NCBI GenBank assembly: GCA_028818775.1
Contig: JAPPNE010000052.1
Location: 66,697-130,696 of the forward strand
Source of the DNA: Deltaproteobacteria bacterium
Lineage (GTDB): Bacteria > Desulfobacterota > Binatia > UBA9968 > JAJDTQ01
Reading direction: 5' to 3'
Length of the DNA stretch: 64,000 nt
Part shown: one piece after another, positions 1-64,000 of the stretch
How the letters are laid out: every line of letters begins with the position of its first letter
Numbering within the stretch: position 1 is the stretch's first letter
Program-made: the position numbers and the translations under genes
Notes under the pieces: generated by a model
Seen by the model: the letters and a program-made list of their open reading frames with translations, nothing else
Told to the model about the DNA's origin: nothing
Databases searched by the model: none

Positions 1-455
1 AGGACTTCGTGCTGGACCCCTACCATCTCGTGGAGGCCCGCGGCTTCGGCGCGGACGCCGTCCTCCTGATCGCCGCCATGCTCGACGACGGCGCCATGGA
101 ATCCCTGCACGCCGAAGCGCGTTCCCTGGGCCTGGACGTTCTCGTGGAGGTGCACTCGGAGCGGGAGCTGGATACGGCCCTGAGGATCGGCGCCTCCATC
201 ATCGGCATCAACAACCGCGACCTGCGCACCTTCGAGGTGGATCTCGCGGTCGCCGAATCGCTCCTGCCCCGGATACCGCCGGACGTGCTGGCGGTATGCG
301 AGAGCGGCATCAAGGATGCGGCCCACGTCGAGCGCATCGAGGCCGCCGGCGGCCGGGTGTTCCTCGTGGGCGAAACGCTGATGCGTGCTCCCGATCCGGG
401 AGTCAAGCTCGCGGAGCTTCTGGGAACGGCCGCCGCCGCCCATGGTCAAGGTTAA
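1..455 (+). CDS. trpC: Indole-3-glycerol phosphate synthase, C-terminal part (5' end lies outside the window)
   Basis: The frame is open from the window edge. The peptide ...LDPYHLVEARGFGADAVLLIAAML...IGINNRDLRTFEVD...VCESGI matches the TrpC TIM-barrel C-terminus. The stop at 453-455 overlaps the trpF start. Confidence 0.8.
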   Translation, partial: DFVLDPYHLVEARGFGADAVLLIAAMLDDGAMESLHAEARSLGLDVLVEVHSERELDTALRIGASIIGINNRDLRTFEVDLAVAESLLPRIPPDVLAVCESGIKDAAHVERIEAAGGRVFLVGETLMRAPDPGVKLAELLGTAAAAHGQG

Positions 456-1065
456 GATCTGCGGCGTCACCAGCGCCGAGGACGCGTTCAAGGCGGTGGA
501 GTACGGCGCCGATGCGTTGGGCTTCAACTTCTATCCGCCCAGTCCCCGCTACATCGAGCCGGAAGACGCCGCCGCGATCCTCCGGGATCTGCCCGCCGGG
601 ATCTGCACCGCCGGCCTGTTCGTCAACGAGTCGCGCCAACACGTGAAGGCCGTGCTCGGATCATGCCGGTCAGGAGGGGGCGCCGGCCTCACCGCCGTGC
701 AGTTCCACGGCGACGAGGCGCGCGACTACTGCGCCCGCTGGCCTCTCAAGGTGATCAAGGCGTTCCGCGTGCGCGACCCGGAGACCCTGGCACGGATCGG
801 CGAGTATCCGGCGGACTTCTACCTGCTCGACTCCTGGAGCGAGGGCTTCGGGGGCTCGGGCGCCGCGTTCACCTGGAGTTGGCTGACGGTTCCCCTGGCG
901 CGGCCGGTCATTCTCGCCGGAGGGCTCGGCGTTGACAACGTGAGCACGGCGGTGCGCGAGCTCAAACCTTTCGGCGTGGACGTGTGCACCGGAGTCGAAG
1001 CCGTTCCGGGCCGCAAGGACCACCCGCGCATGAAGGAGTTCATCGCGGCAGCCAAGGCGGGGTGA
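442..1065 (+). CDS. trpF: N-(5'-phosphoribosyl)anthranilate isomerase
   Basis: ATG at 442. MVKVKICGVTSAEDAFKAVEYGADALGFNFYPPSPRYI is the canonical TrpF N-terminus. It overlaps the trpC stop, which suggests coupling. Confidence 0.85.
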   Translation: MVKVKICGVTSAEDAFKAVEYGADALGFNFYPPSPRYIEPEDAAAILRDLPAGICTAGLFVNESRQHVKAVLGSCRSGGGAGLTAVQFHGDEARDYCARWPLKVIKAFRVRDPETLARIGEYPADFYLLDSWSEGFGGSGAAFTWSWLTVPLARPVILAGGLGVDNVSTAVRELKPFGVDVCTGVEAVPGRKDHPRMKEFIAAAKAG

Positions 1066-1072
1066 GCCCGTC

Positions 1073-2368
1073 GTGAACGCGTACCGGAAGAGTCTCGATC
1101 TCATTTACGGTCTCAGCGGCCGCGAGACCGGCCTGCGCTTCGACCTGCGGCTCGAACGCGTGTCCGCGGTCCTGGCGCTCTTCGAAAATCCCCAGCACCG
1201 CTTCCGCGTCTGTCACGTCGCCGGGACCAACGGCAAGGGCTCCACCGCGGCGATGATCCACGCCGTCCTGTCCGCCCAGGGACACCGCGTGGGCCTCTAC
1301 ACCTCGCCTCACCTGGAGTCGTTCACCGAAAGGATCCGTGTCGGCAAGCGGCCCATCACCCAGGCCGCGGTGGCCTCCCTGGTGCGGGAGGTCGCCGGCA
1401 GGACCCGGCAAGCCTCCATCGCGCTCACGTTCTTCGAGTTCGTCACGGTCATGGCTTTCCTGCACTTCGCGCGGCGGGCGGTGGACGCGGCGGTGGTGGA
1501 GGTGGGGCTGGGCGGCAGGCTGGACGCCACCAACGTCGTGCGGCCGAGCGTTTGCGTGGTGACCACGATCTCCCGCGACCACGAACACTTCCTCGGTACG
1601 CGCATCGGGGACATCGCGCGGGAGAAGGGCGGCATCATCAAGACCGGCGTGCCCGTGGTGCTCGGCGCCTTGCCGCCGGCCGCCAGACGCATGCTGCACC
1701 GCATCGCGCGCGAACGGGACGCGCCCGTGCGCGAGTGGGGCAAGGATTTCTCGGTCGTCCCGCGTCCACCGGACCGGTTCGACTATCACGGCCGGGAGTG
1801 GCGCCTGGAAGGTTTGCGTCCGGCCCTGCGCGGCGGGTATCAACGGCACAATGCCGGGGTCGCGCTGGCGGCGCTGGAAACCCTGAACGCGGTCCTGCCC
1901 GCGGACGCGAAGGCGGTCCGCACGGGCCTTGCGTCGGTGCGCTGGCCGGGGCGCTTCGAGTTTTTGCCGGGAAGACCCCCGGTGCTGCTGGACGGAGCCC
2001 ACAACCCGGCCGGGGTCGAGGCGCTGGTGAGCGAGGTCCGCGGTCTCCTCGGCAACGGCAAGGTGCGCCTCTTGTTCGCCAGCATGGGGGACAAGGGTTG
2101 GCCGTCCATGCTGGAGGCGCTCTGCACCGTGTCCCGGGAGGTGGTGTTGACCCGCAACCCGTCGCCGCGGGGAGCAGCGCCGGAAGCTCTCTCCGCGGCG
2201 GTGCCGCCGGGTGTGCCGGTCACGCTGGTGGAAGACCCCGCCGCGGCCATCTCCAGGCTGATGGCGGACCGGCGGTGCGACGATCCGATCCTCGTGGCCG
2301 GGTCGTTGTATCTCGTGGGCGCGGTGCGCGCGACGGCGCTCAAACTTCGGGGAGGCCCCGCGCGGTAG
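1073..2368 (+). CDS. folC: Bifunctional folylpolyglutamate synthase / dihydrofolate synthase
   Basis: GTG start. The P-loop HVAGTNGKGST and the Mur-ligase family pattern (VVEVGLGGRLDATN) are present. Length is 431 aa. Confidence 0.8.
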   Translation: MNAYRKSLDLIYGLSGRETGLRFDLRLERVSAVLALFENPQHRFRVCHVAGTNGKGSTAAMIHAVLSAQGHRVGLYTSPHLESFTERIRVGKRPITQAAVASLVREVAGRTRQASIALTFFEFVTVMAFLHFARRAVDAAVVEVGLGGRLDATNVVRPSVCVVTTISRDHEHFLGTRIGDIAREKGGIIKTGVPVVLGALPPAARRMLHRIARERDAPVREWGKDFSVVPRPPDRFDYHGREWRLEGLRPALRGGYQRHNAGVALAALETLNAVLPADAKAVRTGLASVRWPGRFEFLPGRPPVLLDGAHNPAGVEALVSEVRGLLGNGKVRLLFASMGDKGWPSMLEALCTVSREVVLTRNPSPRGAAPEALSAAVPPGVPVTLVEDPAAAISRLMADRRCDDPILVAGSLYLVGAVRATALKLRGGPAR

Positions 2369-2409
2369 CACGCCGGGCGTCTGCGCCGTAGAAGGTTGCA
2401 AGGCCTGTT

Positions 2410-4764
2410 GTGGGCGTCCTTCGACTTCGCTTCGCTACGCTCGGGACGAACGGTGTCAGGTTGACCATCCTGCCGATATCCTGCGCGTTCGTCCTGTGGT
2501 GCACCCTCCTCCCCGCCGCGCTCGCTCACGCCCAGTCCCCGGAAGCCGGAGAACGCATCGAGGTCTCGGCGGAAGAGTCCATCGAGGCGACCCGGGACAC
2601 GGTCCGTGCGCGCGGCAGCGTGGAGATCCGGCGGGGTGCGACGGTCTTCGGCGCCGACACGGTGGATCTCGACCATGCGCGGCGCACGCTGCGGGCGGAG
2701 GGATCGGTGCGCCTCGAGGATCCCCGTTACCGGATTCGGGCCGCCGAGCTGGAGATGAACCTCGACGACGAGACGGCCACGATACGCGACGCCGAGATGT
2801 TCATCGAGGAGGGGGGCATCCGTCTCGGCGGAAGCCGGGTAGAGAAATTCACGGGGCAGACCTACGAGATCCGCGACGGACGCTTCACCACGTGCCTGTG
2901 CGAGGAGGGCGCTTCGCCGTGGCGCATCGGCGCCGGCAGGTTCCGGTTGGAGGAGGGCGCGAAGGCGGTGGTGGATGAGGCCACCTTCTACGTCTACGAC
3001 GTCCCGGTACTGTACCTGCCCCATCTGTCGTTCCCCTATCTCACGGAGCGCACCACCGGGTTCCTGGTACCTTCCTTCGGCTGGTCCCGCCGCGACGGGT
3101 TCCTCTACCGGCAACCGTTCTTCTGGGCGCTGGACAAGAGCAACGACGCCACCTTCGACTTCGCCGTCGAGTCCAGGACGCGCATCGGCATGAGCGCGCA
3201 GTATCGCACCGTCCTGGATCGGAACACCGCCGGCCGGTTGGATCTCCTTTACTTCAGCGAGCGCATGCGCGGATCGACGCCCGCTCACGACACCGGTATC
3301 GCGGACCCGGCGATTCCTCCGGACCGCTGGAGCGCGCGCTGGACCCACCGTCATCGGCTTCCGGCCGGGTGGGCGACGTTCAGCGACATCGCCTTGTACA
3401 GCGACAGCGTCGCGCCGCGGGAGCTGGCGGAGTTCTTCGTCTCCGGCGCGGAAGAGGAAGATGTCCTGCGTTCGAGCCGGTACAGCGCGTCACGGCTCGG
3501 CTTTCGGTGGCACGGGACGGACATGGCGCTGACCGGGGGAGTGGACTACGTCCAGGACCTCGTCCAGCCGCGGGAGCACGCGCTGCACCGGGTCCCCCAC
3601 CTTTCCCTCACCGGCGGCCGCGGGCTCGGGTACGGTCTCGGCCTCGAGTGGGACGTGGGGTTGATCCACTACCTGCGCGAGCAGGGGTCGGACGGCTTGC
3701 GGGTGGACGTGCGGCCCGAGCTCACCTGGCGCGCGGCTCCGGTGCGCCACTTCCGCATGGACACCCGCGTGGCGTTGCGCGAGACCCTCTACCGGCTCGA
3801 TTCGATCGAACGCGGGTTCACCGCCGCGCGCCACGGCGACACCGGCCGCGTGGTCCGCAACGGTTCGCGCGAGCTGGTGGAATTCGGCTGGCGGCTGACC
3901 ACGGCGCTGAGCCGGACCTACGGCTGGAGTCTGGGTGGCTGGAACCGGGTCCGGCACGTGCTGGAGCCCGCGGTGGAGTACCTGTTCATTCCCGCCACCG
4001 ATCAGGACGAGCTGCCGATCTGGGATCCGGTGGACCGTATCCGGCGCCGCAACCTGCTGACGGTGGCATTGAACAACCGCTTCTGGGGCGCACTCGGGGG
4101 GAAGCGAGGGCCGGCTCCGGACGACGGCGGCTCCCGGGAACCCGACGGGGGCGCGTCCCCGCCGGCCGTCGCGCCCTTCGCTCGCGCCTCTGTCACGGCC
4201 AGTCTCGACATCGACAAGGCGCGCGCGGGTGAGGACGGTCTCGCGGACGTGGGCTTCGGCGTGCGACTGGATCCCGTCGAACGCCTGTACGCGTCCCTGG
4301 AAATGGGCATGGAACCCGGTCCGTGGAACCTCCGGCGGGCCGCCCTGGAGGTCTCGCTTTCCGACGTCGCGCCCGTGGAAACGAGTGTGCCCGACCGGGA
4401 TTTCCAGCGACCCAGCAGCGTGTCCTTGGGATACCGGTTCATTCGGGCGAATGTCCTGTCGCCCCTCGCGCGCCACGCCAATCTGGATCTTTTGGCGGAC
4501 TGCCCCTCGGACCCGCGATGCATGCCGCGGGATGCCTTGAACGGCTTCCACGCCGGCGCCGTACTGCGGGCGACGGACCGGGTGCTGCTGCTCTACGACG
4601 GCAACTACGACGGCGCCGCGGGCCGGTGGACGCAAAACGAGCTGGGGATCAAGTATCTCTCCGGGTGCCGGTGCTGGACCTTGACCCTGTCCTTGGAGCA
4701 ACGCAACAAACCGGACCGGACACGCGTCGGCTTCAAGTTCGCCTTTCTCGGCCTGGGAACCTGA
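2410..4764 (+). CDS. lptD: LPS-assembly protein LptD (OstA family outer-membrane beta-barrel)
   Basis: 784 aa with an N-terminal signal peptide (…LLPAALAHA|QSP). The OstA-like N-domain (RARGSVEIRRG…RAEGSVRLEDPRYRIRAAELEM) and a long C-terminal beta-barrel region with aromatic-rich strands are present. The exact start (GTG 2410 versus internal TTG) is uncertain. Confidence 0.75.
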   Translation: MGVLRLRFATLGTNGVRLTILPISCAFVLWCTLLPAALAHAQSPEAGERIEVSAEESIEATRDTVRARGSVEIRRGATVFGADTVDLDHARRTLRAEGSVRLEDPRYRIRAAELEMNLDDETATIRDAEMFIEEGGIRLGGSRVEKFTGQTYEIRDGRFTTCLCEEGASPWRIGAGRFRLEEGAKAVVDEATFYVYDVPVLYLPHLSFPYLTERTTGFLVPSFGWSRRDGFLYRQPFFWALDKSNDATFDFAVESRTRIGMSAQYRTVLDRNTAGRLDLLYFSERMRGSTPAHDTGIADPAIPPDRWSARWTHRHRLPAGWATFSDIALYSDSVAPRELAEFFVSGAEEEDVLRSSRYSASRLGFRWHGTDMALTGGVDYVQDLVQPREHALHRVPHLSLTGGRGLGYGLGLEWDVGLIHYLREQGSDGLRVDVRPELTWRAAPVRHFRMDTRVALRETLYRLDSIERGFTAARHGDTGRVVRNGSRELVEFGWRLTTALSRTYGWSLGGWNRVRHVLEPAVEYLFIPATDQDELPIWDPVDRIRRRNLLTVALNNRFWGALGGKRGPAPDDGGSREPDGGASPPAVAPFARASVTASLDIDKARAGEDGLADVGFGVRLDPVERLYASLEMGMEPGPWNLRRAALEVSLSDVAPVETSVPDRDFQRPSSVSLGYRFIRANVLSPLARHANLDLLADCPSDPRCMPRDALNGFHAGAVLRATDRVLLLYDGNYDGAAGRWTQNELGIKYLSGCRCWTLTLSLEQRNKPDRTRVGFKFAFLGLGT

Positions 4765-4776
4765 ACGGCCCGTATT

Positions 4777-6912
4777 TTGCGTCTCCAACGGGCCATGACC
4801 TTCAAGACACTGTGGATTGTCGCATGGCTCCTGACAGGGGTTTTTCTGCACGACCGGCCGGCGCGGAGCCAGCCGGCGGAGCCGGTGGCGGAAGCGTCCG
4901 GCGCGGTGGCGCGGGACGCCGGCGGCGAGCGCGCCGATGACGCCGGCACGGTGACCCTGAACTTCGACGGCGCCGATCTCGTCGAGGTCATTCACGTCTT
5001 CGCGCGCCACCTGCGCTTCAATTTCACCATCGACCCGGACGTTCGGGGCGCCGTCACCATCTTCAGCGGCCGGTCTGTTGCGCGTGCCGACCTGCTGCCG
5101 ATCTTCCACGAACTGCTGCGCATCCACGACGCCGTCGCCATCAAGCGCGGCGACCTTTACCGGATTACCACCGTAGCCAGGGGGCTCGGGGCCGCTTCAC
5201 CCGCCGGCGGCCGGGATGCGGGATTCGCCATGCGCATCGCGCCCGTCCGGTTCTTTGCGGCGGCGGCCATGAAGGGGCTTCTCGCGCCGTTCCTCGGCGA
5301 GGGCGGGACGATACTCGAGCACGCGCGCGGCAACTATCTGGTTATTGTCGACCTGCCGTCAAACATTCGCCGTTTGGTCGAGATCATGGAGTTGATCGAC
5401 GTCGAGGTGTTCGCGGGCACGCGCATGGACCTGTACGAGCCCAGGGCGGCCGCGGCACAGGATCTCGCGCGCGAGTTGTCCGCGGCCATGCGCCTTTTCG
5501 CCGCCGCCGAGATGCAGGGCGATGCGTTCGCCGCCCGGTTCCTGCCCTTGCCCAGGCTCAACCGGCTCCTGGTGGTCGCCTACAGCGAGGCGGCGTGGCG
5601 CTACGTTCGGCGCTGGCTCGAACGCCTCGACGTCGCGAGCCGGACCGCGGGGCGGAAGGTGTTCATCCGGCCCGTGGAGAACGGCGACGCGGTGGCGCTC
5701 GCACGCGTGCTCAACCGGTTGTACGGTGCCGGGAAGCGCTCCGCCGGGAAGACGAAGTTCCTGTCGGCGCGGCGCCGGCTCGACGACCTGCCTGGCTTGT
5801 CCGGCGGCGGGGAACCGGACGACGCCCCGGGAACCACGGGCTTCGAACGAGGCCCCGGCTCCGGGGAATCTCTTGTCCCGGAAGGCGCCTCACCCGCCGG
5901 CGGAGGCCCGGCCGGAGCGTTCCGCCTCCGGTCCGGTTCGGCAGGGGCGGGTACGGAGTCCTCAATGGGTACCCCTCCGGAGGCGGACGGAGACGTCGAC
6001 GGCGTGCGCGTGGTGGCGGAGCCCGCCACCAACTCGCTCGTGATCCTGGCCACGCGCCGGCAATATCTTCAACTTGCCGAGGTGCTGGCGGAGCTGGACG
6101 CCGTTCCCCGCCAAGTGCTCATGGAGGTGCTGGTGGCCGAGGTGACGCTCACCGACGAGTTCGCGCTGGGGGTGGAGCATGCCCTGTCGAAAGGGGGCTT
6201 TCCCCCGCCCTCCGAGGCGGAGGGGAATACCGCCGGCGCGCCCTCGGGCGCCGGTTTTCAGGCCCTCGAATCCGGGTTCACGTCCATTGTCGACGCGGGC
6301 CGCGAATTCCGGGTGTTCGTCAACGCGCTCATGCAGGACACGCGGGTGAAGGTGCTGTCGTCCCCGCATCTGCTGGCGCTGGACAACCGGCCGGCGCGGA
6401 TCCGCGTGGGCAGCGAGCAGCCCGTGGCCACCGGGACCGTGGTGTCGCAAGAGGCGCAGGCCGTCACCACCACCATCCAGTTCAGGAACGTCGGGCGGAT
6501 ACTGACCATCGTCCCGCGGGTCAGCGATGCCGGCATGGTGAACCTCCAGGTGCGGGTCGAAGTCAGCGACGTCGGCGAACGGGTCGCGGTAGGGAACCAG
6601 ACATTCAATGCCTTCAACATACGGGACGCGGAGACCACCGCCGTGCTTCAGGACGGACAGACCCTGGTCATCGGCGGCATCATCACCGACAACCGGCGCA
6701 AGACGCGGGTCGGCATTCCCCTGCTGATGGATGTCCCCGTGCTGGGGCAACTCTTCCGTACCGACCTGGAACGCTCGGACCGAACCGAGCTGGTCATCCT
6801 GATAACCCCCCGTGTCATTCGCAATCAGGAGGAAGGCGAGGCAGTGACGGAACGATTTCTGGACAAGGTGCGGGCCGTCCGCCGTGAACTGGAGAGCCGC
6901 CAAGCACCCTGA
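4777..6912 (+). CDS. GspD/PilQ-type secretin (N0-N1-N2-N3 domains plus C-terminal secretin domain) with a Gly/Pro/Ser-rich insertion
   Basis: The N0-like segment (VTLNFDGADLVEVIHVFARHLRFNFTIDPDVRGAVTIFSG) and repeated N-domains are recognisable. The secretin core (VKVLSSPHLLALDNRPARIRVGSEQP…TAVLQDGQTLVIGGIITD…IPLLMDVPVLGQLFR…ELVILITPRV) is present. A ~90-aa low-complexity insert sits at aa ~320-410. The alternative start ATG 4795 gives the signal-peptide-like MTFKTLWIVAWLLTGVFL. Confidence 0.75.
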   Translation: MRLQRAMTFKTLWIVAWLLTGVFLHDRPARSQPAEPVAEASGAVARDAGGERADDAGTVTLNFDGADLVEVIHVFARHLRFNFTIDPDVRGAVTIFSGRSVARADLLPIFHELLRIHDAVAIKRGDLYRITTVARGLGAASPAGGRDAGFAMRIAPVRFFAAAAMKGLLAPFLGEGGTILEHARGNYLVIVDLPSNIRRLVEIMELIDVEVFAGTRMDLYEPRAAAAQDLARELSAAMRLFAAAEMQGDAFAARFLPLPRLNRLLVVAYSEAAWRYVRRWLERLDVASRTAGRKVFIRPVENGDAVALARVLNRLYGAGKRSAGKTKFLSARRRLDDLPGLSGGGEPDDAPGTTGFERGPGSGESLVPEGASPAGGGPAGAFRLRSGSAGAGTESSMGTPPEADGDVDGVRVVAEPATNSLVILATRRQYLQLAEVLAELDAVPRQVLMEVLVAEVTLTDEFALGVEHALSKGGFPPPSEAEGNTAGAPSGAGFQALESGFTSIVDAGREFRVFVNALMQDTRVKVLSSPHLLALDNRPARIRVGSEQPVATGTVVSQEAQAVTTTIQFRNVGRILTIVPRVSDAGMVNLQVRVEVSDVGERVAVGNQTFNAFNIRDAETTAVLQDGQTLVIGGIITDNRRKTRVGIPLLMDVPVLGQLFRTDLERSDRTELVILITPRVIRNQEEGEAVTERFLDKVRAVRRELESRQAP

Positions 6913-6916
6913 AGCG

Positions 6917-6943
6917 TCGTTCCCGCTTTCGCGGGAATGACGA
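6917..6943. repeat. Palindromic REP/MITE-like unit (CGTCGTTCCCGCTTTCGCGGGAATGACG) in the convergent gap between the secretin and rarA
   Basis: It is a near-perfect 27-bp palindrome. The same unit recurs at 17817-17842, 17893-17918 and 30739-30764. Confidence 0.8.
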
Positions 6944-6951
6944 AGAAGGGC

Positions 6952-8292
6952 TTAGCCGCGGGTGGTGCTCCGTTTCCTCAATGCGGTCCAGGCTTCGAGG
7001 CGCTCCCGGATGACCCGTTCATACCCCTGGTCGCCGGGCTCGTAGTAGCGGCGGCCCTGGAGCTCGGACGGCAGGTGCTCCTGTTCCGTGACGTGGCCGG
7101 GTTCGTCGTGCGGATAACGGTAGTCCGCGCCGTAGCCCAGGGCCTTCATGAGCCCGGTGGGGGCGTTGCGCAGGTGGAGCGGGGTGGGCAGCGTGCCGTG
7201 CTCGCGCACGTCGCGGGTGGCCTCCAGCAGCGCGCGGTACGCGGCGTTGGACTTGGGCGCGGTGGCCAGGTAGGTGGCCGCCTGGCTCATGGGGATGCGC
7301 CCCTCCGGCAGGCCGACGAAGTGAACGGCGTCCTTGGCGGCCACGGCCACCTGGAGGGCGCGCGGATCGGCGTTGCCCACGTCCTCGGCGGCGAAGATGA
7401 CCATGCGCCGGCAAATGAAGAGCGGCTCCTCGCCGGCCTCGATCATGCGCACCATCCAGTAGACGGCGGCGTCCGGGTCGCTGCCCCGCAGGCTCTTGAT
7501 GAAGGCCGAGATCAGGTTGTAGTGTTCCTCGCCGGCCTTGTCGTACTGGAGCGGCGAGACCTGCAGGGCCTGCTCCGCGTGGCTCAACTCGATACGCTTC
7601 GCGTCGCCGCCGGCTCGGGCCAGCGTGACCGCCCCCTCCAACCCGTTGAGGGCCACCCGTGCGTCACCCTGCGCCCGCTGCACCAGCAAGGCGCGCGCCG
7701 CGGGATCCATCTCCATGTCTCCGTCCCATAGCCCGCGGCCGCGCTCGGCCAGGGCGCGGGTGATGATCTGGTCGAGGGTGTCCTCGGTCAGGGGATGGAG
7801 CACGCATACGCGGCAACGGGACAGCAGCGGCGAGATGAGCTCGAAGGACGGGTTCTCGGTGGTGGCGCCGATGAGGGTCAGGAGCCCCGCCTCGACGTGC
7901 GGCAGAAAGGTGTCCTGCTGCGACTTGTTGAAGTGGTGGATCTCGTCCACCAGGAGCACCACCGGAACGGCGCCGCGCTGCAGGCGCCGGGCGTCGGGGA
8001 GGATCTTCTTGAGGTCGCGGGTGCCGGAGCTGACGGCGGAGAAATGGATGCAGTGCGCCCCGCAGGCATCCGCCAGGAGGCGGGCCAGGGTGGTCTTGCC
8101 GCAGCCCGGCGGCCCCCACAGGATAATGGACTGGAGGCGGCCGCTGTCCGCCATGCCGCGCAGCAGCTTGCCGGGGCCCAACAGGTGTTCCTGCCCCAGC
8201 ACCTCGTCCAGCCGGGCCGGACGCATGCGCTCGGCCAGCGGCGTGTTGCCGTCACCGGCTGAGCGGGGACTCACGGTGTCGAAAAGATCCAC
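6952..8292 (-). CDS. rarA: Replication-associated recombination protein A (AAA+ ATPase)
   Basis: Walker A ILWGPPGCGKTTLARLLA, Walker B VVLLVDEIHHFNKSQQD and the MgsA C-terminal domain are present. Length is 446 aa. Confidence 0.85.
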   Translation of the reverse strand: MDLFDTVSPRSAGDGNTPLAERMRPARLDEVLGQEHLLGPGKLLRGMADSGRLQSIILWGPPGCGKTTLARLLADACGAHCIHFSAVSSGTRDLKKILPDARRLQRGAVPVVLLVDEIHHFNKSQQDTFLPHVEAGLLTLIGATTENPSFELISPLLSRCRVCVLHPLTEDTLDQIITRALAERGRGLWDGDMEMDPAARALLVQRAQGDARVALNGLEGAVTLARAGGDAKRIELSHAEQALQVSPLQYDKAGEEHYNLISAFIKSLRGSDPDAAVYWMVRMIEAGEEPLFICRRMVIFAAEDVGNADPRALQVAVAAKDAVHFVGLPEGRIPMSQAATYLATAPKSNAAYRALLEATRDVREHGTLPTPLHLRNAPTGLMKALGYGADYRYPHDEPGHVTEQEHLPSELQGRRYYEPGDQGYERVIRERLEAWTALRKRSTTRG

Positions 8293-8411
8293 TCTTACGG
8301 TCCGTGCCGCGCGGGCGGCGGGAGGGGTGCGTTGGTGGAAGCGGGCGCGAAGTCGGCGGCCTGATCCCGGCGGCGAGTTCGTACGTCAACGGGCGGTGTG
8401 CCCGTGGACGG

Positions 8412-8768
8412 TCAGCGCGACGCCCGCGGGCGGCGGTCTTCCTCCAGGCGGGCTCGTTTGCCCGAGAGGTTCCTCAGGTAGTACAGCTTGGCGCGGCGCA
8501 CCCGGCCCTGGGTGACCACCTCGACCTTCTCGATGCGCGGCGAGTGGAGCGGGAAGATGCGTTCGACGCCGACCCCGTAGGAGGTCTTGCGCACGACAAA
8601 GGTTTCGCGGTTGCCGCTCCCGGAGATGGCGATGACGACGCCCTCGAAGACCTGGATGCGCTCTTTTTCGCCCTCGATGATGCGCACGTGCACGCGCACG
8701 CGTTGCCCGGGCTTGAGCGCCGGCATCTCCCGCGTGTGCTCCTGTTCGATCTGGTCAATGACGTTCAT
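8412..8768 (-). CDS. rplS: 50S ribosomal protein L19
   Basis: [11 protein letters not shown]…[30 protein letters not shown]…RRAKLYYLR is canonical L19. Confidence 0.9.
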
Positions 8769-10041
8769 TGAACACTCCCTTCAACCGTCCCAGTATACGA
8801 TCCAGCATGATGGCGGAGGCGGCTCGTACGGAAAGATGATTGTAGTCGTCCCGGCCCGCGACGGGCTCGAGGATCAGGTCCGAACGGGCAAAGACGGCAT
8901 CCGCCAGCCCCCAGCCCGTTCCCAGCAGGATCATGCAAGGGACATCGTCCATTATTAGCATTTCCCGCATTTTTCCAAAAGTTGTGCGTTCCCTGCCGGC
9001 GACGGGCCGCGCCGAGGTCGCCACCAGCCGGGGGGCGGTGCCGCATTCCGCCCGCACTTGCGCCACCGCGTCGTCCAGGGTGTCGCACACTCGCGCCAGG
9101 GAGAGCGCTTCCCTGCGCGTGCTGTTGTAGGCGCCGCCGTAGCCGCGCTCCCAGTGGTCGATGATCCTGGCGGCCAGCAACTGGAGCGTCTTCACCGGGT
9201 TCACGACGTAGAAGGCCTTCACACCGTAGGTGCGGCAGGTGCGGGCGATGTCGTGGATGTCCAGGTTGGTGATGGACGAGGTCACCGTGTCGCCGCGGCG
9301 GTCGGACACGGGGTGGTGCAGCAGCGCCACGTAGACGTCCGCCAGGGGTATCCCGGCCGCCGCCGGGGCCTTCGCCAGCAGGTCCGGCCGCGTCCGCGCG
9401 GTGGTTTCCACGCTCATGCGACGGCGCCAGCGCCGGATCATCTCGTGGTCCCCCGAGAGCAGCACCTCCGGCACCTTCATGCCCCGGTACTCCGCGGGGC
9501 GGGTGTACTGCGGATACTCCAGAAGCCCCTCGACAAAGGAGTCGTCGCGCGCGGACTCCTCGTTCCCCAGCACGCCCGGAACCAGCCGCGTGACCGCGTC
9601 GATGACGGCCAGGGCGGGGATCTCGCCGCCGCTCAAGGTGTAGTCGCCGATGGACACCATGTCGTCGGTGTAGGCCCTCACTCTCTCGTCAAACCCCTCG
9701 TAGCGGCCGCAAACCAGGATCACCTCCCGGTCTTCCAGGAGTCGCGCGGCGGCGGCCTGGTCGAAGACGCGTCCGCGCGGGGAAAGCAGCACCACCCGGG
9801 GCTTCTTCAGCCGGCTGCGGCAGTCCTCGATGGCCTCGATGACTGGCTCTGGCTTGAGCACCATGCCTTGGCCGCCGCCGTAGGGGTAGTCGTCGGTGAC
9901 CCGGTGGCGGTCTCGTGCGTATTGGCGCAGGTCCACCAGGTCGATGGACACGAGGTTCTTTTCCCGAGCCCGCTTCAGGATGCTGTGCGCCAGAGGCGAC
10001 TCGAAGATGCCCGGGAAGAGCGTGATGACGGAGAAATGCAT
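8755..10041 (-). CDS. trmD: tRNA (guanine37-N1)-methyltransferase TrmD fused to a C-terminal SpoU/TrmH-like SPOUT domain
   Basis: The N-terminal ~240 aa is canonical TrmD ([17 protein letters not shown]…[13 protein letters not shown]…[10 protein letters not shown]…[28 protein letters not shown]). The C-terminal ~185 aa carries the three SPOUT motifs ([16 protein letters not shown]; [11 protein letters not shown]; [19 protein letters not shown]). A single uninterrupted frame of 428 aa covers both. Confidence 0.75.
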
Positions 10042-10080
10042 GGGAATGTTTCCTCGCCCGCCCGCTTCATGCGTGGACGG

Positions 10081-10593
10081 TCAGAGGTCCAGGAGCCCGT
10101 CGGGCGGGTCGATGGTGATGGTTCTTTCGACGACGTCGATTTGCCTGATCACCTCCCGCACCGCGGGAACGAGATGTTCCCGCTCGGCGCCGGCCACCAC
10201 CAGCAGGTCGCCGCCCTGCTTCGCCCATATCCGGGATACCGTGCCGACGCGTTCGCCGCCGGCGTCCCGCACCTCGAAACCCACCACTTCCGCGTAGTAA
10301 TACTCGGACGAGCCGAGCGGAGCGAGCCGTTCGCCGGGCACCGACAGCCGGTACCCCACCAGTTCTCGGGCCGCGTCCATGTCGTCGATGCCCCGGAGCT
10401 TCACGAGCGCGAACCCCCGGTGGGGCTTGGCCTGCTCCACGTCAACGGTGAGCCGGCCCTCCCCGCGCGTCAACTCCGCCCGTGCGCTCGAATAGAGCGT
10501 ACGGCCCTCGGGGTTGAACAGCCGCAGGCGCACCCAGCCGGCCACGCCGTGCGTGGCCACGATGTCGCCCAGGGCGATCTGCTGAATGGACAA
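10081..10593 (-). CDS. rimM: Ribosome maturation factor RimM
   Basis: The 170-aa RimM/PRC-barrel pattern is present (IALGDIVATHGVAGWVRLRLFNPE…YYAEVVGFEV…LVPAVREVIRQIDVVERTITIDPPDGLLDL). It sits in the conserved rpsP-rimM-trmD-rplS context. Confidence 0.85.
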   Translation of the reverse strand: MSIQQIALGDIVATHGVAGWVRLRLFNPEGRTLYSSARAELTRGEGRLTVDVEQAKPHRGFALVKLRGIDDMDAARELVGYRLSVPGERLAPLGSSEYYYAEVVGFEVRDAGGERVGTVSRIWAKQGGDLLVVAGAEREHLVPAVREVIRQIDVVERTITIDPPDGLLDL

Positions 10594-10607
10594 AGGGAAG
10601 GGGACGG

Positions 10608-10844
10608 CTACTGCTCGTCGACGATCTCGAGAACGACCTTCCGGTGCGTCCGCGCGGCCGCGGCGTTCAGTATCGTTCGGAGGGACTTGGCGGTGCGGCC
10701 CTGTTTGCCTATGACTCGCCCCAAGTCTTCCTTCGCGACCTTGAGCTCCAGCACGGAGGCATCGTCTTCCTGCGTCTCCGTGACTTCCACGGCCTCGGGG
10801 CGGTTCACGATGGACTCCGCCAGATACTGTACCAGTTCCTTCAA
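10608..10844 (-). CDS. khpA: KH-domain RNA-binding protein (KhpA/YlqC-like)
   Basis: From the TTG at 10844 the peptide reads MKELVQYLAESIVNRPEAVEV…VIGKQGRTAKSLRTILNAAA…VVLEIVD, with an AGGAGA 8 nt upstream. The table ORF (10608-10889) probably over-extends at the 5' end. Confidence 0.7.
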   Translation of the reverse strand: MKELVQYLAESIVNRPEAVEVTETQEDDASVLELKVAKEDLGRVIGKQGRTAKSLRTILNAAAARTHRKVVLEIVDEQ

Positions 10845-10907
10845 GAAGCCTGTCTCCTGGAGCGTGGACGTTGGCGGGGCCGTGGGCAAGCGTTGTCCGG
10901 GACGGGC

Positions 10908-11516
10908 CTATTCCTTCGGCGCCTCCGCGGTTTCCGCTTCGGGCGGGGTTTCCGCTTCGGCCGGAGTCTCCGTTTCGGTGGGGTTCTCCGCCGGAGCGAC
11001 GTCTTCCGCCTGGGTCGCGCTGTCCGCGGGGGCCACGGTCTCGGCTACGGTCGGGCTGTCCGCCGGGGTCACCTCTGCCGCTTCAGCCGTGCTCTCCGCC
11101 GGGGCTACGCTCTCCGTCGCGGCCGGACTCTCCGTTTCGGTCGAGCTATCCGCCGCCACGTCCTCCGCCGTCACGGCCACGTCTTCCGTCACCGCCGGGA
11201 TTTCGGCGACCGCCGCGCTTTCCGCCGCCTCCGCGCGCCCGGCTGCGGCCTCGGCAGTCTCCGCGACCGCGCCTGTTTCCTTGGCCGCCCGCTTTATGAG
11301 GTTTCGCACCGTCTGGGTCGGCTGCGCTCCCTTCCTGATCCAGTCACCGACCTTGGCCTGGTCCAGTTTCAGGGTGGCCGCCGGAGTCCGCGGGTCGTAG
11401 GTGCCCACCTGCTCGATGAATCTTCCGTCGCGCGGGTCGCGCGCGTCCGCCACCACGATGCGGTAGTAAGGCCGCTTCTTCGCGCCGTGCCGGCTGAGTC
11501 TGATCTTTACGCTCAT
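10908..11516 (-). CDS. rpsP: 30S ribosomal protein S16 with a ~120-aa Ala/Glu/Thr-rich C-terminal low-complexity extension
   Basis: [42 protein letters not shown] is canonical S16, with a GAGGA RBS 10 nt upstream of ATG 11516. The tail is ~120 aa of [21 protein letters not shown]…[23 protein letters not shown]. Confidence 0.85.
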
Positions 11517-11565
11517 ACGGTTTTCTTCCTCACGGTCCTTTCTGCAAACCAACCTTTTTAGTTCA

Positions 11566-12909
<1,344 letters not shown>

Positions 12910-13030
12910 GGTTACCTTGATCGCTTCAATATGCCAGTTTCGTGGTGCAGGTCAAATCTTCCAGCACCTGAGGTGGTGCACGAGATTACGGGGCCGGGAA
13001 TAGCCGCGCACCAGATTCACCGGTCGTGAA

Positions 13031-13417
13031 TCATGGGTGCCTCCTTGACAAGGGGTAATGGCGAAAGGCTCCCGCGTTATCGAATTCAAGGACATGGTTG
13101 ACCATGGCGTCCATGGGGTTCCCCATGTCTTCGAGATACTCGATTGCCGCATGAAGAAGGGCGACGGAGCGTTGTCGGCCGACACAAGGCAAGACAATGA
13201 GTCCTGGGTGGATGTCTTCGGTTTGGATTAGTGTGCGAAAATCGCGTGCATTAGCCGTAACGATTACCAGTTCTTGAGCGATGCATCGTTCCAACACACG
13301 GTGGTCGGGCACTCCACGGCCACCGAAGTCCAAGGGGTGCTGAGCGACGTGTTTGCCGCTCTGATTCAAGATGCGGGCAAGCCGTGGCGACAGGCATTCG
13401 TCAATGAACAGGCGCAT
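13031..13417 (-). CDS. DUF5615-family PIN-like putative toxin
   Basis: MRLFIDECLSPRLARIL…LVIVTANARDF is the DUF5615 N-terminus. It lies immediately downstream of a DUF433 gene with an 18-bp gap. Confidence 0.6.
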   Translation of the reverse strand: MRLFIDECLSPRLARILNQSGKHVAQHPLDFGGRGVPDHRVLERCIAQELVIVTANARDFRTLIQTEDIHPGLIVLPCVGRQRSVALLHAAIEYLEDMGNPMDAMVNHVLEFDNAGAFRHYPLSRRHP

Positions 13418-13435
13418 GGAACGTGACGGCTTTCG

Positions 13436-14026
13436 TCACGGCACGTTGCGCCATGGACGTCCGCTCGGTCGGCCTCGCAGGGGATGTGCCCGAGCAAAGA
13501 TGGCCGCCGCTTCAAAAGCTTCGCGAGGGATATCGGGGTTGTCCGCCATGAGATCGTCGATGCTGTCACCGTCCTGCAAACGTCCCAGCACCGAGTAGAC
13601 GGTCATCCGCGTCCCCCGTATCACGGGGGTGCCGCCGAGGATGTCCGGATCGGACACGATGTGAGCGTCACGCGATTCCTTGTAGCGCAACGCCGTCTGG
13701 AAAGGTCCGCCCGCCAGTTCGTCCAAGTGCACGAAGGTCCCGGGCGAAAACTCGATTGCCGTGAGAGCCAGGGGCTCGAGGCGGGCGAGCTTGGCCCAAA
13801 GCGCCTTTTTGTGACGTATCGGGAGATCCACGAGGTTTGCTTGCTTTAACGCTGCAAAGTACGCTACCGCGGACAATGGCAGATAGCGTGTCGCACCTCC
13901 GCGCAAGCGTGCGGGACCGTTGAAGGTTTGGATAATGTCCGCCTCCACAGCCTTTTCCACGGTTGTTCTCGTGACGCCGGCCAGTTCAGCCGCTTCGCGA
14001 ATGGTGATATCAGGTGCTGCCGACAT
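13436..14026 (-). CDS. DUF433-domain protein with N-terminal HTH (putative antitoxin partner of DUF5615)
   Basis: The C-terminal DPDILGGTPVIRGTRMTVYSVLGRLQDGDSIDDLMADNPDIPREAFEAAAIFA is the DUF433 signature. An N-terminal HTH (ITIREAAELAGVTRTTVEKA) precedes it. Confidence 0.6.
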   Translation of the reverse strand: MSAAPDITIREAAELAGVTRTTVEKAVEADIIQTFNGPARLRGGATRYLPLSAVAYFAALKQANLVDLPIRHKKALWAKLARLEPLALTAIEFSPGTFVHLDELAGGPFQTALRYKESRDAHIVSDPDILGGTPVIRGTRMTVYSVLGRLQDGDSIDDLMADNPDIPREAFEAAAIFARAHPLRGRPSGRPWRNVP

Positions 14027-14123
14027 AATTCGATCCCCTTTAGGGATTAATTATAAGCCAACGGTATACGCGTTTCAAGGTGGTTCCGGTGCACAAGGGT
14101 CTCCACGCTTTGTCAGCACGTGC

Positions 14124-14165
14124 ACAGAAAAGGGCCTGGAGCCTCTCTACGGAGACTCCAGGCCC
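14124..14165 (-). terminator. Rho-independent terminator downstream of groEL
   Basis: A GC-rich hairpin (GGGCCTGGAG…CTCCAGGCCC) at 14132-14165 is followed, on the minus strand, by a U-run from plus AGAAAA at 14126-14131. It sits directly after the groEL stop at 14188. Confidence 0.6.
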
Positions 14166-14187
14166 TTGAATTGCCGCAACGGCAGGG

Positions 14188-16180
<1,993 letters not shown>

Positions 16181-16264
16181 GTTCGCTCCTCCTTTTTCAA
16201 GTATCGCCTGCGAGATTTTCGATACACCCGATACACTGATAGACGCGCACCACGAGGTGCGGCG

Positions 16265-16300
16265 GTAAATCTAAGCACGGTCCCGGCACTGTCAAGGGGT
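16265..16300 (-). promoter_or_regulatory. Candidate sigma70-like promoter for groESL
   Basis: On the minus strand, TTGACA (plus 16291-16296) is followed by a 17-nt spacer and TAGATT (plus 16268-16273). No CIRCE inverted repeat was recognised. Confidence 0.3.
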
Positions 16301-16415
16301 GTGGATAACTTTTGTCGGAAAACGGACGTCGCCGCGGTTCCGGCGGCGCCTTTCCGCTGTTTGCCGTACCCACGGAAACTTGACAGAATGGCGTGCAACA
16401 TCCTGTAAAGACGCC

Positions 16416-17342
16416 ATGAAACTCCTCAAACCGCCGCCCCTCAGGCCCGGTGACACCATCGGGGTCATCGCCCCGGCCGGAGCCGTGTACGGGGACCTCC
16501 TTGCCAAGGGCGTCCGCGCGTTGGAGGCGCGCGGATTCCGCGTGCTCCTCGCCGAGGGAATCCTCGCGCGCAAGGGCTACCTGGCCGGGAGCGAGCGGCA
16601 GCGCGCGGAAACGCTGGAACGCTTCTTCCTGCGGGACGACATCGCGGCCATCTTCTGCGCCCGCGGAGGGTTCGGTTCGATCCAGCTTCTTCCGGCTCTC
16701 GACGCCGGGCTCATTCGCACCCATCCGAAGATATTCGTCGGATTCAGCGACGTTACGGCCCTGCTCAACTGGATGTCGCAGAGCTGCGGGATCGTCGCCT
16801 TCCACGGGCCCATGGTTGCCGTCGAGTTCGCCGGGGAGCTCGAAGGCGGAGTCACCAGCGGGTTCTGGGACGCGCTCACCGGGAAGCGGCGGATCTGGCA
16901 GATCAAGGGCACCGGCGTGCTCCGCGGCGGCAACGGTCCGGCGCGGGGACCGTTGGCCGGCGGGTGCCTCTCGGTGCTGGTGACCACCCTGGGGACGCCT
17001 TACGAGATCGATACCGCGGGAAAGATCGTTTTCCTGGAGGACGTGGGCGAGCGCCCCTACCGTATCGAACGCATGCTGACTCACCTGCGCATGGCCGGGA
17101 AGCTCGACGGTGTCGCGGGCGTGGTGACCGGCGCTTTCAACGACTGCGAGACCGGCGCCGACCGGGACGTCACCGAAGTTCTCACCGAAGTCTTCGCCGG
17201 AGCCCCCTACCCGGTGGTGACGGGTCTGCCCTGCGGCCACGCCACCCCGAACACCCTGCTTCCCATCGGGCTCGACGCCGAGCTGGACGGCCGCAACGGC
17301 GTGCTGATGCTGGTGGAGCCGGCGACCCAGGCGGCGTGTTGA
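16416..17342 (+). CDS. ldcA: LD-carboxypeptidase (peptidase S66)
   Basis: From ATG 16416: MKLLKPPPLRPGDTIGVIAPAG…AIFCARGGFGSIQLL…FVGFSDVTALL is the S66 pattern. The table ORF (from 16299) over-extends at the 5' end. Confidence 0.75.
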   Translation: MKLLKPPPLRPGDTIGVIAPAGAVYGDLLAKGVRALEARGFRVLLAEGILARKGYLAGSERQRAETLERFFLRDDIAAIFCARGGFGSIQLLPALDAGLIRTHPKIFVGFSDVTALLNWMSQSCGIVAFHGPMVAVEFAGELEGGVTSGFWDALTGKRRIWQIKGTGVLRGGNGPARGPLAGGCLSVLVTTLGTPYEIDTAGKIVFLEDVGERPYRIERMLTHLRMAGKLDGVAGVVTGAFNDCETGADRDVTEVLTEVFAGAPYPVVTGLPCGHATPNTLLPIGLDAELDGRNGVLMLVEPATQAAC

Positions 17343-18637
17343 TGCCGGCGGCGCGCCACGTCCAGCCCGAGGACGGCGCGCGGGTCTGGCGCGCACTGGA
17401 CCAGACCGGCCGGCGCGGCGTGTCGGAGGGTGTTGCGCCCGGCATGGTCATCCTGGTAGGCAACAGCCGGGAAGTCCTCTTTCACCGCGCCTACGGCAGC
17501 CGGGCGCTGGTCCCCACTCGCCTCCCGATGCTGCCCGACACCGTGTTCGACGTAGCCTCCCTCACGAAACCCATCGCCGCCACCACCGCCATGATGCTGC
17601 TGGCGCGGGACGGAAGGGTGGGTCTCGACGACCCGGTGAGCGCCGTCGTTCCCGAATTCAGCGAAGGCCCCAAGTCCGCGGTAACGTTCCGCCAACTCCT
17701 GAACCACACCTCGGGCCTGCCGGCGTGGAAACCGTACTACGAGACCTCCATCCCACTCTCCGTCATTCCTGCGAAACAGGCCGTGTCAAAACTCGTGAGG
17801 CAGGGACCCTACGGATCGTCATTCCCGCGAAAGCGGGAATCCATGGGCGGTGGTGGGGCATTGCAGTGGCGTTTCCCCGCCTCGCCACCCCTGGATTCCC
17901 GCTTTCGCGGGAATGACGGAGAGGGTCGCGGCCGCATTTTTGCGCGAGTCCATGCGGAGCCGCTGGCGGCCGCCCCGGGGGAGCAGGTCTGTTACAGCGA
18001 CCTTGGGTTCATCCTCCTGGGAGAGGCCGTCGAGAGGCTCACCGGGAGACGGCTGGACCGGTTCTGCCACGAAGAAATCTTTACGGCCCTTGGGCTCTCG
18101 TCGACGTTCTTCGTGGACCTGAGCCCGTCTTCATGCGGGCCGCGGGCTGCTCTCGTCCATACCCTGGCCGCCACCGAAGACTGCCCCTGGCGCGGGAAGA
18201 TCCTCTGCGGCGAGGTCCACGACGACAACGCCTTTGCCATGGGCGGGGTGGCCGGCCACGCCGGACTGTTCTCGTCGGCGCCGGATATCCACCGTTTCCT
18301 GCGCTTTCTCGGACACTGCCGTGACGACGCCGAGCCGGACTTCCTGCCTAGCGCCATCGTGCGCAAGTTCCTTGAGGCGGAGCGACCCATCACCGGTCAG
18401 ACCCACGTGCTTGGCTGGGATACGCCTTCACCCGAGGGTTCATCCAGCGGCCGCCACTTTTCTCCCAAGACCGTCGGCCACCTCGGTTTCACCGGCACCT
18501 CCATCTGGTGGGACCTGGAGCGGGACGTGCACGTCGTCCTCCTCACCAACCGCGTGCACCCGTCGCGCGACAACGACGTCATCCGGGAGTTCCGTCCGCG
18601 CGTGCACGACGCGGCCATGGACGCGCTGTTTTCATGA
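17342..18637 (+). CDS. Serine hydrolase of the beta-lactamase/PBP (AmpH-like) family carrying an in-frame MITE insertion
   Basis: ATG 17342 overlaps the ldcA TGA (ATGA). The SxxK motif (DVASLTKPIAATTAMML), a downstream YSD and LGWDT…GHLGFTGTSIWWD are present. The segment 17761-17922 encodes the repeat-derived SVIPAKQAV…SSFPRKRESMGGGGALQWRFPASPPLDSRFRGNDGEG in frame. Confidence 0.7.
   Translation: MPAARHVQPEDGARVWRALDQTGRRGVSEGVAPGMVILVGNSREVLFHRAYGSRALVPTRLPMLPDTVFDVASLTKPIAATTAMMLLARDGRVGLDDPVSAVVPEFSEGPKSAVTFRQLLNHTSGLPAWKPYYETSIPLSVIPAKQAVSKLVRQGPYGSSFPRKRESMGGGGALQWRFPASPPLDSRFRGNDGEGRGRIFARVHAEPLAAAPGEQVCYSDLGFILLGEAVERLTGRRLDRFCHEEIFTALGLSSTFFVDLSPSSCGPRAALVHTLAATEDCPWRGKILCGEVHDDNAFAMGGVAGHAGLFSSAPDIHRFLRFLGHCRDDAEPDFLPSAIVRKFLEAERPITGQTHVLGWDTPSPEGSSSGRHFSPKTVGHLGFTGTSIWWDLERDVHVVLLTNRVHPSRDNDVIREFRPRVHDAAMDALFS
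17817..17918. mobile_element. ~102-bp palindromic MITE-like element within the serine hydrolase gene
   Basis: Two 26-bp termini in inverted orientation (17817-17842 and 17893-17918) flank a 50-bp G-rich core. A degenerate half-unit lies at 17761-17785. The inserted length, whether taken as 102 bp (17817-17918) or as 162 bp (17761-17922), is a multiple of three, so the host frame is kept. Confidence 0.75.
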
Positions 18638-20067
18638 TTCCCCGCCTGAGCCCCGGAGCGCACGTTCATTTCGTCGCCGTCTGCGGCGTCGGTACCGGTT
18701 CCCTGGCCGGCCTGCTGCACGAGCGGGGCTACCGCGTCACCGGCTCGGACGAGAACGTCTACCCGCCCATGAGCACGTTCCTGGCAGGCATCGGCATCGA
18801 CATCCTGCCCGGTTTCAGCGAGGCCCATGTCGCCCGGCGTCCCGACCTGGTGGTCATCGGCAACGCGGTGTCCCGGGGCAATCCCGAGGCGGAGGCGGTC
18901 CTGCGCCAGGGCATCCCCTACGTGTCCCTGCCCCAGGCCCTGGGCCGGTTCCTCGTCGACGGCAAGCGTTCGGTGGTGGTGGCCGGCACCCACGGCAAGA
19001 CCACCACCACTTCGTTGATGTCCTGGGTGCTGGTGGCCGCCGGGTTGGACCCGAGCTTCTTCATCGGCGGAATCCCGGTGAACTTCGCCAGCGGCTTCCG
19101 CTCCGGCGACGGGTCCTGGGTGGTGATGGAGGGCGACGAGTACGACAGCGCCTTCTTCGACAAGGGGCCCAAGTTCCTTCACTACCAGCCGGAACGGGTG
19201 ATCCTCACGAGCCTCGAGTTCGACCACGCGGACATCTACCGGGACCTCGATCACGTGAAGGAAGCCTTCCGCCGCCTGGTGGCGATCATCCCCGCGGGCG
19301 GCAGCCTGCTCGTGTGCGACGACGCCGTCCATGCCCGGGAACTCGTGCGCGACGCGGCCTGCCCGGTTCTCTCCTATGGGCTGAGCGGAGCCGCGGACTG
19401 GCAGGCGCGCGACGTCCGGACGGAACGGGGCCGCACGGTGTTCACGCCGTGCTACAAGGGCGATGCCGAAGGTCCGGTGGAGCTGCCCCTCATCGGGCGC
19501 CACAACGCCAAGAACGCGCTGGCGGTCTACGCCACGGCGCGCGAGATCGGCTTGAGCGCGTCCGGCATCCGCTCCGCCTTGGCGTCCTTCCAGGGGGTGC
19601 GGCGGCGGCAGGAGATCGCCGGCGAGGCGGCCGGGGTCCTGGTCATCGACGACTTCGCGCACCATCCCACCGCGGTGGCCGACACCATCGCCGCGGTGCG
19701 GGAGGCATGGCCGGGACGCCGGCTCTGGGCGGTGTTCGAACCCCGCAGCCAGACCAGCCGGCGCCGCGTTTTCCTGGAAGAGTTCGCGGAGGCGCTGGCC
19801 CGGGCCGACCGCGTCCTCCTGCCCGACCTCTACCATCCGGAGAAGATCCCGGAAGACCAGCGGCTCTCGCCCGCGGAACTCGTGGACGGCATCAACCGCC
19901 GCCACGGGGACGAAGCGGCCTCCTACCTGCCGGGCGTCGACGACATCGCGGCCGCGATGGTCCGCGATGCAACCGCGGGCGACGTCGTGCTGGTAATGTC
20001 CAACGGCGGCTTCGGGGGTCTTCCCGCGAAGGTCGTTGCGGGCTTGCGTGGGCGGGAATCCGGCTGA
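18634..20067 (+). CDS. mpl: UDP-N-acetylmuramate:L-alanyl-gamma-D-glutamyl-meso-diaminopimelate ligase
   Basis: ATG 18634 overlaps the upstream TGA (ATGA). VAVCGVGTGSLAGLL…VVAGTHGKTTTTSLM…DEYDSAFFDKGPKFLHY is the Mpl-specific Mur-ligase pattern. Translated length is 477 aa. Confidence 0.8.
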   Translation: MIPRLSPGAHVHFVAVCGVGTGSLAGLLHERGYRVTGSDENVYPPMSTFLAGIGIDILPGFSEAHVARRPDLVVIGNAVSRGNPEAEAVLRQGIPYVSLPQALGRFLVDGKRSVVVAGTHGKTTTTSLMSWVLVAAGLDPSFFIGGIPVNFASGFRSGDGSWVVMEGDEYDSAFFDKGPKFLHYQPERVILTSLEFDHADIYRDLDHVKEAFRRLVAIIPAGGSLLVCDDAVHARELVRDAACPVLSYGLSGAADWQARDVRTERGRTVFTPCYKGDAEGPVELPLIGRHNAKNALAVYATAREIGLSASGIRSALASFQGVRRRQEIAGEAAGVLVIDDFAHHPTAVADTIAAVREAWPGRRLWAVFEPRSQTSRRRVFLEEFAEALARADRVLLPDLYHPEKIPEDQRLSPAELVDGINRRHGDEAASYLPGVDDIAAAMVRDATAGDVVLVMSNGGFGGLPAKVVAGLRGRESG

Positions 20068-20126
20068 CGGGGGCGTGACTGCCGAGCCTTCGCGGAGACC
20101 GCCCGGGCGATAGGCGCGCGCGAATC

Positions 20127-20504
20127 TTGACTTGGCCGGAGGCGTTGTTTAGATTCGGACTTGTGGACAGTCAAGGACAGGCTCTTCGTTTGACCGACGC
20201 CGCAGTCGCGCACGTCAAGAAGATTCGCGAGCGGGAACATCTGGACGGCCGGGGACTGCGGGTGTCCGTCACCCCCGGAGGCTGCTCCGGCTATTCCTAC
20301 AAGCTGGACTTCGACGACGGCCCCAAGCCCGACGACATGGTGCTCGAACTGGACGGCCTGCAGGTCTTCGTGGAGAAGCCCATCCTGCAGCAACTCGAAG
20401 GAACGGTCATCGACTACGTGAGCGAGCTTCAGGGCGCCAGCTTCCGCTTCACCAACCCCAACGCCACCGGCACCTGCGGGTGCGGCACTTCCTTTTCGGC
20501 GTGA
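20127..20504 (+). CDS. iscA: Iron-sulfur cluster insertion protein (HesB/IscA/ErpA family)
   Basis: RVSVTPGGCSGYSYKL…NPNATGTCGCGTSF carries the three conserved Cys. The true start may be the TTG at 20190, giving MTDAAVAHVKK…. Confidence 0.75.
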   Translation: MTWPEALFRFGLVDSQGQALRLTDAAVAHVKKIREREHLDGRGLRVSVTPGGCSGYSYKLDFDDGPKPDDMVLELDGLQVFVEKPILQQLEGTVIDYVSELQGASFRFTNPNATGTCGCGTSFSA

Positions 20505-20556
20505 AGGCCCGGCGCACCTCTTCGGGCCCGGGCATTCGTCTTCCGAGGTCATCACC

Positions 20557-21591
20557 TTGAAAGCGGTACAGATCTACGAGCACGGCGGCGCCGACAAGCT
20601 GTGCTACGAGGACGCGCCGGATCCGGTCTTGCGCTCGCCGCGGGACGTGATCGTGCGCCTGCGGGCCGCGTCCCTGAACCACATCGACCTGTGGAACCGC
20701 AAGGGGTTGACCGGGATGAAGGTGGAGTTCCCGCACATCCTCGGCGCCGACGGCGCGGGCGTGGTGGAGGAGGTGGGGAGCGAGGTCACCCACGCCAGGA
20801 AGGGCGACGCGGTGTGTCTCTATCCCCCGGTGGGGTGCGGCGCCTGCGACTTCTGTCACACGGACCGGGACTTCATGTGCGTGCGCTTGCGCGTTCTCGG
20901 CGAGGGCATGAAGGGATCGTACGCCGAATACGTGACGATTCCCGGCGACAACTGCTTCCCCATCCCCGAGGGCTACGGGTTCGAGGACGCCGCGGCGTTT
21001 CCGTTGGTGTTCGTGACGGTGTGGCGCATGCTCGTGACCAACGCGCGCCTCGCGCCTGGAGAAAAGGTGCTGATCCTGGGCATCGGCGGCGGCGTGGCCA
21101 TTGCCGCGCTGCAGATCGCCAAGGCCATGAACGCCTGGGTGGCGGTGACCTCGAGCAGCGACGAGAAGCTCGCGCGCGCCCAGAGCCTGGGGGCGGACTA
21201 CGGCTTGAACTACACCCAGCGCGACTTCACCCGCGAGATCCGCGACGTCACCGGCAAACGGGGCGTGGACGTGGTGGTGGACTGCGTGGGCGGCGATAGC
21301 TGGGCCAAGAGTCTCGCCTCCCTCGTCAAGGGAGGACGGCTCGTGACCTGCGGCGCCACCACCGGCGCCACCCCGCCCACGGACATCCGCCGGATCTTCT
21401 GGAACCACCTGAGCATCTTCGGGTCGACCCTGGGGAGCCGCGAAGAGTTCGAGCAGGTGCTGCGCTTCGTCGAAGCCGCGAAGGTCGAGCCGGTCATCGA
21501 CCGGAGCTTCCCCCTGGCCGAAGCGGCCGCGGCACAGACCCGGCTGGAGACCGGAAAGCAGTTCGGCAAGATCATCCTGTTGCCGGGGTAG
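20557..21591 (+). CDS. Zinc-binding alcohol dehydrogenase / quinone oxidoreductase (MDR family)
   Basis: The MDR catalytic-domain pattern (GADGAGVVEEVGSEV…CGACDFC) and the Rossmann segment LILGIGGGVAIAALQIAK are present. Length is 344 aa. Confidence 0.7.
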   Translation: MKAVQIYEHGGADKLCYEDAPDPVLRSPRDVIVRLRAASLNHIDLWNRKGLTGMKVEFPHILGADGAGVVEEVGSEVTHARKGDAVCLYPPVGCGACDFCHTDRDFMCVRLRVLGEGMKGSYAEYVTIPGDNCFPIPEGYGFEDAAAFPLVFVTVWRMLVTNARLAPGEKVLILGIGGGVAIAALQIAKAMNAWVAVTSSSDEKLARAQSLGADYGLNYTQRDFTREIRDVTGKRGVDVVVDCVGGDSWAKSLASLVKGGRLVTCGATTGATPPTDIRRIFWNHLSIFGSTLGSREEFEQVLRFVEAAKVEPVIDRSFPLAEAAAAQTRLETGKQFGKIILLPG

Positions 21592-21597
21592 TGGCCT

Positions 21598-22158
21598 GTG
21601 CGCATCATCGGCGGCAGCGCGCGCGGCAGAAGAATAGCGGCGCCCAAGGGAAGCGCCATCCGCCCCACCGCCGACCGGGTGCGGGAGGCGCTGTTCAACA
21701 TCCTGCCGCGGGATCTCGCCGGGAAGCGGGTGCTGGATCTCTTCGCCGGCAGCGGCAGCCTGTCCCTGGAGGCCCTCAGCCGGGGCGCCGAGTCCGCGCT
21801 GCTGGTGGACGAATCGGAGGCGGCGGCGAAGCTGATCCGCCGCAACGTGGATGCGCTGGGTTTCGCGGACCGGGCGCGGATCTGGAAGCACCCGGTGGGG
21901 CGGGCGTTGAGCCGGCTGGCGGACGAGGGTGCGGCGTACGACGCGATCTTTCTCGACCCTCCCTATGACGGCGGTTGGGTGGGAAAGACTCTGGCCGCGG
22001 TCGCAAGGGCCGGGACCCTCCAGGCGGAGGGCGTCGCCGTGGCCGAGCACAGTCCGCGGGAGCGGGTGGAAGAGCAATACGGTCCACTGGCGTGCCGGGA
22101 CCGCCGGCAATACGGCGATACGGTGCTGTCCTTCTTCGGGATCGACAACCAAGGTTAG
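21598..22158 (+). CDS. rsmD: 16S rRNA (guanine966-N2)-methyltransferase
   Basis: MRIIGGSARGRRIAAPKGSAIRPTADRVREALFNIL…VLDLFAGSGSLSLEALSRGA…IFLDPPY matches RsmD. It is followed by coaD, the conserved gene pair. Confidence 0.8.
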   Translation: MRIIGGSARGRRIAAPKGSAIRPTADRVREALFNILPRDLAGKRVLDLFAGSGSLSLEALSRGAESALLVDESEAAAKLIRRNVDALGFADRARIWKHPVGRALSRLADEGAAYDAIFLDPPYDGGWVGKTLAAVARAGTLQAEGVAVAEHSPRERVEEQYGPLACRDRRQYGDTVLSFFGIDNQG

Positions 22159-22167
22159 GTTCTTCAC

Positions 22168-22662
22168 ATGGCTGAAACCAGCATAGCGGTCTACCCCGGG
22201 TCCTTCGACCCCATCACCAACGGACACATCGACCTGGTGCGCCGGACACTCCGGATCTTCGACCAGGTGATCATCGCCATCGCGTACAACCAGGACAAGG
22301 GGCGCACCCTGTTCACGGTGGAGGAACGCATGGCCACCGTGCGCAAGGTCTTCGAGTCCGAGGAGCGCGTGCGCGTGGACAGCTTCCAGGGCCTGCTCGT
22401 GGACTACGCCGAGGCGGTCTCCGCCAAGGTGGTCATCCGGGGGCTGCGCGCCGTCTCCGACTTCGAGTACGAGTTCCAGATGGCCACCATGAACCGCCGG
22501 CTGAAGCCGAACATCGAGACCTTCTTCATGATGACCAGCGAGTCGTCCTTCTACATCAGCTCCCGGCTGGTCAAGGAGGTCGCCGGGCTGGGCGGGGACG
22601 TGGCCGCGTTCGTCCCCGAGGTGGTGCTCGATCAACTCCTGGAGAAGTTCCCCCGGCCGTAA
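22168..22662 (+). CDS. coaD: Phosphopantetheine adenylyltransferase
   Basis: IAVYPGSFDPITNGHIDLVRR…IRGLRAVSDFEYEFQMATMNRRL is canonical CoaD. Confidence 0.9.
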   Translation: MAETSIAVYPGSFDPITNGHIDLVRRTLRIFDQVIIAIAYNQDKGRTLFTVEERMATVRKVFESEERVRVDSFQGLLVDYAEAVSAKVVIRGLRAVSDFEYEFQMATMNRRLKPNIETFFMMTSESSFYISSRLVKEVAGLGGDVAAFVPEVVLDQLLEKFPRP

Positions 22663-22696
22663 CCGGCCCTGATCCAGGCTCCCGCCCCGGCTCCGG

Positions 22697-22725
22697 TTGA
22701 CACCGCCATACCAACGGGCTACAAC
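22697..22725 (+). promoter_or_regulatory. Candidate promoter for the tRNA gene
   Basis: TTGACA (22697-22702) is followed by a 17-nt spacer and TACAAC (22720-22725). The element ends 5 nt before the predicted tRNA 5' end. Confidence 0.35.
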
Positions 22726-22730
22726 CATCC

Positions 22731-22807
22731 TGCGGGGTGGAGCAGCCCGGTAGCTCGCAAGGCTCATAACCTTGAGGTCGGTGGTTCAAATCCACCCCCC
22801 GCATCCA
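22731..22807 (+). tRNA. tRNA with CAT anticodon (elongator tRNA-Met type; tRNA-Ile2/lysidine not excluded), CCA encoded
   Basis: The cloverleaf was folded by hand. It has a 7-bp acceptor stem (TGCGGGG/CCCCGCA), U8, and a D-arm (GAGC-AGCCCGGTA-GCTC). The anticodon stem is CAAGG/CCTTG with loop CTCATAA, and the T-arm is GGTGG-TTCAAAT-CCACC. It lacks initiator features (no 1:72 mismatch, no GGG/CCC anticodon stem). Confidence 0.75.
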
Positions 22808-22856
22808 CGCCGCTCACGGGCTACACCACACACTCTCACGTCACTCACGTCATGCC

Positions 22857-23609
22857 ATGAAAGTACACGAACGCGTCCTTACGCCTGAAAGAGACGGCAT
22901 CTACGGTTATCTGGCCGCGCCGGAGCGGGACACGCCGGGGCCGGCGCTGCTCATGACGCACCAGAACACCGGCGTCACCGACTACATCAAGATCGAGGCG
23001 CTGAAGTTCGCCCACCTGGGCTACACCGTGGTGATCCCGGACCTGTACTCGATGCTGGGCTATCCCGACGTGACCCACATCCACACGGGCCGGCAGATCC
23101 AGGCGCGCACCAAGGACGGGGAATTCGTGCGGGTCATCCGGCAGGGCTGGGACTATCTCACCTCGCGGAGCGACGTGGACGCTGGCCGCGTGGCCGTGTC
23201 CGGGTACTGCATGGGCGGGCGCATCGCCATCCACTTCGTCGCCGAGACCCCCGAGGTGCGGGCCTTCGTCGGCTACTACCCCACGATCCGCGACGAACCC
23301 GCCACGGAGATCAGGCCGGTGCATCCCTGCGACAACGCGCGCAAGTTCAAGTGTCCGTCCATCATCCTCTACGGCGTCGACGACCGCATCTCCACCGTGC
23401 CCATCCAGCAGCGGGTGTGGGAGAGCTTCCTCGCCAACGGGCAGCCGCTGGAGTGGCATTTCTTCCCCTTCGGCGGCCACGGCTTCGTGGACCCCGGCAC
23501 TGAAGGGTACCATCCCCATGCCGCCAAGCTTTCCTTTCCCCTGGTGGTGGACTTCATGGCCCGGGAGCTCGACCACGATGCCGACGGCCTGACGTTCTCG
23601 GAAAACTGA
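22857..23609 (+). CDS. Dienelactone hydrolase family protein (alpha/beta hydrolase)
   Basis: The nucleophile elbow GYCMGG and an overall DLH-like pattern are present. Length is 250 aa. Confidence 0.55.
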   Translation: MKVHERVLTPERDGIYGYLAAPERDTPGPALLMTHQNTGVTDYIKIEALKFAHLGYTVVIPDLYSMLGYPDVTHIHTGRQIQARTKDGEFVRVIRQGWDYLTSRSDVDAGRVAVSGYCMGGRIAIHFVAETPEVRAFVGYYPTIRDEPATEIRPVHPCDNARKFKCPSIILYGVDDRISTVPIQQRVWESFLANGQPLEWHFFPFGGHGFVDPGTEGYHPHAAKLSFPLVVDFMARELDHDADGLTFSEN

Positions 23610-23637
23610 ACCTCCAACTCCTGTTTCCGGAGCGGGT

Positions 23638-24702
23638 ATGCGGCACCTTGTCACCGGACTCACGATCTTCGACGAGGCCCGCGCAACGCCGGGCTACACG
23701 ATCTTCAGCCCCCTCGGACGGAAGGCCACACACCTGATCGACTTGCACGGCCGGGTCGTCCATGAATGGCGCCTGCCGGGCTTTGCCGGACTGTACGCCC
23801 ACCTGTTGCCCAACGGGAACCTGCTGGCCGCGGTTCAGACCACCGACGGCCCGAGCGGCTTGCGCGGCAAGGCCGGACACATTCTGGAACTCGACTGGGA
23901 CGGAAACATCGTCTGGGAGCACGTGGACCCGTTCCACCACCACGACCAGCGGCGCCGCGCCAACGGCAACACCGTCTACGCGTCGTGGAAGCTGATGTCC
24001 GACGAGCAGGCGCGGCGTGTGAAGGGTGGACGCGAGGGGTCCGAGCACGCCGACGGCATCTACGGCGACGTGCTGCGCGAGATCGACCGCGACGGCAATC
24101 CGGTATGGGAATGGGAGGCCGCCTCATCCGAGGAGATGTACCGCCATCCCATCAATCCCATCTGCGCGCGCGTCGAGTTCTGCCATGCCAACTCCGTGTG
24201 GCCGCTGGACAACGGCGACCTGCTGGTGAACTTCCGGTACAACCACCTGATGGCGGTCATCGACCGGGAGACAAAGGCGTTCAAGTGGGAACACTGTGAC
24301 TGGTCCTACGGCCAGCAGCACAACGTGCACATGCTGGACAACGGCAACCTGCTGTTCTTCGCCAACGGCGCGGACGTGCTCTACGGCGGGCCGGGCGCGG
24401 GGTCGCGCGTCATCGAGCTGGATCCCGCCACCAGGGAGATCGTCTGGCAGTATCAGGGCTCGCCGCCGGGGACTTTCTTCAGTTGGTTCATCAGCGGCGC
24501 GCAGCGGCTCGCTTCGGGCAACACGTTGATCTGCGAGGGTGTCTGGGGGCGGTTCTTCGAGGTCACACCGGCCGGCGAAATCGTGTGGGAGTACGTCTCG
24601 CCGTATTTCTCCGAAGAGCATCCGAGCTACAAGGGAGGCAACTACGTCTTCCGCGCCTACCGCTACGCCGCGGATTCGCCGGAGATCGCCGGACGAATCT
24701 AG
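23638..24702 (+). CDS. Arylsulfotransferase (ASST)-family beta-propeller protein
   Basis: Repeated LPNGNLL / LDNGDLL / LDNGNLL blade motifs with WE/WQ pairs resemble the ASST/PQQ-like propeller family. Length is 354 aa. Confidence 0.45.
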   Translation: MRHLVTGLTIFDEARATPGYTIFSPLGRKATHLIDLHGRVVHEWRLPGFAGLYAHLLPNGNLLAAVQTTDGPSGLRGKAGHILELDWDGNIVWEHVDPFHHHDQRRRANGNTVYASWKLMSDEQARRVKGGREGSEHADGIYGDVLREIDRDGNPVWEWEAASSEEMYRHPINPICARVEFCHANSVWPLDNGDLLVNFRYNHLMAVIDRETKAFKWEHCDWSYGQQHNVHMLDNGNLLFFANGADVLYGGPGAGSRVIELDPATREIVWQYQGSPPGTFFSWFISGAQRLASGNTLICEGVWGRFFEVTPAGEIVWEYVSPYFSEEHPSYKGGNYVFRAYRYAADSPEIAGRI

Positions 24703-24736
24703 CCGGAGTCCGGCGCGGCGTTGGGGGGTGACGAGC

Positions 24737-25942
24737 ATGGAGCAACTCAAGACGATCCCCAACGGGGAGAAGGTCCAGCCGACTTTCTCGGCCAGCGAGA
24801 TGAATCGCCGGCTGGCGGCCCTGCGCACCCACATGGCCGAGAGGCAGATCGACGTCTGCCTCTTCACCTCGCACCACAACATCCACTACTTCAGCGACTT
24901 CCTCTACTGCTCCTTCGGGCGCCCCTACGGCCTGGTGGTCACGCACGAGGGCCAGACCACGATCTCGGCCAACATCGACGCCGGTCAACCCTGGCGGCGC
25001 ACGTTCGGCGACAACCTCGTCTATACGGACTGGCACCGGGACAACTACTTCGTAGCGGTGAAACGGCTGATTCAGGACGGCTGCCGGGTCGGCATCGAGT
25101 TCGACCACGTCACCGCGGAAAACCTGCGCAAGCTCCAGGGCGCGTTGCCCACGGCGGAGCTGGTGGACGTGAGCAAGCCGGCCATGCGCATGCGCATGGT
25201 CAAGTCGGACGAGGAGATCGCCTGGATCCGCGGGAGCGCGCGCATCGCGGATATCGGCGGCGGCGCCTGCGTCGAAGCCGTCGGGGTCGGCGTGCCGGAG
25301 TACGAGGTGGCCCTGCACGCGACCCAGGCCATGGTGCGCGAGATCGGCAGGAGTCAGCCTCACGTGGAGCTGATGGATACGTGGACCTGGTTCCAGTCGG
25401 GCATCAACACCGACGGCGCCCACAACCCGGTCACCTCGCGGAAGATCGAGCGCGGCGACATCCTGAGCCTGAACTGCTTTCCCATGCCCGCCGGCTACTA
25501 CACGGCGCTCGAGCGTACGCTGTTCGCCGAGGAGTGCTCGGACGCGCACCTGCGATTGTGGAAGATCAACGTCGAGGTGCACGAAGCCGGGATCGGTCTC
25601 ATCAAGCCCGGGGTGCGTTGCTGCGACATCGCCGCCGAGCTCAACACGATCTACGAGCGCTACGGTCTGCTCGAAAACCGCACCTTCGGCTACGGTCACA
25701 GCTTCGGCGTGTTGAGCCACTACTACGGCCGCGAGGCCGGTCTCGAGCTTCGCGAGGACGTCACGACCGTGCTGGAGCCCAACATGGTGGTGTCCATGGA
25801 GCCGATGATCATGATACCCGAGGGCCGGCCCGGCGCCGGCGGCTACCGGGAACATGACATCCTGGTGGTGACGGAGGACGGCTCCGAGGACATCACCGGG
25901 TTTCCCTACGGGCCGGAGCACAACATCATACGCCGGCGTTGA
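24737..25942 (+). CDS. M24-family metallopeptidase (creatinase / Xaa-Pro aminopeptidase-like)
   Basis: From ATG 24737: a creatinase-type N-domain precedes the pita-bread C-domain, which carries a HSFGV…EPNMVVSMEP metal-ligand pattern. The table ORF start at 24539 lies in a Ser/Arg-rich, out-of-character leader. Confidence 0.6.
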   Translation: MEQLKTIPNGEKVQPTFSASEMNRRLAALRTHMAERQIDVCLFTSHHNIHYFSDFLYCSFGRPYGLVVTHEGQTTISANIDAGQPWRRTFGDNLVYTDWHRDNYFVAVKRLIQDGCRVGIEFDHVTAENLRKLQGALPTAELVDVSKPAMRMRMVKSDEEIAWIRGSARIADIGGGACVEAVGVGVPEYEVALHATQAMVREIGRSQPHVELMDTWTWFQSGINTDGAHNPVTSRKIERGDILSLNCFPMPAGYYTALERTLFAEECSDAHLRLWKINVEVHEAGIGLIKPGVRCCDIAAELNTIYERYGLLENRTFGYGHSFGVLSHYYGREAGLELREDVTTVLEPNMVVSMEPMIMIPEGRPGAGGYREHDILVVTEDGSEDITGFPYGPEHNIIRRR

Positions 25943-26156
25943 AGCGGGCCCCGGCGTCGTGCTCGCCGCGGCGACCACGGGGACCGGACACCCTTCGGTC
26001 GCTGGTCGTCCTGTCCGGTACGGGGTTGTCGTTCAGCCAAGCCTGGTATATGGTTTTTCCTTCATTGCAACGGACCGAGTTGGCGAAGTGTGACTCCCCG
26101 GTCACGCCGCGCCGGGTCCGTTCGGCCCGTGCGTTCCTCCGGGGCGCCGTATTCGT

Positions 26157-27272
26157 ATGGTTGAGACCAAGCCCAGGATAGTCAGGTTCGAACGCGTTCA
26201 GAAGAGTTACGACGGCGAGACCTTGGTCATCAAGGATCTCAATCTGGACATAGAAGCGGGCGAGTTCCTGACCATGTTGGGCCCTTCCGGGTCGGGCAAG
26301 ACCACCTGCCTGATGATGCTGGCCGGGTTCGAGCCGGCGACTTACGGCGAAATCTATCTCAACGATCAGCCCATCAACCATGTCGCGCCGCACCGGCGCA
26401 GCATCGGCATGGTGTTCCAGAACTACGCGTTGTTCCCGCACATGACGGTGGCCGAGAACCTGGCGTTCCCCTTGCAGGTGCGCAAGGTTCCCAAGCCGGA
26501 CATCCGCGTCAAGGTGGAGCGGATACTCGACATGGTCCGTTTGTCCGGCTTCGAGAGCCGCCGGCCCGCGCAGCTCTCCGGCGGCCAGCAGCAGCGCGTG
26601 GCGGTGGCGCGGGCGCTCGTTTTCGAGCCGGCGCTGGTCTTGATGGATGAGCCTCTCGGTGCACTGGACAAGAACCTGCGCGAGGAAATGCAGTACGAGA
26701 TCAAGCGCATCCACGAGAATCTCGGCGTCACCGTGATCTACGTGACCCACGATCAATCCGAGGCGCTGACCATGTCCAGCCGTATCGCGGTCTTCAACGA
26801 CGGCGTCATCCAGCAGTTGGCCACGCCCAGCGTTCTCTACGAAGAGCCGGAGAATGCTTTCGTGGCGCAATTCATCGGCGAGAACAACCGCCTGCGGGGC
26901 AAGGTGGCATCCGTTGACGGGGACTATTGCGAGGTGGTGCTTCGGGATGGGGCGACGGTTCGTGCCCTGAAGGTCAACGTGAGCGGCAAAGGGGCGTCAA
27001 CCTGCCTGTCCCTGCGCCCTGAGCGGGTCGCCATCGAACCCAATGGACAGGCCGAGGAGAACGTCGTCAACGGTCGCGTGGAGGAGTTGATCTATCTGGG
27101 GGACCACATCCGCGCCCGGCTGACCGTGGCCGGAGAGGAAGAGTTCATCGTCAAGGTGCCCAACGCTCCTCACCATGCCTCCCTTTCGAAAGGCACGTGG
27201 ATTCAACTCTCCTGGGCCCCCGAGGATTGCAGGGCGCTCGATGCGTCCGGGAAGGAGGCCGCTCCCGCGTGA
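26157..27272 (+). CDS. ABC transporter ATP-binding protein (PotA-like)
   Basis: Walker A GPSGSGKTT, signature LSGGQQQRVAVARAL, Walker B LVLMDEPLGALD, and a C-terminal TOBE-like domain are present. Confidence 0.85.
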   Translation: MVETKPRIVRFERVQKSYDGETLVIKDLNLDIEAGEFLTMLGPSGSGKTTCLMMLAGFEPATYGEIYLNDQPINHVAPHRRSIGMVFQNYALFPHMTVAENLAFPLQVRKVPKPDIRVKVERILDMVRLSGFESRRPAQLSGGQQQRVAVARALVFEPALVLMDEPLGALDKNLREEMQYEIKRIHENLGVTVIYVTHDQSEALTMSSRIAVFNDGVIQQLATPSVLYEEPENAFVAQFIGENNRLRGKVASVDGDYCEVVLRDGATVRALKVNVSGKGASTCLSLRPERVAIEPNGQAEENVVNGRVEELIYLGDHIRARLTVAGEEEFIVKVPNAPHHASLSKGTWIQLSWAPEDCRALDASGKEAAPA

Positions 27273-27366
27273 CCGGGTTCCCGGGGATTCGTCCCGCGGA
27301 AGGGAAGCGGCAGACAAGGGACGTCCCGTCAACCAACGACAGGGACAACAGCATTGGAGGAAATCG

Positions 27367-28470
27367 ATGAAGCGAATACTGAGTTCCTTGGCAATCGCGG
27401 CAGCGTTCGTGCTGGCGGCCGGCAGCGCCCACGCCCAGAGTCTGAACGTCGTGTCGTGGGGTGGGGCGTATACGGCCAGCCAGCAGCAGGCCTACCACGA
27501 CCCTTACATGGCGGCGAACCCGGGCGTGAAGATCGTCAATCACGATCTGGGGTCCGGGGCGTTGGCGAAGCTGAGGGCCGAAGTCGAATCCGGCAAGGTG
27601 ACGTTGGACCTCATCGACATGACCGCCGCCGATGCCATCGTCGCTTGTGACGAAGGGCTGGTGGAGCCCATCGAGCCCGACACCTGGCTGGCCGCGGCTC
27701 CCGACGGCACGCCGGCATCCAAGGACTTCTTTGCCGGCACCCTCACGGTTGGGGGAACCAACTGCTTCATTCCGCAAATCGTCTACTCGACGACCTTCGG
27801 CTACCGCACGGATGCCTTCAAGGGCAAGCAGCCCTCCAGCCTGCTCGACGTGTTCGACTTGAAGGCGTTTCCCGGCAAGAGGGCGCTGGAGAAGAGGCCG
27901 AACAACAACATGGAATGGGCCCTTGTCGCCGACGGCGTTCCGGCCAAGGACGTTTACAAGATGCTGAGCACCGACGAGGGCGTGGCCCGCGCGTTCGCCA
28001 AGCTGGATACCATCAAGGACCAGGTCGTCTGGTGGACAAAGGGGGCTCAGCCGCCGCAGTTGCTGGCGGACGGCGAGGTCGTGATCGCGTCGGCGTACAA
28101 CGGCCGGCTGTTCTCCGCCATCGTTGAAAAGAAGCAGCCGATCGCCATCGTGTGGGACTGGCAGGCTTTTGATCTGGACGGATGGGTGGTGCCGAAAGGC
28201 GGCAGGAATATCGCCGCGGTGAAGAAATACGTGCGTTTCGCCACGGACACGCAAAGGCTGGCCGACCAGGCCAAGTACATTTCCTACGGGCCCGCGCGCC
28301 ACTCTTCCGCCGGTCTGGTGGGCAAGCACGCGAAGCTCGGCGTCGACATGAAGCCGCACATGCCCACGAGCCCCGAAAATTCCAAGACCGTCCTCATTTC
28401 CGACTATGTCTGGTGGGCGGACCATCAGGCCGAACTCAACGACAAGTTCAACGCCTGGCTCGCCAAGTAG
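27367..28470 (+). CDS. ABC transporter periplasmic substrate-binding protein (family 1, PotD/PotF-like)
   Basis: ATG 27367 starts the signal peptide MKRILSSLAIAAAFVLAAGSAHA|QS. The SBP_bac_1-like pattern (VVSWGGAYTASQ…) follows. The table ORF start at 27175 overlaps the upstream gene. Confidence 0.7.
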   Translation: MKRILSSLAIAAAFVLAAGSAHAQSLNVVSWGGAYTASQQQAYHDPYMAANPGVKIVNHDLGSGALAKLRAEVESGKVTLDLIDMTAADAIVACDEGLVEPIEPDTWLAAAPDGTPASKDFFAGTLTVGGTNCFIPQIVYSTTFGYRTDAFKGKQPSSLLDVFDLKAFPGKRALEKRPNNNMEWALVADGVPAKDVYKMLSTDEGVARAFAKLDTIKDQVVWWTKGAQPPQLLADGEVVIASAYNGRLFSAIVEKKQPIAIVWDWQAFDLDGWVVPKGGRNIAAVKKYVRFATDTQRLADQAKYISYGPARHSSAGLVGKHAKLGVDMKPHMPTSPENSKTVLISDYVWWADHQAELNDKFNAWLAK

Positions 28471-28551
28471 GCATCGTCTCGCCGGGCGGGGGCCAGGAGT
28501 GCTCCCGCCCGGCAAGCTTCTCCCGCTTGACCCAACCCACGGCCGATCCGC

Positions 28552-29814
28552 ATGCCCACGCCAACCGACGATGTGATGCGTACCGCGGACGGCACGCCGC
28601 TGAAGATCAGCCTTCAGAGGGCATTGGTACGCAGCAGGCTGCGAGCGCTGCTGCTCGTGCTGCCGCTGTTGGCCTTTGTGCTGGTCTTCTTCCTGTTCCC
28701 CATCGGCCACATGCTGTTTCGCAGCGTCGACAACCGGATCGTCGGGTCCGTGTTGCCGCGCACGACCGTGGCCATACAGGACTGGGATCCCGATCGAGCG
28801 AAGTTGCCCGACGAGGCCGTCTTCGAAGCCCTGGTGCGCGACATTCAGACGGCCTTCAAGGACAGGACACTGGGCCGTGTCGGCCGCCGGCTGAACTACG
28901 AGAAGCCCGGCATGTCGAGCCTGTTCAGGAAATCGGGCAGGCGCGCGGCGCGCATCACCGGGGCTCCCTACCGGGACCGGATGATCGCCATCGACAAGCG
29001 TTGGGGAGACCCGAGCACCTGGCGCCTGATCCATCGGGAGTCGGGCGCGTTGACCAACGCCTACTTCCTCGCCGCCGTCGACCTGAAACTGAGTGAGCGC
29101 GGCGCCATCGTCAGGCAGCCGGAGCCGCGCCGGATCTACCTGACGCTGTTCTACCGGACTCTATGGATGAGCGGGCTGATCACCGTGCTGTGCCTGCTGC
29201 TAGGCTACCCCGTCTCCTACCTGCTGGCCACGTTGCCGCTCCGCGTCAGCAATCTGCTGATGATCCTTGTCCTGTTGCCGTTCTGGACGTCCCTGCTCGT
29301 GCGCACCACGGCCTGGATCGCGCTCTTGCAGACCGAGGGCGTGCTGAACGACATCATGGTGTTTGCCGGGGTCCTGTCCGAAGACGGCCGGCTGCAGATG
29401 ATCCACAACAAGTTCGGCACGGTCGTGGCGATGGTTCACATCCTGCTGCCGTTCATGATCCTGCCGCTCTACTCCGTGATGAAGACGATTCCTCCGTCCT
29501 TGATGCGCGCCGCCCGCTCGCTCGGCGCGACACCCTTCACCGCGTTTGTAAGGGTGTACATGCCCAATACGGTGGCGGGCGTCGGGGCCGGTTGCATCAT
29601 GGTGTTCATACTTTCCATCGGGTACTACATCACGCCGGCGCTGGTGGGAGGCCGCACCGGCACCTTCATCTCCAATTTCATCGCCTTGCACGTCGGTGAA
29701 ACGCTGAACTGGGGCCTGGCCGCCGCGCTCGGGGCCCTGTTGCTCGGTCTGGTCTTGGCACTCTACCTGATCTACGACCGGATCGTGGGCGTCGACAACA
29801 TGAAGCTTGGTTGA
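28552..29814 (+). CDS. ABC transporter permease (PotB-like) with an unusually long periplasmic loop after TM1
   Basis: TM1 is LLLVLPLLAFVLVFFLFPI, followed by ~140 hydrophilic residues and then five TMs including the EAA-like region (RAARSLGATPFTAFVRVYMPN). Confidence 0.7.
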   Translation: MPTPTDDVMRTADGTPLKISLQRALVRSRLRALLLVLPLLAFVLVFFLFPIGHMLFRSVDNRIVGSVLPRTTVAIQDWDPDRAKLPDEAVFEALVRDIQTAFKDRTLGRVGRRLNYEKPGMSSLFRKSGRRAARITGAPYRDRMIAIDKRWGDPSTWRLIHRESGALTNAYFLAAVDLKLSERGAIVRQPEPRRIYLTLFYRTLWMSGLITVLCLLLGYPVSYLLATLPLRVSNLLMILVLLPFWTSLLVRTTAWIALLQTEGVLNDIMVFAGVLSEDGRLQMIHNKFGTVVAMVHILLPFMILPLYSVMKTIPPSLMRAARSLGATPFTAFVRVYMPNTVAGVGAGCIMVFILSIGYYITPALVGGRTGTFISNFIALHVGETLNWGLAAALGALLLGLVLALYLIYDRIVGVDNMKLG

Positions 29815-30674
29815 GCCTTTCCATGCCGCTGCCGACATACGCATCGCCGCTGGAGAGGGCATGGCACTACGCGTACCGCGTGATCTGTGCCGTCATCTTC
29901 GTGTTTCTGATCGGCCCCATCTTCGTGATCATCCCGTTGAGCTTCAACGAGCTGCCCTACTTCACCTTCACCCCGGAAATGCTGTCCCTGGATCCCGCCG
30001 GCTACAGCACCAAGTGGTACCGCGAGTTCTTCACCGAGGCTTCCTGGCAGGACGCGGTGTGGAACAGCCTCGTCATAGCCGTCTTCGCGACGCTGATCTC
30101 GACAGTTCTCGGAACATTGGCGGCTCTCGGGCTGAGCCGGTCCGAGATGCCGTTCAAGACGGCCTTCATGGCGCTCTTGATATCCCCGATGATCGTGCCG
30201 TTGATCATCTCGGCCACGGGCATGTACTTCTTCTATGCGCTCATCGGAATCTCGTCGACGCACCTGGGCGTCATCCTCGCCCACGCGGCGCTGGGCACGC
30301 CGTTCGTGCTGATCACGGTGACCGCCACACTGGCCGGTTTCGATCATTCCCTGCCCCAGGTCGCGGCCACCCTCGGGGCCAATCCCGTCCAGACGTTCTT
30401 CAAGGTGACGATGCCGCTGATTCTTCCCGGCGTGGTGTCCGGCGCCCTGTTCGCCTTCATCACGTCGTTCGACGAAGTGGTCGTGGTGCTTTTCGTCGGT
30501 TCCGTGGAGCAGCGCACCATCCCGTGGAAGATGTTCTCGGGCATCCGCGAAGAGATCCGCCCGACCATCCTCGCGGTAGCCACGCTTCTCGTCTGCGTCT
30601 CGATACTCCTCTTGACGACCCTCGAGCTGTTGCGCCGCCGCGGCGAACGGCTGCGCGGCATCCGGCCGAGTTGA
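29811..30674 (+). CDS. ABC transporter permease (PotC-like)
   Basis: Six predicted TMs and the EAA motif region (VAATLGANPVQTFFKVTMPLILPG) are present. It overlaps the upstream permease by 4 nt. ATG 29823 is an alternative start. Confidence 0.75.
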   Translation: MSLSMPLPTYASPLERAWHYAYRVICAVIFVFLIGPIFVIIPLSFNELPYFTFTPEMLSLDPAGYSTKWYREFFTEASWQDAVWNSLVIAVFATLISTVLGTLAALGLSRSEMPFKTAFMALLISPMIVPLIISATGMYFFYALIGISSTHLGVILAHAALGTPFVLITVTATLAGFDHSLPQVAATLGANPVQTFFKVTMPLILPGVVSGALFAFITSFDEVVVVLFVGSVEQRTIPWKMFSGIREEIRPTILAVATLLVCVSILLLTTLELLRRRGERLRGIRPS

Positions 30675-30738
30675 GACAGAGTTCGTCATTCCAGCGAACA
30701 GGCTGTACCAACACTCGTTGAGCACGGACCCCTCTTGA

Positions 30739-30812
30739 CGTCATTCCCGCGGAAGCGGGAATCCAGGGGTGGGGGTGGGGGGCGCCGCAGGGGTGGAAAG
30801 GGGCCGCCCTCG
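30739..30812. repeat. Half-copy of the palindromic repeat family plus an adjacent G-tract (G-quadruplex-prone) spacer
   Basis: CGTCATTCCCGCGGAAGCGGGAATCC (30739-30764) is followed by AGGGGTGGGGGTGGGGGGCGCCGCAGGGGTGGAAAGGGG. This mirrors the terminus plus G-rich core of the element at 17817-17918. Confidence 0.7.
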
Positions 30813-31328
30813 TCACAACTTGGCAAGGCGTTCCCGGCGCACCCTCTCGGCCTTGGAGAGCCGCCGAGGGTTGCCTTTCTTGCGCCCGTCCCGCCCCCGC
30901 GGAAGCGGTTCCGAGTCGTCGGCGCCGTCCTCGGGATCGGGCATGTCCGGATGCACCCTCATCTTCGCCAGGAACTCGCCGACGTAGACGGCCACGGCGC
31001 CGCTGCTCTCCACGCCGCGGCGCAGGTCCCGGTCGGAGGTCACCACGATGCAGGTGTCGCCGATTTCCCGCGCCAGGCGCTCGATGACGGCGTCGGCCTT
31101 CTCGCCGTAGCGGGAGAACACCACCGTCACGTCGCCCACCTGCTGGCGCGTCTCGTCGTCCCGGCCGTTGCGCCAACCGTCGAACACGGTGGTCAGGGAG
31201 TGGCCGGTGCGCGCCTGGTACGCCGCGACCTCATTGACGAGCGCGTTGCGCTTGTGCTCCAGGTCGCCGCGAAGACCCTGTTCGCTGCCGATGACGTTGT
31301 AGCCGTCTACGACGATGTGAAACGGCAT
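30813..31328 (-). CDS. NYN-domain protein, YacP/Rae1-like (predicted RNA-binding ribonuclease)
   Basis: MPFHIVVDGYNVIGSEQG…VVFSRYGEKADAVIERLAREIGDTCIVVTSDRDLRR matches the YacP NYN pattern. A basic C-tail is present. Confidence 0.6.
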   Translation of the reverse strand: MPFHIVVDGYNVIGSEQGLRGDLEHKRNALVNEVAAYQARTGHSLTTVFDGWRNGRDDETRQQVGDVTVVFSRYGEKADAVIERLAREIGDTCIVVTSDRDLRRGVESSGAVAVYVGEFLAKMRVHPDMPDPEDGADDSEPLPRGRDGRKKGNPRRLSKAERVRRERLAKL

Positions 31329-31531
31329 GGTTAGGTTCTCCGTCAGAAAATTGAAGGTGGAACGTCAAGATATAACTGTTTCCACCCGTTGCCGCGAACG
31401 GGGTGGCGGCGCGGGGTTTCACTAGCGGGCGGGAAATGTTGTAAGCTGGCGGGTTCAAGTTGGTCCCGGATACGGGTTCACGGGGAGGGCCCCGAGGCCC
31501 GCCCGTCAACCGAGAAAGCGAGTCGCCCGTA

Positions 31532-32695
31532 ATGTTCAACAAGGCCAGACGCATCCAGGAGTTGCCACCGTACCTGTTCGCCGAGATCGACCGGAAGAAG
31601 CGCGCCGCCCAGGCCAAGGGGGTCGACCTGATCGACCTGGGCATCGGAGACCCCGACATCCCCACGCCCGGGAGGATCATCCAGAGGCTCACGGAAACCG
31701 CCACCGAGCCCGCCAACCACCGCTATCCCAGCAGTTCGGGCATGATGGAGTTCCGCCAGGCGGTGGCGGACTGGTACACGCGGCGGTTCGGCGTGACCCT
31801 GGACCCCGCCACCGAGGTGGTGTCGCTTATCGGCTCCAAGGAAGGCGTGGCCAACATGGCGGTGGCCTACGTCGACCCCGGCGACGTGGTGCTGGTGCCC
31901 ACGCCGGCCTATCCGGTGTATGCCATCGGCACGCGGTTCAACGGCGGCGACGTCCATTTTCTGCCCTTGACGCGCGAGAACGGCTTCCTGCCCGACCTGT
32001 CGAGCATCCCCGCCGACGTGCTCGAGCGGGCGAAGATGCTGTGGATCAACTACCCCAACAACCCCACCGGGGCGGTGTGCGATCTGAGCTTCTTCAAGGA
32101 AGCGGTGGAGTTCGCCCACCGGCACAAGATCCTCCTGTGCCACGACGCTGCGTACACCGAGCTCGGCTTCGACGATTACTGGGCTCCGAGCATCCTGCAG
32201 GTGGACGGCGCCAAGGAAGTCGCCATCGAGTTCCATTCGCTGTCCAAGACCTTCAACATGACCGGCTGGCGCATCGGCATGGCGGTGGGTTGCGCGGAGC
32301 TGGTGGGGACCCTGGCGCAGGTGAAGTCCAACGTGGACTCCGGCGTCTTCCAGCCCGTGCAGGAAGCCGCGATCCTCGCCCTGGAGCACGCCGAGGAGTT
32401 CTTGGGCCCCATCCGCGAGGTGTACCAGGAACGGCGCGATACCGTGGTCGACGGCCTCCACCGCGCCGGCTTCGAGCTGCCGGCGCCGCGGGCGACCTTC
32501 TACGTCTGGCTGCCCGTGCCCGGCGGATGGACCTCCACGGACTTCACGGCCCGGCTCCTCGACGAGGCCGGCATCGTCACCACCCCCGGCAACGGCTTCG
32601 GCGATCCCGGCGAGGGCTTCATCCGGATGACCCTGTGCTCCCCGGCCGAGCGGCTCAAGGAGGCCGTGGAGCGGCTCCGGCAGGTGAGCCTGTAG
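31532..32695 (+). CDS. Class I/II PLP-dependent aminotransferase, LL-diaminopimelate aminotransferase-like
   Basis: MFNKARRIQELPPYLFAEIDRKK…DLGIGDPDIPTP…SLSKTFNMTGWRIG carries the aminotransferase PLP lysine motif (SKTFNMTGWR). The N-terminus resembles DapL-type enzymes. Confidence 0.55.
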   Translation: MFNKARRIQELPPYLFAEIDRKKRAAQAKGVDLIDLGIGDPDIPTPGRIIQRLTETATEPANHRYPSSSGMMEFRQAVADWYTRRFGVTLDPATEVVSLIGSKEGVANMAVAYVDPGDVVLVPTPAYPVYAIGTRFNGGDVHFLPLTRENGFLPDLSSIPADVLERAKMLWINYPNNPTGAVCDLSFFKEAVEFAHRHKILLCHDAAYTELGFDDYWAPSILQVDGAKEVAIEFHSLSKTFNMTGWRIGMAVGCAELVGTLAQVKSNVDSGVFQPVQEAAILALEHAEEFLGPIREVYQERRDTVVDGLHRAGFELPAPRATFYVWLPVPGGWTSTDFTARLLDEAGIVTTPGNGFGDPGEGFIRMTLCSPAERLKEAVERLRQVSL

Positions 32696-32702
32696 CGGTC
32701 CC

Positions 32703-33209
32703 GTGCGGCATCGCGCCTACATCGGGGTGGGCTCGAACCAGGGAGACAAGGAGGCGAACTGCCGCCGCGCCGTCAGGGAGATCGGTGGAATGCCGCAAAC
32801 CCGGCTGCGGCAGGTGTCGAGCTGGTTCGCCACCGAGCCGTGGGGCGCCGCCAGCTCGGAATGGTACGTCAACGGAGCCGTGGCCGTCGACACGGGCCTG
32901 GAACCGCAGACGCTCCTGCGGCACTGCCAGGCCCTCGAAGCGAGGATGGGCCGCCGGCCCAGCCCGGTGCGCTGGGCGGACCGGGTCATTGATCTGGACA
33001 TCCTTTTCTTCGATGATATGGTTTTGGAAGAACCCGGGTTGACCATCCCGCACCCGGAACTTCACCGTCGCCGGTTCGTGCTGGTTCCGCTGTGCGAGAT
33101 CGCGCCGGATCTCAGGCACCCGCGCCTGGACGGCGATGTCCGGGGACTGCTGGCGCGGGTGGACGACGACAAACGGATCCGGGAAGGAACCTCTCCCGGA
33201 GGCGCATGA
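32703..33209 (+). CDS. folK: 2-amino-4-hydroxy-6-hydroxymethyldihydropteridine pyrophosphokinase
   Basis: AYIGVGSNQGD…WFATEPWG…IDLDILFFDD…IPHPELHRRRFVLVPL is canonical HPPK. GTG start. Confidence 0.8.
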   Translation: MRHRAYIGVGSNQGDKEANCRRAVREIGGMPQTRLRQVSSWFATEPWGAASSEWYVNGAVAVDTGLEPQTLLRHCQALEARMGRRPSPVRWADRVIDLDILFFDDMVLEEPGLTIPHPELHRRRFVLVPLCEIAPDLRHPRLDGDVRGLLARVDDDKRIREGTSPGGA

Positions 33210-33238
33210 GCCACGACGATCATTGACGGTACGCCGCC

Positions 33239-33472
33239 ATGTTCCTCAAGTTTCTGATACTGGGCTTGCTGGTCTACCTGTTCCTGGTGCTGCTCTACTC
33301 GAGCATCAAGAAGAAAGGCAAAGGCAGCGCCTCCGACCCCTCCCAGGGCGAGTCCATGGTCCTGGACCCCCACTGCAAGAGCTACGTCCCCAAGAACGAA
33401 GCCTACCGCTCCGGCGGCCACTACTTCTGCAGCGAAGAGTGCGCCCGCGCCTACGCGGCCCAGCAGGTCTGA
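33239..33472 (+). CDS. Small membrane-anchored protein with a C-terminal TRASH/YHS-like Cys motif
   Basis: The N-terminal TM is FLKFLILGLLVYLFLVLLY. The C-terminus reads C-x18-C-x3-C (HCKSYVPKNEAYRSGGHYFCSEEC). Length is 77 aa. Confidence 0.45.
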   Translation: MFLKFLILGLLVYLFLVLLYSSIKKKGKGSASDPSQGESMVLDPHCKSYVPKNEAYRSGGHYFCSEECARAYAAQQV

Positions 33473-33642
33473 GTTCAGGCGGCGGCCCGACCCGCCTCGA
33501 CATCTCACTGTTGGCGTTCCGTCGGCTTGAAGCGCCGCCCGAACGTGCGCGCCTGCGCGGTCTGTCATGGCCTACATTCTTTACAAACTGGACATTGTGT
33601 CGTATCCTTGTCCTTGGCTACGAAACAGGGTGTGAGGGTGAC

Positions 33643-34203
33643 ATGGCCGAGTCTACCGGATCGATGAAGCAGGCGATGGGATTGCTCGCCGAGGGTTTCC
33701 CGGGGTTGTCGAGCAGTGCCAGGCATTTTGTTCGCGACCACCCGCGTGAGGCGCATCTCGCGGTCGCAGTCGCCCTGGAAACGGCCGCCGCGCAATGCGA
33801 GGCCGAAGAACGAAGCGCTGTCGTTGACATACCGGAAAGGCTGCGCCCGTTCGTCGTTCGTCGTGGTGACGAGGACATCCTGAGCGTTTCCGAGGCGGCG
33901 GCGCGGCTTAAGGTCTCCCGGACCACTATCTATGACTGGGTGGAAAGGAGAACTCTTCTTGCCTGGAGGTCGACGAAGCGAGGACTGAACATCCCCGCGG
34001 CACAGATTCTCGGCCCCGGACGGGTGGTCGCCGGCTTGGCGGATGTCGCCGCTGCTGTGGGAGACCCCGAACTGGCGTGGGCGTTTCTCACCCAGGAGTG
34101 GCCGTTTGAAGACACCGCTGCGCTACCTCTTGAGTTGCTGAGAACCGGCCGTATCGAAGATGTCCTCGACGCGGCACCGGGCTTCGGTTCGACTTTCACG
34201 TGA
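33643..34203 (+). CDS. HTH_17 (excisionase/MerR-like) DNA-binding domain protein
   Basis: From ATG 33643 (186 aa): LSVSEAAARLKVSRTTIYDWVERRTLLAWR is an HTH_17-type helix-turn-helix. It lies at the edge of the lower-GC island. Confidence 0.5.
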   Translation: MAESTGSMKQAMGLLAEGFPGLSSSARHFVRDHPREAHLAVAVALETAAAQCEAEERSAVVDIPERLRPFVVRRGDEDILSVSEAAARLKVSRTTIYDWVERRTLLAWRSTKRGLNIPAAQILGPGRVVAGLADVAAAVGDPELAWAFLTQEWPFEDTAALPLELLRTGRIEDVLDAAPGFGSTFT

Positions 34204-34287
34204 GCGTGCCCACCTATCCTCGGCGCAGGATTCGACCGTTCTCTTGAAAGCCGCTGTCCAACTACCACCACGCACCAAACCCTTCCC

Positions 34288-35001
34288 TTATGACAGCCAA
34301 ACATGCCACACAGAGATCGGTCCCGGCTTATGTGTGGGTGGCGACTGCATGCTGTAAACAAAACGCCTGCCATGTCGTGAACACGCCAGATCGGAAGAAC
34401 CAAGTCCCACAACGACCGGGAACTCTTCTACTAGATAACTCGAAGGATCTTGCGTTGCAGCCCTCGACAAAAACGGTGTCAGGTTGGCGCTGATCGACGA
34501 TCCATCACGAACGTAGCCGATCATAAATGCTTCGCGGCTGCCCCACGCATAGTCACCGTCCACAAAGCGACGAAGGCCATGTTCACAGTACAAGGCTTCC
34601 GTCTTTGAGGTGGCAGCATCCAGTATCTTGGCTTCCGTGACGAGTGGAAACCGTCGTGTCCTGTCGGACAGATAAATAGATAGGTCGGGACGTTTCTCAA
34701 GATGTAGACCATTGAAACTTAGACTCTCCTTCCCTCGTGCGACGCAAAGGACAAGGTTACCCCAGAAGGGGTCCTGTTCGATCAGCCGATTGAGGCGCGC
34801 CTCCATCAAGGCAGTTACCTCCGGCTCGTTACCCGAGGCCACTGTAGCCGGCTTCTGTGTCCGGATATCATTGAAAGCCCGAAGCAACCCCTCCGCAATG
34901 ATTTCGAGGTGCACCTTCGCGATCTCCGGCAGTGGAAGCCGAAGGCCGCGAGTCAATTCGGCGATTTGATCCGGTCGCGGGCGAATTGCTGAGCCCTTCA
35001 T
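34288..35001 (-). CDS. Putative PD-(D/E)xK-fold restriction endonuclease, translationally coupled to the upstream methyltransferase
   Basis: From ATG 35001 (237 aa), ATGA-overlapping the methyltransferase stop. KRPDLSIYLSDRTRRFPLVTEAKIL has PD…x14…EAK spacing typical of PD-(D/E)xK motifs II/III, with acidic residues upstream (GKESLSF). Confidence 0.45.
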   Translation of the reverse strand: MKGSAIRPRPDQIAELTRGLRLPLPEIAKVHLEIIAEGLLRAFNDIRTQKPATVASGNEPEVTALMEARLNRLIEQDPFWGNLVLCVARGKESLSFNGLHLEKRPDLSIYLSDRTRRFPLVTEAKILDAATSKTEALYCEHGLRRFVDGDYAWGSREAFMIGYVRDGSSISANLTPFLSRAATQDPSSYLVEEFPVVVGLGSSDLACSRHGRRFVYSMQSPPTHKPGPISVWHVWLS

Positions 35002-38000
35002 TTGGTAGCAGGCCCTTTCAGCAGATCGACGTGTGACCAGATAATGCGCTGGGCAAGCAACCGGGCCTGCGTCTCGCTCCAATAACGGCGTTGAGCGAGC
35101 CGCCCGATCAGAAGTCCATCGGTTCCGTCGCGAACGAGGACCTCAGACGCCGCCGCTTCGTCAGCTGCTCTAATCAACCCTTCCCAATCGCTTGCTTTTG
35201 CTGCTTCCCCTTCCCCGCGAAACGTTGTCCGTACATCGATGCCTTGCCACGGCGATATCTCCGGAGAAGGAATCTGGCGCACGGTCAGCGTCAAGCCGAA
35301 CCGTTCGCACCAGGGTGTCAATTCTCTTGTGAGAATCTCGCAAAACCGCTTTTTTTCGTCCGGAGAGGGGACAGCCTGGGCGTTCCGTTGGTTTGTGGCA
35401 AAAGGCAGATTGAATTCCAGTGTATCGGCAATGACCTGCATGTCGCGCGGACCAAGGCCATACAAGCGCATCACCCATTCATCCACGTCGTGCCAGGATA
35501 CTGCCCCCGAATTCAGGCCGTCGGTCAAATTCGCGATCTCAACAAGCTGGTATGGTTGGAGTTTGTGAAAATTCGGCAAGGGAATACGATCCAGCGTTGC
35601 CTTCTCTATCACTTCTCGCTCGAAACCGAACTCGCCGCTCGTGACAAGTGCCAGCCAAGTGACCAGTTTGCTTCCCAGAACGAGTGCGAGATAGCGAACT
35701 AGCATGCTGGCATCAGGATGCTGGCACGGACTGTATCCGTAGAACGTCTCGTTGAAAACGATACCCTCTTCAGAGATCGCCACACCAATGCGCCCTGTCG
35801 TTGCAGGTGGGGATTTGTGTACGACGACTAGTGGTCCAGCGAACAAATCTGGTGATCGGGGATCGTGAATGCGATCAAGCGAAAAAGCATTGAGAATTTC
35901 GCTATCGACGAAGATGCTCGCGAGGGATGCGACCGTAATTTCCGGCCGCTCCCAAAGGTAGCTCGCATCGACACCGGGCCGACCGTCGCCTCCCTGCCGC
36001 ACCCGACTGCTCGGTCTAAGCGCTTGGTACCCGTTGCCGCTACCTCGCAACTGGCCTCCCTCCGTGACACCGATCGTCTCGCGCCAGAACGCGCCCAGTG
36101 TTGGGAATCCCGACGCGCGAATCCGTTCGACGATCGCGAAATCGGCTTTCGTTCCGCGGAACAGTATTTTCAAGATATCGGGTGTCTCGATAAGCTGGCG
36201 GGAAGGAACGACTTCGGCATTCAGCGCATCGATGCGCATGCTGCCAGCGCCATTCAGGGAACCTTCTATCCGGGGAGTGACAAAACGAAAACCGCCCCCA
36301 GTACCTGGTGTTCGGTTGGCAGCGAGCAGGATACAAAAAGGAGCCGAAACTTGAGGCCAGACCTTCGTTTGCCTCAGTTCCACTCCATTGATGATCGATG
36401 TGACGTCAAGCGCTTCAAAGAGAGCTTGGCGCGCTTCCGGCATCCCGTCACCCTGTTGGAAGAGCAAACGGGCATGGAGTGCGAAGGCGATCTGTCCGTT
36501 TGGCTTCGCCCATTCCATTGCGCGCCACACAAACGGCAGATCGAGCCCTTCGTTCGGCAAGGGTGGCGATGCGTTTGTGACCTTCCTGTCCGCCGCGATG
36601 CGAGCCACCGTTTGACGTACAAGGTCCCAATCCGGCAACTTCGTGCCGCTTGCCCAAGGCGGATTGCCTATGACGAGGTCATACTGTCCGACATGCTCGG
36701 CTCCGACGAAAGGCCCTAGGCTTCCGAGTCCCGCACTTTCCTCTTCGGCCGTTACCCTGTGCAGCACGGTTCCGCGTAGATTGTCGAACCGTAACTTGTC
36801 GACCGGTCTGGGATTGGGATCCAGCTCGATTGACGCGAGATACAGGCCTAGTGCCGCAAACCGGAGTGCGGCTTCGTTGGTGTCAAGACCCACGATCTGG
36901 TTAGAGAGGATTCGCCTGAGCGCATTGGTGTCGGGCCGCTGTTTGTCGGCTCTCCAATGCTCCGCGATCAATTCGCGAAACGCTGTCAGCAAGAAAATGC
37001 CGCCACCTGCCGCTGGATCGAGAATCTTAGCGGTTTTGCCTACTCCTTCTCTACCCAGCGCGCGGAAGGACGCCCGGACCATCAGATCCGCGATCAGTCT
37101 GGGTGTATAATAACCTCCTTCGCGCCTTTGCCGACGTGGCGCGTGGTTTCTCAAATAGAGTTCATATGCCTGACTCAGAACCCCGACCGGAATATGTGCG
37201 AAGTCAAGGTTGTCCCACTTCTGCTCCCAGCCAAGAAACAACTGGCTATCCGGTGCCCGCCGAAGCACGTCTCCCAACGCACGATAGGCGCCATCAGGTA
37301 AGGTCGTGAAGATATTTTCCGAGAGAGGTAGCAGGTCACCGTTGAACGTCTCATCAAGCCAATTCGATGTGACTTCGGCCAACTCGCGGGTGTCGAAGAG
37401 ACTAGCGGCACTGGAAAAGCCGTCCGGCAGCAGGTTCCGATCCGCAAGGAACCTCGTAAAGAGTGCGCGGCCAACGAGCGAGACCGCGTCTCCGTCCGAG
37501 ACTGCATATCGCTCGATCATCTCGGTTGTGGAACCGGTGAGCAAGTTGAGGACAACGCCGGAAATCCAATCGCGTTGCCTGCTGGCCGATTGCGGACGAA
37601 TGTTGCCGAGTCGGGCCAACGCCACGGACCTCGCACTGTCCCCCAACTGCCAAGCCACACGGGCTTGCCGTAGTGACTTCTTGTCCAGAGCAATGCGGTA
37701 GACACTAAGGTGTCCGGGGGCGACTACACCAAGATAGGGAGCGTCTCCGCGCATGGCGAGTAGACGCCGTACGCGATGGAGTTGCTCGTCGTCTTCCAGG
37801 GAATCCGAGTCGACCAAGAAAATCAGGGGCGTGCCCTGCCATTCGTAGACGGCCTCCACCACACCCAGCGGGGTGTTTCCACTACGGCGGGCCGTCAGCA
37901 GTGTGGCGTAAGGAAGGAGTTCCGGACCGTCTCCATCGAGCAGACGCAAAGATGTTGGATCAGCGCCAAAGTCGATGAGCGAAGAAGCTACGTCGGCCAT

Positions 38001-38009
38001 CGGTCTCAC
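34998..38009 (-). CDS. Eco57I-family (gamma-class) N6-adenine DNA methyltransferase, 1003 aa, with large N- and C-terminal extra domains (Type IIG/IIS-like or PglX-like)
   Basis: In order: motif X-like GYYTPRLIADLMV, motif I DPAAGGGIFLLTAF, motif IV VIGNPPW. This is flanked by a ~280-aa N-region and a ~550-aa C-region (probable target recognition). GC is ~55-58% against ~69% in the flanks. Confidence 0.75.
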   Translation of the reverse strand: MRPMADVASSLIDFGADPTSLRLLDGDGPELLPYATLLTARRSGNTPLGVVEAVYEWQGTPLIFLVDSDSLEDDEQLHRVRRLLAMRGDAPYLGVVAPGHLSVYRIALDKKSLRQARVAWQLGDSARSVALARLGNIRPQSASRQRDWISGVVLNLLTGSTTEMIERYAVSDGDAVSLVGRALFTRFLADRNLLPDGFSSAASLFDTRELAEVTSNWLDETFNGDLLPLSENIFTTLPDGAYRALGDVLRRAPDSQLFLGWEQKWDNLDFAHIPVGVLSQAYELYLRNHAPRRQRREGGYYTPRLIADLMVRASFRALGREGVGKTAKILDPAAGGGIFLLTAFRELIAEHWRADKQRPDTNALRRILSNQIVGLDTNEAALRFAALGLYLASIELDPNPRPVDKLRFDNLRGTVLHRVTAEEESAGLGSLGPFVGAEHVGQYDLVIGNPPWASGTKLPDWDLVRQTVARIAADRKVTNASPPLPNEGLDLPFVWRAMEWAKPNGQIAFALHARLLFQQGDGMPEARQALFEALDVTSIINGVELRQTKVWPQVSAPFCILLAANRTPGTGGGFRFVTPRIEGSLNGAGSMRIDALNAEVVPSRQLIETPDILKILFRGTKADFAIVERIRASGFPTLGAFWRETIGVTEGGQLRGSGNGYQALRPSSRVRQGGDGRPGVDASYLWERPEITVASLASIFVDSEILNAFSLDRIHDPRSPDLFAGPLVVVHKSPPATTGRIGVAISEEGIVFNETFYGYSPCQHPDASMLVRYLALVLGSKLVTWLALVTSGEFGFEREVIEKATLDRIPLPNFHKLQPYQLVEIANLTDGLNSGAVSWHDVDEWVMRLYGLGPRDMQVIADTLEFNLPFATNQRNAQAVPSPDEKKRFCEILTRELTPWCERFGLTLTVRQIPSPEISPWQGIDVRTTFRGEGEAAKASDWEGLIRAADEAAASEVLVRDGTDGLLIGRLAQRRYWSETQARLLAQRIIWSHVDLLKGPATK

Positions 38010-38087
38010 CTGCGCGCCGGTCGCAACTGCAACTCGGAGTGATCGGCCGACAAACGCGGCGCCGACTTAGCTCCTTTCGACACCGCA

Positions 38088-38378
38088 TCACCCATCTAGC
38101 GCCAGATTGCTTTGACGGTCGCCCCCGAAATGACCTTGGCGGGCGCCGCCTCGTGGCTTCTTTGGAATGAGTTCCACTTTCGACAGGATCCGTCGATAGT
38201 CTCCACCCATCTCGCTGACCCCGACAATAAGGACTGTGATGAGAGCGAGATGAGTAGGAATTTCGCCTGAGCGCGCATAGTTGGAGATTGAGTTCGGGTT
38301 CATACCCAAGAGTCCAGCGAATGCACGGACGCTCAACCCAGCCTTCCCAAGTTCTACTAGGAACTCCCTATAAGACAT
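38088..38378 (-). CDS. XRE-family HTH protein, controller (C-protein)-like regulator of the R-M module
   Basis: From ATG 38378: MSYREFLVELGKAGLSVRAFAGLLGMNPNSISNYARSGEIP is an XRE-type HTH. It sits immediately upstream of, and co-oriented with, the methyltransferase. The C-terminal stretch is hydrophobic (HLALITVLIVGV). Confidence 0.55.
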   Translation of the reverse strand: MSYREFLVELGKAGLSVRAFAGLLGMNPNSISNYARSGEIPTHLALITVLIVGVSEMGGDYRRILSKVELIPKKPRGGARQGHFGGDRQSNLALDG

Positions 38379-38400
38379 CTCGGTGCTCGTACACACAAAT

Positions 38401-38433
38401 TAATGTGGAAGACCACATACTTTAATGTAACCA
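38401..38433 (-). promoter_or_regulatory. Palindromic putative C-box/operator upstream of the HTH gene
   Basis: TAATGTGG-AAGA-CCACAT (6-bp arms) is followed by a direct repeat TTTAATGT, ~25 nt upstream of the HTH start. Confidence 0.35.
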
Positions 38434-38587
38434 AGGTTATGTTACAGCAGCCCGCTTCTCTTCGCAAGAGCTTTCAACATCAGCGAATTCTCCGGGATTC
38501 CGGCTAAAACTGTGTGCGACATCGTCGCTGCGTCGTCCAGGCGAATCCCATTCCAAGTAGGGTGGTAGGGCGTATGGCTCGAACATC

Positions 38588-39157
38588 TCACGCGTAGCAC
38601 TCCAGAAAATCCTTCAGCAGCGTCTTCCCGCCCTCCGCCAGGATCGACTCCGGGTGGAACTGGACGCCCTCCACCGGGTGGCGCTGGTGGCGGACGCCCA
38701 TGATGACGCCGTCGGCGGTGCGGGCGCTGACGCTGAGTTCATCGGGGAGGCTCTCCGGGTCGAGCACGAGGGAGTGGTAGCGCATGGCGGAAAAGGGGTT
38801 GGCCTGGGAGCGGTAGATGGTGCGGGCGTCGTGGGTGACGTCCGACATCTTGCCGTGCATGATCTCGGCGGCGCGCACCACGCGGGCGCCGTAGGCGGCG
38901 CCGATGCATTGATGGCCCAGGCACACGCCCAGGATGGGGATGCGGGAGCCGCAGCGTTGGATGACCTCGCACGAGACACCGGCTTCGTTGGGCGTGCACG
39001 GGCCGGGCGACACGACGATGGCGTTCGGGCGCATCTCGTCCACCGCGTCGGCGCTGATCTTGTCGTTGAGGGCCACGCGCACATCGGCGCCCAGCTCGGC
39101 CAGGTAGTGGTAGAGGTTGTAGGTGAAGGAGTCGTAGTTGTCGATGAGCAGGATCAT
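38588..39157 (-). CDS. trpG: Anthranilate synthase component II (glutamine amidotransferase)
   Basis: From ATG 39157: MILLIDNYDSFTYNLYHYL…GVCLGHQ(C)IG…HPES carries the class-I GATase triad. ATGA overlaps the trpE stop. Confidence 0.85.
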   Translation of the reverse strand: MILLIDNYDSFTYNLYHYLAELGADVRVALNDKISADAVDEMRPNAIVVSPGPCTPNEAGVSCEVIQRCGSRIPILGVCLGHQCIGAAYGARVVRAAEIMHGKMSDVTHDARTIYRSQANPFSAMRYHSLVLDPESLPDELSVSARTADGVIMGVRHQRHPVEGVQFHPESILAEGGKTLLKDFLECYA

Positions 39158-40656
39158 GCCGTCTGCTGCCGCTCCTTGCGCCAGGACTCCGCCAGCTCGA
39201 TGGCCTTGAGCATGCCGCGGGCCTTGTTGAGGGTCTCCTCGTACTCCGTCTCGGGGTCGGAGTCGGCGACGATGCCGGCGCCGGCCTGGATCACCGCATT
39301 GCCGTTGTGAAGGGTGATGGTGCGGATGGCGATGCACGTGTCGAGGTTGCCGTTGAAGCTCAGGTACCCTACCGCGCCGGCGTAGAGCCCGCGCCGTTCC
39401 GGCTCCAGCTCACTGATGATCTGCATGGCCCGGATCTTCGGTGCGCCCGACACCGTGCCCGCCGGGAAGCAGGAGCCGAACAGCTCAAGCGGCGTCTTTC
39501 CCGGTGCCAGCTCCGCCTTGATGTTGGAGACGATGTGCATGACGTGGGAATAGCGCTCCACGACCATGAGCTGGTCCACGTCCACCGAGCCCACCTCGGC
39601 CACCCGCCCCACGTCGTTCCGCCCAAGGTCCACGAGCATGATGTGCTCGGCGCGCTCCTTCGGGTCCGCGAGAAGATCTTCCTCCAACTCCCGTTCCTCC
39701 CGCGCGTCCTTGCCCCGCGGGCGCGTGCCGGCGATGGGCCGGAGCTCGATCCGGCTTCCGGTCAGGCGCACCAGGATCTCGGGCGAGGAGCCGATGATCT
39801 TGAGGTCGTCCAGCTCCAGGTAGAACATGTAGGGAGACGGGTTGGTGAAGCGCAGCGCACGGTAGATCTCCAGGGGCTCGGCCCGAGTCTTCGCCTCCAG
39901 CCGCTGGGACAGCACCACCTGGATGACGTCGCCGGCCGCGATGTACTCTTTCCCCTGGCGCACCATGGCGCGGAACGTGTGCGGCGTGACGTTGGAACGG
40001 TACCGGACGCCGCCACCGGTCCCGGTTAGGCTTCTGGCCTCCAGGGCTTCGGGCGACTTCCGCAGGGAGGTTCGCACGCGCTCGATGCGGGCCACCGCTT
40101 CGCCGTAGAGGACGCGCAGGCTCTTGTTGGTGTCGATGTGGACGTTGTCGATGATCGTGATGGTGTGCTTGAGGTTGTCGAAGCTCACCAGCGTGCGCAC
40201 CAGCAGGAAATAGACGTCGGGATAGCGGTTGGCGCTCCGGTCCGGATTGGCCACCCCGTGCAGCCGTTCCACCGCGTCGTAGGCCACGTATCCCAGGGCG
40301 CCGCCGGTGAACGGCAGATCCGGAATCGTGTTGGCGGGCCGGTACTCTCCGAGAAGTTCCGTGAGCGCCTTCAGCGGATCATCGCAGGTCCATTTCTTCT
40401 TCCTTCGCCCCTCCGTCACCTCCACCTCGCGCCCCCAGGCCTTGAACACCAGCTCGGGCTCGGTGCCCAGGAACGAATAGCGCGCCCAGCGCTCGCTCCC
40501 TTCCACGCTTTCCAGCAGGAACGAGTGCCGGCTCTTCTTCAGGCGGTTGTAGAACGACACCGGCGTCTCGAAATCCATGAGGGTTTCCTCGTACACCGGA
40601 ACGACGTTTCCGCGCTTGGCGAGTGCCGCGAACTCGCGGTACGAAGGTTGGATCAT
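39154..40656 (-). CDS. trpE: Anthranilate synthase component I
   Basis: 500 aa with the chorismate-binding domain (…LVDLGRNDVGRV…GAPKIRAMQIISELE…YAGAVGY). Confidence 0.85.
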   Translation of the reverse strand: MIQPSYREFAALAKRGNVVPVYEETLMDFETPVSFYNRLKKSRHSFLLESVEGSERWARYSFLGTEPELVFKAWGREVEVTEGRRKKKWTCDDPLKALTELLGEYRPANTIPDLPFTGGALGYVAYDAVERLHGVANPDRSANRYPDVYFLLVRTLVSFDNLKHTITIIDNVHIDTNKSLRVLYGEAVARIERVRTSLRKSPEALEARSLTGTGGGVRYRSNVTPHTFRAMVRQGKEYIAAGDVIQVVLSQRLEAKTRAEPLEIYRALRFTNPSPYMFYLELDDLKIIGSSPEILVRLTGSRIELRPIAGTRPRGKDAREERELEEDLLADPKERAEHIMLVDLGRNDVGRVAEVGSVDVDQLMVVERYSHVMHIVSNIKAELAPGKTPLELFGSCFPAGTVSGAPKIRAMQIISELEPERRGLYAGAVGYLSFNGNLDTCIAIRTITLHNGNAVIQAGAGIVADSDPETEYEETLNKARGMLKAIELAESWRKERQQTA

Positions 40657-40768
40657 GACTGGATATAGAGGGTGTTGGGGAGGCTCCGAGGGTGTTTTCG
40701 ACTCCAGCCGCCTAACTTAGCCGAAACCAGCGCACAGCGCTAATGTACCGGCAACCAGGGCGGCCGAA

Positions 40769-41257
40769 TTGACAGGTCTGTCGCCGATGATCATGCGAAT
40801 CAGCAACTCAGTTGTGGGTCATGTGCGGCGGCTGTGGCCGGTCTGGGTGCTGCTGCTTTGTCTGCAAGCCGCGTGCGAGCGCGTCCCCTCGGTCAGTTTC
40901 GAAGGCGCGGGCGGAGTCAAGGCAACCTTCAGCGTGGAGGTGGCCGATACTCCGGAGAAACGGCGCTGGGGCTTGATGTACCGGCAGGAGTTGGGGGACG
41001 ACGAGGGCATGCTGTTCGTCTTCCCCGAGGAAAGGGACCATTCCTTCTGGATGAAGAATACGCCCCTGTCCCTGGACATGATCTTCATGGACGGGCGCCG
41101 GCGGGTGGTGGGGATCATCCACGACACCGTGCCGTTCTCCACCCGTTCCGTCAGCGTCGGGGTTGCAAGCCGTTACGTGCTGGAGGTTCGCGCCGGCGTG
41201 GCGCGTCGCAACCAGATCGCGGTGGGCGACGTGGGCCGCTTCGAGCGGCTGCCGTAG
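40769..41257 (+). CDS. DUF192-domain protein (COG1430)
   Basis: An N-terminal hydrophobic segment is followed by the DUF192 pattern (WGLMYRQELGDDEGMLFVFPEE…FWMKNTPLSLDMIFMD). Confidence 0.55.
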   Translation: MTGLSPMIMRISNSVVGHVRRLWPVWVLLLCLQAACERVPSVSFEGAGGVKATFSVEVADTPEKRRWGLMYRQELGDDEGMLFVFPEERDHSFWMKNTPLSLDMIFMDGRRRVVGIIHDTVPFSTRSVSVGVASRYVLEVRAGVARRNQIAVGDVGRFERLP

Positions 41258-41300
41258 ACAGCGGCCGTGGCGGGGACGGGGCGGCGATGGCCGGCCCGGG

Positions 41301-42368
41301 TCAGATCTCCCGGAAGAAGTACGGCCGGATGGGCTGGAGCCGCTCCTCGTAGGTGTCCGGATTCAGCAGCCACAGGGTGGCGGCGATGCTGCTCAGGAGC
41401 GAGTTCCCGTCCTGGGAGGTGAAGCACATGCCCACCACCTCGCGCTCCCCGCGCAGGGCGATGCTCTGGGTGACGATGGCCGTGTGGTTCAGGATGCGCC
41501 CGAACAGCCCGTGGTCCCGCCCGAAGGAGAACACCGACGCCGAGGACTTCTTGTTGGTGACGGCGATGCGGCGGTTGGAGCGGATGCGCTGCATGATCTG
41601 CTCCATGTCGATGGCCCGCTTCAGTATCAGGTTGAAGTGGATGGTGTGCATGTACTGGGTGTTGATCTTGAGCGCGGACGAGTAGATGTCGAGGTCGAAT
41701 CCCATCGACTTGAAGAGGTAGTAGGCGTCGCGCCCCTGGTGGGTGCCGAACCTTTCGTCGTCATGGCGCCCCACCTCCGGGGCGGGGATGAAGTCCCCCT
41801 CCTGGCTGATGTCGTTGGCCCGGCGCATGCACACGAACCGTCCCGCCTCCAGGTTGTCTTCCTTCTCCGGCCCCAGGGCCAGGGTGTCGATGAGCACCGC
41901 GAGGTTGTGGGTGTTGCAGCTCACCACCTGGACGAAGCGGTCCTCCTCCCGGTCGAGGGCGGCGTCGTTGATGCCGCGGGCGTACATCTTCCCGAACCCG
42001 AACTCGCTGCCCTGGGCGATGAACCCCTTGCCGTTCTTGCCGGCGTAGTGCTGATAGTACTTTTCCTTGTTCTGGTTCCCCACGGGCGTGCAATCGATGA
42101 CCACCGAGGCCCGCTCGATGGCGGCTTCGGAGTCGAACGACGGTTTCATTTCGAGCTTGGCGAACTCGTCCCAGTGGTCCTTGTCCACGCTCAGCCTGGC
42201 GCCCTTGCCCTGGAGCGCCGTGATCTTGGAGCGGTCGGTGACCCGCGGGGTCTGCTTGTTGAACGTCACCTCGTCGATACCGAAGGCTTCCCTGAAGCTC
42301 GCCAGGATACCGATGAGCGGCTCGCCTATGGTCCCCGTGCCGACAACGTGAACGATTTTCTGGTCCAT
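41301..42368 (-). CDS. Type II (archaeal-type) glyceraldehyde-3-phosphate dehydrogenase-like oxidoreductase
   Basis: From ATG 42368: Rossmann N-terminus KIVHVVGTGTIGEPL, VIDCTPVG, and the catalytic-Cys motif VVSCNTHNL parallel archaeal GAPDH (VIDCTPEG…VVSCNTTGL). Confidence 0.5.
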   Translation of the reverse strand: MDQKIVHVVGTGTIGEPLIGILASFREAFGIDEVTFNKQTPRVTDRSKITALQGKGARLSVDKDHWDEFAKLEMKPSFDSEAAIERASVVIDCTPVGNQNKEKYYQHYAGKNGKGFIAQGSEFGFGKMYARGINDAALDREEDRFVQVVSCNTHNLAVLIDTLALGPEKEDNLEAGRFVCMRRANDISQEGDFIPAPEVGRHDDERFGTHQGRDAYYLFKSMGFDLDIYSSALKINTQYMHTIHFNLILKRAIDMEQIMQRIRSNRRIAVTNKKSSASVFSFGRDHGLFGRILNHTAIVTQSIALRGEREVVGMCFTSQDGNSLLSSIAATLWLLNPDTYEERLQPIRPYFFREI

Positions 42369-42524
42369 CGGATCGACTCCTCGCAACCGTGTCCGGCCGC
42401 TCCCCGCATCCTTTCATGTTGTGCGTGTTGCCGTTACACTGTTCTTGTGCCGGCCGCGGAGGGGAGCGACGGCACCGGATCTCATAGCATACAGGCAAGT
42501 CCGATATAAGGAAAGGGAACGGTC

Positions 42525-44012
42525 TTGGACAAGAGCCAAGGGAGTCCGCCCGCGTTCTCGCCGGCGGCGTTCTTCGACGAGCGGTTCGGCGTGACGGCGC
42601 GGGACCTGGACCGGGTGCTGGGACGGGCCATGGCCCGGCAGGCGGACTACGCCGACCTCTATTTCGAGTACCGCACCCACGACCAGGTCCACCTGGAAGA
42701 GGGACTGGTCAAGCATGCGTCGGTATCCACCGCCAACGGCGTCGGCGCGCGCGTGCTCGCCGAGGCCAGGACCGGATACGCGTTCACCGACGACGTGACC
42801 ATCAAGAACCTGGACACGGCGGTGCGGACGGCCAACGTCATCGCCAACGACCGGGGTTCCGACCGCCCGGCGCGGGTTCCCGCGCCCGCCGCCCCGCGCC
42901 ACGACCTCTATCCCGTGCCCCACTCCTTCTCCGGCGTCCCCCTGGAGCGCAAGATCGCCGTCCTGCAGGACCTGGACCGGTTCGCGCGCAAGGCCGATGC
43001 ACGCGTCAAGGGCGTTTTCGCCACCCTGTCGCTGGAGAACAAGGTGGTGCTCGTCGCGTCGTCGCAGGGCTGGGTGCTGGGAGACTTCCAGCCGCTGGTG
43101 CGCTGCAACGTCCGCTGCATCGTGGAGGACAAGGGCAACCGCCAGGCCGGCTACTTCGGCTGGGGCGGGCGCATGGCGCTGGACGACTGCGTCGACGCGG
43201 AGCGCTGCGAAGCAAGCGCCCGGGAGGCCGTGCGCCGGGCGTTGGTGAACCTCGACGCGGTGGCCGCGCCCGCGGGCCCCATGGATGTCGTGCTGGGTCC
43301 GGGCTGGCCCGGCATCCTGCTGCACGAGGCCATCGGGCACGGTCTCGAGGCGGACTTCAACCGGCGCAAGACCTCGGCCTTCTCCGGGCGCATCGGCGAG
43401 CGCGTGGCCACCGAGCTGTGCACGGTGGTGGACGACGGCACCATCCCTTGGCGGCGCGGTTCCCTCAACGTGGACGACGAGGGCACGCCCACCCGGCGCA
43501 CGATGCTGATCGAGAAGGGCATCCTGCGCGGGTACATGCACGACCGCCTGAACGCCGCCCTGCTGGGCATGGAGCTCACCGGCAACGGCCGGCGCGAGAG
43601 CTACGCCCACGTCCCCATGCCGCGCATGACCAACACCTTCATGCTGGCGGGGGAGGAGGACCCCGAGGACATCATTCGCTCGGTCAAGGACGGCATCTAC
43701 GCGGTCTCCTTCGGCGGCGGACAGGTGGACATCACCAGCGGCAAGTTCGTCTTCTCCGCCAACGAGGCGTACCGCATCGAAGGCGGCAAGGTGACCCACC
43801 CGGTGCGCGACGCCACCCTCATCGGCAACGGGCCGGACGTGCTCACGCGGGTCAGCCGGGTGGGAGCGGACCTGGCGCTGGACGACGGCATCGGCACCTG
43901 CGGCAAGGACGGCCAGGGCGTGCCCGTGGGCGTGGGCCTGCCCACCATCCGGGTGGACCAGCTCGTGGTGGGCGGCACGTCGGTGCGCGGGCCGAGCGGC
44001 TTTCAAGGCTGA
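42525..44012 (+). CDS. tldD: Metalloprotease TldD
   Basis: 495 aa with the HEAIGHGLE zinc motif and a PmbA/TldD-family C-terminus (GICGKDGQGVPV-type GTCGKDGQGVPVG). Confidence 0.85.
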   Translation: MDKSQGSPPAFSPAAFFDERFGVTARDLDRVLGRAMARQADYADLYFEYRTHDQVHLEEGLVKHASVSTANGVGARVLAEARTGYAFTDDVTIKNLDTAVRTANVIANDRGSDRPARVPAPAAPRHDLYPVPHSFSGVPLERKIAVLQDLDRFARKADARVKGVFATLSLENKVVLVASSQGWVLGDFQPLVRCNVRCIVEDKGNRQAGYFGWGGRMALDDCVDAERCEASAREAVRRALVNLDAVAAPAGPMDVVLGPGWPGILLHEAIGHGLEADFNRRKTSAFSGRIGERVATELCTVVDDGTIPWRRGSLNVDDEGTPTRRTMLIEKGILRGYMHDRLNAALLGMELTGNGRRESYAHVPMPRMTNTFMLAGEEDPEDIIRSVKDGIYAVSFGGGQVDITSGKFVFSANEAYRIEGGKVTHPVRDATLIGNGPDVLTRVSRVGADLALDDGIGTCGKDGQGVPVGVGLPTIRVDQLVVGGTSVRGPSGFQG

Positions 44013-44020
44013 GGACGGAC

Positions 44021-45376
44021 ATGGAGCGTTTGCCGATGGATCGGGAGCTGGCGCTGGGGCTGCTGGCGCGGGCGAAGGACAAGGGCGCCTCCCAGGGCGA
44101 CGTGACGCTGATCGAGCGAGAGGGCGTGCAGGTGAAGGTGCGGCTCGGCGAGGTGGAGACCGTGAGCCAGGCGCACGAGATGCGCCTCGGGCTGCGCCTC
44201 TTCTTCGGTCAGAGCGCCGCCGCCACCTCCACCTCCGACCTGTCGCGCGCCTCGCTGGACCGCCTGGTTGACGAGACCTGCGCCATGGCCCGGGCCACGG
44301 CACGGGACGAATTCGGCGGCCTGCCGGAAGCCGGCGAGATGGCCGCCGAGGTGCCGGACCTGGACCTGCTGGACCAGGAGTCCCAGGGGCTCCCCATCGA
44401 GGACGGCATCGATGCCGCTCGCACGGCGGAGGAGCACGCGCTGCAATACGACCCGCGGGTGACCAACTCCGAGGGCGCCGAGTTTGCAAGTTCGTTCAAC
44501 CGCGTCATCCACGCCAATTCACAGGGCTTTGCCGGCGAGTACGCCACGTCCGGCTTTCATCTCTCCCTGGCCCCGGTGGCGACGTCCAACGGCTCCATGG
44601 AGCGGGACCACTGGTACACGGCCGCGCGCCGCCGCGACGCGCTGGATTCTCCGGAGGAGGTAGGCCGGGAGGCCGGCCGCCGCGTGGTCCGGCGGCTGGG
44701 CGCCCGCAAGGTGCGCAGCCGCGAGGTGCCGGTGGTCTTCGACGCGTCCATCGCCGGCACCCTGGTGCGGCACGTGGCCCAGGCAATTTCCGGCTACGTC
44801 CTCTATCAGCGCGCTTCCTTCCTGTGCGACCGGCTCGGGGAGCGCGTGGCGTCCGACCTCGTCCACATCGTCGACGACGGCACGATTCCGCGGGCCCTGG
44901 GGTCGCGCCCGTTCGACGCCGAGGGCGTCGGCGTCCAGCGCAAGGACGTGGTCGAGGCCGGCGTCCTGCGAAGCTACCTCCTGGACGCCTACAGCGCGCG
45001 CAAGCTCGGCGGCAAATCCACCGGCAACGCCGCGCGGGGCGTGGGGCAACCCTCGGCGGTTTCCCCCATGAACCTCCACCTCATCCCCGGCGAACACGGC
45101 CCCGAGGACATCATCGCCTCGGTGGAGGACGGCTTCTACGTCACCGAGCTCATGGGCTTCGGTTTCAACGCCGTCACCGGCAACTACTCCAGGGGCGCCG
45201 CCGGCATCTGGATCGAGAACGGCGAGCTCGCCTACCCCGTCTCAGAACTCACCATCGCCGGCAACCTCAACGACATGCTGAGCCGGATCGAGATGGTCGG
45301 CAACGACCTCCGCCCGCAGAGTCCGGTGGCCGCGCCCACGGTGAAGGTCGGGCGCATGACCGTGGCGGGGGAGTAG
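44021..45376 (+). CDS. pmbA: Metalloprotease PmbA/TldE
   Basis: From ATG 44021, 9 nt after the tldD stop. PmbA-family pattern, 451 aa, with no HExxH (the TldD partner). Confidence 0.8.
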   Translation: MERLPMDRELALGLLARAKDKGASQGDVTLIEREGVQVKVRLGEVETVSQAHEMRLGLRLFFGQSAAATSTSDLSRASLDRLVDETCAMARATARDEFGGLPEAGEMAAEVPDLDLLDQESQGLPIEDGIDAARTAEEHALQYDPRVTNSEGAEFASSFNRVIHANSQGFAGEYATSGFHLSLAPVATSNGSMERDHWYTAARRRDALDSPEEVGREAGRRVVRRLGARKVRSREVPVVFDASIAGTLVRHVAQAISGYVLYQRASFLCDRLGERVASDLVHIVDDGTIPRALGSRPFDAEGVGVQRKDVVEAGVLRSYLLDAYSARKLGGKSTGNAARGVGQPSAVSPMNLHLIPGEHGPEDIIASVEDGFYVTELMGFGFNAVTGNYSRGAAGIWIENGELAYPVSELTIAGNLNDMLSRIEMVGNDLRPQSPVAAPTVKVGRMTVAGE

Positions 45377-45523
45377 GTTCCAGCCAATCCAGCAATCCGC
45401 AATCTGCGGTCCACTTCAAGGGGTTTCGGGTGCTGCCGTGGTTTCTGCGGTGACGGCGCTGCTTGCGATTCCACGTTCCCAAGGATTCGGGTGCCTGTCA
45501 CCGGCGGCAACGGCTGGGGCGGG

Positions 45524-45811
45524 TCAGGTGATGTATCCCCATTTGCGGAAGGTGTCCTGGAGCGCTGGATCGCTCCGAAAAGCCTGGTAGTAGATGTATT
45601 CCGGCGCCAGGTCCGTCCCGTTGGGCCAGACGATAGTCTGAAGTTCTTCGTCCACACGAAACTGCCGGAATACCTCCGGATCCTTCAGCAACTCGAACAC
45701 CGGCCCGGTCAGCGCTTCCGCAAGATCCGCCACGCCTTCGCGGCCGTCATCGAAGCACACCTGCACGCGAAAGCCGTCGAGCGGCGTCGCCTTTGTCACG
45801 TGAAGAAACAT
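45524..45811 (-). CDS. DUF2442-domain protein
   Basis: MFLHVTKATPLDGFRVQVCFDDGREGVADL…VDEELQTIVWPNGTDLAPEYIY matches the DUF2442 pattern. Length is 95 aa. Confidence 0.6.
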   Translation of the reverse strand: MFLHVTKATPLDGFRVQVCFDDGREGVADLAEALTGPVFELLKDPEVFRQFRVDEELQTIVWPNGTDLAPEYIYYQAFRSDPALQDTFRKWGYIT

Positions 45812-45933
45812 GAGTCATTCCAGTGGGTCGATGGGATTCGGAGTTTCTTTTCTACGACACCTTTCCCAGTTATCCGATGGTCGTCCCAATACATGGCGAT
45901 GACAATTCCAAGGAATCTGCTGATAACCGGCAT
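45796..45933 (-). pseudogene. DUF4160-like short ORF (N-terminus conserved, C-terminal half divergent or truncated)
   Basis: Hand translation gives MPVISRFLGIVIAMYWDDH…, which matches the DUF4160 N-terminus (MPtISrFyGIvIrMY..DH). The expected PPHFH core is absent. This 45-aa ORF is not in the supplied track. It overlaps the DUF2442 start by 16 nt. Confidence 0.4.
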
Positions 45934-45954
45934 GTCGTCTCCCACCCCCTGCCG

Positions 45955-48900
45955 TCATGCCTGCTCGTTACGTCGAGCAGCCGTAGATAGCCTTCGGAAC
46001 GCTGGGCAATCAGCCAAGCCGGGCGCTAATGTCTTGACCCGGTCAAGAGCGTTGCTCAAGTCGTATGGCACGATCGCGTCCTGCTCTTCTCCAATGGTCA
46101 AATCCAGCAACGTAAGGAGTGCGGCGGCCTTTCGTTCATCGTTGACCGCCAACTGTAGCTTCGAGACGGCTTCACTTCCAGTTCCAACCTCGCCATAGAG
46201 CCCATACTCTAGTGTTGACCAGCAATCAAAGGGGACAAGGAAACGCTTCATCTCATCAACGGCTTCGGCAAAAGCCTCGCCCGAGGCGGCGGGGATATGG
46301 GACAACTCTCGGCTTGTGTCGCGTGTCGTCAAGTCGCTTTCTTGTGGCCACACGCTCCGAAAGAACGGCTTGACGGCTACATGAAACAGCTTTTCAACGG
46401 ATCGTATTTCTCCTTCTTGCGGTGGCCCTTCTTCCTGGAAGTACCGGATAGCGCAGGCTGCAAACAGACGCGTTTCGTCGTCTGCTGATCGGAGCATTTG
46501 TGACACGCGGGGTTCGGCCACCAAGGGCCTACGTTCGTCTCGGAACGCCGTCAACACTTCGATGACAAGGCAAGAAACAAGCGATTCCCGGGCTTCTCGA
46601 CCGAGGCGATGGTCAGTTGCCCTTTCAATCACCTTGTCACCGATGATTTCAAGTAGAGGCTTGCCGCTTCGACGTGCGGCCTTGCGCCAAAGTGCAATGG
46701 ATTGGAAGTCATCCGCCAACAACGGGTCCACCAGATATTGTTTCGTCCAGTCAGGGTCTGCGTTCTGGAAGAATGGCAAACGTTCCGCTAGTCGGCAGTG
46801 TGCCACTAGGCCGCTATGGTCGGAGGCGCTGATGATTCGATCTCGCATCTGCCGCGCAGGGCTGCCGTCGGAGAAGGGGCGGGCATCTTTGCCGACGGCT
46901 TGGCAGGCGGCCAGGAAGACTTCAATGAATTGTCCCGCTGGTGTGTTGAGAGTGTCGATATCCAGGGACTCTTGCTGGTCACCCGAAGAGTTGGTCAGGA
47001 TATGGTCCCGGTCGTTAGCGACGGCATTGGTCCTTTCGACTGCAATAGGCCAAGCTTGCAGCCAGACGGGCAAGCCGTGTTCTGATCGGATGACATATCG
47101 ACTCCAACTGAAGAGCCAGTGGCTGATACCCCAGATGGCTTCCGTAAGGTTCGTCTCCGACAGGTTCCTCAGCAGATACAGGATACGGTTTGCCTCATCT
47201 TGTGGCTGGGGTGGTGGTTCAAGACTCGGCGTCGGGGGAGATGGCGAATGAAGCGAAAGGAAACAATCCCAAAGGCGCGGAAACTCCTCCCCGGCCCTAG
47301 TGAATGATTCCAAGTCCGAGAGAAGGAGCACGGCACTACCGGCCCGTTGGAGCCAAGCTTTGGCGGAGTTGTCGATCCAATGAACTCCATCGTGTGACAG
47401 TTCCTCGTTCAGTGCCCGAAGGCGGGCCTCTCCTTCAAGCAGGTCATATGGAGTGTCGGCCGAGAGCCGCGGAACGGGATGCGCCTGTGCATCGAAAAAC
47501 CCGCCATCCACGCGCATGTCTTCGAGTTGGGGAAGTTCCTTGATTCGTTTGAGCAACCATCGGCGGGTTTTTGGCGCTATGATGCCGCCGGCGACTTCCA
47601 CTCGTTTGACTTCACGTGCGGCACAGTACCGTCTGCGAGTTTTGAGTTTGTGCGGCGGACCCTTGCACAAACGCTGGACAATCGTTTCCTGAACGTCCCG
47701 CCGAAGTTCCTTAACGCGTCTTGCCCTCAGTTCGGTGATCTCGGGGAATTCATCCAGACCCCAAAGCTCGTAGTCAGATAGTGTCACCAGGAAGTCACCG
47801 ACATCGTCAGCGCTTACCAACTGTGGATCCCGGGCGATTGCGGCCCATAGGCGCCGGTGGACGCCAGACCGCGACAACTGCCAGCCTGGGAAGAAGGGCG
47901 TGGCGGCCTGCTGATCGAGTTCGGAAATGCGGATGACAATTTCGTGAAGCAACTTGACCGACGGCGCGATTCCATCATTAAAGAGATCGGGCTCACCGCC
48001 CTCATGGCCGAATGCTTCTTCGACGTCTCTACCCTTCCCGTGGGGACGAACGAAATACACACGGTGAGGACTTTCCCAAGGCACCTCACGGCCTTCATCA
48101 GTCTTGTAGATCCGATTGATGACGTTGAGCCCGTATTGGACTGAAGATGCCAGCCCGTCTGCCAGTTCCTTCAGGAATTGTATTTCTGAAACCGTGCCTA
48201 TGTGGAGGTCGCCGTAGTCGTTCAGATTACCCAGGTTGACGCTCGTCAGGTTCGCCGACAGAAGGTCTTCAAAGATCTTTGGGTGTCGAGGCCTTTCCTC
48301 AATCGCTTTGACCTCCAGACGAGGCGCGAACAGATCCACAATCGCTGAAATCAGGGCGCCGGAACGCTCGCCTTTGCCGAGTCGATCACGGATCGTTACA
48401 AATGCCATCGCCGGATGGTCCCTGATCGGGCGATTAGACCAGCTTTCCTCGATCAAGCGCCATGCAGTCGCATAGGGTTCCTTCAACTCAGGACTGCCGT
48501 AATCGTTCAGTAGCTCGTCTATTGCGATCCGTTTGGTACTCCAGTTGGATTCTTTGAGCGCCCAATCGATCGTGGCTGGCTCAGCAAGCCGGTTCTTCAG
48601 AAACGTGGTCATGACTTGGGCGTGATGGCGGTCGGTCTCGCTCAACCCCGCCCATGAATGAATGGCGGTGGCTGGTCCGAACTTTTTTCCGGGCGTGGTC
48701 TCAATGATGGAATCCAGCCATCCGGGCTCGGCCTTCGCACCCGACGCCACACCTGCCAAGCGAATGCGTTCATTCGCATGCCCTCGCCTGAACAGGTGGT
48801 CGAACAGGTCACGATCAGCCTTGGGGGTGGCGGCTCTGCTCTCCCGTACGATCCGTCTTACCTCAACATCGACGGTTTTCGTCTTTCCGTTGATTGCGGA

Positions 48901-49896
48901 GAGTTTGGCCCACCGTTCAAGCGCATCGCGCAGCACGGAATGGTCTCCATTTCGAGCATCGTAGTGGATCGGGGTGATGCCCCGTGCCTTCCAGTCTTGC
49001 AATTCCACGGGGTCCCCAGAGCCAACGAAGGTAAACCGTTCTTTCAAATCGCTGAATCGGGCTCCGTCGGCGGCGACGGCGTTCAGCAGGTAGCGCATCG
49101 GCGGATCGTTGGCGCTATAGCCCGCCAGGACGAGATGGAAGAGGCGTGCGGCGTCGTAGATGAGATCAGGGACAATCCTCCGACGCAGATAGTATTCCCC
49201 GAGGTCCTGGTCCGACAACACGAGATCCGAGAAGCGAGCCGGATTCCGGTCCAAGGCTCCGTGAATATGGAGCACTCCAGCGAACTCCTTGCGCGTCGTG
49301 GGTCTCGGGATCGATCCCAACGCATAGGTTTGCACTGGGGAACCAAGGCGCTTGGCAGCGGCTTCGAGCAAGAGGTCAAAGTTGGTGGTCATGATCGTCG
49401 TGACGCCGCCGCGGTCGGCTAGGCGCATGAGCGCCCGATGTATTGGCGCCGGTTTGTCGCTTGCTTGGCGCAGCAGTTCCGCTACGGTGCTTCTGACCTT
49501 GCTCGTGATCTTGTTCTTTTCATGAGTTTGATCGTCCAGCCGGCGTTCAAGCATTCCCAAGACCACGTCGTACTCGCCGGCAACGAACCGCTTGACCTCT
49601 GCCTTTTGGTTATTCCTGAGCTTCGACCAACCCGGTTCTGTAGTGTCAAGTGCGCGGTTAGGAGTCTTCGGAAGGATTTCGTAGACGCTTGCATCAAGCC
49701 TTTCATAGACGTCGCGTACCAGTTCTCGGAAGTCAGGCAGCCCCGCAGGACGTGAGATACCCGCACCGCAGATGAAGAGTACTTCGCCCCGCGCATGTGC
49801 CAGAAGCAAGCGTTCCGGAATCTCCGGGAGGCCTGGGCTGAGCGAAACGGCGCGGTAAGCGTCGTCACCGTGATCGGAATGAGGTAAATTGCTCAT
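45955..49896 (-). CDS. Large (1313 aa) SIR2_2-domain protein, defence-associated sirtuin (DSR)-like
   Basis: The N-terminal ~330 aa carry SIR2_2/DHS-like motifs (LFICGAGISRPAGLPDF; VTTIMTTNFDLLLE; VLHIHGAL). These are followed by ~1000 aa with no recognised catalytic motif (helical/repeat-like). GC is ~57%. Confidence 0.65.
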   Translation of the reverse strand: MSNLPHSDHGDDAYRAVSLSPGLPEIPERLLLAHARGEVLFICGAGISRPAGLPDFRELVRDVYERLDASVYEILPKTPNRALDTTEPGWSKLRNNQKAEVKRFVAGEYDVVLGMLERRLDDQTHEKNKITSKVRSTVAELLRQASDKPAPIHRALMRLADRGGVTTIMTTNFDLLLEAAAKRLGSPVQTYALGSIPRPTTRKEFAGVLHIHGALDRNPARFSDLVLSDQDLGEYYLRRRIVPDLIYDAARLFHLVLAGYSANDPPMRYLLNAVAADGARFSDLKERFTFVGSGDPVELQDWKARGITPIHYDARNGDHSVLRDALERWAKLSAINGKTKTVDVEVRRIVRESRAATPKADRDLFDHLFRRGHANERIRLAGVASGAKAEPGWLDSIIETTPGKKFGPATAIHSWAGLSETDRHHAQVMTTFLKNRLAEPATIDWALKESNWSTKRIAIDELLNDYGSPELKEPYATAWRLIEESWSNRPIRDHPAMAFVTIRDRLGKGERSGALISAIVDLFAPRLEVKAIEERPRHPKIFEDLLSANLTSVNLGNLNDYGDLHIGTVSEIQFLKELADGLASSVQYGLNVINRIYKTDEGREVPWESPHRVYFVRPHGKGRDVEEAFGHEGGEPDLFNDGIAPSVKLLHEIVIRISELDQQAATPFFPGWQLSRSGVHRRLWAAIARDPQLVSADDVGDFLVTLSDYELWGLDEFPEITELRARRVKELRRDVQETIVQRLCKGPPHKLKTRRRYCAAREVKRVEVAGGIIAPKTRRWLLKRIKELPQLEDMRVDGGFFDAQAHPVPRLSADTPYDLLEGEARLRALNEELSHDGVHWIDNSAKAWLQRAGSAVLLLSDLESFTRAGEEFPRLWDCFLSLHSPSPPTPSLEPPPQPQDEANRILYLLRNLSETNLTEAIWGISHWLFSWSRYVIRSEHGLPVWLQAWPIAVERTNAVANDRDHILTNSSGDQQESLDIDTLNTPAGQFIEVFLAACQAVGKDARPFSDGSPARQMRDRIISASDHSGLVAHCRLAERLPFFQNADPDWTKQYLVDPLLADDFQSIALWRKAARRSGKPLLEIIGDKVIERATDHRLGREARESLVSCLVIEVLTAFRDERRPLVAEPRVSQMLRSADDETRLFAACAIRYFQEEGPPQEGEIRSVEKLFHVAVKPFFRSVWPQESDLTTRDTSRELSHIPAASGEAFAEAVDEMKRFLVPFDCWSTLEYGLYGEVGTGSEAVSKLQLAVNDERKAAALLTLLDLTIGEEQDAIVPYDLSNALDRVKTLAPGLADCPAFRRLSTAARRNEQA

Positions 49897-49926
49897 GACG
49901 GTTCAAGTGTAGCAGAGTAACCGCCC

Positions 49927-49970
49927 GTCAGCATGGCGGCAAGATGAGGTCAGCATGGCGGCAAGATGAG
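49927..49970. repeat. Perfect 22-bp tandem duplication (GTCAGCATGGCGGCAAGATGAG x2) in the divergent SIR2/mod intergenic region
   Basis: Read directly: 49927-49948 equals 49949-49970. Each unit contains the mini-ORF ATG GCG GCA AGA TGA. Confidence 0.9.
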
Positions 49971-50040
49971 GGTGGTAGGCCAAAGATGTTTGACGGCGGC
50001 AACGGTCGCGGCTTAACTTGAGGAAAGGAGAAATTCAGAG

Positions 50041-52797
50041 GTGGCAGGAAAGAAGAATACGGTGGGCCGAAAAGGAAAGACGCGCAGCGCCAGGAGTTAC
50101 GGGCATCCTGAGGCGGGTGCGCTACTCCGGCCGGACATCGGGATGCAGGCGCAGTTCCGCAAGAAGAAGCCGCTGGCCACCTACCGTTACGACACCTCGC
50201 TGTCTCCAGCCCTCGAATGGGACGGACAGAATTCCGGTCGGGAAGAGGGAGAAGCGAAAATCGCTTCGTTGGAGGACCGCATAGCGAGGCTGTCCGCGAT
50301 CGTCGATCCCGTCAACGGGGATCTCTCCGAAAGGGATGTCGCAAGGGCCAAGGAGGAGCTTGCCGCCGCCCGGGAAGACGCCACCGCGCTGAAGACGCTT
50401 TCCAAGCCCTTTCTCAACTGGGCTGGAAAGGCCGAACGGCTCTCCTTTGACGTGCCGACTCTGCCGTTGTTTGTGCACGAGCGTCTGTCCACGTCCGCGA
50501 TCCTGGAGACGTTGAAAGGGCATACCCGAGACCGTCAAGTGAACATGTTCGATCTGTTCGGGGAGAGCGATCTCCCGATCCACGATCGGCTGCTGAGGGC
50601 GTACGAGCATCAGAACGGGTGGGTGAACCGGCTGATCCTTGGCGACTCGCTGGTGGTGATGAACTCCTTACTCGGGTACGAGGGCGTGGGCGGTCAAGTG
50701 CAGACCATCTACATGGATCCGCCCTACGCCGTGAAGTTCGGGTCCAACTTTCAGCCCTTCGTGCGCAAGCGCGACGTCACCCATGGCGACGACGAGCACA
50801 TGGTGCGGGAGCCGGAGATGGTCCAGGCGTACCGGGACACCTGGGAACTCGGCCTGCATTCCTTCCTGACCTACCTGAGGGACCGGTTGCTGCTGGCGCG
50901 GGAGCTGCTCCATCCGTCCGGGAGCATCTTCGTCCAGATGTCCGATACCAATCTGCACCATGTCCGCGAGGTAATGGACGAGGTGTTCGGCGCGGAGTGC
51001 TTTGTCTCGCAGATCAGTTTCCAGACGACATCGGGATTTCAGACGAAGACGCTTGCGACCCTTGGTGATTTTATTCTGTGGTACGCGCGGGATCCGGAGA
51101 GGCTCAAGGTAAGGAAGTTGTTCGAGGAACAGCCCGTCGTGCTTGGTGAAGGCAACGCAAGATGGGTGCTTCTCCCGGACGGAAGCTACCGAGGAGTGAC
51201 CGCGGCCGAGAGGCGTGGAGAAGCGGCCGTACCAACAGAAAGCCGTCTTTATAGCCCGAGCGGAATGGAATCTCCTGGTTCACCGAGTCAACCGCAGCCG
51301 TTCGACTTCCAGGGTCGGAAGTTCGAACCGAATCACAATCGTCATTGGGCGGCCAATTATCCGATCGGTCTCGAACGCCTCGCTAGGGCAGGAAGAATAC
51401 ATGTTGCCGCCAATAGCTTGAGGTATCGCCGCTTCCCTTCAGATTTCCCATATAAGACCTTGGGCAATATTTGGACAGACACCATGACAGGAAGTTTCAC
51501 GGAGACGAAGTCCTACGTGGTGCAGACCAACCCCAAGGTAATCGAACGGTGCCTGCTGATGACATCCGACCCTGGCGATCTGGTATTCGATCCTACCTGC
51601 GGCTCGGGGACCACCGCGTATTGCGCGGAGAAGTGGGGGCGGCGTTGGATCACCACCGACACGTCGCGGGTGCCGCTTGCGCTCGCGCGCCAGCGCCTGC
51701 TCACCAGCACCTTCGAATTCTACCAGCTCAAGGAGCTGGGAAGGGGTCCGGCAGGAGGCTTCGAATATCGGCGCAGACAGAACGCCAAAGGAGAAGAAGT
51801 CGGCGGCATCGTGCCACACATCACCCTTGAATCCATCGCCAACGACGAGCCGGCAAAGGAGGAAGTGCTTGTTGACCGGCCGGAGACGGACGCTGGCGTC
51901 ACCCGCGTGAGCGGTCCGTTCTGTGTCGAGGCGACCATTCCGACGCCGGTTGATTGGGAAGGAGATGGTAAGGAAGACTCGGGCGATGCCTCCGCCGCCA
52001 AGGCTTATGCGAGTCACGTGAATCGCATGATCGCGGTGTTGCAGCATTCGCCGGTGCTCCGTCTCGGCGGCGGTCAGACCGTAACCCTTTCCAAGGTGCG
52101 TCTGCCCGCGCGGACCATGAGCTTGTCGGCCGAGGCCTCGGTCGAAGGCTATGGAGAGCAGACGGCTGCCATCGTCTTCGGTCCGGAGAACGGCGCAGTC
52201 TCGGAGTTGCTGGTGTTCGAGGCGGCGCGTGAGGCATATGCCAAGGGGTACGGCCACCTCTATGTCATCGGCTTCGCCATACAGCCTGATGCGCGGCGCC
52301 TGATTGAGGGTTGCGAGCAGACGGTCGGCGTACCCGCGACTTATGTGCAGGCGAGCATGGATTTGTTGATGGGAAATCTGCTCAAGAACCTGCGGTCGAG
52401 TCAAATCTTCTCAGTATGCGGTCTCCCGGACGTGCGGATCAGAAAATCTGCCAAGCAAGGCTATCAGGTCGAGCTTCGTGGTCTCGACGTGTTCGATCCG
52501 GTCGCGATGGACTCGGATCATCGGCAGGGGAGTGATGTCCCGGCGTGGTTCCTCGACACGGATTACAATGGACTCTGCTTCCACGTGTGCCAGGCGTTCT
52601 TCCCACGGACTTCGGCATGGGAAGGTCTCAAGCGTTCACTCCAAGGCGAGTTCGAGGACACCGTGTGGGCGCATCTGTCGGGGACTGTCAGCACTCCGTT
52701 CCAGGCTGGCGAGCACGGGCAGGTGGCAGTGAAAGTGGTCGATGATCGCGGAAACGAACTGATGGTCGTCAAGCCACTCTCGGAGGCGGATGGGTGA
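50041..52797 (+). CDS. mod: Type III R-M-type (beta-class) N6-adenine DNA methyltransferase Mod, unusually long (918 aa)
   Basis: Motif IV MDPPYA (aa ~224) precedes motif I FDPTCGSGTTAYCAEKWGRRWITTD (aa ~505), which is the beta-class order. An N-terminal coiled-coil-like segment and a ~350-aa C-terminal extension are present. GTG start with an AGGAG RBS. Confidence 0.75.
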   Translation: MAGKKNTVGRKGKTRSARSYGHPEAGALLRPDIGMQAQFRKKKPLATYRYDTSLSPALEWDGQNSGREEGEAKIASLEDRIARLSAIVDPVNGDLSERDVARAKEELAAAREDATALKTLSKPFLNWAGKAERLSFDVPTLPLFVHERLSTSAILETLKGHTRDRQVNMFDLFGESDLPIHDRLLRAYEHQNGWVNRLILGDSLVVMNSLLGYEGVGGQVQTIYMDPPYAVKFGSNFQPFVRKRDVTHGDDEHMVREPEMVQAYRDTWELGLHSFLTYLRDRLLLARELLHPSGSIFVQMSDTNLHHVREVMDEVFGAECFVSQISFQTTSGFQTKTLATLGDFILWYARDPERLKVRKLFEEQPVVLGEGNARWVLLPDGSYRGVTAAERRGEAAVPTESRLYSPSGMESPGSPSQPQPFDFQGRKFEPNHNRHWAANYPIGLERLARAGRIHVAANSLRYRRFPSDFPYKTLGNIWTDTMTGSFTETKSYVVQTNPKVIERCLLMTSDPGDLVFDPTCGSGTTAYCAEKWGRRWITTDTSRVPLALARQRLLTSTFEFYQLKELGRGPAGGFEYRRRQNAKGEEVGGIVPHITLESIANDEPAKEEVLVDRPETDAGVTRVSGPFCVEATIPTPVDWEGDGKEDSGDASAAKAYASHVNRMIAVLQHSPVLRLGGGQTVTLSKVRLPARTMSLSAEASVEGYGEQTAAIVFGPENGAVSELLVFEAAREAYAKGYGHLYVIGFAIQPDARRLIEGCEQTVGVPATYVQASMDLLMGNLLKNLRSSQIFSVCGLPDVRIRKSAKQGYQVELRGLDVFDPVAMDSDHRQGSDVPAWFLDTDYNGLCFHVCQAFFPRTSAWEGLKRSLQGEFEDTVWAHLSGTVSTPFQAGEHGQVAVKVVDDRGNELMVVKPLSEADG

Positions 52798-54443
52798 TCC
52801 GCACGGTTCGCATCCGGGGCTTCAAGCGTTTCGATGATGTGGAGTTCCGTCTGCCGGGGCACATGGTCCTGGCCGGTCCCAACAATACCGGGAAAACGAC
52901 GGTGCTTCAGGCTATCGCTTCATGGTCCCTTGCCTTGCGGCGGTGGCGTGAGCTCAACGACTTCAATCCTCGACAGGGTTATACGCGTGCGCCTATCGCG
53001 AGGCAGGCGTTTGCGGCGGTTCCTCTTCGGAGTTTCGATCTGATGTGGAAAGACCGCGAATATTGGGATCAGATCGAGATCGAGATCCGGCATGACGCCG
53101 GCTGGTCCGTGACGATGGAGCTTATCGCGGACAGCACTGAGCAGATCTATGTCCGCCCCAAGGTGGATGTGCCGGCTGATACGCTGCGCAAACTGGACCT
53201 TGGCGTGGTCTACGTACCTCCGATGACCGGATTGGAGACAAACGAACGGCTATTTCAGCCTGCTGCCATCGAGCAGATCCTCGGCCTCAGCCGTCCCGGC
53301 GAAGTGTTGCGCAATCTGCTGGTCGTCGCGAGCCTCGATGATGCCGCTTGGGCTGCAATTCAAGACTCTATAGGGAAGCTCTTCGGCTATGAGCTGCTAG
53401 TCCCTGACGCCAGTGGGCCGTATATCCGGGCCGAGTACAGAATGACGAAAGGGGGGCAGCCCCTTGATATCGCCAGCGCGGGTAGCGGGTTTCAACAGGT
53501 GCTGATGCTGCTCACGTTTCTCAATACGAGGGAGGGTTCGGTTCTCCTTCTCGACGAGCCCGATGCGCATCTTCACCTGATCCTGCAGGACGCCATCTAC
53601 TACGAGCTTCGCACCGTTGCCGCCCGTCATAGATCCCAGCTCGTCATTGCGACACACTCCGAGGTGATAATCAATTCGGTCGAGCCTCGCGAGCTATGTG
53701 TCACACTCAACGAGCCCCGGATGGTTGCCGACAATGAGGAGCGCAGCCGACTGATTAAATCACTTGGTGTACTCAGTAACGCAGATGTGATGCAGGCGTT
53801 TGAGGTCCGCGGTGTGCTGTACGTCGAAGACTACACGGACATCAACATCCTGCGGACCTGGGCCACGAACCTGAAACACAAGGCCGAATCCCTGCTCACT
53901 ACCGAGTTGATGTGGAAGCCGGTGGTTTTCCAGGCGCAGGAAGGGCGGCCAGGGATCAAGGCGCGAGACCATTTCGACGCGCTACGACTCGTGCGGGACG
54001 AATTACCTGGTCTGGAACTGCTCGACGGTGACGCTCACCCCGCGGTACCGGAGACAGAAATCACCCGGACGGGCTTGCAGCGGCTTCGCTGGCGACGTTA
54101 CGAGATTGAGAGTTATCTTGTTCACCCGCATGCGCTGGCCCGCTTCGTCGAGGCAGAAGTCGGAGTCGGCTCCGCTGAGCTGCATGTCCAGGACATGCTC
54201 ACCTACTGGCGCAACGAATTTCCTCCGGCGGTAATGGATGACCCGCTGGGAGAGCACGAGTTCCTGAACGCAACGAAAGCGCGCTTGCGACTGCTTCCCC
54301 CTTTGCTGGACGCCGCGGGACTCCACGGGCTACCACACACTCGCTATCATGAGATCGCGGCGCTGATGCTCCCGGAGGAGATTCATCCAGAAGTGGTCGA
54401 GAAACTCGACGCCATTTGCCGTGCTTTCGGGGTCGAGCCATGA
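52794..54443 (+). CDS. OLD/AAA_21-family ABC-type ATPase with a C-terminal TOPRIM/DUF4435-like region (Gabija GajA / PARIS AriAB / class-2 OLD-like)
   Basis: GTG 52794 overlaps the mod TGA (GTGA), and the stop overlaps the res ATG (ATGA). Walker A GPNNTGKTT, signature-like ASAGSGFQQVL, Walker B LLLDEPDAHLH and ATHSE are present. The C-terminal region has GVLYVEDYTDINIL (E…DxD-like). Confidence 0.6.
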   Translation: MIRTVRIRGFKRFDDVEFRLPGHMVLAGPNNTGKTTVLQAIASWSLALRRWRELNDFNPRQGYTRAPIARQAFAAVPLRSFDLMWKDREYWDQIEIEIRHDAGWSVTMELIADSTEQIYVRPKVDVPADTLRKLDLGVVYVPPMTGLETNERLFQPAAIEQILGLSRPGEVLRNLLVVASLDDAAWAAIQDSIGKLFGYELLVPDASGPYIRAEYRMTKGGQPLDIASAGSGFQQVLMLLTFLNTREGSVLLLDEPDAHLHLILQDAIYYELRTVAARHRSQLVIATHSEVIINSVEPRELCVTLNEPRMVADNEERSRLIKSLGVLSNADVMQAFEVRGVLYVEDYTDINILRTWATNLKHKAESLLTTELMWKPVVFQAQEGRPGIKARDHFDALRLVRDELPGLELLDGDAHPAVPETEITRTGLQRLRWRRYEIESYLVHPHALARFVEAEVGVGSAELHVQDMLTYWRNEFPPAVMDDPLGEHEFLNATKARLRLLPPLLDAAGLHGLPHTRYHEIAALMLPEEIHPEVVEKLDAICRAFGVEP

Positions 54444-57400
54444 ACCCGCACGAAGTTTCCGAGCCAATCCTGAACGCACCCTTCGATGAACCCAGGGAGC
54501 ACTGGTGGATTACGGAGCACGATCCGCCGGAGCGGCGTCCGGGCCGGCGTCCAGCCATGTATTTTTACCGCCGCCCGGGCAGCGAGCCGTCGTTGGAGCA
54601 GCAGGGAACCGGCACTGCCATTGAGTTGAAGCTGGTGAACCGAGTCCGTGCCAAGCTTGCCGAATGGCGGCCCTTGGCGCTGCGCGGCGAAGGCGGCGTG
54701 ACCCGAACCACCGTAGAGTTGTTGCGTTACTGGCGGCAGGAAGGACGGAGACACCGGTTGTTCTTTGCCCAGATCGAGGCCGCCGAGACGATCATTTTCC
54801 TTACCGAGGCCCGCCCTGATTTCCTGCAGGGGATCCGTGTCCCGCTCGACGAACCGGGCGAGGAGGCCCGGGCGGACGGGTTCCGAGCCTTTCGTCGCTA
54901 CGCTTGCAAGATGGCTACGGGCACGGGAAAGACGACCGTCATGGGAATGCTCGCTGCTTGGAGCATTCTCAACAAGGTCGCAGCCCGTGGGGACGCTCGT
55001 TTTTCGGACGTGGTGTTGATCGTGTGTCCCAACGTCACGATCCGAAACCGGCTTGAGGAACTCAAGCCGCAAGCCGGTGAGGCCAGCCTTTACCGCACGC
55101 GTGACCTCGTCCCGTCACACCTCATGCCGCAGCTCGCACGTGGACACGTGCTTGTCACCAACTGGCACGTGTTTGAGCCGAAGACCGCGCAGGTCGCCGG
55201 CCAGTCGGCAAAGGTCCTCCGCGCCGGACGCGAGATCCGCACGAGGGAGACCATACGTATTGGCCCCAAGACAACCACGGCGCGCGGCATCCGTTACCTG
55301 ACTTTGGCCGATCTCGAACGGCAGGCGGCCGCTGGCCTGATTGCCGTTCGTGATGAACAGCGGGACCGGCAAGGCAATCTCAAGTCGGTTTCCGTGGAAT
55401 CGTTCCGGTACGTCGAGAGTGATGCCAAGCTCATCGACCGCGTTCTCGGGCGAGAAATCGGAGGCAAGGGCAACATTCTGGTCATGAACGACGAAGCACA
55501 TCACGCGTATCGGCTCAGGCGTGTTGAGCCAGAAGAGGGCGAGGAGGATCTGTTCGGCGAAACCGATGACAGCGAGGAGTTTTATAGGGAAGCGACGGTA
55601 TGGGTCGACGGGCTTGACCGTGTCCACAAGCATCGCGGTATCAACCTGTGTGTAGACCTCTCTGCCACCCCCTACTACCTGGGCCGGGTCGGACAGGACG
55701 CCAACCGGCCGTTTCCGTGGGTTGTCAGTGATTTCGGACTTGTCGACGCCATCGAGTCGGGACTCGTCAAGATTCCGCAGCTTGCGGTTCGGGACACAAC
55801 CGGCAGCCACATCCCTGGCTACTTCAACATCTGGCGCTGGATCCTGCCGAGATTGACCCCTGCGGAGCGCGGCGGCCGGCGGGGAAGCGTGAAGCCCGAA
55901 GCGGTCCTCAAGTATGCGCATGTTCCAGTCGCCATGTTAGGTGGACTGTGGGAGTTGCTACGCGAGGAGTGGAGCAAACGGGATGGTGAAAGCCGGCCGC
56001 CCGTATTCATCATCGTGTGCAAGAACACCGCGCTCGCCAAGGTCATTTACCAGTGGCTCGCCGAGGACAAGGCGCCGGTGGGGATTCCGCCCGCGCGTCT
56101 TGAAGGTCTGCGGAACACGGACGGGAACCTTTGCACCATACGTGTGGACTCCAAGGTTGTGCGCGAGTCCGACAGCGGACAGACGAGGTCCGATGCGGAC
56201 CAATGGATGCGCGTGACGCTGGATACAGTCGGTAAGACTGACTGGCCGCGGGACGGACAGAGACGGCCCATCTACCCTGAAGGCTTCGAGACGCTGGCCA
56301 ACAAACTCGAACGACCACTTCATCCACCTGGCCGTGACGTAAGGTGCATTGTGAGCGTCGGAATGCTCACCGAGGGTTGGGACTGCAACACCGTGACCCA
56401 TATCGTCGGACTTCGCCCGTTCATGTCGCAGTTGCTTTGTGAACAGGTGGTCGGGCGAGGGCTGCGGAGGTCCAGCTATGCCGTGGGGGAGGACGGGAAA
56501 CTCGGTGAGGAAGTCGCGAAGATCTTCGGTGTACCGTTCGAGATCGTGCCCCTGAAGGAGAATCCCCCGGACAACGGAGCGCCGCCACCTCCGAAGACTT
56601 GGCGAATACGGGCAGTGCCCGAGAAGGCAGCTCTGGAGATCCGGTTCCCCCGCGTCGAGGGTTACACGCAAGGGATCAGAAACCGCGTAAAGGTGGACTG
56701 GGAAAGCATCGCGCCTCTGCGTCTCGACCCCATGGACATCCCACCTGAAGTGGAGATGAAGGCAGGCCTTCCGAGCAACACCGGGCGGCCTTCGCTGGTG
56801 GGTCCTGGACAACTTGAACGCGTCGATCTCAACCCGTACCGCAACAATACACGGTTGCAGCAATTGGTGTTCGAGATGGCGCGGGATCTGACACGGGATT
56901 ATCGGGAGCAACCGGGTTGCGACGCGCCTCCTCACGTACTGTTTACACAACTCGCCACCATCGTGGATCGCTACATCAGGGAAAAGGTGGTCCCTGTCGA
57001 ACCGGCGCGAGACATCGATGCGTTCCTCTCCCCTTGGTACGGTTGGCTGGTGGAACGCCTTGTCGCCGCCGTCCGCCCGGACCATGGCAACGGAGACGAG
57101 GCAGAACTCCCGCGCTACGAGAGCGGCCGCGGTCCCGGATCTACAGCCGAGGTCGACTTCGAGACGCGGCGAGTGCCCTATCCCGTCGTCAAGAGTCACG
57201 TCAACGCGGTCGTGCCCGACACCGCGAAGTGGGAGCAGTCCGCCGCCTACCGTTTGGACACTCACGAACTCGTCCACTCGTTCGTCAAAAACGCTGGTCT
57301 CGGTTTCGCGATCCCCTACCTGCACAACGGCGAACAGCACGAATACCTGCCGGATTTTATCGTCCGGTTGACCAGAGACACCGCCCACTACCTGATTCTT

Positions 57401-57562
57401 GAAACCAAGGGCTATGACCCCATAGCCCAAGTCAAGTCACAAGCAGCCCACCGGTGGGTCAACGCTGTAAACGCAGACAGGCGATTCGGCACATGGAGCT
57501 ACGAGTTGGTGACGGACATGGGTAAGGTGGGCGAAGCCGTGAATCGGGCAGCCATGTCGTGA
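54440..57562 (+). CDS. res: Type III restriction enzyme Res subunit (SF2 helicase plus C-terminal PD-(D/E)xK nuclease)
   Basis: Walker A MATGTGKTT, DEAHH box and motif VI-like GMLTEGWDCNTVTHIVGLRP are present. The C-terminal nuclease motif is YLPDFIVRL…LILETKG. Length is 1048 aa. Confidence 0.75.
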   Translation: MNPHEVSEPILNAPFDEPREHWWITEHDPPERRPGRRPAMYFYRRPGSEPSLEQQGTGTAIELKLVNRVRAKLAEWRPLALRGEGGVTRTTVELLRYWRQEGRRHRLFFAQIEAAETIIFLTEARPDFLQGIRVPLDEPGEEARADGFRAFRRYACKMATGTGKTTVMGMLAAWSILNKVAARGDARFSDVVLIVCPNVTIRNRLEELKPQAGEASLYRTRDLVPSHLMPQLARGHVLVTNWHVFEPKTAQVAGQSAKVLRAGREIRTRETIRIGPKTTTARGIRYLTLADLERQAAAGLIAVRDEQRDRQGNLKSVSVESFRYVESDAKLIDRVLGREIGGKGNILVMNDEAHHAYRLRRVEPEEGEEDLFGETDDSEEFYREATVWVDGLDRVHKHRGINLCVDLSATPYYLGRVGQDANRPFPWVVSDFGLVDAIESGLVKIPQLAVRDTTGSHIPGYFNIWRWILPRLTPAERGGRRGSVKPEAVLKYAHVPVAMLGGLWELLREEWSKRDGESRPPVFIIVCKNTALAKVIYQWLAEDKAPVGIPPARLEGLRNTDGNLCTIRVDSKVVRESDSGQTRSDADQWMRVTLDTVGKTDWPRDGQRRPIYPEGFETLANKLERPLHPPGRDVRCIVSVGMLTEGWDCNTVTHIVGLRPFMSQLLCEQVVGRGLRRSSYAVGEDGKLGEEVAKIFGVPFEIVPLKENPPDNGAPPPPKTWRIRAVPEKAALEIRFPRVEGYTQGIRNRVKVDWESIAPLRLDPMDIPPEVEMKAGLPSNTGRPSLVGPGQLERVDLNPYRNNTRLQQLVFEMARDLTRDYREQPGCDAPPHVLFTQLATIVDRYIREKVVPVEPARDIDAFLSPWYGWLVERLVAAVRPDHGNGDEAELPRYESGRGPGSTAEVDFETRRVPYPVVKSHVNAVVPDTAKWEQSAAYRLDTHELVHSFVKNAGLGFAIPYLHNGEQHEYLPDFIVRLTRDTAHYLILETKGYDPIAQVKSQAAHRWVNAVNADRRFGTWSYELVTDMGKVGEAVNRAAMS

Positions 57563-57664
57563 GTGCGGTAGTCTCGGTGTGTTGGTCGGATTGCGGCTGA
57601 GTTGATGTGTATTTGAGTTGATAGGACGTGGCTCGTAACTGCCGCAAAAGACCTGAACCTCAAA

Positions 57665-58876
57665 ATGACCTGGGAACCTGTCTGGGCACTACCGAATATT
57701 GACTTGGACAAACCTGTCGAGAGTCCAACCTTTGCGCTCGTTCCTGCTTCGGATCCCCGTGTCCAATTTCTGGAAAAGGAACATCGGAATTTCCGAATCT
57801 TCATGAGTCGGTTCCAGGATCCGCATGGGCATCCCATTCGGCCTACTCTCATAATTCGTCGCACCGATGTTGCCGAAAATTTCAGGGGGGCGGATGTAGC
57901 TGCCAGTTTTCGTGATGTCCTTGTCGCCTGTACCGTCCCACTTGCGAGATCCCTGGACATCATCTACGACAACAGTCGTGACAGAGTCCGATATGGCAGT
58001 TTCTTTTGGGTCTACCCTTGGATGCTTGATCGAAGCTACGAACGGATCATTGCGCATACGCCAGCAATACTGGCCCTGCACGATGTGAATCATTTGAGAG
58101 GACAGTCGTCCCCGGAACTGGCGCCAACGACGTTGCGACGGCGAGACCTTGATGAGCCGCTGTTACAGGAACTTCTCCGCCGCTGGACAGCACGTTATGA
58201 AACCATTTCACCGAAATGGGCGGATGTCGCGCTTTTTCGATCTCTGAATATGGCGAACCAAGCCTGTCTTCTTCCGGCGGGCGCCGATGCTGTTATGCAC
58301 GACTACGGGAGAATAATCGCCTTGTGGACAGCCGCCTGTGAGATTCTTGCTCATCCCGGAGGCGACGGACAAGCTAACCTAAGGAAGGTGTTTGAACTGC
58401 TGCGGAGAATACCCTGGGTGGACCAAAAATGCGGGCATCGGCGATATCTGATCCGACACAAGAAACGGACAGATCGAGAGAATCTGGCTGGTTGGCTTTA
58501 TTGGCGCATCTACTGCTGCCGCAATGATTTTCTTCACGGCAACCCGGTTGCGATTGAGAATTTACTCACTCCCAACTCCCGCCGTGCACTCGACCATCAC
58601 GCGGCTACTCTATATCGGTTGGCGCTGTCCTCCTTTCTGCGCTTGGCATGGAGTGAACCCTTGCCGGCAAGTGACGACGCCGACATTGTTGCGGAATATG
58701 TCGCAAGAAAAATGCAGTTCCAAGAACCACAAGTGGGATGTGAGGAGGCCTTGAGATTGTGTCGAGTGTCGGTTGCTCAACAACGCCGAGCTCGAAGGAA
58801 AGCGATTGAGAGGAGGCGGAGGATGGCCTTCTCAATGAACCTAGGACAGAATCGGACGGGACACGCACGACCGTGA
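57665..58876 (+). CDS. Hypothetical 403-aa protein with a HEPN-like Rx4H motif (possible Abi-type effector); ~53% GC
   Basis: No family was recognised. CCRNDFLHGNPV fits the HEPN Rx4-6H signature. GC is markedly lower than any neighbour. It follows res after a 100-bp AT-richer spacer. Confidence 0.35.
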   Translation: MTWEPVWALPNIDLDKPVESPTFALVPASDPRVQFLEKEHRNFRIFMSRFQDPHGHPIRPTLIIRRTDVAENFRGADVAASFRDVLVACTVPLARSLDIIYDNSRDRVRYGSFFWVYPWMLDRSYERIIAHTPAILALHDVNHLRGQSSPELAPTTLRRRDLDEPLLQELLRRWTARYETISPKWADVALFRSLNMANQACLLPAGADAVMHDYGRIIALWTAACEILAHPGGDGQANLRKVFELLRRIPWVDQKCGHRRYLIRHKKRTDRENLAGWLYWRIYCCRNDFLHGNPVAIENLLTPNSRRALDHHAATLYRLALSSFLRLAWSEPLPASDDADIVAEYVARKMQFQEPQVGCEEALRLCRVSVAQQRRARRKAIERRRRMAFSMNLGQNRTGHARP

Positions 58877-58918
58877 TAGGTCGGAGCCTGTCCAGGTAAT
58901 CGCGTCGCGTAGCCCCGC

Positions 58919-58937
58919 GGGCGACCGCCGGTCGCCC
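58919..58937 (+). terminator. GC hairpin (GGGCGACC-GCC-GGTCGCCC) downstream of the 403-aa gene; possible terminator, no U-tract
   Basis: Read directly: an 8-bp perfect stem with a 3-nt loop. Confidence 0.25.
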
Positions 58938-59013
58938 CTACAGGCACATCTCCATGCCTCGCGGTATTTCCGATTGCACGGACAGTCGTTGGCTCGTCAC
59001 AACAGTGGAGTCT

Positions 59014-59628
59014 CTACGAGGACATGCGGAACAATAGAAACACGACAATCGCAAGCACCAAACCGATCACCGTGGCCGCGCTCAGGTGGCGTTCGATGAG
59101 TGTGCGGACCGGGGGACCGAAGTACCAGAGGAGCGTGGCCTCGACGTAGAAGCGGAAGCCGCGGGATAGCAACGAGGCCAGGACGAAAACGCCCAGGTCA
59201 AGGCGGGCGGCACCGCACGCGACGGCCACCAGCTTGTAGGGGAGCGGGGTCAGGGCGCCGGCGACGACGATCCATGCGCCCCATTCGCGCCGGTACGTCT
59301 CGAATGCCTCAAGCTTTCCCGCATACCCCCACAGAGCAAGCAGAGGCTCACCCACGGCCTCGAAAAGGAAATAGCCGATGGCGTATCCGGCGAGGCCGCC
59401 GGCCGTCGACGACAGGGTGGAGATGCCGGCGAAGGTCCAGGCCCTGGCGCGCCGGGCCAGCACCATGGGGATGAGAAGGAGATCCGGCGGAACCGGGAGA
59501 AAGAGACTCTGGAGAAAGCACACGCCGGCCAGCGCCCAGACGGCGCGCCGCGTTGCTGCGCTACGGATGGTCCAGTCGTAGAGTCGGTTGAGCGTGCGGG
59601 AGTCCGTCCCCGCGGTCGAGTGGGTCAT
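59014..59628 (-). CDS. DedA/YqaA-family (SNARE-associated) membrane protein
   Basis: Multi-TM protein with a DedA-like core (FLQSLFLPVPPDLLLIPMVLA…). Confidence 0.6.
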   Translation of the reverse strand: MTHSTAGTDSRTLNRLYDWTIRSAATRRAVWALAGVCFLQSLFLPVPPDLLLIPMVLARRARAWTFAGISTLSSTAGGLAGYAIGYFLFEAVGEPLLALWGYAGKLEAFETYRREWGAWIVVAGALTPLPYKLVAVACGAARLDLGVFVLASLLSRGFRFYVEATLLWYFGPPVRTLIERHLSAATVIGLVLAIVVFLLFRMSS

Positions 59629-59654
59629 GTGCCGCGTCGCGGGTCATGCCTCCT

Positions 59655-59864
59655 TCACAGGACCTTGTACCCCTTCCCCAGCACCACCCGCAGCAGGCCG
59701 TCGATGTGGGTCACCTCGGGATCGAACTCGATGACGGCGACCTGCCGCTCTACCGAGAAATCCACCTCCGCGACGCCGGGGGTGCTCCCGAAGGCTTCGG
59801 AGAGATCGGCTACGGCGGTTTCCGTCAGATCGCCGATGGAGATGATGGCGGTCTTGGTGTTCAT
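59655..59864 (-). CDS. HMA-fold (heavy-metal-associated-like) small protein lacking the CxxC metal site
   Basis: TAIISIGDLTETAVADLSEAFGSTPGVAEVDFSVERQVAVIEFDPEVTHIDGLLRVVLGKGYKV follows the HMA betaalphabetabetaalphabeta pattern, with GDLTETAV in place of GMTCxxC. Confidence 0.45.
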   Translation of the reverse strand: MNTKTAIISIGDLTETAVADLSEAFGSTPGVAEVDFSVERQVAVIEFDPEVTHIDGLLRVVLGKGYKVL

Positions 59865-60358
59865 GGCGTGTCGGGTTTCGCATCGGAGCCGGAGGGCTGA
59901 TTCCGCCCCAGCACGCGCTTGATCTCCAGGCCGGCGCGTTCGGCGTCCGCCTCCGGTATGTACATCTCGAAGGCGGCAAAGAGCTGGCGCTCCTCGCTGC
60001 GGATGTGCTGCTCCAGCAGGTCGCCGAAGTCGAAGAGAAACTTCCGCATCTCCTTCGCGTCGCTCAACCGGGCAACCATCTCGCGGAACTTCCGGTGATC
60101 GCCTTGGAGCCGGGCCACCAACCCCCGGGATTCTTCATGGGCGGCCATCAGCGGAAACAGCACCGTCTCTTCGGCCTCGAAATGAGGTTGCAGGTTCTCG
60201 CTGAAGAAGCGCGATGCCTGTGCGGCGCATGCCTCCATGGCCGCGGGGTCGCCCGGGTTGAGCTGGCCGAGGGCGTGCTTGCGGCAACGCAGCGCCAGCG
60301 CCAGGCCGTGATGATGGTCGTGGGAAAGCGGTATCAGTGCGGGGTGTCGTTTGGCCAT
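59861..60358 (-). CDS. Hemerythrin HHE cation-binding domain protein
   Basis: Histidine/Glu-rich helical pattern (HDHHHGLAL…HFEAEETVLFPLM…LEQHIRSEERQLFAAFE). Length is 165 aa. Confidence 0.6.
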   Translation of the reverse strand: MAKRHPALIPLSHDHHHGLALALRCRKHALGQLNPGDPAAMEACAAQASRFFSENLQPHFEAEETVLFPLMAAHEESRGLVARLQGDHRKFREMVARLSDAKEMRKFLFDFGDLLEQHIRSEERQLFAAFEMYIPEADAERAGLEIKRVLGRNQPSGSDAKPDTP

Positions 60359-60432
60359 GGATTGCCACGCAAATTGACGATGCCGGGTCTATGGGCTACC
60401 CTTCGTGCCACAAAGATCCTGGAGGTTGATAT

Positions 60433-60918
60433 ATGGCGGACGACATGATCGTCAAACGCGAAGTGGTGATGGAGGCCGACGCCGAGATGCTGGGGCGGCA
60501 GCAGAAGCGTGGCGAGGCGCGCGGTTTCACGGTGATGTGCGACGAGGGCGGGCACATCGGTGGCGACAACACGGCGCCGCCGCCCATGGCGTATTTCGCG
60601 CTGTCCGTCGGATTCTGACTGCTCACCCAGCTTTCCCGGTACGGGGAAATGATGAAGGTGAAGATCGACAAGGCGCGCGTGCACGTGACCGCGCGCTTCA
60701 GGAACGAGGGCTCGGTGTTGCGGGAGACGGTGCAGGCCGAGGGCGTCGGCGTCGAGACGAAGCTCGACGTGGAGTCCGACGAGCCTCCGGAACGCGTCGC
60801 CGCGGTGATCCGCAACTCGGAGCAAGGCTGCTACATCATGCAGACGGTCAAGAATCCGACGCCGGTGGAAACACGGGTGACGCTCAACGGAGCGGATTTC
60901 GACACGAGCAGGAAGTAG
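60433..60918 (+). CDS. OsmC/Ohr-family peroxiredoxin with an in-frame TGA at the peroxidatic-Cys position (candidate selenoprotein; otherwise a pseudogene)
   Basis: ORFs 60433-60618 and 60649-60918 share a frame, separated by a single TGA (60616-60618). The combined reading is …[23 protein letters not shown][U]LLTQL…[12 protein letters not shown]…, aligning with the OsmC AAHAAC… and …KAGCP… motifs. A GGAGG RBS lies 8 nt before ATG 60433. A hairpin sits at 60631-60651. Confidence 0.55.
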
Positions 60919-60970
60919 TCGGGCAAGACCGGGGCCGAGGCAGGATCGGTTCCGCGGACGGGGAAAGGCC

Positions 60971-61840
60971 ATGGAGGGTTCCGAGGAAGTGATGGAAGCG
61001 CTGGTCTTCGACGTCGATCAGTCGGAGTTCGAGGCGCGCGTGCTGGAGCGCTCCCGGGAGACGCCGGTGGCGGTGGACTTCTGGGCGCCGTGGTGCGGCC
61101 CGTGCCGGGTACTGGGTCCGGTGCTGGAGCGGCTCGCCGAGGAGTACGGCGGGAAGTTCCTCCTGGCCAAGGTCAACGTGGACGAGAACCAGGAGCTGGC
61201 GGCCGCCTTCGGCATACAGGGGATCCCGGCGGTCAAGGTCTTCAAGGATGGCGGCTTGGCCGCGGAGTTCACCGGGGCGCTGCCCGAAACGGGCGTGCGC
61301 GAGATCCTGGAGCGGGTGGTGCCCTCACGCGAGGACGAGTTGACCGCGGAGGCGGATCAATTATGGTCCGCGGGTGAGGCCGGAAAGGCGCTGGCCATCT
61401 ACGAGCAGGTGCTGGAGGAGGCGCCGAACCATGCGGGCGCACTCCTGGGGCTGGGGCGGGGGCTGCTTGAGACGGATGAGGAACGCGCCCTGTCCATGCT
61501 TGAAAGAGTTCCCCTGGGCGACCCGGAACGAAACGAGGCCGACCGGCTGATTGCCCGTCAGAAACTCAGTGCGGGCGAAGGCGCCGACGTCGAGTCCCTG
61601 CGCGAGGAACTGGCGGCGGCCCCGGATCGCCTCGACCTCCGCTTCCGGCTGGGCCAGGCGTTGGCCGCCGAAGAGCGCTACGAGGCCGCGCTCGAAGAGT
61701 TCCTGGCGGTGCTGAAACAGGACCGCGCCTTCGAGGACGACGGCGCCCGCAAGGCCATGGTACAGATCTTCGAAGTGTTGGGACGGAACGAACTCGCCGA
61801 CAGGTTCCGCTCCGAGATGGCCAAGGTCCTGTTCAGTTAA
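60971..61840 (+). CDS. Thioredoxin-domain plus TPR protein (CnoX/YbbN-like chaperedoxin)
   Basis: [21 protein letters not shown] is the Trx motif. A C-terminal TPR-like helical region follows. Length is 289 aa. Confidence 0.75.
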
Positions 61841-61845
61841 ACACT

Positions 61846-62958
61846 CTACGCCTGCGCCCCGGCGGCTTCCCTTGACGCCACCGCCGTAGCATCCAGCCGC
61901 GCCCGCAGCCGCGGGTAGAACCTGAGCGGGTTCTCGAACAGGATCTTGTGCTTCAGCTCGTCGCTGAGGTCTTCGCGCCCCAGGAGGTGCGGGATGTCCT
62001 CGCTGAAATCCCGCTGGTCTCGTTCGTGGGGATAGTCGGAGGCCCAGAGGAGCGTGTGCTCCGGCACCAGGCGGGCGGTCTCGGGCAGCAGCGTCTCCTC
62101 CACCTCGGCGGCGAAGTAGATGTTGCCTTCCCGGAAATACTCGCTGGGCTTGCGCTTGCAGTTCGGCGAGTAGTGGCCCTTGCGCTCGTACTCTTCGTCC
62201 AGGCGGTCCATCAGGTAGGGGACCCAGCCCGCGCCGCACTCCAGCACGCCGAAGCGCAGCTTGGGGAACAGCTCGAACACGCCTTCACAGATCATCGCCA
62301 CGATCTGCCGGAACTGCGCGAACGGATGCTCCAGGGTGTGCGCCACCATGAAGTTGCGGGTGTCGTCGATGCCCAGGTCCGGAAAGCTCATGCCGCCATG
62401 GGGTGACACCGGCACGTCCAGCCGCTGGGCCTCCTCCCACAAGGGGTAGAAGTCGGGTCCGCTGAAGAGCTTCCCGCCCGGGGCGGCGGAAGGCAGCACC
62501 GCGCCCACCATCCCCAGCTCCTCGACGGCCCGGCGAAGCTCCTTGACCGCCTCGTCGATGTCCTGGATGGGCAGCAGCGCCACGCCCACCAGGCGCGGGC
62601 TCACACGCATGAAACGGTCGTGCAGCCAGTCGTTGTAGGCCCGTGCCATGGTGATGGCCCACTCGTGGTCGCGGATGGCCGCGTGAGTGAGCCCCTGGGT
62701 CGGGTACAGCACGGTCAGCTCGATGCCGTTCTTGTCGAGGAAGTCGAGCCAATGCCCGGCGTTGGGTCCGGTGCCGCCGCCGACCCAGCCGCCCGGCTGC
62801 CTCAGCGAGCGCAGGTAGCCGTCCATGGTAAGGCCCGGCCAGAAACTGTAGGACCGGTGCCATTCCAGTTCAGCGTACGGACCGCCGATGTAGTCGCGAA
62901 GCTCGTCGTCGATCTCCATCACGTGCCCGTCGGCGTCGATGATGCGTTGTTGGGACAT
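61846..62958 (-). CDS. Amidohydrolase-2 family (TIM-barrel metal-dependent hydrolase, ACMSD-like)
   Basis: From ATG 62958: MSQQRIIDADGHVME…HGGM…LWASDYPHE is the amidohydrolase_2 signature. The table ORF (to 63183) over-extends at the 5' end. Confidence 0.6.
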   Translation of the reverse strand: MSQQRIIDADGHVMEIDDELRDYIGGPYAELEWHRSYSFWPGLTMDGYLRSLRQPGGWVGGGTGPNAGHWLDFLDKNGIELTVLYPTQGLTHAAIRDHEWAITMARAYNDWLHDRFMRVSPRLVGVALLPIQDIDEAVKELRRAVEELGMVGAVLPSAAPGGKLFSGPDFYPLWEEAQRLDVPVSPHGGMSFPDLGIDDTRNFMVAHTLEHPFAQFRQIVAMICEGVFELFPKLRFGVLECGAGWVPYLMDRLDEEYERKGHYSPNCKRKPSEYFREGNIYFAAEVEETLLPETARLVPEHTLLWASDYPHERDQRDFSEDIPHLLGREDLSDELKHKILFENPLRFYPRLRARLDATAVASREAAGAQA

Positions 62959-63127
62959 GGCCTTCTCCCTTCGGATCAATAGCGTTTCGATGCCGTAGAT
63001 AGTAGCCCGGATGGCACGGTCGGGCAAGCTGGAAGGCGTCCGCGGCGGCTTTCTTCCCGCCTCTACCCATGTCAAAATTGATTCTCTATAATCGCAACCG
63101 GTGCATCCAAGCGAGGAGGTACGTGCC

Positions 63128-64000
63128 ATGTCGAGACTGCGCGGTTTGATGTTGGCGGCAGCCGTCCTGGTCGTGTTCGCCACCGCGGCGTACGCGCAAC
63201 GCGGCGCCGACGGCGAGCTCAGGATGCTCTACTGGCAGGCGCCGTCGGTCCTGAACCCGTTCCTCTCCGGGGGGACCAAGGACATCCACGCCGCGGCGTT
63301 CGTCATCGAGCCGCTGGCGCGCTACGACGACGACGCCAACATGGTCCCGGCGCTGGCGGCGGAGATACCCACCGTCGAGAACGGCGGGGTGGCCGCCGAC
63401 CTCAAGTCCGTCACCTGGAAGCTCCGGAAAGGCGTGACCTGGTCCGACGGGACGCCGTTCACCGCCGCCGACGTCGCCTTCACGGCGACCTACTGCATGC
63501 ACCCGGACGGAGGCTGCAACGCCGCGCCCCGGTTCGAGAATGTGGCCGCGGTGGAGGCGGTGGACGACCACACCGTGCGGATCTCCTTCAAGGTCGCGAT
63601 GCCGTTCCCCTACGGGCCGTTCGTGGGCTCCACCTGCCCGGTGATCCAGAAGAAGCAGTTCGAGGGCTGCCTGGGAGCCAAGGCACCCGAATGTACCCAA
63701 CAGAACTTCGGCCCCATCGGCACCGGCGCCTTCAAGGTGAAGGAGTTCCGGCCCAACGACGTGGTGCGCTACGAGATGAACGAGCGCTACCGCAACCCCG
63801 ACCAGCCGGCCTTCGCCTCGGTCCTGGTGAAGGGCGGCGGCGACGCCGTGTCGGCGGCCCGGGCGGTGCTGGAAACCGGCGAGTTCGACTACGCCTGGAA
63901 CCTCCAGGTGGAGCCCGAGATCCTCGCCGCCATGGAAAAGGCGGGCAAGGGCAAGGTGGTGTCGGCCTTCGGCACCCTGGTGGAGCGGCTGATCGTGCAG
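63128..64000 (+). CDS. ABC transporter substrate-binding protein, family 5 (peptide/nickel type), 5' part (continues beyond the window)
   Basis: ATG 63128 has a GGAGG RBS. Signal peptide MSRLRGLMLAAAVLVVFATAAYA|Q, then the SBP_bac_5-like pattern (LRMLYWQAPSVLNPFLS…). The frame is open to the window end and is not in the supplied track. Confidence 0.6.
   Translation, partial: MSRLRGLMLAAAVLVVFATAAYAQRGADGELRMLYWQAPSVLNPFLSGGTKDIHAAAFVIEPLARYDDDANMVPALAAEIPTVENGGVAADLKSVTWKLRKGVTWSDGTPFTAADVAFTATYCMHPDGGCNAAPRFENVAAVEAVDDHTVRISFKVAMPFPYGPFVGSTCPVIQKKQFEGCLGAKAPECTQQNFGPIGTGAFKVKEFRPNDVVRYEMNERYRNPDQPAFASVLVKGGGDAVSAARAVLETGEFDYAWNLQVEPEILAAMEKAGKGKVVSAFGTLVERLIVQ

Follow-up and report, generated by a model that had tools for sequence, protein, structure and literature searches.

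Results

The window, the whole 64,000-nt stretch of DNA that was analyzed, encodes a serine hydrolase of the β-lactamase family (R61/EstB-like) of 431 amino acids (17342..18637, +). In a profile search the protein matches PF00144 with an E value of 7.6e-58, and it carries the motifs S73-L-T-K76, Y218-S-D220, and H380-L-G382. Across 119 homologues the residues of the SxxK, Y-x-N/D, and H/K-x-G motifs show little or no variation, and the catalytic residues none. Foldseek matched the hydrolase to EstCE1, EstG, EstB, R61, and ADC-7 (E 1e-19 to 1e-14), a fold shared by family VIII esterases, class C β-lactamases, and DD-peptidases. Upstream lies ldcA (16416..17342, +), coding for an LD-carboxypeptidase of peptidase family S66 with PF02016 and PF17676 domains, and downstream mpl (18634..20067, +), a Mur ligase family gene encoding three Mur ligase Pfam domains. 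The hydrolase gene starts with an ATG that overlaps the TGA of ldcA at 17342, and its own TGA overlaps the ATG of mpl (ATGA, 18634-18637), in keeping with the coupling to mpl proposed in an earlier note on this DNA. The order ldcA-hydrolase-mpl is also found at L001, L004, L126-L129, L131, and L132.

A repeat cluster lies in frame within the PF00144 hydrolase between SLTK and YSD, placing the insert between S73-L-T-K76 and Y218-S-D220 as first described. Its core is a pair of 27-nt units. The left unit (17817..17843, +), CGTC|ATTCCCGC|GAAA|GCGGGAAT|CCA, is an exact copy of the family 27-mer and is read as SFPRKRES. The right unit (17892..17918, −), read as LDSRFRGND, is inverted with the CGTC ends outside and matches the left unit, once reverse-complemented, at all 27 nt. 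An inverted-repeat element of about 102 bp had been noted earlier and is real, with perfect termini of 27 rather than 26 nt. The 48-nt spacer (17844..17891, +) is G-rich on its left side and C-rich on its right, and its complementary ends complete a long hairpin. Counted with the adjoining spacer ends, the inverted arms (17817-17850 and 17885-17918) span 34 nt and are 94% complementary, the terminal 27 nt being perfect; the palindrome ATTCCCGCGAAAGCGGGAAT is present in each arm.

Outside the dimer is a degenerate CGTC-type unit (17761..17787, +; CGTCATTCCTGCGAAACAGGCCGTGTC), read as VIPAKQAV. It had also been recognized before, and its positions 17765-17784 are 70% identical to the 20-mer core. 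A linker (17788..17816, +; ...AAAACTCGTGAGGCAGGGACCCTACGGAT) joins this unit to the dimer and is 62-73% identical to the matching part of intergenic and orthologous copies. Positions 17756-17776 and 17903-17923 form a further inverted repeat on the outside. By RNA folding the segment forms a single long hairpin of -109 kcal/mol (z = -7.3). A terminator scan found no intrinsic terminator at the element, and the sole Rfam match was a sub-threshold miRNA model (E 0.31), which we treated as chance.

The closest orthologue, L001/P0002, lacks 189 nt or 63 codons (17747..17935, +). This segment comprises the REP cluster and part of the native loop, with edges taken from a DNA alignment of the window, L001, and L004 that are approximate to a few nucleotides. 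The loop is 252 nt long in the window versus 63 nt in L001. As stated in the earlier note, the inserted length is a multiple of three whether taken as 102 or 162 nt, and it is so as well for the 189 nt measured against the insert-free orthologue. The claim that three frames are free of stops was not borne out. Over 17746-17940 only the frame of the gene is open, with one stop in each of the other forward frames. The 102-bp dimer alone is open in two of three frames, while the third ends GFPLSRE* because of a TGA in one frame of the inverted unit.

CGTC-1 REPs are defined by a CGTC tag, an 8-bp stem with A/T pairs first and second, a 4-nt loop, and a CCA tail, and are found mostly as head-to-head (HH) homodimers, tag outside, 20-100 bp apart (PMC3733652). 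The units in the window have every published feature of CGTC-1 unit structure. An unpaired CGTC heads both full units (17817-17820, and as the reverse complement of 17915-17918), and the degenerate unit likewise begins CGTC (17761-17764). The stem, ATTCCCGC / GCGGGAAT, is 8 bp with an A-T pair first and a T-A pair second. The 4-nt loop is GAAA in the window dimer and GGAA in L004, L108, and a further copy at 30.7 kb, and both units end in the CCA tail (CCATGGG, CCAGGGG). The window dimer is HH, with identical units 48 nt apart. Of 70 adjacent pairs among the fetched copies 51 are HH, 6 are in the opposite inverted arrangement, and 13 are in tandem. A consensus fold of 12 dimers also gives a long hairpin. 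The element is thus a cluster of CGTC-1-type REPs, an HH dimer with a REPIN-like hairpin beside the remnant of an older unit.

The core 24-mer has four matches in the window versus 0.00 expected from shuffles, and the family occupies three loci in the 64 kb. The two loci outside the hydrolase gene are intergenic, between convergent genes. One is a single unit with two mismatches (6919..6942, −), 7 nt past the stop of a secretin gene. The other (30683..30765, +) consists of a unit variant, a linker, and a full unit with the GGAA loop, and has no inverted partner. At least 120 genome stretches, spread over many phyla, contain an exact copy of the 27-mer. REPs are located mainly where they are transcribed, and intragenic CGTC and GTAG REPs, with dimers encoding 20-30 amino acids, are on record (PMC3733652). 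A GC3-based screen flagged 11 of 241 units as intragenic but is crude and missed the window's own gene, so we do not rely on it.

The arrangement of unit variant, linker, and unit seen at 30683-30765 is also present in L004 and L129. In L129 the nested dimer lies between the two surviving halves of the outer unit. The degenerate unit in the window is likely the remnant of the oldest unit, its loop having been invaded by the rest of the cluster.

With perfect termini of 27 nt and a length of 102 bp, the dimer falls within the size range of a MITE (termini 15-30 bp, length 70-300 bp). We dropped the classic MITE as an assignment because there is no target-site duplication at either candidate boundary, that of the dimer or that of a 168-nt version. 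The dimer is flanked by ...ACGGAT|CGTC and GACG|GAGAGG and the longer version by ATCCCA|CTCTCC and GGAGAG|GGTCGC, neither with a direct repeat. The flanks in several relatives are inverted, not direct, copies (9 of 10 positions in L004; also L126 and L127). We also considered extended palindromic targets as a rule for HH dimers. Flank complementarity has means of 0.33-0.45 with a bimodal distribution and is strong in L004, L019, L037, L054, and L075, which is suggestive for a subset but not general. Pfam scans detected no transposase, RAYT, or Y1 transposase domain in the approximately 45 window genes. All-versus-all clustering of ORFs from 120 REP-bearing loci gave no recurrent transposase-like neighbor, only housekeeping families (sensor kinases, ABC transporters, dehydrogenases). 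We know of no parent IS with matching ends.

To follow the site among relatives we compared loci and proteins of the orthologues. L004, L126, L127, L129, and L108 have an HH dimer with a 46-48-nt spacer in the same loop of the syntenic gene, and L128 retains a single unit there. Orthologues with as little as about 65-75% identity still have the REP composite at this site, and no further units lie within ±10 kb of the orthologous dimer loci. Exact unit peptides occur in 20 of 57 ingroup proteins and in none of 62 outgroup proteins. In the ingroup the units are read in frames +1, +2, +3, -1, and -3, never in -2, the frame with the stop. Loops range from 6 to 112 amino acids in the ingroup, some of them occupied by an unrelated repeat family, whereas those of the outgroup are native and fixed at about 27 (24-27) amino acids. 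The outgroup locus L131 is syntenic and REP-free. The earlier note would have given up its reading if orthologues carried the segment as conserved native sequence, and this came true only by half. They do share the site, but what they carry is variable, plainly repeat-derived, and read in several frames.

In a neighbor-joining tree REP motifs are present in both ingroup subclades with short loops scattered among them, and units are decayed or absent in P0013, P0014/15, and P0052-57. L001/P0002, which is 92% identical to the window protein and its sister, lacks the 189 nt and appears to have lost the insert secondarily. The REP-derived sequence in the loop is not recent and appears to have been inherited across a Candidatus Binatia subclade. 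This quick tree and the protein motifs suggest a single ancient gain of a unit at the site, and the order of the nesting events is likewise a proposal. A similar pattern would also arise, and may have arisen, from units entering the site again and again, perhaps through the loop of a unit already there as the nesting in L129 suggests.

The hydrolase seems to have accommodated the insert. Values of dN/dS are 0.11-0.19 versus L001 and 0.13-0.36 versus the others in both gene halves, and they are low between insert-bearing lineages too, showing that both halves are under purifying selection. In an AlphaFold model (pTM 0.81) residues 146-191 have a pLDDT below 50 and no secondary structure, with flanks above 90. 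The insert is accordingly modeled as an unstructured loop, low pLDDT not being proof of disorder or of surface exposure. Two of the checks named in the earlier note, the structure model (insert unstructured, flanks confident) and dN/dS of the flanking halves (0.11-0.36), agree with its reading of a repeat translated in frame as a tolerated loop, as do the invariant catalytic residues. Its other suggestion, inactivation at the protein level, is contradicted by the purifying selection in insert-bearing lineages. We infer that the insert is tolerated at the protein level. By BLASTP alignment to E. coli AmpC, the insertion site falls just past the Gln120 region, on the active-site rim. Given this position, an effect on substrate binding is possible.

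At the DNA level the units have hardly changed. They differ at 0-2 of 54 nt where 16-25 differences are expected from a pS of 0.30-0.46 (P 1e-8 to 1e-15), a conservation subject to ascertainment because we picked the sequenced orthologues for their recognizable REP peptides and reached L108 through a scan for exact matches. In L004 and L108 the two arms share the A-to-G loop variant. The window and L004 spacers are inverted relative to each other, being 88% identical when one is reverse-complemented and 65% in the same orientation (shuffle maximum 67%). Other spacer pairs among deeper orthologues, 0.56-0.75 identical, are near the background set by composition (shuffle mean 0.56, maximum 0.67). 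Since the units are nearly unchanged in any reading frame, the force keeping them acts on nucleic acid and not on protein. Arm-to-arm correction, homogenization of the family or re-insertion, and selection on the hairpin are candidates.

Discussion

The full explanation that we regard as probable is a cluster of CGTC-1 REPs that was inherited and remodeled in frame within an enzyme that stayed functional. A unit would have entered the loop-coding segment after WKPYYE in the ancestor of a Candidatus Binatia subclade. The site would then have been inherited vertically and remodeled, by nested insertion into the loop of a unit, by tandem duplication of half-units (the GNDGE repeats), by inversion of the spacer, and by in-frame deletions, which in the closest relative went as far as removing the insert altogether. 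Any variant that is frameshifted or in the frame with a stop would be purged, through selection for the hydrolase and for mpl, whose translation is coupled to it. The surviving in-frame, stop-free versions would add about 55-63 amino acids to the protein, as a disordered loop on the surface at the rim of the all-alpha lobe, with the enzyme remaining functional despite the insert.

A more speculative version, on which we place limited weight, is a 'REP nest' in which the resident CGTC-1 units are recognized by the machinery that spreads or homogenizes the family, making the loop self-renewing. New units or dimers would repeatedly enter old loops, arms would correct each other, and the spacer would flip. 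The result would be a NIME-type array in coding sequence in which the length of the enzyme loop varies while the units stay perfect. If so, CGTC-REP activity would have left a natural record at the locus, ordered by phylogeny, which could be used to find the mobilizing or homogenizing enzyme.

Several other explanations were weighed against an inherited, remodeled cluster. It is unlikely that the dimer is kept as a nucleic-acid element of the operon, either a DNA binding or recombination site or an mRNA hairpin tuning the stability, processing, or ribosome transit of the ldcA-hydrolase-mpl transcript, with the loop as a by-product. Conservation of the units far exceeds that of synonymous sites in any frame, and the flipped window and L004 spacers, at 88% identity, exceed what a pS of 0.30-0.40 leads one to expect. 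With the A-to-G / T-to-C change made as a pair, the long hairpin stays intact; it is very stable (-109 kcal/mol, z = -7.3), and REPs are found mainly where transcribed. Yet in many lineages, the closest relative among them, the element is gone or decayed while the rest of the operon is intact, and it has neither a terminator signature nor an Rfam family. Arm-to-arm correction explains the paired change without selection. Perfect conservation of the unit is family-wide across phyla and so need not reflect a function at the hydrolase locus. That the inserted peptide itself is under selection for a role in the protein, for instance as a flexible lid, linker, or interaction segment, is extremely unlikely. 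Long loops do occupy the site in most of the ingroup, and the alignment to AmpC places it near the active-site rim. However, there is no conservation of the amino acid sequence, five frames are used to read the same DNA, the loops vary from 6 to 112 amino acids with some derived from an unrelated repeat family, and the AlphaFold model has no structure at the insert.

The earlier note had favored a MITE insertion, and a recent transposition leaving a crippled enzyme that is translated only to let mpl be expressed is very unlikely in light of the data. The perfect 27-nt termini, the insert-free closest relative, and the translational coupling of the genes would fit it. Against it, orthologues down to about 65-75% identical have the same composite at the same site, both halves (also between insert-bearing lineages) show a dN/dS of 0.11-0.36, the catalytic motifs do not vary, and the units fit CGTC-1 REPs; the element has no target-site duplication and the roughly 45 window genes include no transposase. 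We see almost no chance that the insert is an artefact of metagenome assembly, a repeat collapsed into the gene. The window does come from a sponge metagenome scaffold (ROBB21-1_SAMN13943215), and repeats are known to cause misassembly. The window protein, however, is on two contig records with its reading frame intact, and numerous independent assemblies contain equivalent inserts, some of them on complete or multi-Mb contigs, for example the 4.3-Mb ctg21626c and the 5.68-Mb OZ253480.1.

The nearest known relatives of the inherited cluster are the CGTC-1 REPs of Di Nocera, De Gregorio & Rocco (2013, BMC Genomics 14:522, PMC3733652), with the same unit build, HH homodimers, and spacers with complementary ends. 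Those lie mostly just 3' of genes between convergent ORFs, with an in-frame intragenic minority, and no transposase association was reported for CGTC REPs (Di Nocera 2013, PMC3733652). Here they are in Candidatus Binatia, a sponge symbiont, and most phyla in our scan are beyond the five of 2013. The window copy differs in being a nested cluster of about 160-190 nt, and in its persistence and turnover at one codon-level site across a whole clade. The CGTC-1 family takes in Neisseria dRS3, and RPE-6 was equated with CGTC-1 (Di Nocera 2013, PMC3733652).

The RPEs of Rickettsia (Ogata et al. 2000) are likewise palindromes lying in frame in conserved protein genes, translated and tolerated. The one RPE-bearing enzyme that was tested, Rickettsia Gmk, is reported to be active with an altered substrate affinity (PMC2229807). 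RPE-1-type elements are 105-146 bp and Rickettsia-specific, whereas the building block here is the 27-nt CGTC-1 unit, in a GC-rich organism that is free-living or a sponge associate and has one such gene in 64 kb. The link to RPE-6 is the equation made by Di Nocera 2013.

The 20-mer ATTCCC-N8-GGGAAT of Neisseria dRS3/NIME (Parkhill 2000; Bentley 2007, PMC1797815) is matched exactly. ATTCCCN8GGGAAT is at 17821-17840 and 17895-17914, the two starts being 74 nt apart, and 17765 marks a degenerate copy. In NIME, 20-bp dRS3 units flank 50-150-bp RS segments, and the dRS3 units of Neisseria are targets of site-specific integration (PMC1797815). The hydrolase locus similarly has 'RS-like' segments of about 50 nt between units and a copy number that is dynamic among relatives. 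NIME is intergenic, neisserial, and often in long arrays, while here a three-unit cluster lies in coding sequence in an unrelated phylum and no associated recombinase or phage was seen. REPINs mobilized via RAYTs (Bertels & Rainey 2011; Nunvar 2010) have the same two inverted REPs with a short spacer, a single hairpin, and, probably in common with the window element, a dispersed multi-copy family, but were described for GTAG-type REPs; here the tag is CGTC, a type for which no RAYT is known, and none was found in the window. The Correia/NEMIS, ERIC, and RUP MITEs are similar in size (about 100 bp), in their terminal inverted repeats, and in their long RNA stem-loop, and some MITEs have open frames and in-frame fusions within genes. 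In contrast to these, the window element has neither a target-site duplication nor TA termini, and its terminal inverted repeats are complete palindromic REP units.

As RPEs are known in Rickettsia and intragenic CGTC REPs were catalogued in 2013, the existence of such an insert is not new. What the locus contributes is depth, with one codon-level site traceable across dozens of Candidatus Binatia genomes. The locus shows gain, nesting, tandem expansion of half-units, spacer inversion, and clean in-frame loss. With 27-nt units near-invariant in five frames, selection or homogenization at the DNA or RNA level is separated unusually cleanly from selection on the protein. The locus is a tractable place to ask what maintains and moves CGTC REPs, which have no known transposase, and how much loop variation a class-C-type hydrolase can absorb near its active site.

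The repeat cluster and its host gene

The hydrolase gene (17342-18637; 431 aa; PF00144, E 7.6e-58) overlaps both neighbors in its operon, its ATG with the TGA of ldcA and its TGA with the mpl start codon (ATGA, 18634-18637). Reading of the sequence confirmed the element at 17756-17923 as the earlier note had described it, placed between the SxxK (S73-L-T-K76) and Y-S-D (Y218-S-D220) motifs. A repeat search found inverted arms at 17817-17850 and 17885-17918 (34 nt, 94% complementary), an outer inverted pair (17756-17776 with 17903-17923) and a 20-mer in three copies (at 17765, 17821 and 17895). The inverted termini are perfect, as claimed, with a length of 27 nt as reverse complements rather than 26 bp. 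Four copies of a 24-nt core are present in the window (0.00 expected); those outside the hydrolase gene are at 6918-6941 and 30740-30763. As RNA, 17746-17935 is predicted to form a single long hairpin (-109 kcal/mol, z = -7.3).

Each unit consists of CGTC, ATTCCCGC, GAAA, GCGGGAAT and CCA, in that order. By definition (Di Nocera et al. 2013, PMC3733652), a CGTC-tagged REP has CGTC at one end, a stem of 8-9 bp that starts with A/T pairs, a loop of 4-5 nt and a CCA tail. In family CGTC-1, which that paper equates with Neisseria dRS3 and Rickettsia RPE-6, the stem is 8 bp long and the loop 4 nt. The window unit has all the CGTC-1 features and, like the neisserial NIME, its 20-mer fits the dRS3 pattern ATTCCCN8GGGAAT. 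The two units (17817-17843 and 17892-17918) are arranged head to head (HH) with the tag outside, the predominant arrangement of CGTC REPs (PMC3733652) and that of 51/70 adjacent pairs among the copies we fetched. The two other window copies lie directly 3' of stop codons between convergent genes, the usual position for REPs (PMC3733652). No target-site duplication was found at the element boundaries and no transposase among the ~45 window genes, so the label MITE is only loosely right. More exactly, it is a head-to-head dimer of CGTC-1 REPs accompanied by what is left of a third unit.

The claim that three frames are stop-free did not hold. The gene's own frame is the sole open one across 17746-17940; the two remaining forward frames have one stop each, because one of the six unit frames carries a stop. 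Unit CGTCATTCCCGCGAAAGCGGGAATCCA is open in five of six frames, reading RHSRESGNP, VIPAKAGI, SFPRKRES, WIPAFAGMT and DSRFRGND; the sixth reads GFPLSRE followed by a stop.

Two checks proposed in the earlier note, dN/dS of the flanking halves and a structure model, were run. Against seven orthologues, dN/dS was 0.11-0.36, in the halves before and after the insert alike, and none of the catalytic and structural residues varies across 119 sequences. In the AlphaFold model (pTM 0.81), pLDDT is >90 on either side of the insert and <50 for residues 146-191, which are predicted to be unstructured, with no secondary structure. By predicted fold, the protein resembles family VIII esterases, class C beta-lactamases and the R61 DD-peptidase. 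In a BLASTP alignment with an E. coli AmpC sequence, the insertion point falls just after what we take to be the GLPLQ(120) segment and before the helix leading to Y150, presumably a turn at the active-site rim, which is a lead and not a measurement. As far as the sequence tells, the gene is still functional. As a precedent, a Rickettsia Gmk with an RPE is still active (as summarised in PMC2229807).

Distribution of the family and other features of the window

To survey the family, one genome per species was scanned for exact matches to the 27-mer CGTCATTCCCGCGRAAGCGGGAATCCA, which is present in at least 120 genome stretches (loci L006-L125). The matches listed include Alpha-, Beta-, Gamma- and Deltaproteobacteria, Dehalococcoidia/Chloroflexota, Binatia, Nitrospirae/Nitrospirota, Gemmatimonadetes/Gemmatimonadota, Terriglobia, Poribacteria, Latescibacterota, Hydrogenedentota, Phycisphaerae and candidate-phyla-radiation genomes (Peribacteria and Wolfebacteria among them). 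These far exceed the five phyla listed in 2013 (PMC3733652). A sponge MAG, Deltaproteobacteria bacterium RHO3_bin_65, has an HH dimer (L075:4199-4302) that is not orthologous to the window's. Its left spacer half (GGGGTGGTGGTGGGGCAT…) is closely similar to the window's (TGGGCGGTGGTGGGGCAT…), hinting at a dimer subfamily common to sponge-associated genomes, though the entire spacers share an identity of only 0.70, where composition by itself gives 0.56-0.67.

Elsewhere in the window, a DUF433/PIN-like (DUF5615) gene pair of lower GC3 lies between ffh and groEL (13031-14026, minus strand); it is probably a toxin-antitoxin module and is missing from the ffh-groEL spacer of L001, L004 and L126. 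Low-GC stretches at 34998-38009 and 45955-57562 (GC 0.57-0.62) form a defence-like island encoding an N6-methylase/Eco57I-type fusion (1002 aa), a SIR2-domain protein (1312 aa), an N6/N4 DNA methylase, an AAA (AbiEii-like) ATPase and a ResIII helicase-like protein. Intergenic DNA between the SIR2-domain and methylase genes contains a perfect 22-nt tandem duplication (GTCAGCATGGCGGCAAGATGAG x2; 49927-49971). Ribosomal protein S16 (10908-11552, minus strand) has an acidic, Ala/Glu/Thr/Pro-rich C-terminal tail of ~120 aa, partly made of 18-nt tandem repeats (10929-11070); its orthologues in L127, L128 and L132 have the usual 87-91 aa.

Probable inheritance of the cluster

An identical protein is recorded on sponge metagenome scaffold ROBB21-1_SAMN13943215. 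The alignment with insert-lacking orthologues, also proposed earlier, divided the homologues sharply into 62 distant and 57 closer orthologues. In the distant ones (≤60% identity), the stretch from WKPYYE to the helix before YSD forms a loop of 24-27 aa, with no repeat-derived peptide in any. Loops of the closer ones range from 6 to 112 aa, most starting S-V-I-P, and 20 of the 57 have an exact unit peptide, in frames +1, +2, +3, -1 and -3; the stop-containing frame -2 is never used among these 20. The ingroup is Candidatus Binatia (L108, L113 and the JAJDXX assembly common to L061 and L126).

Every fetched locus keeps ffh, groEL and groES on one strand and ldcA-hydrolase-mpl on the other. The outgroup Binatia locus L131 has the same synteny, and REP-like sequence was not found in its loop DNA or ±5 kb flanks. 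The window, L004, L126, L127, L129 and L108 all have an HH dimer in the hydrolase loop DNA, with 46-48 nt between its units; L128 has one unit only. As no further unit is present within ±10 kb of these hydrolase loci, coincident random insertions at one loop are not credible. The core protein's NJ tree has REP motifs in each of the two ingroup subclades, and short loops are dispersed among them. P0002, the sister of the window protein (92% identity; from a sister sponge sample), is encoded without 189 nt, the cluster plus part of the native loop; on this tree the absence would be a secondary in-frame deletion. We infer that the element is old and not a fresh insertion.

Conservation and remodeling of the units

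Among orthologues picked for recognisable REP peptides (L108 came from the exact-match scan), the two units differ from the window's at 0/54 positions in L126, L127 and L129 and at 2/54 in L004 and L108, against 30-46% of flanking-gene synonymous sites (binomial P 1e-8 to 1e-15). Depending on the orthologue, the left unit is translated as SFPRKRES, VIPAKAGI or RHSRESGNP, so this conservation cannot act on the protein. The sole variant, loop A to G, is present in both arms together, and the protein alignment has decayed units in some lineages. The units could be kept alike by arm-to-arm correction within the palindrome, or by homogenisation or re-insertion by the CGTC REP family's unknown machinery. 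Selection on the hairpin is also possible. A terminator scan found no terminator signature at the element, and no Rfam family was found there.

Nesting appears most clearly in L129 (3216-4592, loop region), where the outer unit is split in its own loop into CGTCATTCCCG and GCGGGAATCCAG by a stretch that has inverted linkers (GGTGTGTCAAAAC…) and encloses an HH dimer. This suggests the unit loop as an insertion target. The 'degenerate half-unit' of the earlier note (17761-17787) is present; with its linker it is probably the left half of an L129-type layout, the right half being lost. A composite of unit variant, linker and unit is also at window 30683-30765 and in L004 (62-73% identity). In homologous proteins P0021, P0040, P0046 and P0049, REP units seem to be split in the 4-nt loop by other small inserts, with protein-level traces such as VIPAK-LVPDPDRG-AGIQ and VIPAK-SLPRTRYG-AGIQ.

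Directly 3' of the right REP unit, the orthologous hydrolases of L126 (10001-11365) and L108 (minus strand, about 3284-4639) have 18-nt tandem copies of half-unit GCGGGAATGACGGAGAG, giving as many as ~7 RGNDGE-like repeats in the protein. Aligned with the reverse complement of its L004 counterpart, the window spacer shows 88% identity, versus 65% in the same orientation (shuffles: mean 56%, maximum 67%), which argues that the segment between the inverted units was flipped in one lineage. A second repeat family, unrelated to the first (…PLPLGEGGRRPGEG…; …NPTPLPLGEGGRRPGEG…PHPDPLPEGEG…), occupies the same loop in some orthologues (P0023, P0028, P0034, P0041 and P0045), the last of which (676 aa) has several copies of it and another repeat insertion near WDTPSP. 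At the L004, L126 and L127 dimers, the 5-6 nt outside CGTC are inverted, not direct, copies (CCGAGT…ACTCGG, TCACTC…GAGTGA), and the palindrome thus reaches into locus-specific sequence; template switching and a palindromic target are possibilities.

Discussion

Our analysis shows the CGTC-1 REP cluster to be real and well defined; it lies in frame in a hydrolase gene that, judged by sequence, still functions, and was apparently inherited and remodeled across a Binatia subclade. Its kind is already known from intragenic REPs and RPEs; this further example adds an evolutionary record that is unusually informative. We consider it rather unlikely that an active 'REP nest' exists at the site; if true, it could help find what moves CGTC REPs.

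What the first reader, a model, noticed from the sequence alone, without database searches (positions are those of the whole stretch)
34288..38433. Compact R-M module: C-protein-like HTH, giant Eco57I-family methyltransferase and ATGA-coupled PD-(D/E)xK nuclease
The genes are co-oriented on the minus strand. An XRE-HTH gene is preceded by a palindrome and followed by a 1003-aa gamma-class N6-adenine methyltransferase (GYYTP / DPAAGGGIF / NPPW). Its stop overlaps, as ATGA at 34998-35001, the start of a 237-aa protein with a textbook PD…EAK spacing. This is the arrangement expected of a controller-regulated Type II(S/G-like) R-M system in which a large methyltransferase/target-recognition protein partners with a small separate nuclease. 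GC is ~55-58%, below the host. Since the large protein also resembles BREX PglX, the precise system type is open.
Basis: partly seen in the sequence, partly recalled or inferred. Interest (0 to 1): 0.65.

Follow-up and report, generated by a model that had tools for sequence, protein, structure and literature searches.

The report
Three-gene restriction-modification cassette, nuclease encoded separately
This is a small, horizontally acquired three-gene cassette (regulator, large adenine DNA methyltransferase, small nuclease) that is almost certainly a restriction-modification defence system; it belongs to a widespread family I found undescribed, but it is not a new kind of biology.

Summary
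On the minus strand lie a 96-aa HTH gene (38088-38378), a 1000-aa gamma-class N6-adenine methyltransferase, MT (34998-38000; the mechanical ORF starts at 38009), and a 237-aa protein, NUC (34288-35001). NUC's ATG overlaps the MT stop as ATGA. The cassette has 57% GC against about 66% in the flanks.

MT and NUC were adjacent in every related locus whose contig allowed the check, across at least five phyla and down to 27% NUC identity. The stop/start overlap was 4 bp in 27 of 38 loci. MT is therefore not an orphan.

E59, D106, E123 and K125 are invariant in 76 diverse NUC sequences, which is the PD-(D/E)xK signature. Coupling analysis supports the expected strand topology. The structure model was poor at the motif, and no profile or fold search matched, so the nuclease fold remains inferred.

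MT keeps its catalytic motifs. It is colinear with Type IIG enzymes, but its N-terminal domain lacks D...ExK.

The HTH gene is preceded by a conserved double palindrome (ACAT-N6-ATGT twice, 22 bp apart). This resembles a controller-protein operator, but the protein is not a member of that family. About half the loci lack the HTH gene.

Best reading: a restriction-modification system whose nuclease probably acts as a subunit of the methyltransferase. Interest is moderate.

The parts
38393..38428 (-). Double operator ACAT-N6-ATGT, 8-bp spacer, ACAT-N6-(A/G)TGT. The boxes are 22 bp apart start to start and end 14 nt before the HTH start codon. This is the presumed binding site of the HTH protein and overlaps its promoter.
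   Evidence: Unique in the window, with 0 matches in 100 shuffles. Of 20 related loci with the HTH gene, 17 carry at least one exact ACAT-N6-ATGT box at a similar distance upstream of the start codon, and 9 carry both exact boxes; near-matches supply the second box in most others.
38426..38446 (-). Extra inverted repeat TGTAAC-N9-GTTACA, overlapping the distal box. It is specific to this window.
   Evidence: Read from the sequence. It is not conserved in other loci.
38088..38378 (-). HTH regulator, 96 aa. The helix-turn-helix is near the N-terminus (LSVRAFAGLLGMNPNSISNYAR) and the tail is basic and glycine-rich.
   Evidence: Weak HTH_31, HTH_17 and HTH_3 hits, all below Pfam cut-offs. It is 72-75% identical to upstream genes in P. 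aeruginosa, Rhizobium and Sphingomonas loci. The family has 307 clusters, the 120 best listed all at least 68% identical; NCBI names members 'XRE family'.
38005..38011 (-). Shine-Dalgarno sequence AGGTGAG for MT, 5 nt before ATG 38000.
   Evidence: Read from the sequence.
34998..38000 (-). MT, a gamma-class N6-adenine DNA methyltransferase of 1000 aa. Layout in mechanical-ORF numbering (aa 1-1003): conserved N-terminal alpha/beta domain (about 1-135), helical region (about 140-260), methyltransferase domain (about 270-540), and a conserved C-terminal half (about 536-1003) that is presumed to recognise DNA.
   Evidence: Pfam N6_Mtase 2e-19 and Eco57I 3.4e-10. The PADLOC Type IIG model scores 8.6e-25 but covers only aa 218-634. 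LDPAxGxG and GNPPW are at least 97% conserved in 34 sequences. The B. glumae homologue is split at residue 536.
34998..35001 (-). ATGA, where the MT stop codon overlaps the NUC start codon (translational coupling).
   Evidence: The same 4-bp overlap occurs in 27 of 38 related loci.
34288..35001 (-). NUC, a 237-aa predicted PD-(D/E)xK endonuclease with catalytic candidates E59, D106, E123 and K125.
   Evidence: These four residues are invariant in 76 diverse sequences. No Pfam, PADLOC, NCBIfam, PHROG or PDB-sequence hit. Coupling analysis supports the strand topology. Some UniRef entries name members 'Restriction endonuclease'.
34200..38560 (.). Extent of the low-GC inserted cassette. It lies between a convergent HTH_17-type gene (33619-34203) and trpG (38588-39337). 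It has no integrase and no conserved ends.
   Evidence: GC profile. Similarity between loci stops at the NUC stop codon and about 60 bp upstream of the HTH gene. The neighbouring HTH_17 gene is absent from other loci.

Best explanation
This is a self-contained, horizontally mobile restriction-modification cassette.

- **Modification.** MT binds a specific DNA sequence through its conserved C-terminal half and methylates adenine (N6). This marks host DNA as self.
- **Restriction.** NUC is the restriction component, a Mg2+-dependent PD-(D/E)xK endonuclease with catalytic residues E59, D106, E123 and K125.
- **How NUC is targeted.** I think NUC most likely does not find its target alone. It would work as a detachable subunit of MT, which is built like a Type IIG enzyme whose own N-terminal nuclease position holds a conserved but non-catalytic domain. 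That makes the pair a 'Type IIG enzyme in two pieces'.
- **Expression.** The HTH protein binds two tandem palindromic operators that overlap its own promoter and so autoregulates the whole HTH-MT-NUC transcript. NUC synthesis is tied to MT synthesis by the ATGA stop/start overlap.

Shown here: gene order, MT catalytic motifs, strict MT-NUC linkage, operator conservation and foreign GC. Inferred: nuclease activity, operator binding, and above all the MT-NUC complex. I give about 0.8 that this is a restriction-modification system and about 0.45 to the complex version stated here.
For: **MT looks active.** Motif I (LDPAxGxG) and motif IV (GNPPW) are at least 97% conserved in 34 sequences, with Pfam N6_Mtase at 2e-19.

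**NUC carries the nuclease signature.** E59, D106, E123 and K125 are invariant in 76 sequences of 27-73% identity. Direct-coupling analysis (263 sequences, effective number 162) gave these results:
- An antiparallel beta1(84-92)/beta2(102-110) ladder, with six pairs above the 99.9th percentile.
- A weaker beta2/beta3 hairpin that places D106 next to E123.
- Helix alpha1 packing on the sheet.

**The pairing is obligate and old.**
- MT is adjacent to NUC in all genome loci that allowed the check, from Alpha-, Beta- and Gammaproteobacteria, Acidobacteriota, Gemmatimonadota and Desulfobacterota.
- The same holds on plasmids at 33-34% NUC identity.
- It also holds at 27% NUC identity, with an 8-bp overlap.
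- MT and NUC identities to the window fall together, from about 72/67% to about 43/43%.
- The overlap is 4 bp in 27 of 38 loci.

**Architecture points to a trans-acting nuclease.**
- MT is colinear with about 1020-aa Type IIG models from residue 218 to 634.
- The N-terminal domain is conserved (E56, R82, R87, D89 and Y104 invariant at 31-73% identity) but has no ExK.

**The regulator is dispensable.** It is absent or replaced in about half the loci. The MT-NUC pair must therefore be safe to establish without it, as expected if cleavage depends on MT.

**Operator.** The double palindrome is conserved upstream of the HTH gene.

**Foreign origin.** GC is 57% against 66% in the flanks.
Against: - There is no structural confirmation of the nuclease fold. 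The AF2 model is unreliable at residues 85-117 and Foldseek against the PDB gave no hit with E below 0.1.
- No profile method links NUC to any known nuclease family.
- There is no direct evidence of an MT-NUC complex. No fused MT-NUC protein appeared among the 120 closest relatives or the 150 best representatives. hhalign found no NUC-like domain inside MT.
- Many ordinary Type II systems pair a large gamma-class methyltransferase with an independent small endonuclease (PMC3874165).
- The MT structure model was too poor (pLDDT 50) to interpret the N- or C-terminal domains.
- The recognition sequence is unknown.
Confidence: 0.45

Rival explanations
1. Conventional Type II system (IIP or IIS). 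MT is a large monomeric gamma-class methyltransferase with a fused recognition domain, and NUC is an independent homodimeric endonuclease that recognises the same sequence by itself. The HTH protein acts as its controller.
For: Large gamma-class methyltransferases paired with separate endonucleases are well documented, either as one chain or as separate M and S proteins (PMC3874165). The B. glumae relative splits MT into 548-aa and 448-aa genes, like those M + S forms. NUC has about 55 N-terminal and about 50 C-terminal conserved residues beyond the catalytic core that could read DNA. Controller-type regulation is typical of independent Type II enzymes (PMC2175313).
Against: The MT-NUC pairing and translational coupling persist down to 27% NUC identity. 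That is more typical of subunits than of independently evolving enzymes. MT carries about 270 conserved N-terminal residues that methylation alone does not need. The regulator is dispensable in half the loci, and where present it governs M and R together, not R alone.
Confidence: 0.35
2. NUC is not a nuclease. It would be an accessory, specificity or regulatory subunit of a methyltransferase whose role is epigenetic (an orphan-like MT).
For: No profile or fold match to any nuclease family. The structure model is disordered at the PD motif.
Against: E59, D106, E123 and K125 are the residues kept invariant across the whole family, with canonical spacing (PD-x16-ExK). The coupling-derived topology fits the fold. 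The cassette is mobile, low in GC and patchily distributed, and sits at the edge of an integrative element in P. aeruginosa, which is how defence genes behave.
Confidence: 0.08
3. A BREX-like or other multi-component methylation-based defence in which MT is a PglX homologue and further components lie elsewhere.
For: Weak PglX hits in PADLOC and NCBIfam, covering about 70 aa around motif I.
Against: PglX scores of 17-32 bits fall far below cut-offs of 400-900. No PglZ, BrxC or BrxL genes, ATPase or helicase lies next to the cassette here or in the related loci. The flanks differ in every genome and only MT and NUC are constant. MANTIS (Gao_RL) needs two ATPases and a helicase-nuclease (bioRxiv 10.64898/2026.09.23.753747).
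Confidence: 0.03

Closest known systems
Type IIG / IIL restriction-modification enzymes (Eco57I, MmeI, BpuSI, DrdV)
   Same: A protein of about 1000 aa with the order N-terminal domain, helical connector, gamma-class N6-adenine methyltransferase, C-terminal DNA-recognition half. Pfam Eco57I and N6_Mtase match, with a weak MmeI_Mtase hit. The best PADLOC hit is a Type IIG model, aligned colinearly over residues 218-634. DrdV (7lo5) is among the weak PDB sequence hits.
   Different: The N-terminal domain has no D...ExK motif anywhere in the family. The only PD-(D/E)xK signature is in a separate, translationally coupled 237-aa protein. The N- and C-terminal halves have no detectable similarity to solved IIG enzymes.
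Type II systems with composite or split gamma-class methyltransferases and a separate endonuclease, including AhdI-type 'Type 1 1/2' systems with a controller protein
   Same: A separate small endonuclease, a gamma-class methyltransferase with a fused (window) or separate (B. glumae) C-terminal module, and a small HTH regulator with tandem palindromic operators (PMC3874165).
   Different: No similarity to Type I S subunits or Methylase_S. MT has an extra conserved N-terminal domain of about 270 aa. Gene order is regulator-M-R in one operon, not C-R with M transcribed separately.
Controller (C) proteins such as C.PvuII, C.AhdI and C.Esp1396I
   Same: A small HTH protein encoded at the head of the restriction-modification operon. 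Two tandem palindromic operators sit immediately upstream of its own start codon, leaving room for only a very short leader (PMC2175313).
   Different: - The operator is ACAT-N6-ATGT twice, 22 bp apart. The classical C-box is GACT-N3-AGTC-N4-GACT-N3-AGTC, 15 bp centre to centre.
- There is no sequence match to solved C proteins, and the Pfam HTH_3 hit is below cut-off.
- It would control M and R together.
- It is absent from about half the family.
Type IIB enzymes (BcgI, BsaXI: RM + S subunits) and Type III enzymes (Mod + Res)
   Same: Restriction activity that depends on a multi-subunit complex built around the methyltransferase/recognition protein. BsaXI RM is a weak PDB hit.
   Different: In Type IIB the nuclease is fused to M and the S subunit is separate; here it would be the reverse. 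Type III Res is a large ATP-dependent helicase-nuclease, whereas NUC is 237 aa with no ATPase.

Membership tests
Restriction-modification system (generic) | DNA methyltransferase with intact SAM-binding and catalytic motifs | tested here: met
   N6_Mtase 2e-19 and Eco57I 3.4e-10. LDPAxGxG and GNPPW are at least 97% conserved in 34 sequences.
Restriction-modification system (generic) | Cognate endonuclease gene genetically linked to the methyltransferase | tested here: met
   MT is adjacent to NUC in all loci that allowed the check, down to 27% NUC identity. The overlap is ATGA in 27 of 38 loci.
Restriction-modification system (generic) | Methylation of a defined motif protects DNA from cleavage by the partner nuclease | not testable with these tools
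   Needs methylome data and cleavage or phage assays.
PD-(D/E)xK nuclease superfamily (for NUC) | Conserved E ... (P)D ... (D/E)xK catalytic residues with canonical spacing | tested here: met
   E59, D106, E123 and K125 are invariant in 76 sequences of 27-73% identity, and P105 is at least 90% conserved. The spacing is PD-x16-EAK.
PD-(D/E)xK nuclease superfamily (for NUC) | Restriction-endonuclease-like alpha-beta-beta-beta-alpha-beta fold | tested here: inconclusive
PD-(D/E)xK nuclease superfamily (for NUC) | Profile match to a described nuclease family | tested here: not met
   No Pfam, PADLOC, NCBIfam or PHROG hit. None for any of the 76 members. The PDB profile search returned only chance-level hits.
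Type IIG restriction-modification enzyme | Nuclease and methyltransferase in one polypeptide, with an N-terminal D...ExK motif | tested here: not met
   The N-terminal domain keeps only E56, R82, R87, D89 and Y104 invariant. No ExK is present in any of six sequences of 31-73% identity or in the 34-sequence alignment.
Type IIG restriction-modification enzyme | Gamma-class methyltransferase core colinear with IIG models | tested here: met
   PADLOC model PDLC03623 scores 8.6e-25, aligning protein residues 218-634 to model positions 228-628 of 1022.
Controller (C) protein family | Sequence membership: XRE/HTH_3-type C protein similar to C.PvuII, C.AhdI or C.Esp1396I | tested here: not met
   HTH_31 at 16.7 bits and HTH_3 at 13.7 bits fall below cut-offs of 27 and 23. 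The profile search against the PDB found no C protein.
Controller (C) protein family | Canonical C-box GACT-N3-AGTC-N4-GACT-N3-AGTC upstream of its own gene | tested here: not met
   The operator here is ACAT-N6-ATGT-N8-ACAT-N6-RTGT. The canonical form is taken from PMC2175313. The logic of tandem palindromes at its own promoter is the same.
BREX PglX | PglX family model above cut-off, with PglZ, BrxC or BrxL genes as neighbours | tested here: not met
   NCBIfam BREX methyltransferase models score 17-32 bits against cut-offs of 400-900. The neighbours are trpG/trpE and an HTH_17 gene plus folK. No BREX genes were seen in the related loci.
AhdI-type ('Type 1 1/2') M+S methyltransferase | Type I-like S subunit or recognition domain | tested here: not met
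   No Methylase_S or other Pfam hit in the MT C-terminal half or in the split 448-aa B. glumae protein.

The most novel reading that the evidence does not exclude
The MT-NUC pair is a natural 'split Type IIG' enzyme. An ATP-independent restriction holoenzyme would form when a free 237-aa PD-(D/E)xK subunit docks onto the conserved, catalytically dead N-terminal domain of the methyltransferase/recognition protein and cuts at a fixed distance from the methylation site. This would be a previously undescribed subunit organisation, and a fission or fusion intermediate between separate-enzyme Type II systems and single-chain Type IIG/IIL enzymes. Because it is very widespread (more than 800 clusters at 90% identity across at least five phyla, common in P. 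aeruginosa integrative elements), it is probably being mis-scored as a single-gene Type IIG system or as an orphan methyltransferase.
Probability: 0.4. Interest if true: 0.55.

Novelty: new variant of a known kind. Interest (0 to 1): 0.4.

Why it matters
If the reading is right, a large family of genes now annotated as 'N-6 DNA methylase' plus 'hypothetical protein' is an active restriction barrier. The family spans hundreds of clusters and includes many Pseudomonas aeruginosa, Rhizobium/Agrobacterium and Sphingomonas genomes and plasmids. Its nuclease family has no Pfam, PADLOC or NCBIfam model, so defence-system censuses would miss it or misclassify it.

The two-piece arrangement, together with the three-piece B. 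glumae form, offers a convenient system for asking how Type IIG single-chain enzymes arose and how a nuclease is licensed by a methyltransferase. It could also yield a new specificity for REBASE. It does not change how restriction-modification is understood in general.

Tried and rejected
2. **Structure of MT.** The AF2 model had pLDDT 49.7 and was unusable, so no fold search was run on it.
3. **Profile searches with NUC.** Searches against Pfam, PADLOC, NCBIfam, PHROGs and PDB sequences found nothing. That included all 76 diverse members and the family profile. The Hsp90 match (E 0.4) is chance.
4. **Is NUC a paralogue of an MT domain?** hhalign of NUC against the MT N-terminal and C-terminal domains gave probability 0.
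5. **Is the neighbouring HTH_17/excisionase-like gene (33619-34203) part of the cassette?** It has no homologue in any other locus.
6. **Does the cassette have conserved ends or a terminator?** Similarity stops at the NUC stop codon.
7. **Is it phage-borne?** Only 1 of 2.9 million viral contigs carried it.
8. **Literature.** Five searches found no description of this gene pair. MANTIS/Gao_RL was read and excluded because it needs ATPases.
9. **Locus search with the diverse NUC alignment.** It failed because no stretch was conserved enough. The closer alignment was used instead.

Full report
**What is in the sequence**

Three co-oriented genes lie on the minus strand.

- **HTH.** This small helix-turn-helix protein occupies 38088-38378 and is 96 aa from the ATG. 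The mechanical ORF begins at a GTG at 38396.
- **MT.** This large methyltransferase occupies 34998-38000. The mechanical ORF starts at GTG 38009, but that GTG sits inside the Shine-Dalgarno sequence AGGTGAG. The family consensus and the NCBI protein both begin at the ATG nine bases on, giving 1000 aa.
- **NUC.** This 237-aa protein occupies 34288-35001. Its ATG overlaps the MT stop as ATGA at 34998-35001.

The cassette has 57.2% GC against 65.9% in the flanks. The drop runs from about 34200 to about 38560, which is exactly these three genes. The flanking genes are housekeeping genes, trpG/trpE on one side and folK and an aminotransferase on the other. A convergent HTH_17-type gene at 33619-34203 does not travel with the cassette.

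**The methyltransferase**

- Pfam gives N6_Mtase (2e-19) and Eco57I (3.4e-10), plus a sub-threshold MmeI_Mtase hit.
- The best PADLOC models are Type IIG REase-MTase models (8.6e-25). They align only residues 218-634 to model positions 228-628 of 1022. MT is therefore colinear with Type IIG enzymes, but its first 220 or so and last 370 or so residues are not recognised.
- PglX and MADS2 hits are marginal and far below their cut-offs.
- The nearest solved structures by sequence are all distant: LlaBIII at 2e-6, Type I HsdM proteins, DrdV, CamA and BsaXI. They match the catalytic core only.
- In 34 family members spanning 52-74% identity to the window, motif I (LDPAxGxG) and motif IV (GNPPW) are at least 97% conserved. 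The enzyme is presumably active.
- The N-terminal domain is strongly conserved. LLPYA, YEWQ..PL and RR..AMRGDAPY are kept, and E56, R82, R87, D89 and Y104 remain invariant in relatives of 31-34% identity. No D...ExK motif occurs in any member. D89-x14-Y104 has the spacing of a PD-x15-ExK motif and could be a degenerate nuclease relic, but that is speculation.
- The AF2 model of MT was too poor to use, with pLDDT 49.7.
- The C-terminal half (536-1003) is a discrete module. On Burkholderia glumae plasmid p22s3p the protein is split at exactly that point into 548-aa and 448-aa genes. Its least conserved stretches are about 626-750 and 901-950, which are candidate specificity regions.

**The 237-aa protein**

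NUC has no hit in Pfam, PADLOC, NCBIfam, PHROGs or PDB sequences. This holds for the single sequence, for all 76 diverse members and for the family profile.

The family is large. It has 813 clusters at 90% identity, and 456 representatives at 50% identity have E-values of 0.001 or better.

In an alignment of 76 members of 27-73% identity, the invariant columns include E59, D106, E123 and K125, and P105 is at least 90% conserved. That is the canonical E...PD-x16-ExK signature of PD-(D/E)xK nucleases.

As a substitute I ran a mean-field direct-coupling analysis on 263 sequences (effective number 162).
- The top pair is E67-K91.
- Six pairs above the 99.9th percentile form an antiparallel ladder between residues 84-92 and 102-110.
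- Weaker pairs with a constant index sum of about 230 include D106-E123 and indicate a beta2/beta3 hairpin.
- T63-A124 and E67-L107 place helix alpha1 on the sheet.
- The beta3/beta4 pairs have a constant offset of about 35, which indicates parallel strands.

This is the topology of the restriction-endonuclease-like fold. With so few effective sequences it is supportive evidence only. Some UniRef entries already carry the automatic name 'Restriction endonuclease'.

The NCBI annotation of NUC in this metagenome-assembled genome starts 29 codons late. Family conservation from M1 supports the ATGA start.

**Linkage**

Fifty genome loci came from Alpha-, Beta- and Gammaproteobacteria, Acidobacteriota (Vicinamibacterales, Bryobacterales), Gemmatimonadota and Desulfobacterota. 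In every one where the contig allowed the check, an MT homologue abuts the NUC homologue. The same is true of the loci found through exact protein look-up.

- The stop/start overlap is 4 bp in 27 of 38 loci.
- MT and NUC identities to the window decline together, from about 72/67% to about 43/43%.
- The pairing holds in plasmid relatives with 33-34% NUC identity: P. frederiksbergensis (998-aa MT with a 249-aa NUC) and B. glumae.
- It also holds in a relative with 27% NUC identity, where a 1050-aa N6_Mtase/Eco57I protein overlaps NUC by 8 bp.

MT is therefore never an orphan, and the pair is an old, co-inherited unit.

Similarity between loci ends at the NUC stop codon and about 60 bp upstream of the HTH gene. 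The surroundings differ in every genome. In P. aeruginosa the cassette sits next to the integrase of an integrative element. Cassette GC is usually below that of high-GC hosts. Only one viral contig carries it.

**The regulator**

The HTH protein has only sub-threshold HTH hits and no match to solved controller proteins. Its family has 307 clusters. The 120 best listed are all at least 68% identical, and the members whose context I examined all lie next to MT.

Of 20 related loci with the HTH gene, 17 carry at least one exact ACAT-N6-ATGT box at a similar distance upstream of the start codon. Nine carry both exact boxes, 22 bp apart start to start, and near-matches supply the second box in most of the others. 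In the window the second box ends 14 nt before the ATG. In the window the composite pattern occurs once, at 38393-38428, and never in 100 shuffles.

This is the logic of controller-protein C-boxes, namely tandem palindromic operators at the regulator's own promoter with a very short leader. The sequence and geometry differ from the canonical GACT-N3-AGTC-N4-GACT-N3-AGTC, which is 15 bp centre to centre (PMC2175313).

About half the loci lack this gene. A deeper branch has instead an unrelated protein of about 155 aa that is conserved between Sphingomonas/Devosia loci and the two plasmids. Some loci have no obvious regulator. The core system is therefore MT plus NUC.

**Interpretation**

The evidence supports a restriction-modification cassette (about 0.8). 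The remaining question is whether NUC is an independent Type II endonuclease or a subunit of MT.

For the subunit model:
- The pairing and translational coupling are very persistent.
- MT is colinear with Type IIG enzymes and has a conserved non-catalytic domain where the nuclease should be.
- NUC is conserved as well as MT is.
- The regulator is dispensable, and where present it would regulate M and R together, not delay R.

For independence:
- Many documented Type II systems pair a composite or split gamma-class methyltransferase with a separate endonuclease (PMC3874165).
- No fused MT-NUC protein was seen.
- NUC has extra conserved N- and C-terminal segments that could read DNA.

I favour the subunit ('split Type IIG') model at about 0.45 against about 0.35 for the conventional model.

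BREX-like or MANTIS-like readings are excluded by the absence of any ATPase, PglZ or helicase partner and by the sub-threshold PglX scores.

**Novelty**

Five full-text searches found no description of this gene pair. I could not query REBASE, which may already list members as putative enzymes.

A new endonuclease family and a new regulator/operator pair are normal findings for restriction-modification systems. The two-piece Type IIG-like organisation would be a new variant if confirmed.

Interest is moderate (0.4). The finding is solid, widespread and unannotated, but it falls within a well-understood class of system.

Noticed in passing
window 45500-59000: A second low-GC stretch (56-61%) looks like a defence island. 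It holds a 1313-aa SIR2_2-domain protein (45955-49896, minus strand), a 918-aa N6_N4_Mtase (50041-52797), an AAA_21/AAA_15 ATPase (52794-54443) and a 1048-aa ResIII helicase-like protein (54416-57562).
   Followed up: partly
window 33619-34203 (+): An HTH_17/excisionase-type DNA-binding protein lies convergent with NUC. By eye, its C-terminal part resembles the toxin-binding domain of Xre/MbcA/ParS antitoxins, but no Pfam hit confirmed this and no partner toxin was seen. It is absent from all other cassette loci.
   Followed up: partly
L059 (Burkholderia glumae plasmid p22s3p) 3276-7465: This is a four-gene version of the system: a 163-aa small protein, a 548-aa methyltransferase, a 448-aa protein equal to the C-terminal half of the window's MT (split at residue 536), and a 221-aa NUC homologue. 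It lies next to the MobF relaxase of a conjugative plasmid.
   Followed up: yes
L041, L042, L044, L047, L059, L060, upstream of MT: An alternative upstream protein of about 150-160 aa (MALTTIQFTQEQAR...) has no Pfam hit. It is weakly but consistently conserved between distant branches and takes the place of the 96-aa HTH gene.
   Followed up: partly
L061 9900-10598: A second, chimeric NUC paralogue lies downstream of a DDE transposase. Its C-terminal half is 85% identical in DNA to the first copy, and the catalytic EAK has become EAA, so it is probably inactive.
   Followed up: partly
L016, L044, L026, L033, L046, L054, L056, L058: Several genomes carry disrupted copies, with MT truncated or frameshifted or NUC interrupted by an insertion of about 1.5-3 kb. 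This suggests frequent inactivation of the cassette.
   Followed up: no

Follow-up and report, generated by a model that had tools for sequence, protein, structure and literature searches.

Beside the defence NADases DSR2, ThsA and KomC, the SIR2 superfamily takes in deacylases and ADP-ribosyltransferases. DSR2 senses the phage tail tube protein; ThsA is switched on by a small-molecule signal, via its SLOG/STALD domain; and filament formation with partner proteins is another activation route in the ThsA/KomC group. DSR1, in Bacillus subtilis, depletes NAD+ on infection and gives phage resistance (bioRxiv 10.1101/2021.12.14.472415). EcDsr1, the E. coli homologue, is activated solely by the phage major capsid protein, and its bilobed sensor is common to Avs7, the Dsr1 and Avs7 sensors being homologous and both triggered by the major capsid protein (PMC13581612).

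Here we describe a gene from a 64,000-nucleotide stretch of DNA (the window, throughout), in which an earlier note had seen a candidate DSR-like NADase. Our analysis supports that candidate and narrows it to the DSR1 family, away from DSR2 and ThsA. Judged by its sequence, the protein is an intact, distant DSR1-family member, which makes the gene a genuine defence gene, yet no new kind of system.

The gene and its domains

One ATG-initiated open reading frame of 3942 nt, intact throughout, spans the gene (Table 1), and translation confirmed the 1313-residue product and the GAGIS, TTNFD and HIHG motifs that had been described in it beforehand. The product is identical to NCBI MDE0029013.1, a ‘SIR2 family protein’ of a Deltaproteobacteria MAG, and has 212 database relatives at E<=1e-3, well beyond chance and for the most part full length. 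Five fused orthologues are 68-81% identical to it. The DSR1-family gene is under purifying selection, since its dN/dS against two orthologues is 0.24-0.28, with the top value in the sensor.

The gene also bears a signature of horizontal transfer. Its GC content, put at about 57% and far under that of the host in the earlier note, is 57.3% (GC3 62.6%), against 70.4% in the adjacent tldD-like gene, ~70% in the flanking core genes, 0.66-0.71 over the opening 10 kb of the window and a whole-window mean of 64.3%. Conjugative plasmids carry some relatives of the protein; others are in islands of prophage-like or integrase type. A check for tRNA-linked integration found no tRNA gene within 20 kb of the SIR2 gene, and a phage genome collection held no member of the window protein's clade, the sole find being the canonical EcDsr1 in an Stx2c prophage.

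Table 1. Features of the SIR2 gene and of the adjoining operon, in window coordinates
Feature	Position	Strand	Basis or remark
Complete coding sequence assigned to the DSR1 family (1313 aa + stop)	45955..49896	minus	ORF list and translation
C-terminal alpha-solenoid sensor, residues 413-1313	45958..48660	minus	predicted model
Disordered linker, residues 404-412	48661..48687	minus	equals the gene junction of two-gene relatives
Helical extension past the SIR2 domain, residues 336-403	48688..48891	minus	split relatives carry it on their SIR2 subunit
SIR2 (SIR2_2, DHS-like NAD-binding) effector domain, residues ~22-335	48892..49833	minus	Pfam, AF2 model, Foldseek
HIHG with candidate catalytic His H212, residues 210-213	49258..49269	minus	conservation and alignment
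TTNFD with candidate catalytic Asn N172, residues 170-174	49375..49389	minus	coordinates checked
GAGIS NAD-binding glycine loop, residues 44-48	49753..49767	minus	coordinates checked by translation
Divergent intergenic region, 144 bp, presumed promoters, shared with the Mod operon	49897..50040		sequence
Mod methyltransferase	50041-52797	plus	family matches
AAA_21/AAA_15 ATPase	52794-54443	plus	family matches
BPTD_3080-family restriction endonuclease (Res)	54416-57562	plus	family matches
Mod-ATPase-Res trio, co-travelling separate system	50041..57562	plus	family matches

The placing of the N-terminus in the SIR2_2 family is borne out by Pfam (SIR2_2 on residues 167-310, E 1.4e-17, 64.5 bits, cutoff 24.5) and by its predicted structure. 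The protein, at more than 1200 residues, was modelled as two overlapping parts, N-terminal and C-terminal. In the AF2 model the N-terminus folds as a sirtuin (pLDDT 89.5 for the SIR2 domain), a point on which the SIR2 reading had been said beforehand to depend, and the top Foldseek matches to it in the PDB are the SIR2 domain of DSR2 (8wy9_C, TM 0.73, target-normalised) and the NADases KomC and ThsA. A PDB sequence search with the window protein gave weak matches only, confined to the SIR2 domain.

Both the Asn and the His expected of a sirtuin active site, for which a check had been proposed, have well-conserved candidates. In the glycine loop G44, G46 and S48 are invariant among 48 clade members. 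Each residue of the second motif (T170, T171, N172, F173, D174) is kept in at least 90% of sequences, in the clade as well as in an alignment with DSR1-like proteins added, and in the PDB sequence search this motif aligns to TTNYD of ThsA (8wc0) and KomC (9v0g). H212 and G213 are invariant in all 66 sequences aligned, DSR1-like proteins included; H212 pairs with the His of the ‘mHG’/‘fHG’ motif of ThsA and KomC, and its position is that of H171, mutated in the DSR2 structures among the Foldseek matches. Helices at residues 339-400, modelled with pLDDT >90, follow the domain.

The linker has pLDDT <50 in both models (residues 404-420 of the N-terminal model, and 64-72 of the C-terminal one, which are residues 404-412 of the protein). 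Past it, residues 413-1313 are confidently modelled as a helical solenoid of the HEAT/ARM kind (pTM 0.60), to which the PDB offers no fold match closer than generic HEAT/ARM proteins. No enzymatic domain was found in residues ~340-1313 by Pfam, NCBIfam or PADLOC, the same three sources gave no AAA or NACHT family match in the window protein, and a Walker A motif is absent. The view that the remaining ~1000 residues hold no enzymatic motif was therefore right, but they are not anonymous: ~900 of them are homologous, over the full length, to the sensor of a bona fide DSR1.

Relationship to DSR1 and to two-gene relatives

The family assignment is carried by full-length profile comparisons. The profile of the window protein's clade aligns with E. 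coli prophage Dsr1 at an hhalign probability of 100% (E 7.7e-61, 1191 columns, 21% identity), and does so collinearly, residues 21-1312 of the clade running against 4-1274 of the E. coli protein, which we took as bona fide on its 2059 bits on NCBIfam NF041818 (cutoff 1400). Against the DSR1-like clade the probability is again 100% (E 1e-129, 1205 columns), and the HMM of that clade matches the window protein in a single domain over residues 22-1310. The PADLOC Dsr1 models PDLC02183 (E 2.8e-58) and PDLC04167 (E 4.7e-55), taken by E-value without the PADLOC coverage thresholds, beat all other matches by at least 45 orders of magnitude. Since the sensor is homologous to that of DSR1, and not to the C-terminal domain of DSR2, the protein is best classed as a DSR1-family member, and one that PADLOC can detect. 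On NF041818, the Dsr1 equivalog model, it scores 254.9 bits in three stretches and misses the cutoff (against ~505-560 bits for relatives P0086-P0099 and 1264.8 bits for P0119); a score so far under the cutoff places the protein in a distant subfamily and not among the equivalogs. The clade is found chiefly in Alphaproteobacteria, Latescibacterota, Nitrospirota, Desulfobacterota and Binatia.

Most close relatives are encoded by two overlapping genes, one for a SIR2 protein (~400 aa) and one for a sensor (~905 aa), which RefSeq labels ‘SIR2 family protein’ and ‘hypothetical protein’. Such split operons occur in Mesorhizobium erdmanii, Pseudomonas sp. TH41, Xanthomonas arboricola and on Bradyrhizobium japonicum plasmid p1S06B, and their sensors are close relatives of the window sensor (40-47% identity). 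The split SIR2 genes stop at about residue 405-408 of our query and the sensor-only proteins start aligning at about residue 414; the pairs are collinear with the window protein, with the junction at its linker. This alternation between one and two genes, with the break exactly at the linker, implies that a sensor need not be on the same chain as the SIR2 effector to communicate with it. In a neighbour-joining tree the fused clade is nested within the split relatives. Of the two halves the sensor is the faster-evolving one, a pattern to be expected of a surface that recognises phage. It is conceivable, if rather doubtful, that the clade forms a distinct, usually two-subunit DSR1 subfamily, in which the window gene is a secondary re-fusion and the sensor recognises some phage component that is not the major capsid protein; if true, split and fused pairs would provide a natural system for following DSR sensor control of a SIR2 NADase in trans.

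Proposed mechanism and competing readings

We propose, with good but not complete confidence, that the window protein is a single-chain DSR1-family sensor-effector, acting on its own, in which a phage protein triggers NAD+ hydrolysis. For this we infer an NADase activity held under autoinhibition: in the uninfected cell the C-terminal solenoid of ~900 residues would keep the N-terminal SIR2 domain inactive. On infection the solenoid would bind a phage protein, and this binding would release or assemble the SIR2 domain, which could then use N172 and H212 to split NAD+ by hydrolysis into ADP-ribose and nicotinamide. Depletion of NAD+ would in turn stop phage replication, whether or not the cell dies. 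By analogy with E. coli Dsr1, the trigger is most likely structural, for example the major capsid protein, and the activation of NAD+ hydrolysis by the binding of a phage structural protein is likely on the same grounds; at ~21% identity to EcDsr1 and 254.9 bits, trigger specificity, and even the mode of activation, may differ.

The gene had been described as divergent from a restriction-modification (RM) operon, which is correct, and a reading that we consider improbable makes one coupled four-gene system of the SIR2 gene and the divergent Mod, AAA ATPase and Res genes, with, for example, NAD+ depletion as a back-up to failed restriction, and co-regulation from the 144 bp between them. Exactly these four genes form an 11.6-kb block that recurs in genomes L003 (84% DNA identity) and L006 (80%); the cassette is known from these three genomes only, each of its borders coincides with an outer stop codon, and its flanks differ in all three. 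The conserved intergenic region carries a lineage-specific, exact 22-bp tandem duplication (49927-49970; two copies found, 0 expected by chance), the unit being single-copy in both orthologous cassettes. A promoter/terminator scan of 45300-50200 gave counts no higher than shuffled sequence, with no site in the intergenic region and no consensus sigma-70. So sharp a cassette, with its shared promoter region, leaves some room for coupling to the RM-like operon. However, among ~80 loci, these RM genes lie near SIR2 relatives in the two closest relatives only, and the Mod-ATPase-Res trio, widespread without its SIR2 neighbour, occurs with no SIR2 gene at all in 3/3 other genomes examined (Res 80-87% identical), Res belonging to a very large family that is highly conserved in its own right; dN/dS is also some three-fold apart, 0.24-0.28 for SIR2 against 0.06-0.10 for the RM genes. 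Having examined the relatives of both partners, we dropped the four-gene system as the main reading; the link is best explained by the two having moved together in a single mobile defence cassette, and not by dependence of one on the other for function. All-against-all clustering of neighbouring ORFs at the ~80 loci gave no conserved partner gene, the best neighbour family recurring in at most 8 of them and without a fixed position. The suggestion of a stand-alone system accordingly holds for the fused copy, which has no conserved neighbour, but does not carry over to most close relatives, split as they are into two genes.

Less probable still is that the SIR2 domain does not hydrolyse NAD+ and that the solenoid instead brings it a host or phage target, to be modified by protein deacylase or ADP-ribosyltransferase activity. 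Such enzymes do belong to the superfamily, and there are weak, sub-threshold matches to CobB-type models and Pfam SIR2 over the N-terminal glycine loop; but the domain is of the SIR2_2 and not the classical SIR2 type, and a classical sirtuin deacylase (Sir2/CobB, PF02146) was rejected at 22.3 bits against a cutoff of 24, on residues 44-81 only. C43 is the single cysteine in the first 420 residues, so there is no Cys4 zinc module, the top structural matches are all defence NADases, and the homologous DSR1 depletes NAD+ (bioRxiv 10.1101/2021.12.14.472415). Lowest of all we rate the idea of a remnant gene, decaying or inactive, for instance one in which read-through has by accident fused a two-gene system, with loss of regulation or function. 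The two-gene state of most close relatives, with the fused clade nested among them, could be read in this way; against it, the reading frame is intact with every motif kept, there are five fused orthologues at 68-81% identity, dN/dS stays in the range given above across every sub-region, and canonical Dsr1 is itself fused.

Significance and comparison with known systems

With these results the defence island of an uncultured, high-GC and probably Binatia-like bacterium gains a confidently assigned DSR1-family candidate NADase, while knowledge of how DSR1 works is left unchanged. A large and widespread subfamily of DSR1 goes unrecognised under standard annotation (‘SIR2 family protein’) and under the strict NCBI Dsr1 model; it amounts to 719 sensor clusters at 50% identity and is present in 202 of 185,579 species-representative genomes. 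Of more use is a by-product that concerns evolution, namely the alternation of one system between fused and two-gene forms.

Set beside Avs7, the window protein has a sensor homologous to that of Dsr1, and any likeness to the Avs7 sensor would come through Dsr1; identity with Avs7, or with any STAND ATPase, was rejected on the absence of the central STAND NTPase and Walker A. With ThsA and KomC it shares the SIR2_2-type catalytic domain, the catalytic Asn and His being aligned, but it is without a SLOG domain and without a conserved partner gene; identity as Thoeris ThsA was rejected, the PADLOC ThsA matches being limited to residues 128-275, in the SIR2 part, and Pfam giving no SLOG domain. 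Structurally, the SIR2 domain comes closest to that of Bacillus subtilis DSR2 (cryo-EM structures 8wy8, 8w56 and others; Foldseek E ~4e-11, with TM reaching 0.73 for SIR2-only chains), and the two proteins have a common logic of SIR2 NADase plus long helical sensor of phage protein. Outside SIR2 there is no sequence similarity to DSR2, with no PDB sequence match at E<=1 and no PADLOC Dsr2 match; the best-ranked structures for the modelled sensor do not include the DSR2 C-terminal domain, and identity with DSR2 was rejected for want of homology to its tail-tube-binding domain in the C-terminal region. The split DSR1-like operons place effector and sensor on separate polypeptides, from genes that overlap by 4 nt, where the window gene is fused. 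From EcDsr1 it stands apart in a separate clade, at about 20-21% identity. With DSR1, nonetheless, it shares its whole design: ~1270-1310 aa, with an N-terminal SIR2_2 domain, a ~900-aa helical sensor and no NTPase; the motifs GAG(I/V)S, TTNFD and HxHG; and the form of a single gene on a mobile element, EcDsr1 adjoining a prophage integrase.

The SIR2 head and end-to-end homology to DSR1

The window protein, which is identical to MDE0029013.1 of a Deltaproteobacteria MAG and is named by NCBI only as a 'SIR2 family protein', is as the earlier note had described it, and that observation was confirmed in full. The GAGIS, TTNFD and HIHG motifs that it had read are found at residues 44-48, 170-174 and 210-213; Pfam SIR2_2 covers residues 167-310 (E 1.4e-17), and past residue ~340 no enzymatic match was found, as had been claimed for the rest of the protein. 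A Walker A motif was looked for in the window protein and none was present. The low GC noted for the gene (57.3%, where the tldD-like gene beside it has 70.4% and the window's first 10 kb 66-71%) and its divergence from the R-M operon (the Mod methyltransferase gene lies opposite, 144 bp away) also hold.

Structure was predicted for two halves of the protein, using family alignments. The residue 1-420 model (pLDDT 89.5, pTM 0.89) has the DSR2 SIR2 domain, the KomC NADase and ThsA as its top PDB matches, in agreement with the proposed sirtuin fold, with a TM score of up to 0.73 to DSR2 on SIR2-only chains. N172 and H212 are the candidate catalytic Asn and His, aligned with those of ThsA and KomC, and H212 is the counterpart of H171, the residue mutated in DSR2 structures. 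G44, G46, S48, H212 and G213 are invariant in the alignments, while T170, T171, N172, F173 and D174 are each kept in at least 90% of sequences. The first 420 residues contain a single cysteine, so the protein lacks the zinc module that classical deacylating sirtuins have.

Searches of three independent profile libraries all lead to DSR1 (defence-associated sirtuin 1). The best PADLOC matches by far are Dsr1 models (E 2.8e-58 and 4.7e-55), and the sole strong NCBIfam match is the Dsr1 equivalog model NF041818, at 254.9 bits, far under its curated cutoff of 1400 bits. To ask whether this similarity reaches beyond the SIR2 domain, we aligned 48 members of the window protein's clade (A1) and 35 more distant proteins of ~1220 aa (A2), which include the DSR1-like relative P0119 (1264.8 bits on NF041818). 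Profile-to-profile alignment of A1 with A2 spans 1205 columns (18-1313 with 4-1223; probability 100%, E 1e-129), and the A2 HMM matches the window protein as a single domain, residues 22-1310. Because the A2 members came from matches to the query, we sought an independent bona fide Dsr1, and found it in a 1275-aa ORF beside the integrase of an E. coli Stx2c prophage (2059 bits on NF041818). The A1 profile aligns with this protein over 1191 columns (21-1312 against 4-1274; probability 100%, E 7.7e-61, 21% identity). The window protein is therefore a DSR1 homologue from end to end, though of a distant subfamily.

Fused and split forms of a large family

This is a large family, with 212 word-indexed relatives, 202 matches among 185,579 species-representative genomes and, at 50% identity, 719 clusters of the sensor. 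In most close relatives the same protein is encoded by two genes, a SIR2 gene of ~400 aa having a 4-nt overlap with a sensor gene of ~905-910 aa (RefSeq names 'SIR2 family protein' and 'hypothetical protein'), and both halves match the corresponding parts of the Dsr1 models. An example is the Pseudomonas sp. TH41 pair (L080, 9980-11182 and 11179-13908). This split form occurs in 73 of the 85 loci examined, and the best 150 of the 719 cluster representatives mostly show it too; a single Latescibacterota locus has its two ORFs directly adjoining, in one reading frame. The junction corresponds to query residues ~405-414 and coincides with residues 404-412, the only disordered segment common to both half models. 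That split forms exist implies that the sensor and the SIR2 effector are able to signal to each other as two separate chains.

In a neighbour-joining tree built on the sensor region, with the DSR1-like clade as root, the basal lineages are fused proteins and the small fused clade of the window protein falls among split forms, with ~16 changes of state by parsimony; because the tree is without support values, the direction of these changes is only suggestive. A split DSR1-like locus of 43% identity was also seen on a 6.2-kb contig of very low coverage (0.48x) binned to a Methanosarcinales archaeon (JAIWHF010000146.1), a case either of transfer between domains or of faulty binning.

No conserved partner gene emerged when the ORFs around ~80 loci were clustered: every family was limited to 8 loci or fewer, and no family kept a fixed position. 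The mobile settings of the relatives vary (Table). In Mesorhizobium erdmanii a split pair stands at the end of an integrase/primase/terminase island, a gene set reminiscent of a phage satellite, of which the defence pair may be cargo. At four Latescibacterota loci (L007, L053, L063 and L068), a recurring set of very large ORFs surrounds the DSR1-like genes, with ~1000-1200 aa directly upstream and ~1100 and ~1200 aa downstream, possibly a lineage-specific multi-gene defence island.

The cassette with the R-M operon and its surroundings

Together the SIR2 gene and the R-M operon make up an 11.6-kb block (~45926/45971 to 57540/57549). Counterparts with 84% and 80% DNA identity exist in two further metagenomic genomes, of which one is a Binatia MAG; the block ends at the outer stop codons and is flanked differently in each of the three genomes. 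The neighbour described as Type III R-M is a three-gene operon with an ATPase between mod and res. The Res protein scores 1023.6 bits on NF046055 (cutoff 800). Among ~80 loci only these two relatives have these R-M genes, and in 3/3 genomes with 80-87% identical Res proteins the operon has no SIR2 gene; the SIR2 gene and the operon are thus travelling companions, not mutually dependent systems. The trio, seen also at L086, L087 and L088, is very widespread and highly conserved (>5500 Res relatives, many of at least 80% identity).

Features of the window and of loci of relatives
Feature	Position	Strand	Remarks
HTH_17 protein	33136-34203	+	beside Type IIG-like gene
Type IIG-like restriction-methyltransferase, 1003 aa	34998-38009	-	N6_Mtase/Eco57I; PADLOC REase_MTase_IIG E 8.6e-25
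tldD	44021-45381		L003: 18623-19982
DUF2442 ORF, 95 aa	45524-45811	-	Pfam E 2.5e-13; directly downstream of SIR2 gene, same strand
49-aa ORF	45796-45945	-	N-terminus MPVISRFLGIVIAMYWDDH; precedes DUF2442 ORF
DSR1-family SIR2 gene, 1313 aa	45955..49896	-	ATG start; one long ORF
22-bp tandem duplication	49927-49970		unit GTCAGCATGGCGGCAAGATGAG; between SIR2 start 49896 and Mod start 50041; exact, 0 expected by chance
R-M operon	50041-57562	+	Mod; 549-aa AAA_21/AAA_15 (MAD3/PtuA-like) ATPase; BPTD_3080-family restriction endonuclease
403-aa ORF	57665-58876	+	just past Res gene; lowest GC in island, 53.8%
VTT-domain gene	59026-59613		L003: 12568-13155
Mesorhizobium erdmanii island (L001, AXAE01000015.1)	1-10730		integrase, HTH_17, D5_N/DUF5906 primase, Terminase_2 small terminase, resolvase
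Another relative locus	prophage-like region		portal and capsid genes
Bradyrhizobium relative locus	conjugative plasmid		between IS elements

The 22-bp unit is single-copy in the otherwise conserved intergenic regions of the two orthologous cassettes (L003 and L006), and its duplication could have modified, or newly supplied, an operator or a promoter within this divergent control region.

Within the cassette, dN/dS is 0.24-0.28 for the SIR2 gene vs 0.06-0.10 for the R-M genes, the SIR2 gene evolving ~3x faster at non-synonymous sites. It is lowest in the SIR2 domain (0.16-0.19) and reaches 0.29-0.34 in sensor residues 561-1313 in both comparisons; for residues 341-560 it is 0.28 against L003 and only 0.18 against L004, the other orthologue. 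This pattern fits a working gene whose recognition surface adapts rapidly.

Outside the conserved cassette, the 403-aa ORF has no Pfam, PADLOC or NCBIfam match; it has >736 relatives of ~390 aa, including Nitrobacter hamburgensis Nham_3827 (45% identical; UniRef 'Apea-like HEPN domain-containing protein'), and may be another defence gene. The 49-aa and DUF2442 ORFs also lie outside it. The former is too short, gave no Pfam match, and has an N-terminus that resembles the usual DUF4160 partner; the two may be a truncated gene pair. The Type IIG-like and HTH_17 genes make a second low-GC island (0.56-0.60) ~8 kb from the SIR2 island, with core genes (anthranilate synthase trpE/trpG, tldD/pmbA) in between. 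In L003 the cassette lies on the opposite side of the VTT gene relative to tldD, compared with the window, and the tldD-VTT interval is filled instead by two AAA_14/DUF4143 ATPase genes and a 722-aa gene; the surroundings of tldD and VTT seem to be a variable hotspot of gene insertion.

Proposed action and comparison with known systems

DSR1 depletes NAD+ on infection, transiently in B. subtilis and without culture collapse (bioRxiv 10.1101/2021.12.14.472415). The E. coli member, EcDsr1, shares its sensor with Avs7 and is activated solely by the phage major capsid protein (PMC13581612). Triggers of EcDsr1 were screened by co-expression toxicity with barcoded phage gene libraries. By analogy, the best-supported explanation is that the window protein works by the sensor-effector logic of its homologue DSR1: the solenoid would bind a phage structural protein, this binding would switch on the SIR2 domain, and that domain would hydrolyse NAD+ through N172 and H212. 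The present analysis shows the fold, the conserved residues, the homology, the lack of dependence on neighbours and the selection; we infer that the protein is an autoinhibited NADase, what triggers it and what becomes of the cell.

Other identities were considered and rejected. The sensor differs from that of DSR2, there is no SLOG domain as in ThsA, and a classical sirtuin would have the zinc module; a STAND protein was likewise rejected. The window protein differs from DSR1 itself in not being an equivalog by the NCBI threshold. We regard it as a divergent new member of the known DSR1 kind, of good value for annotation and of modest value as an evolutionary observation, but not a new system.
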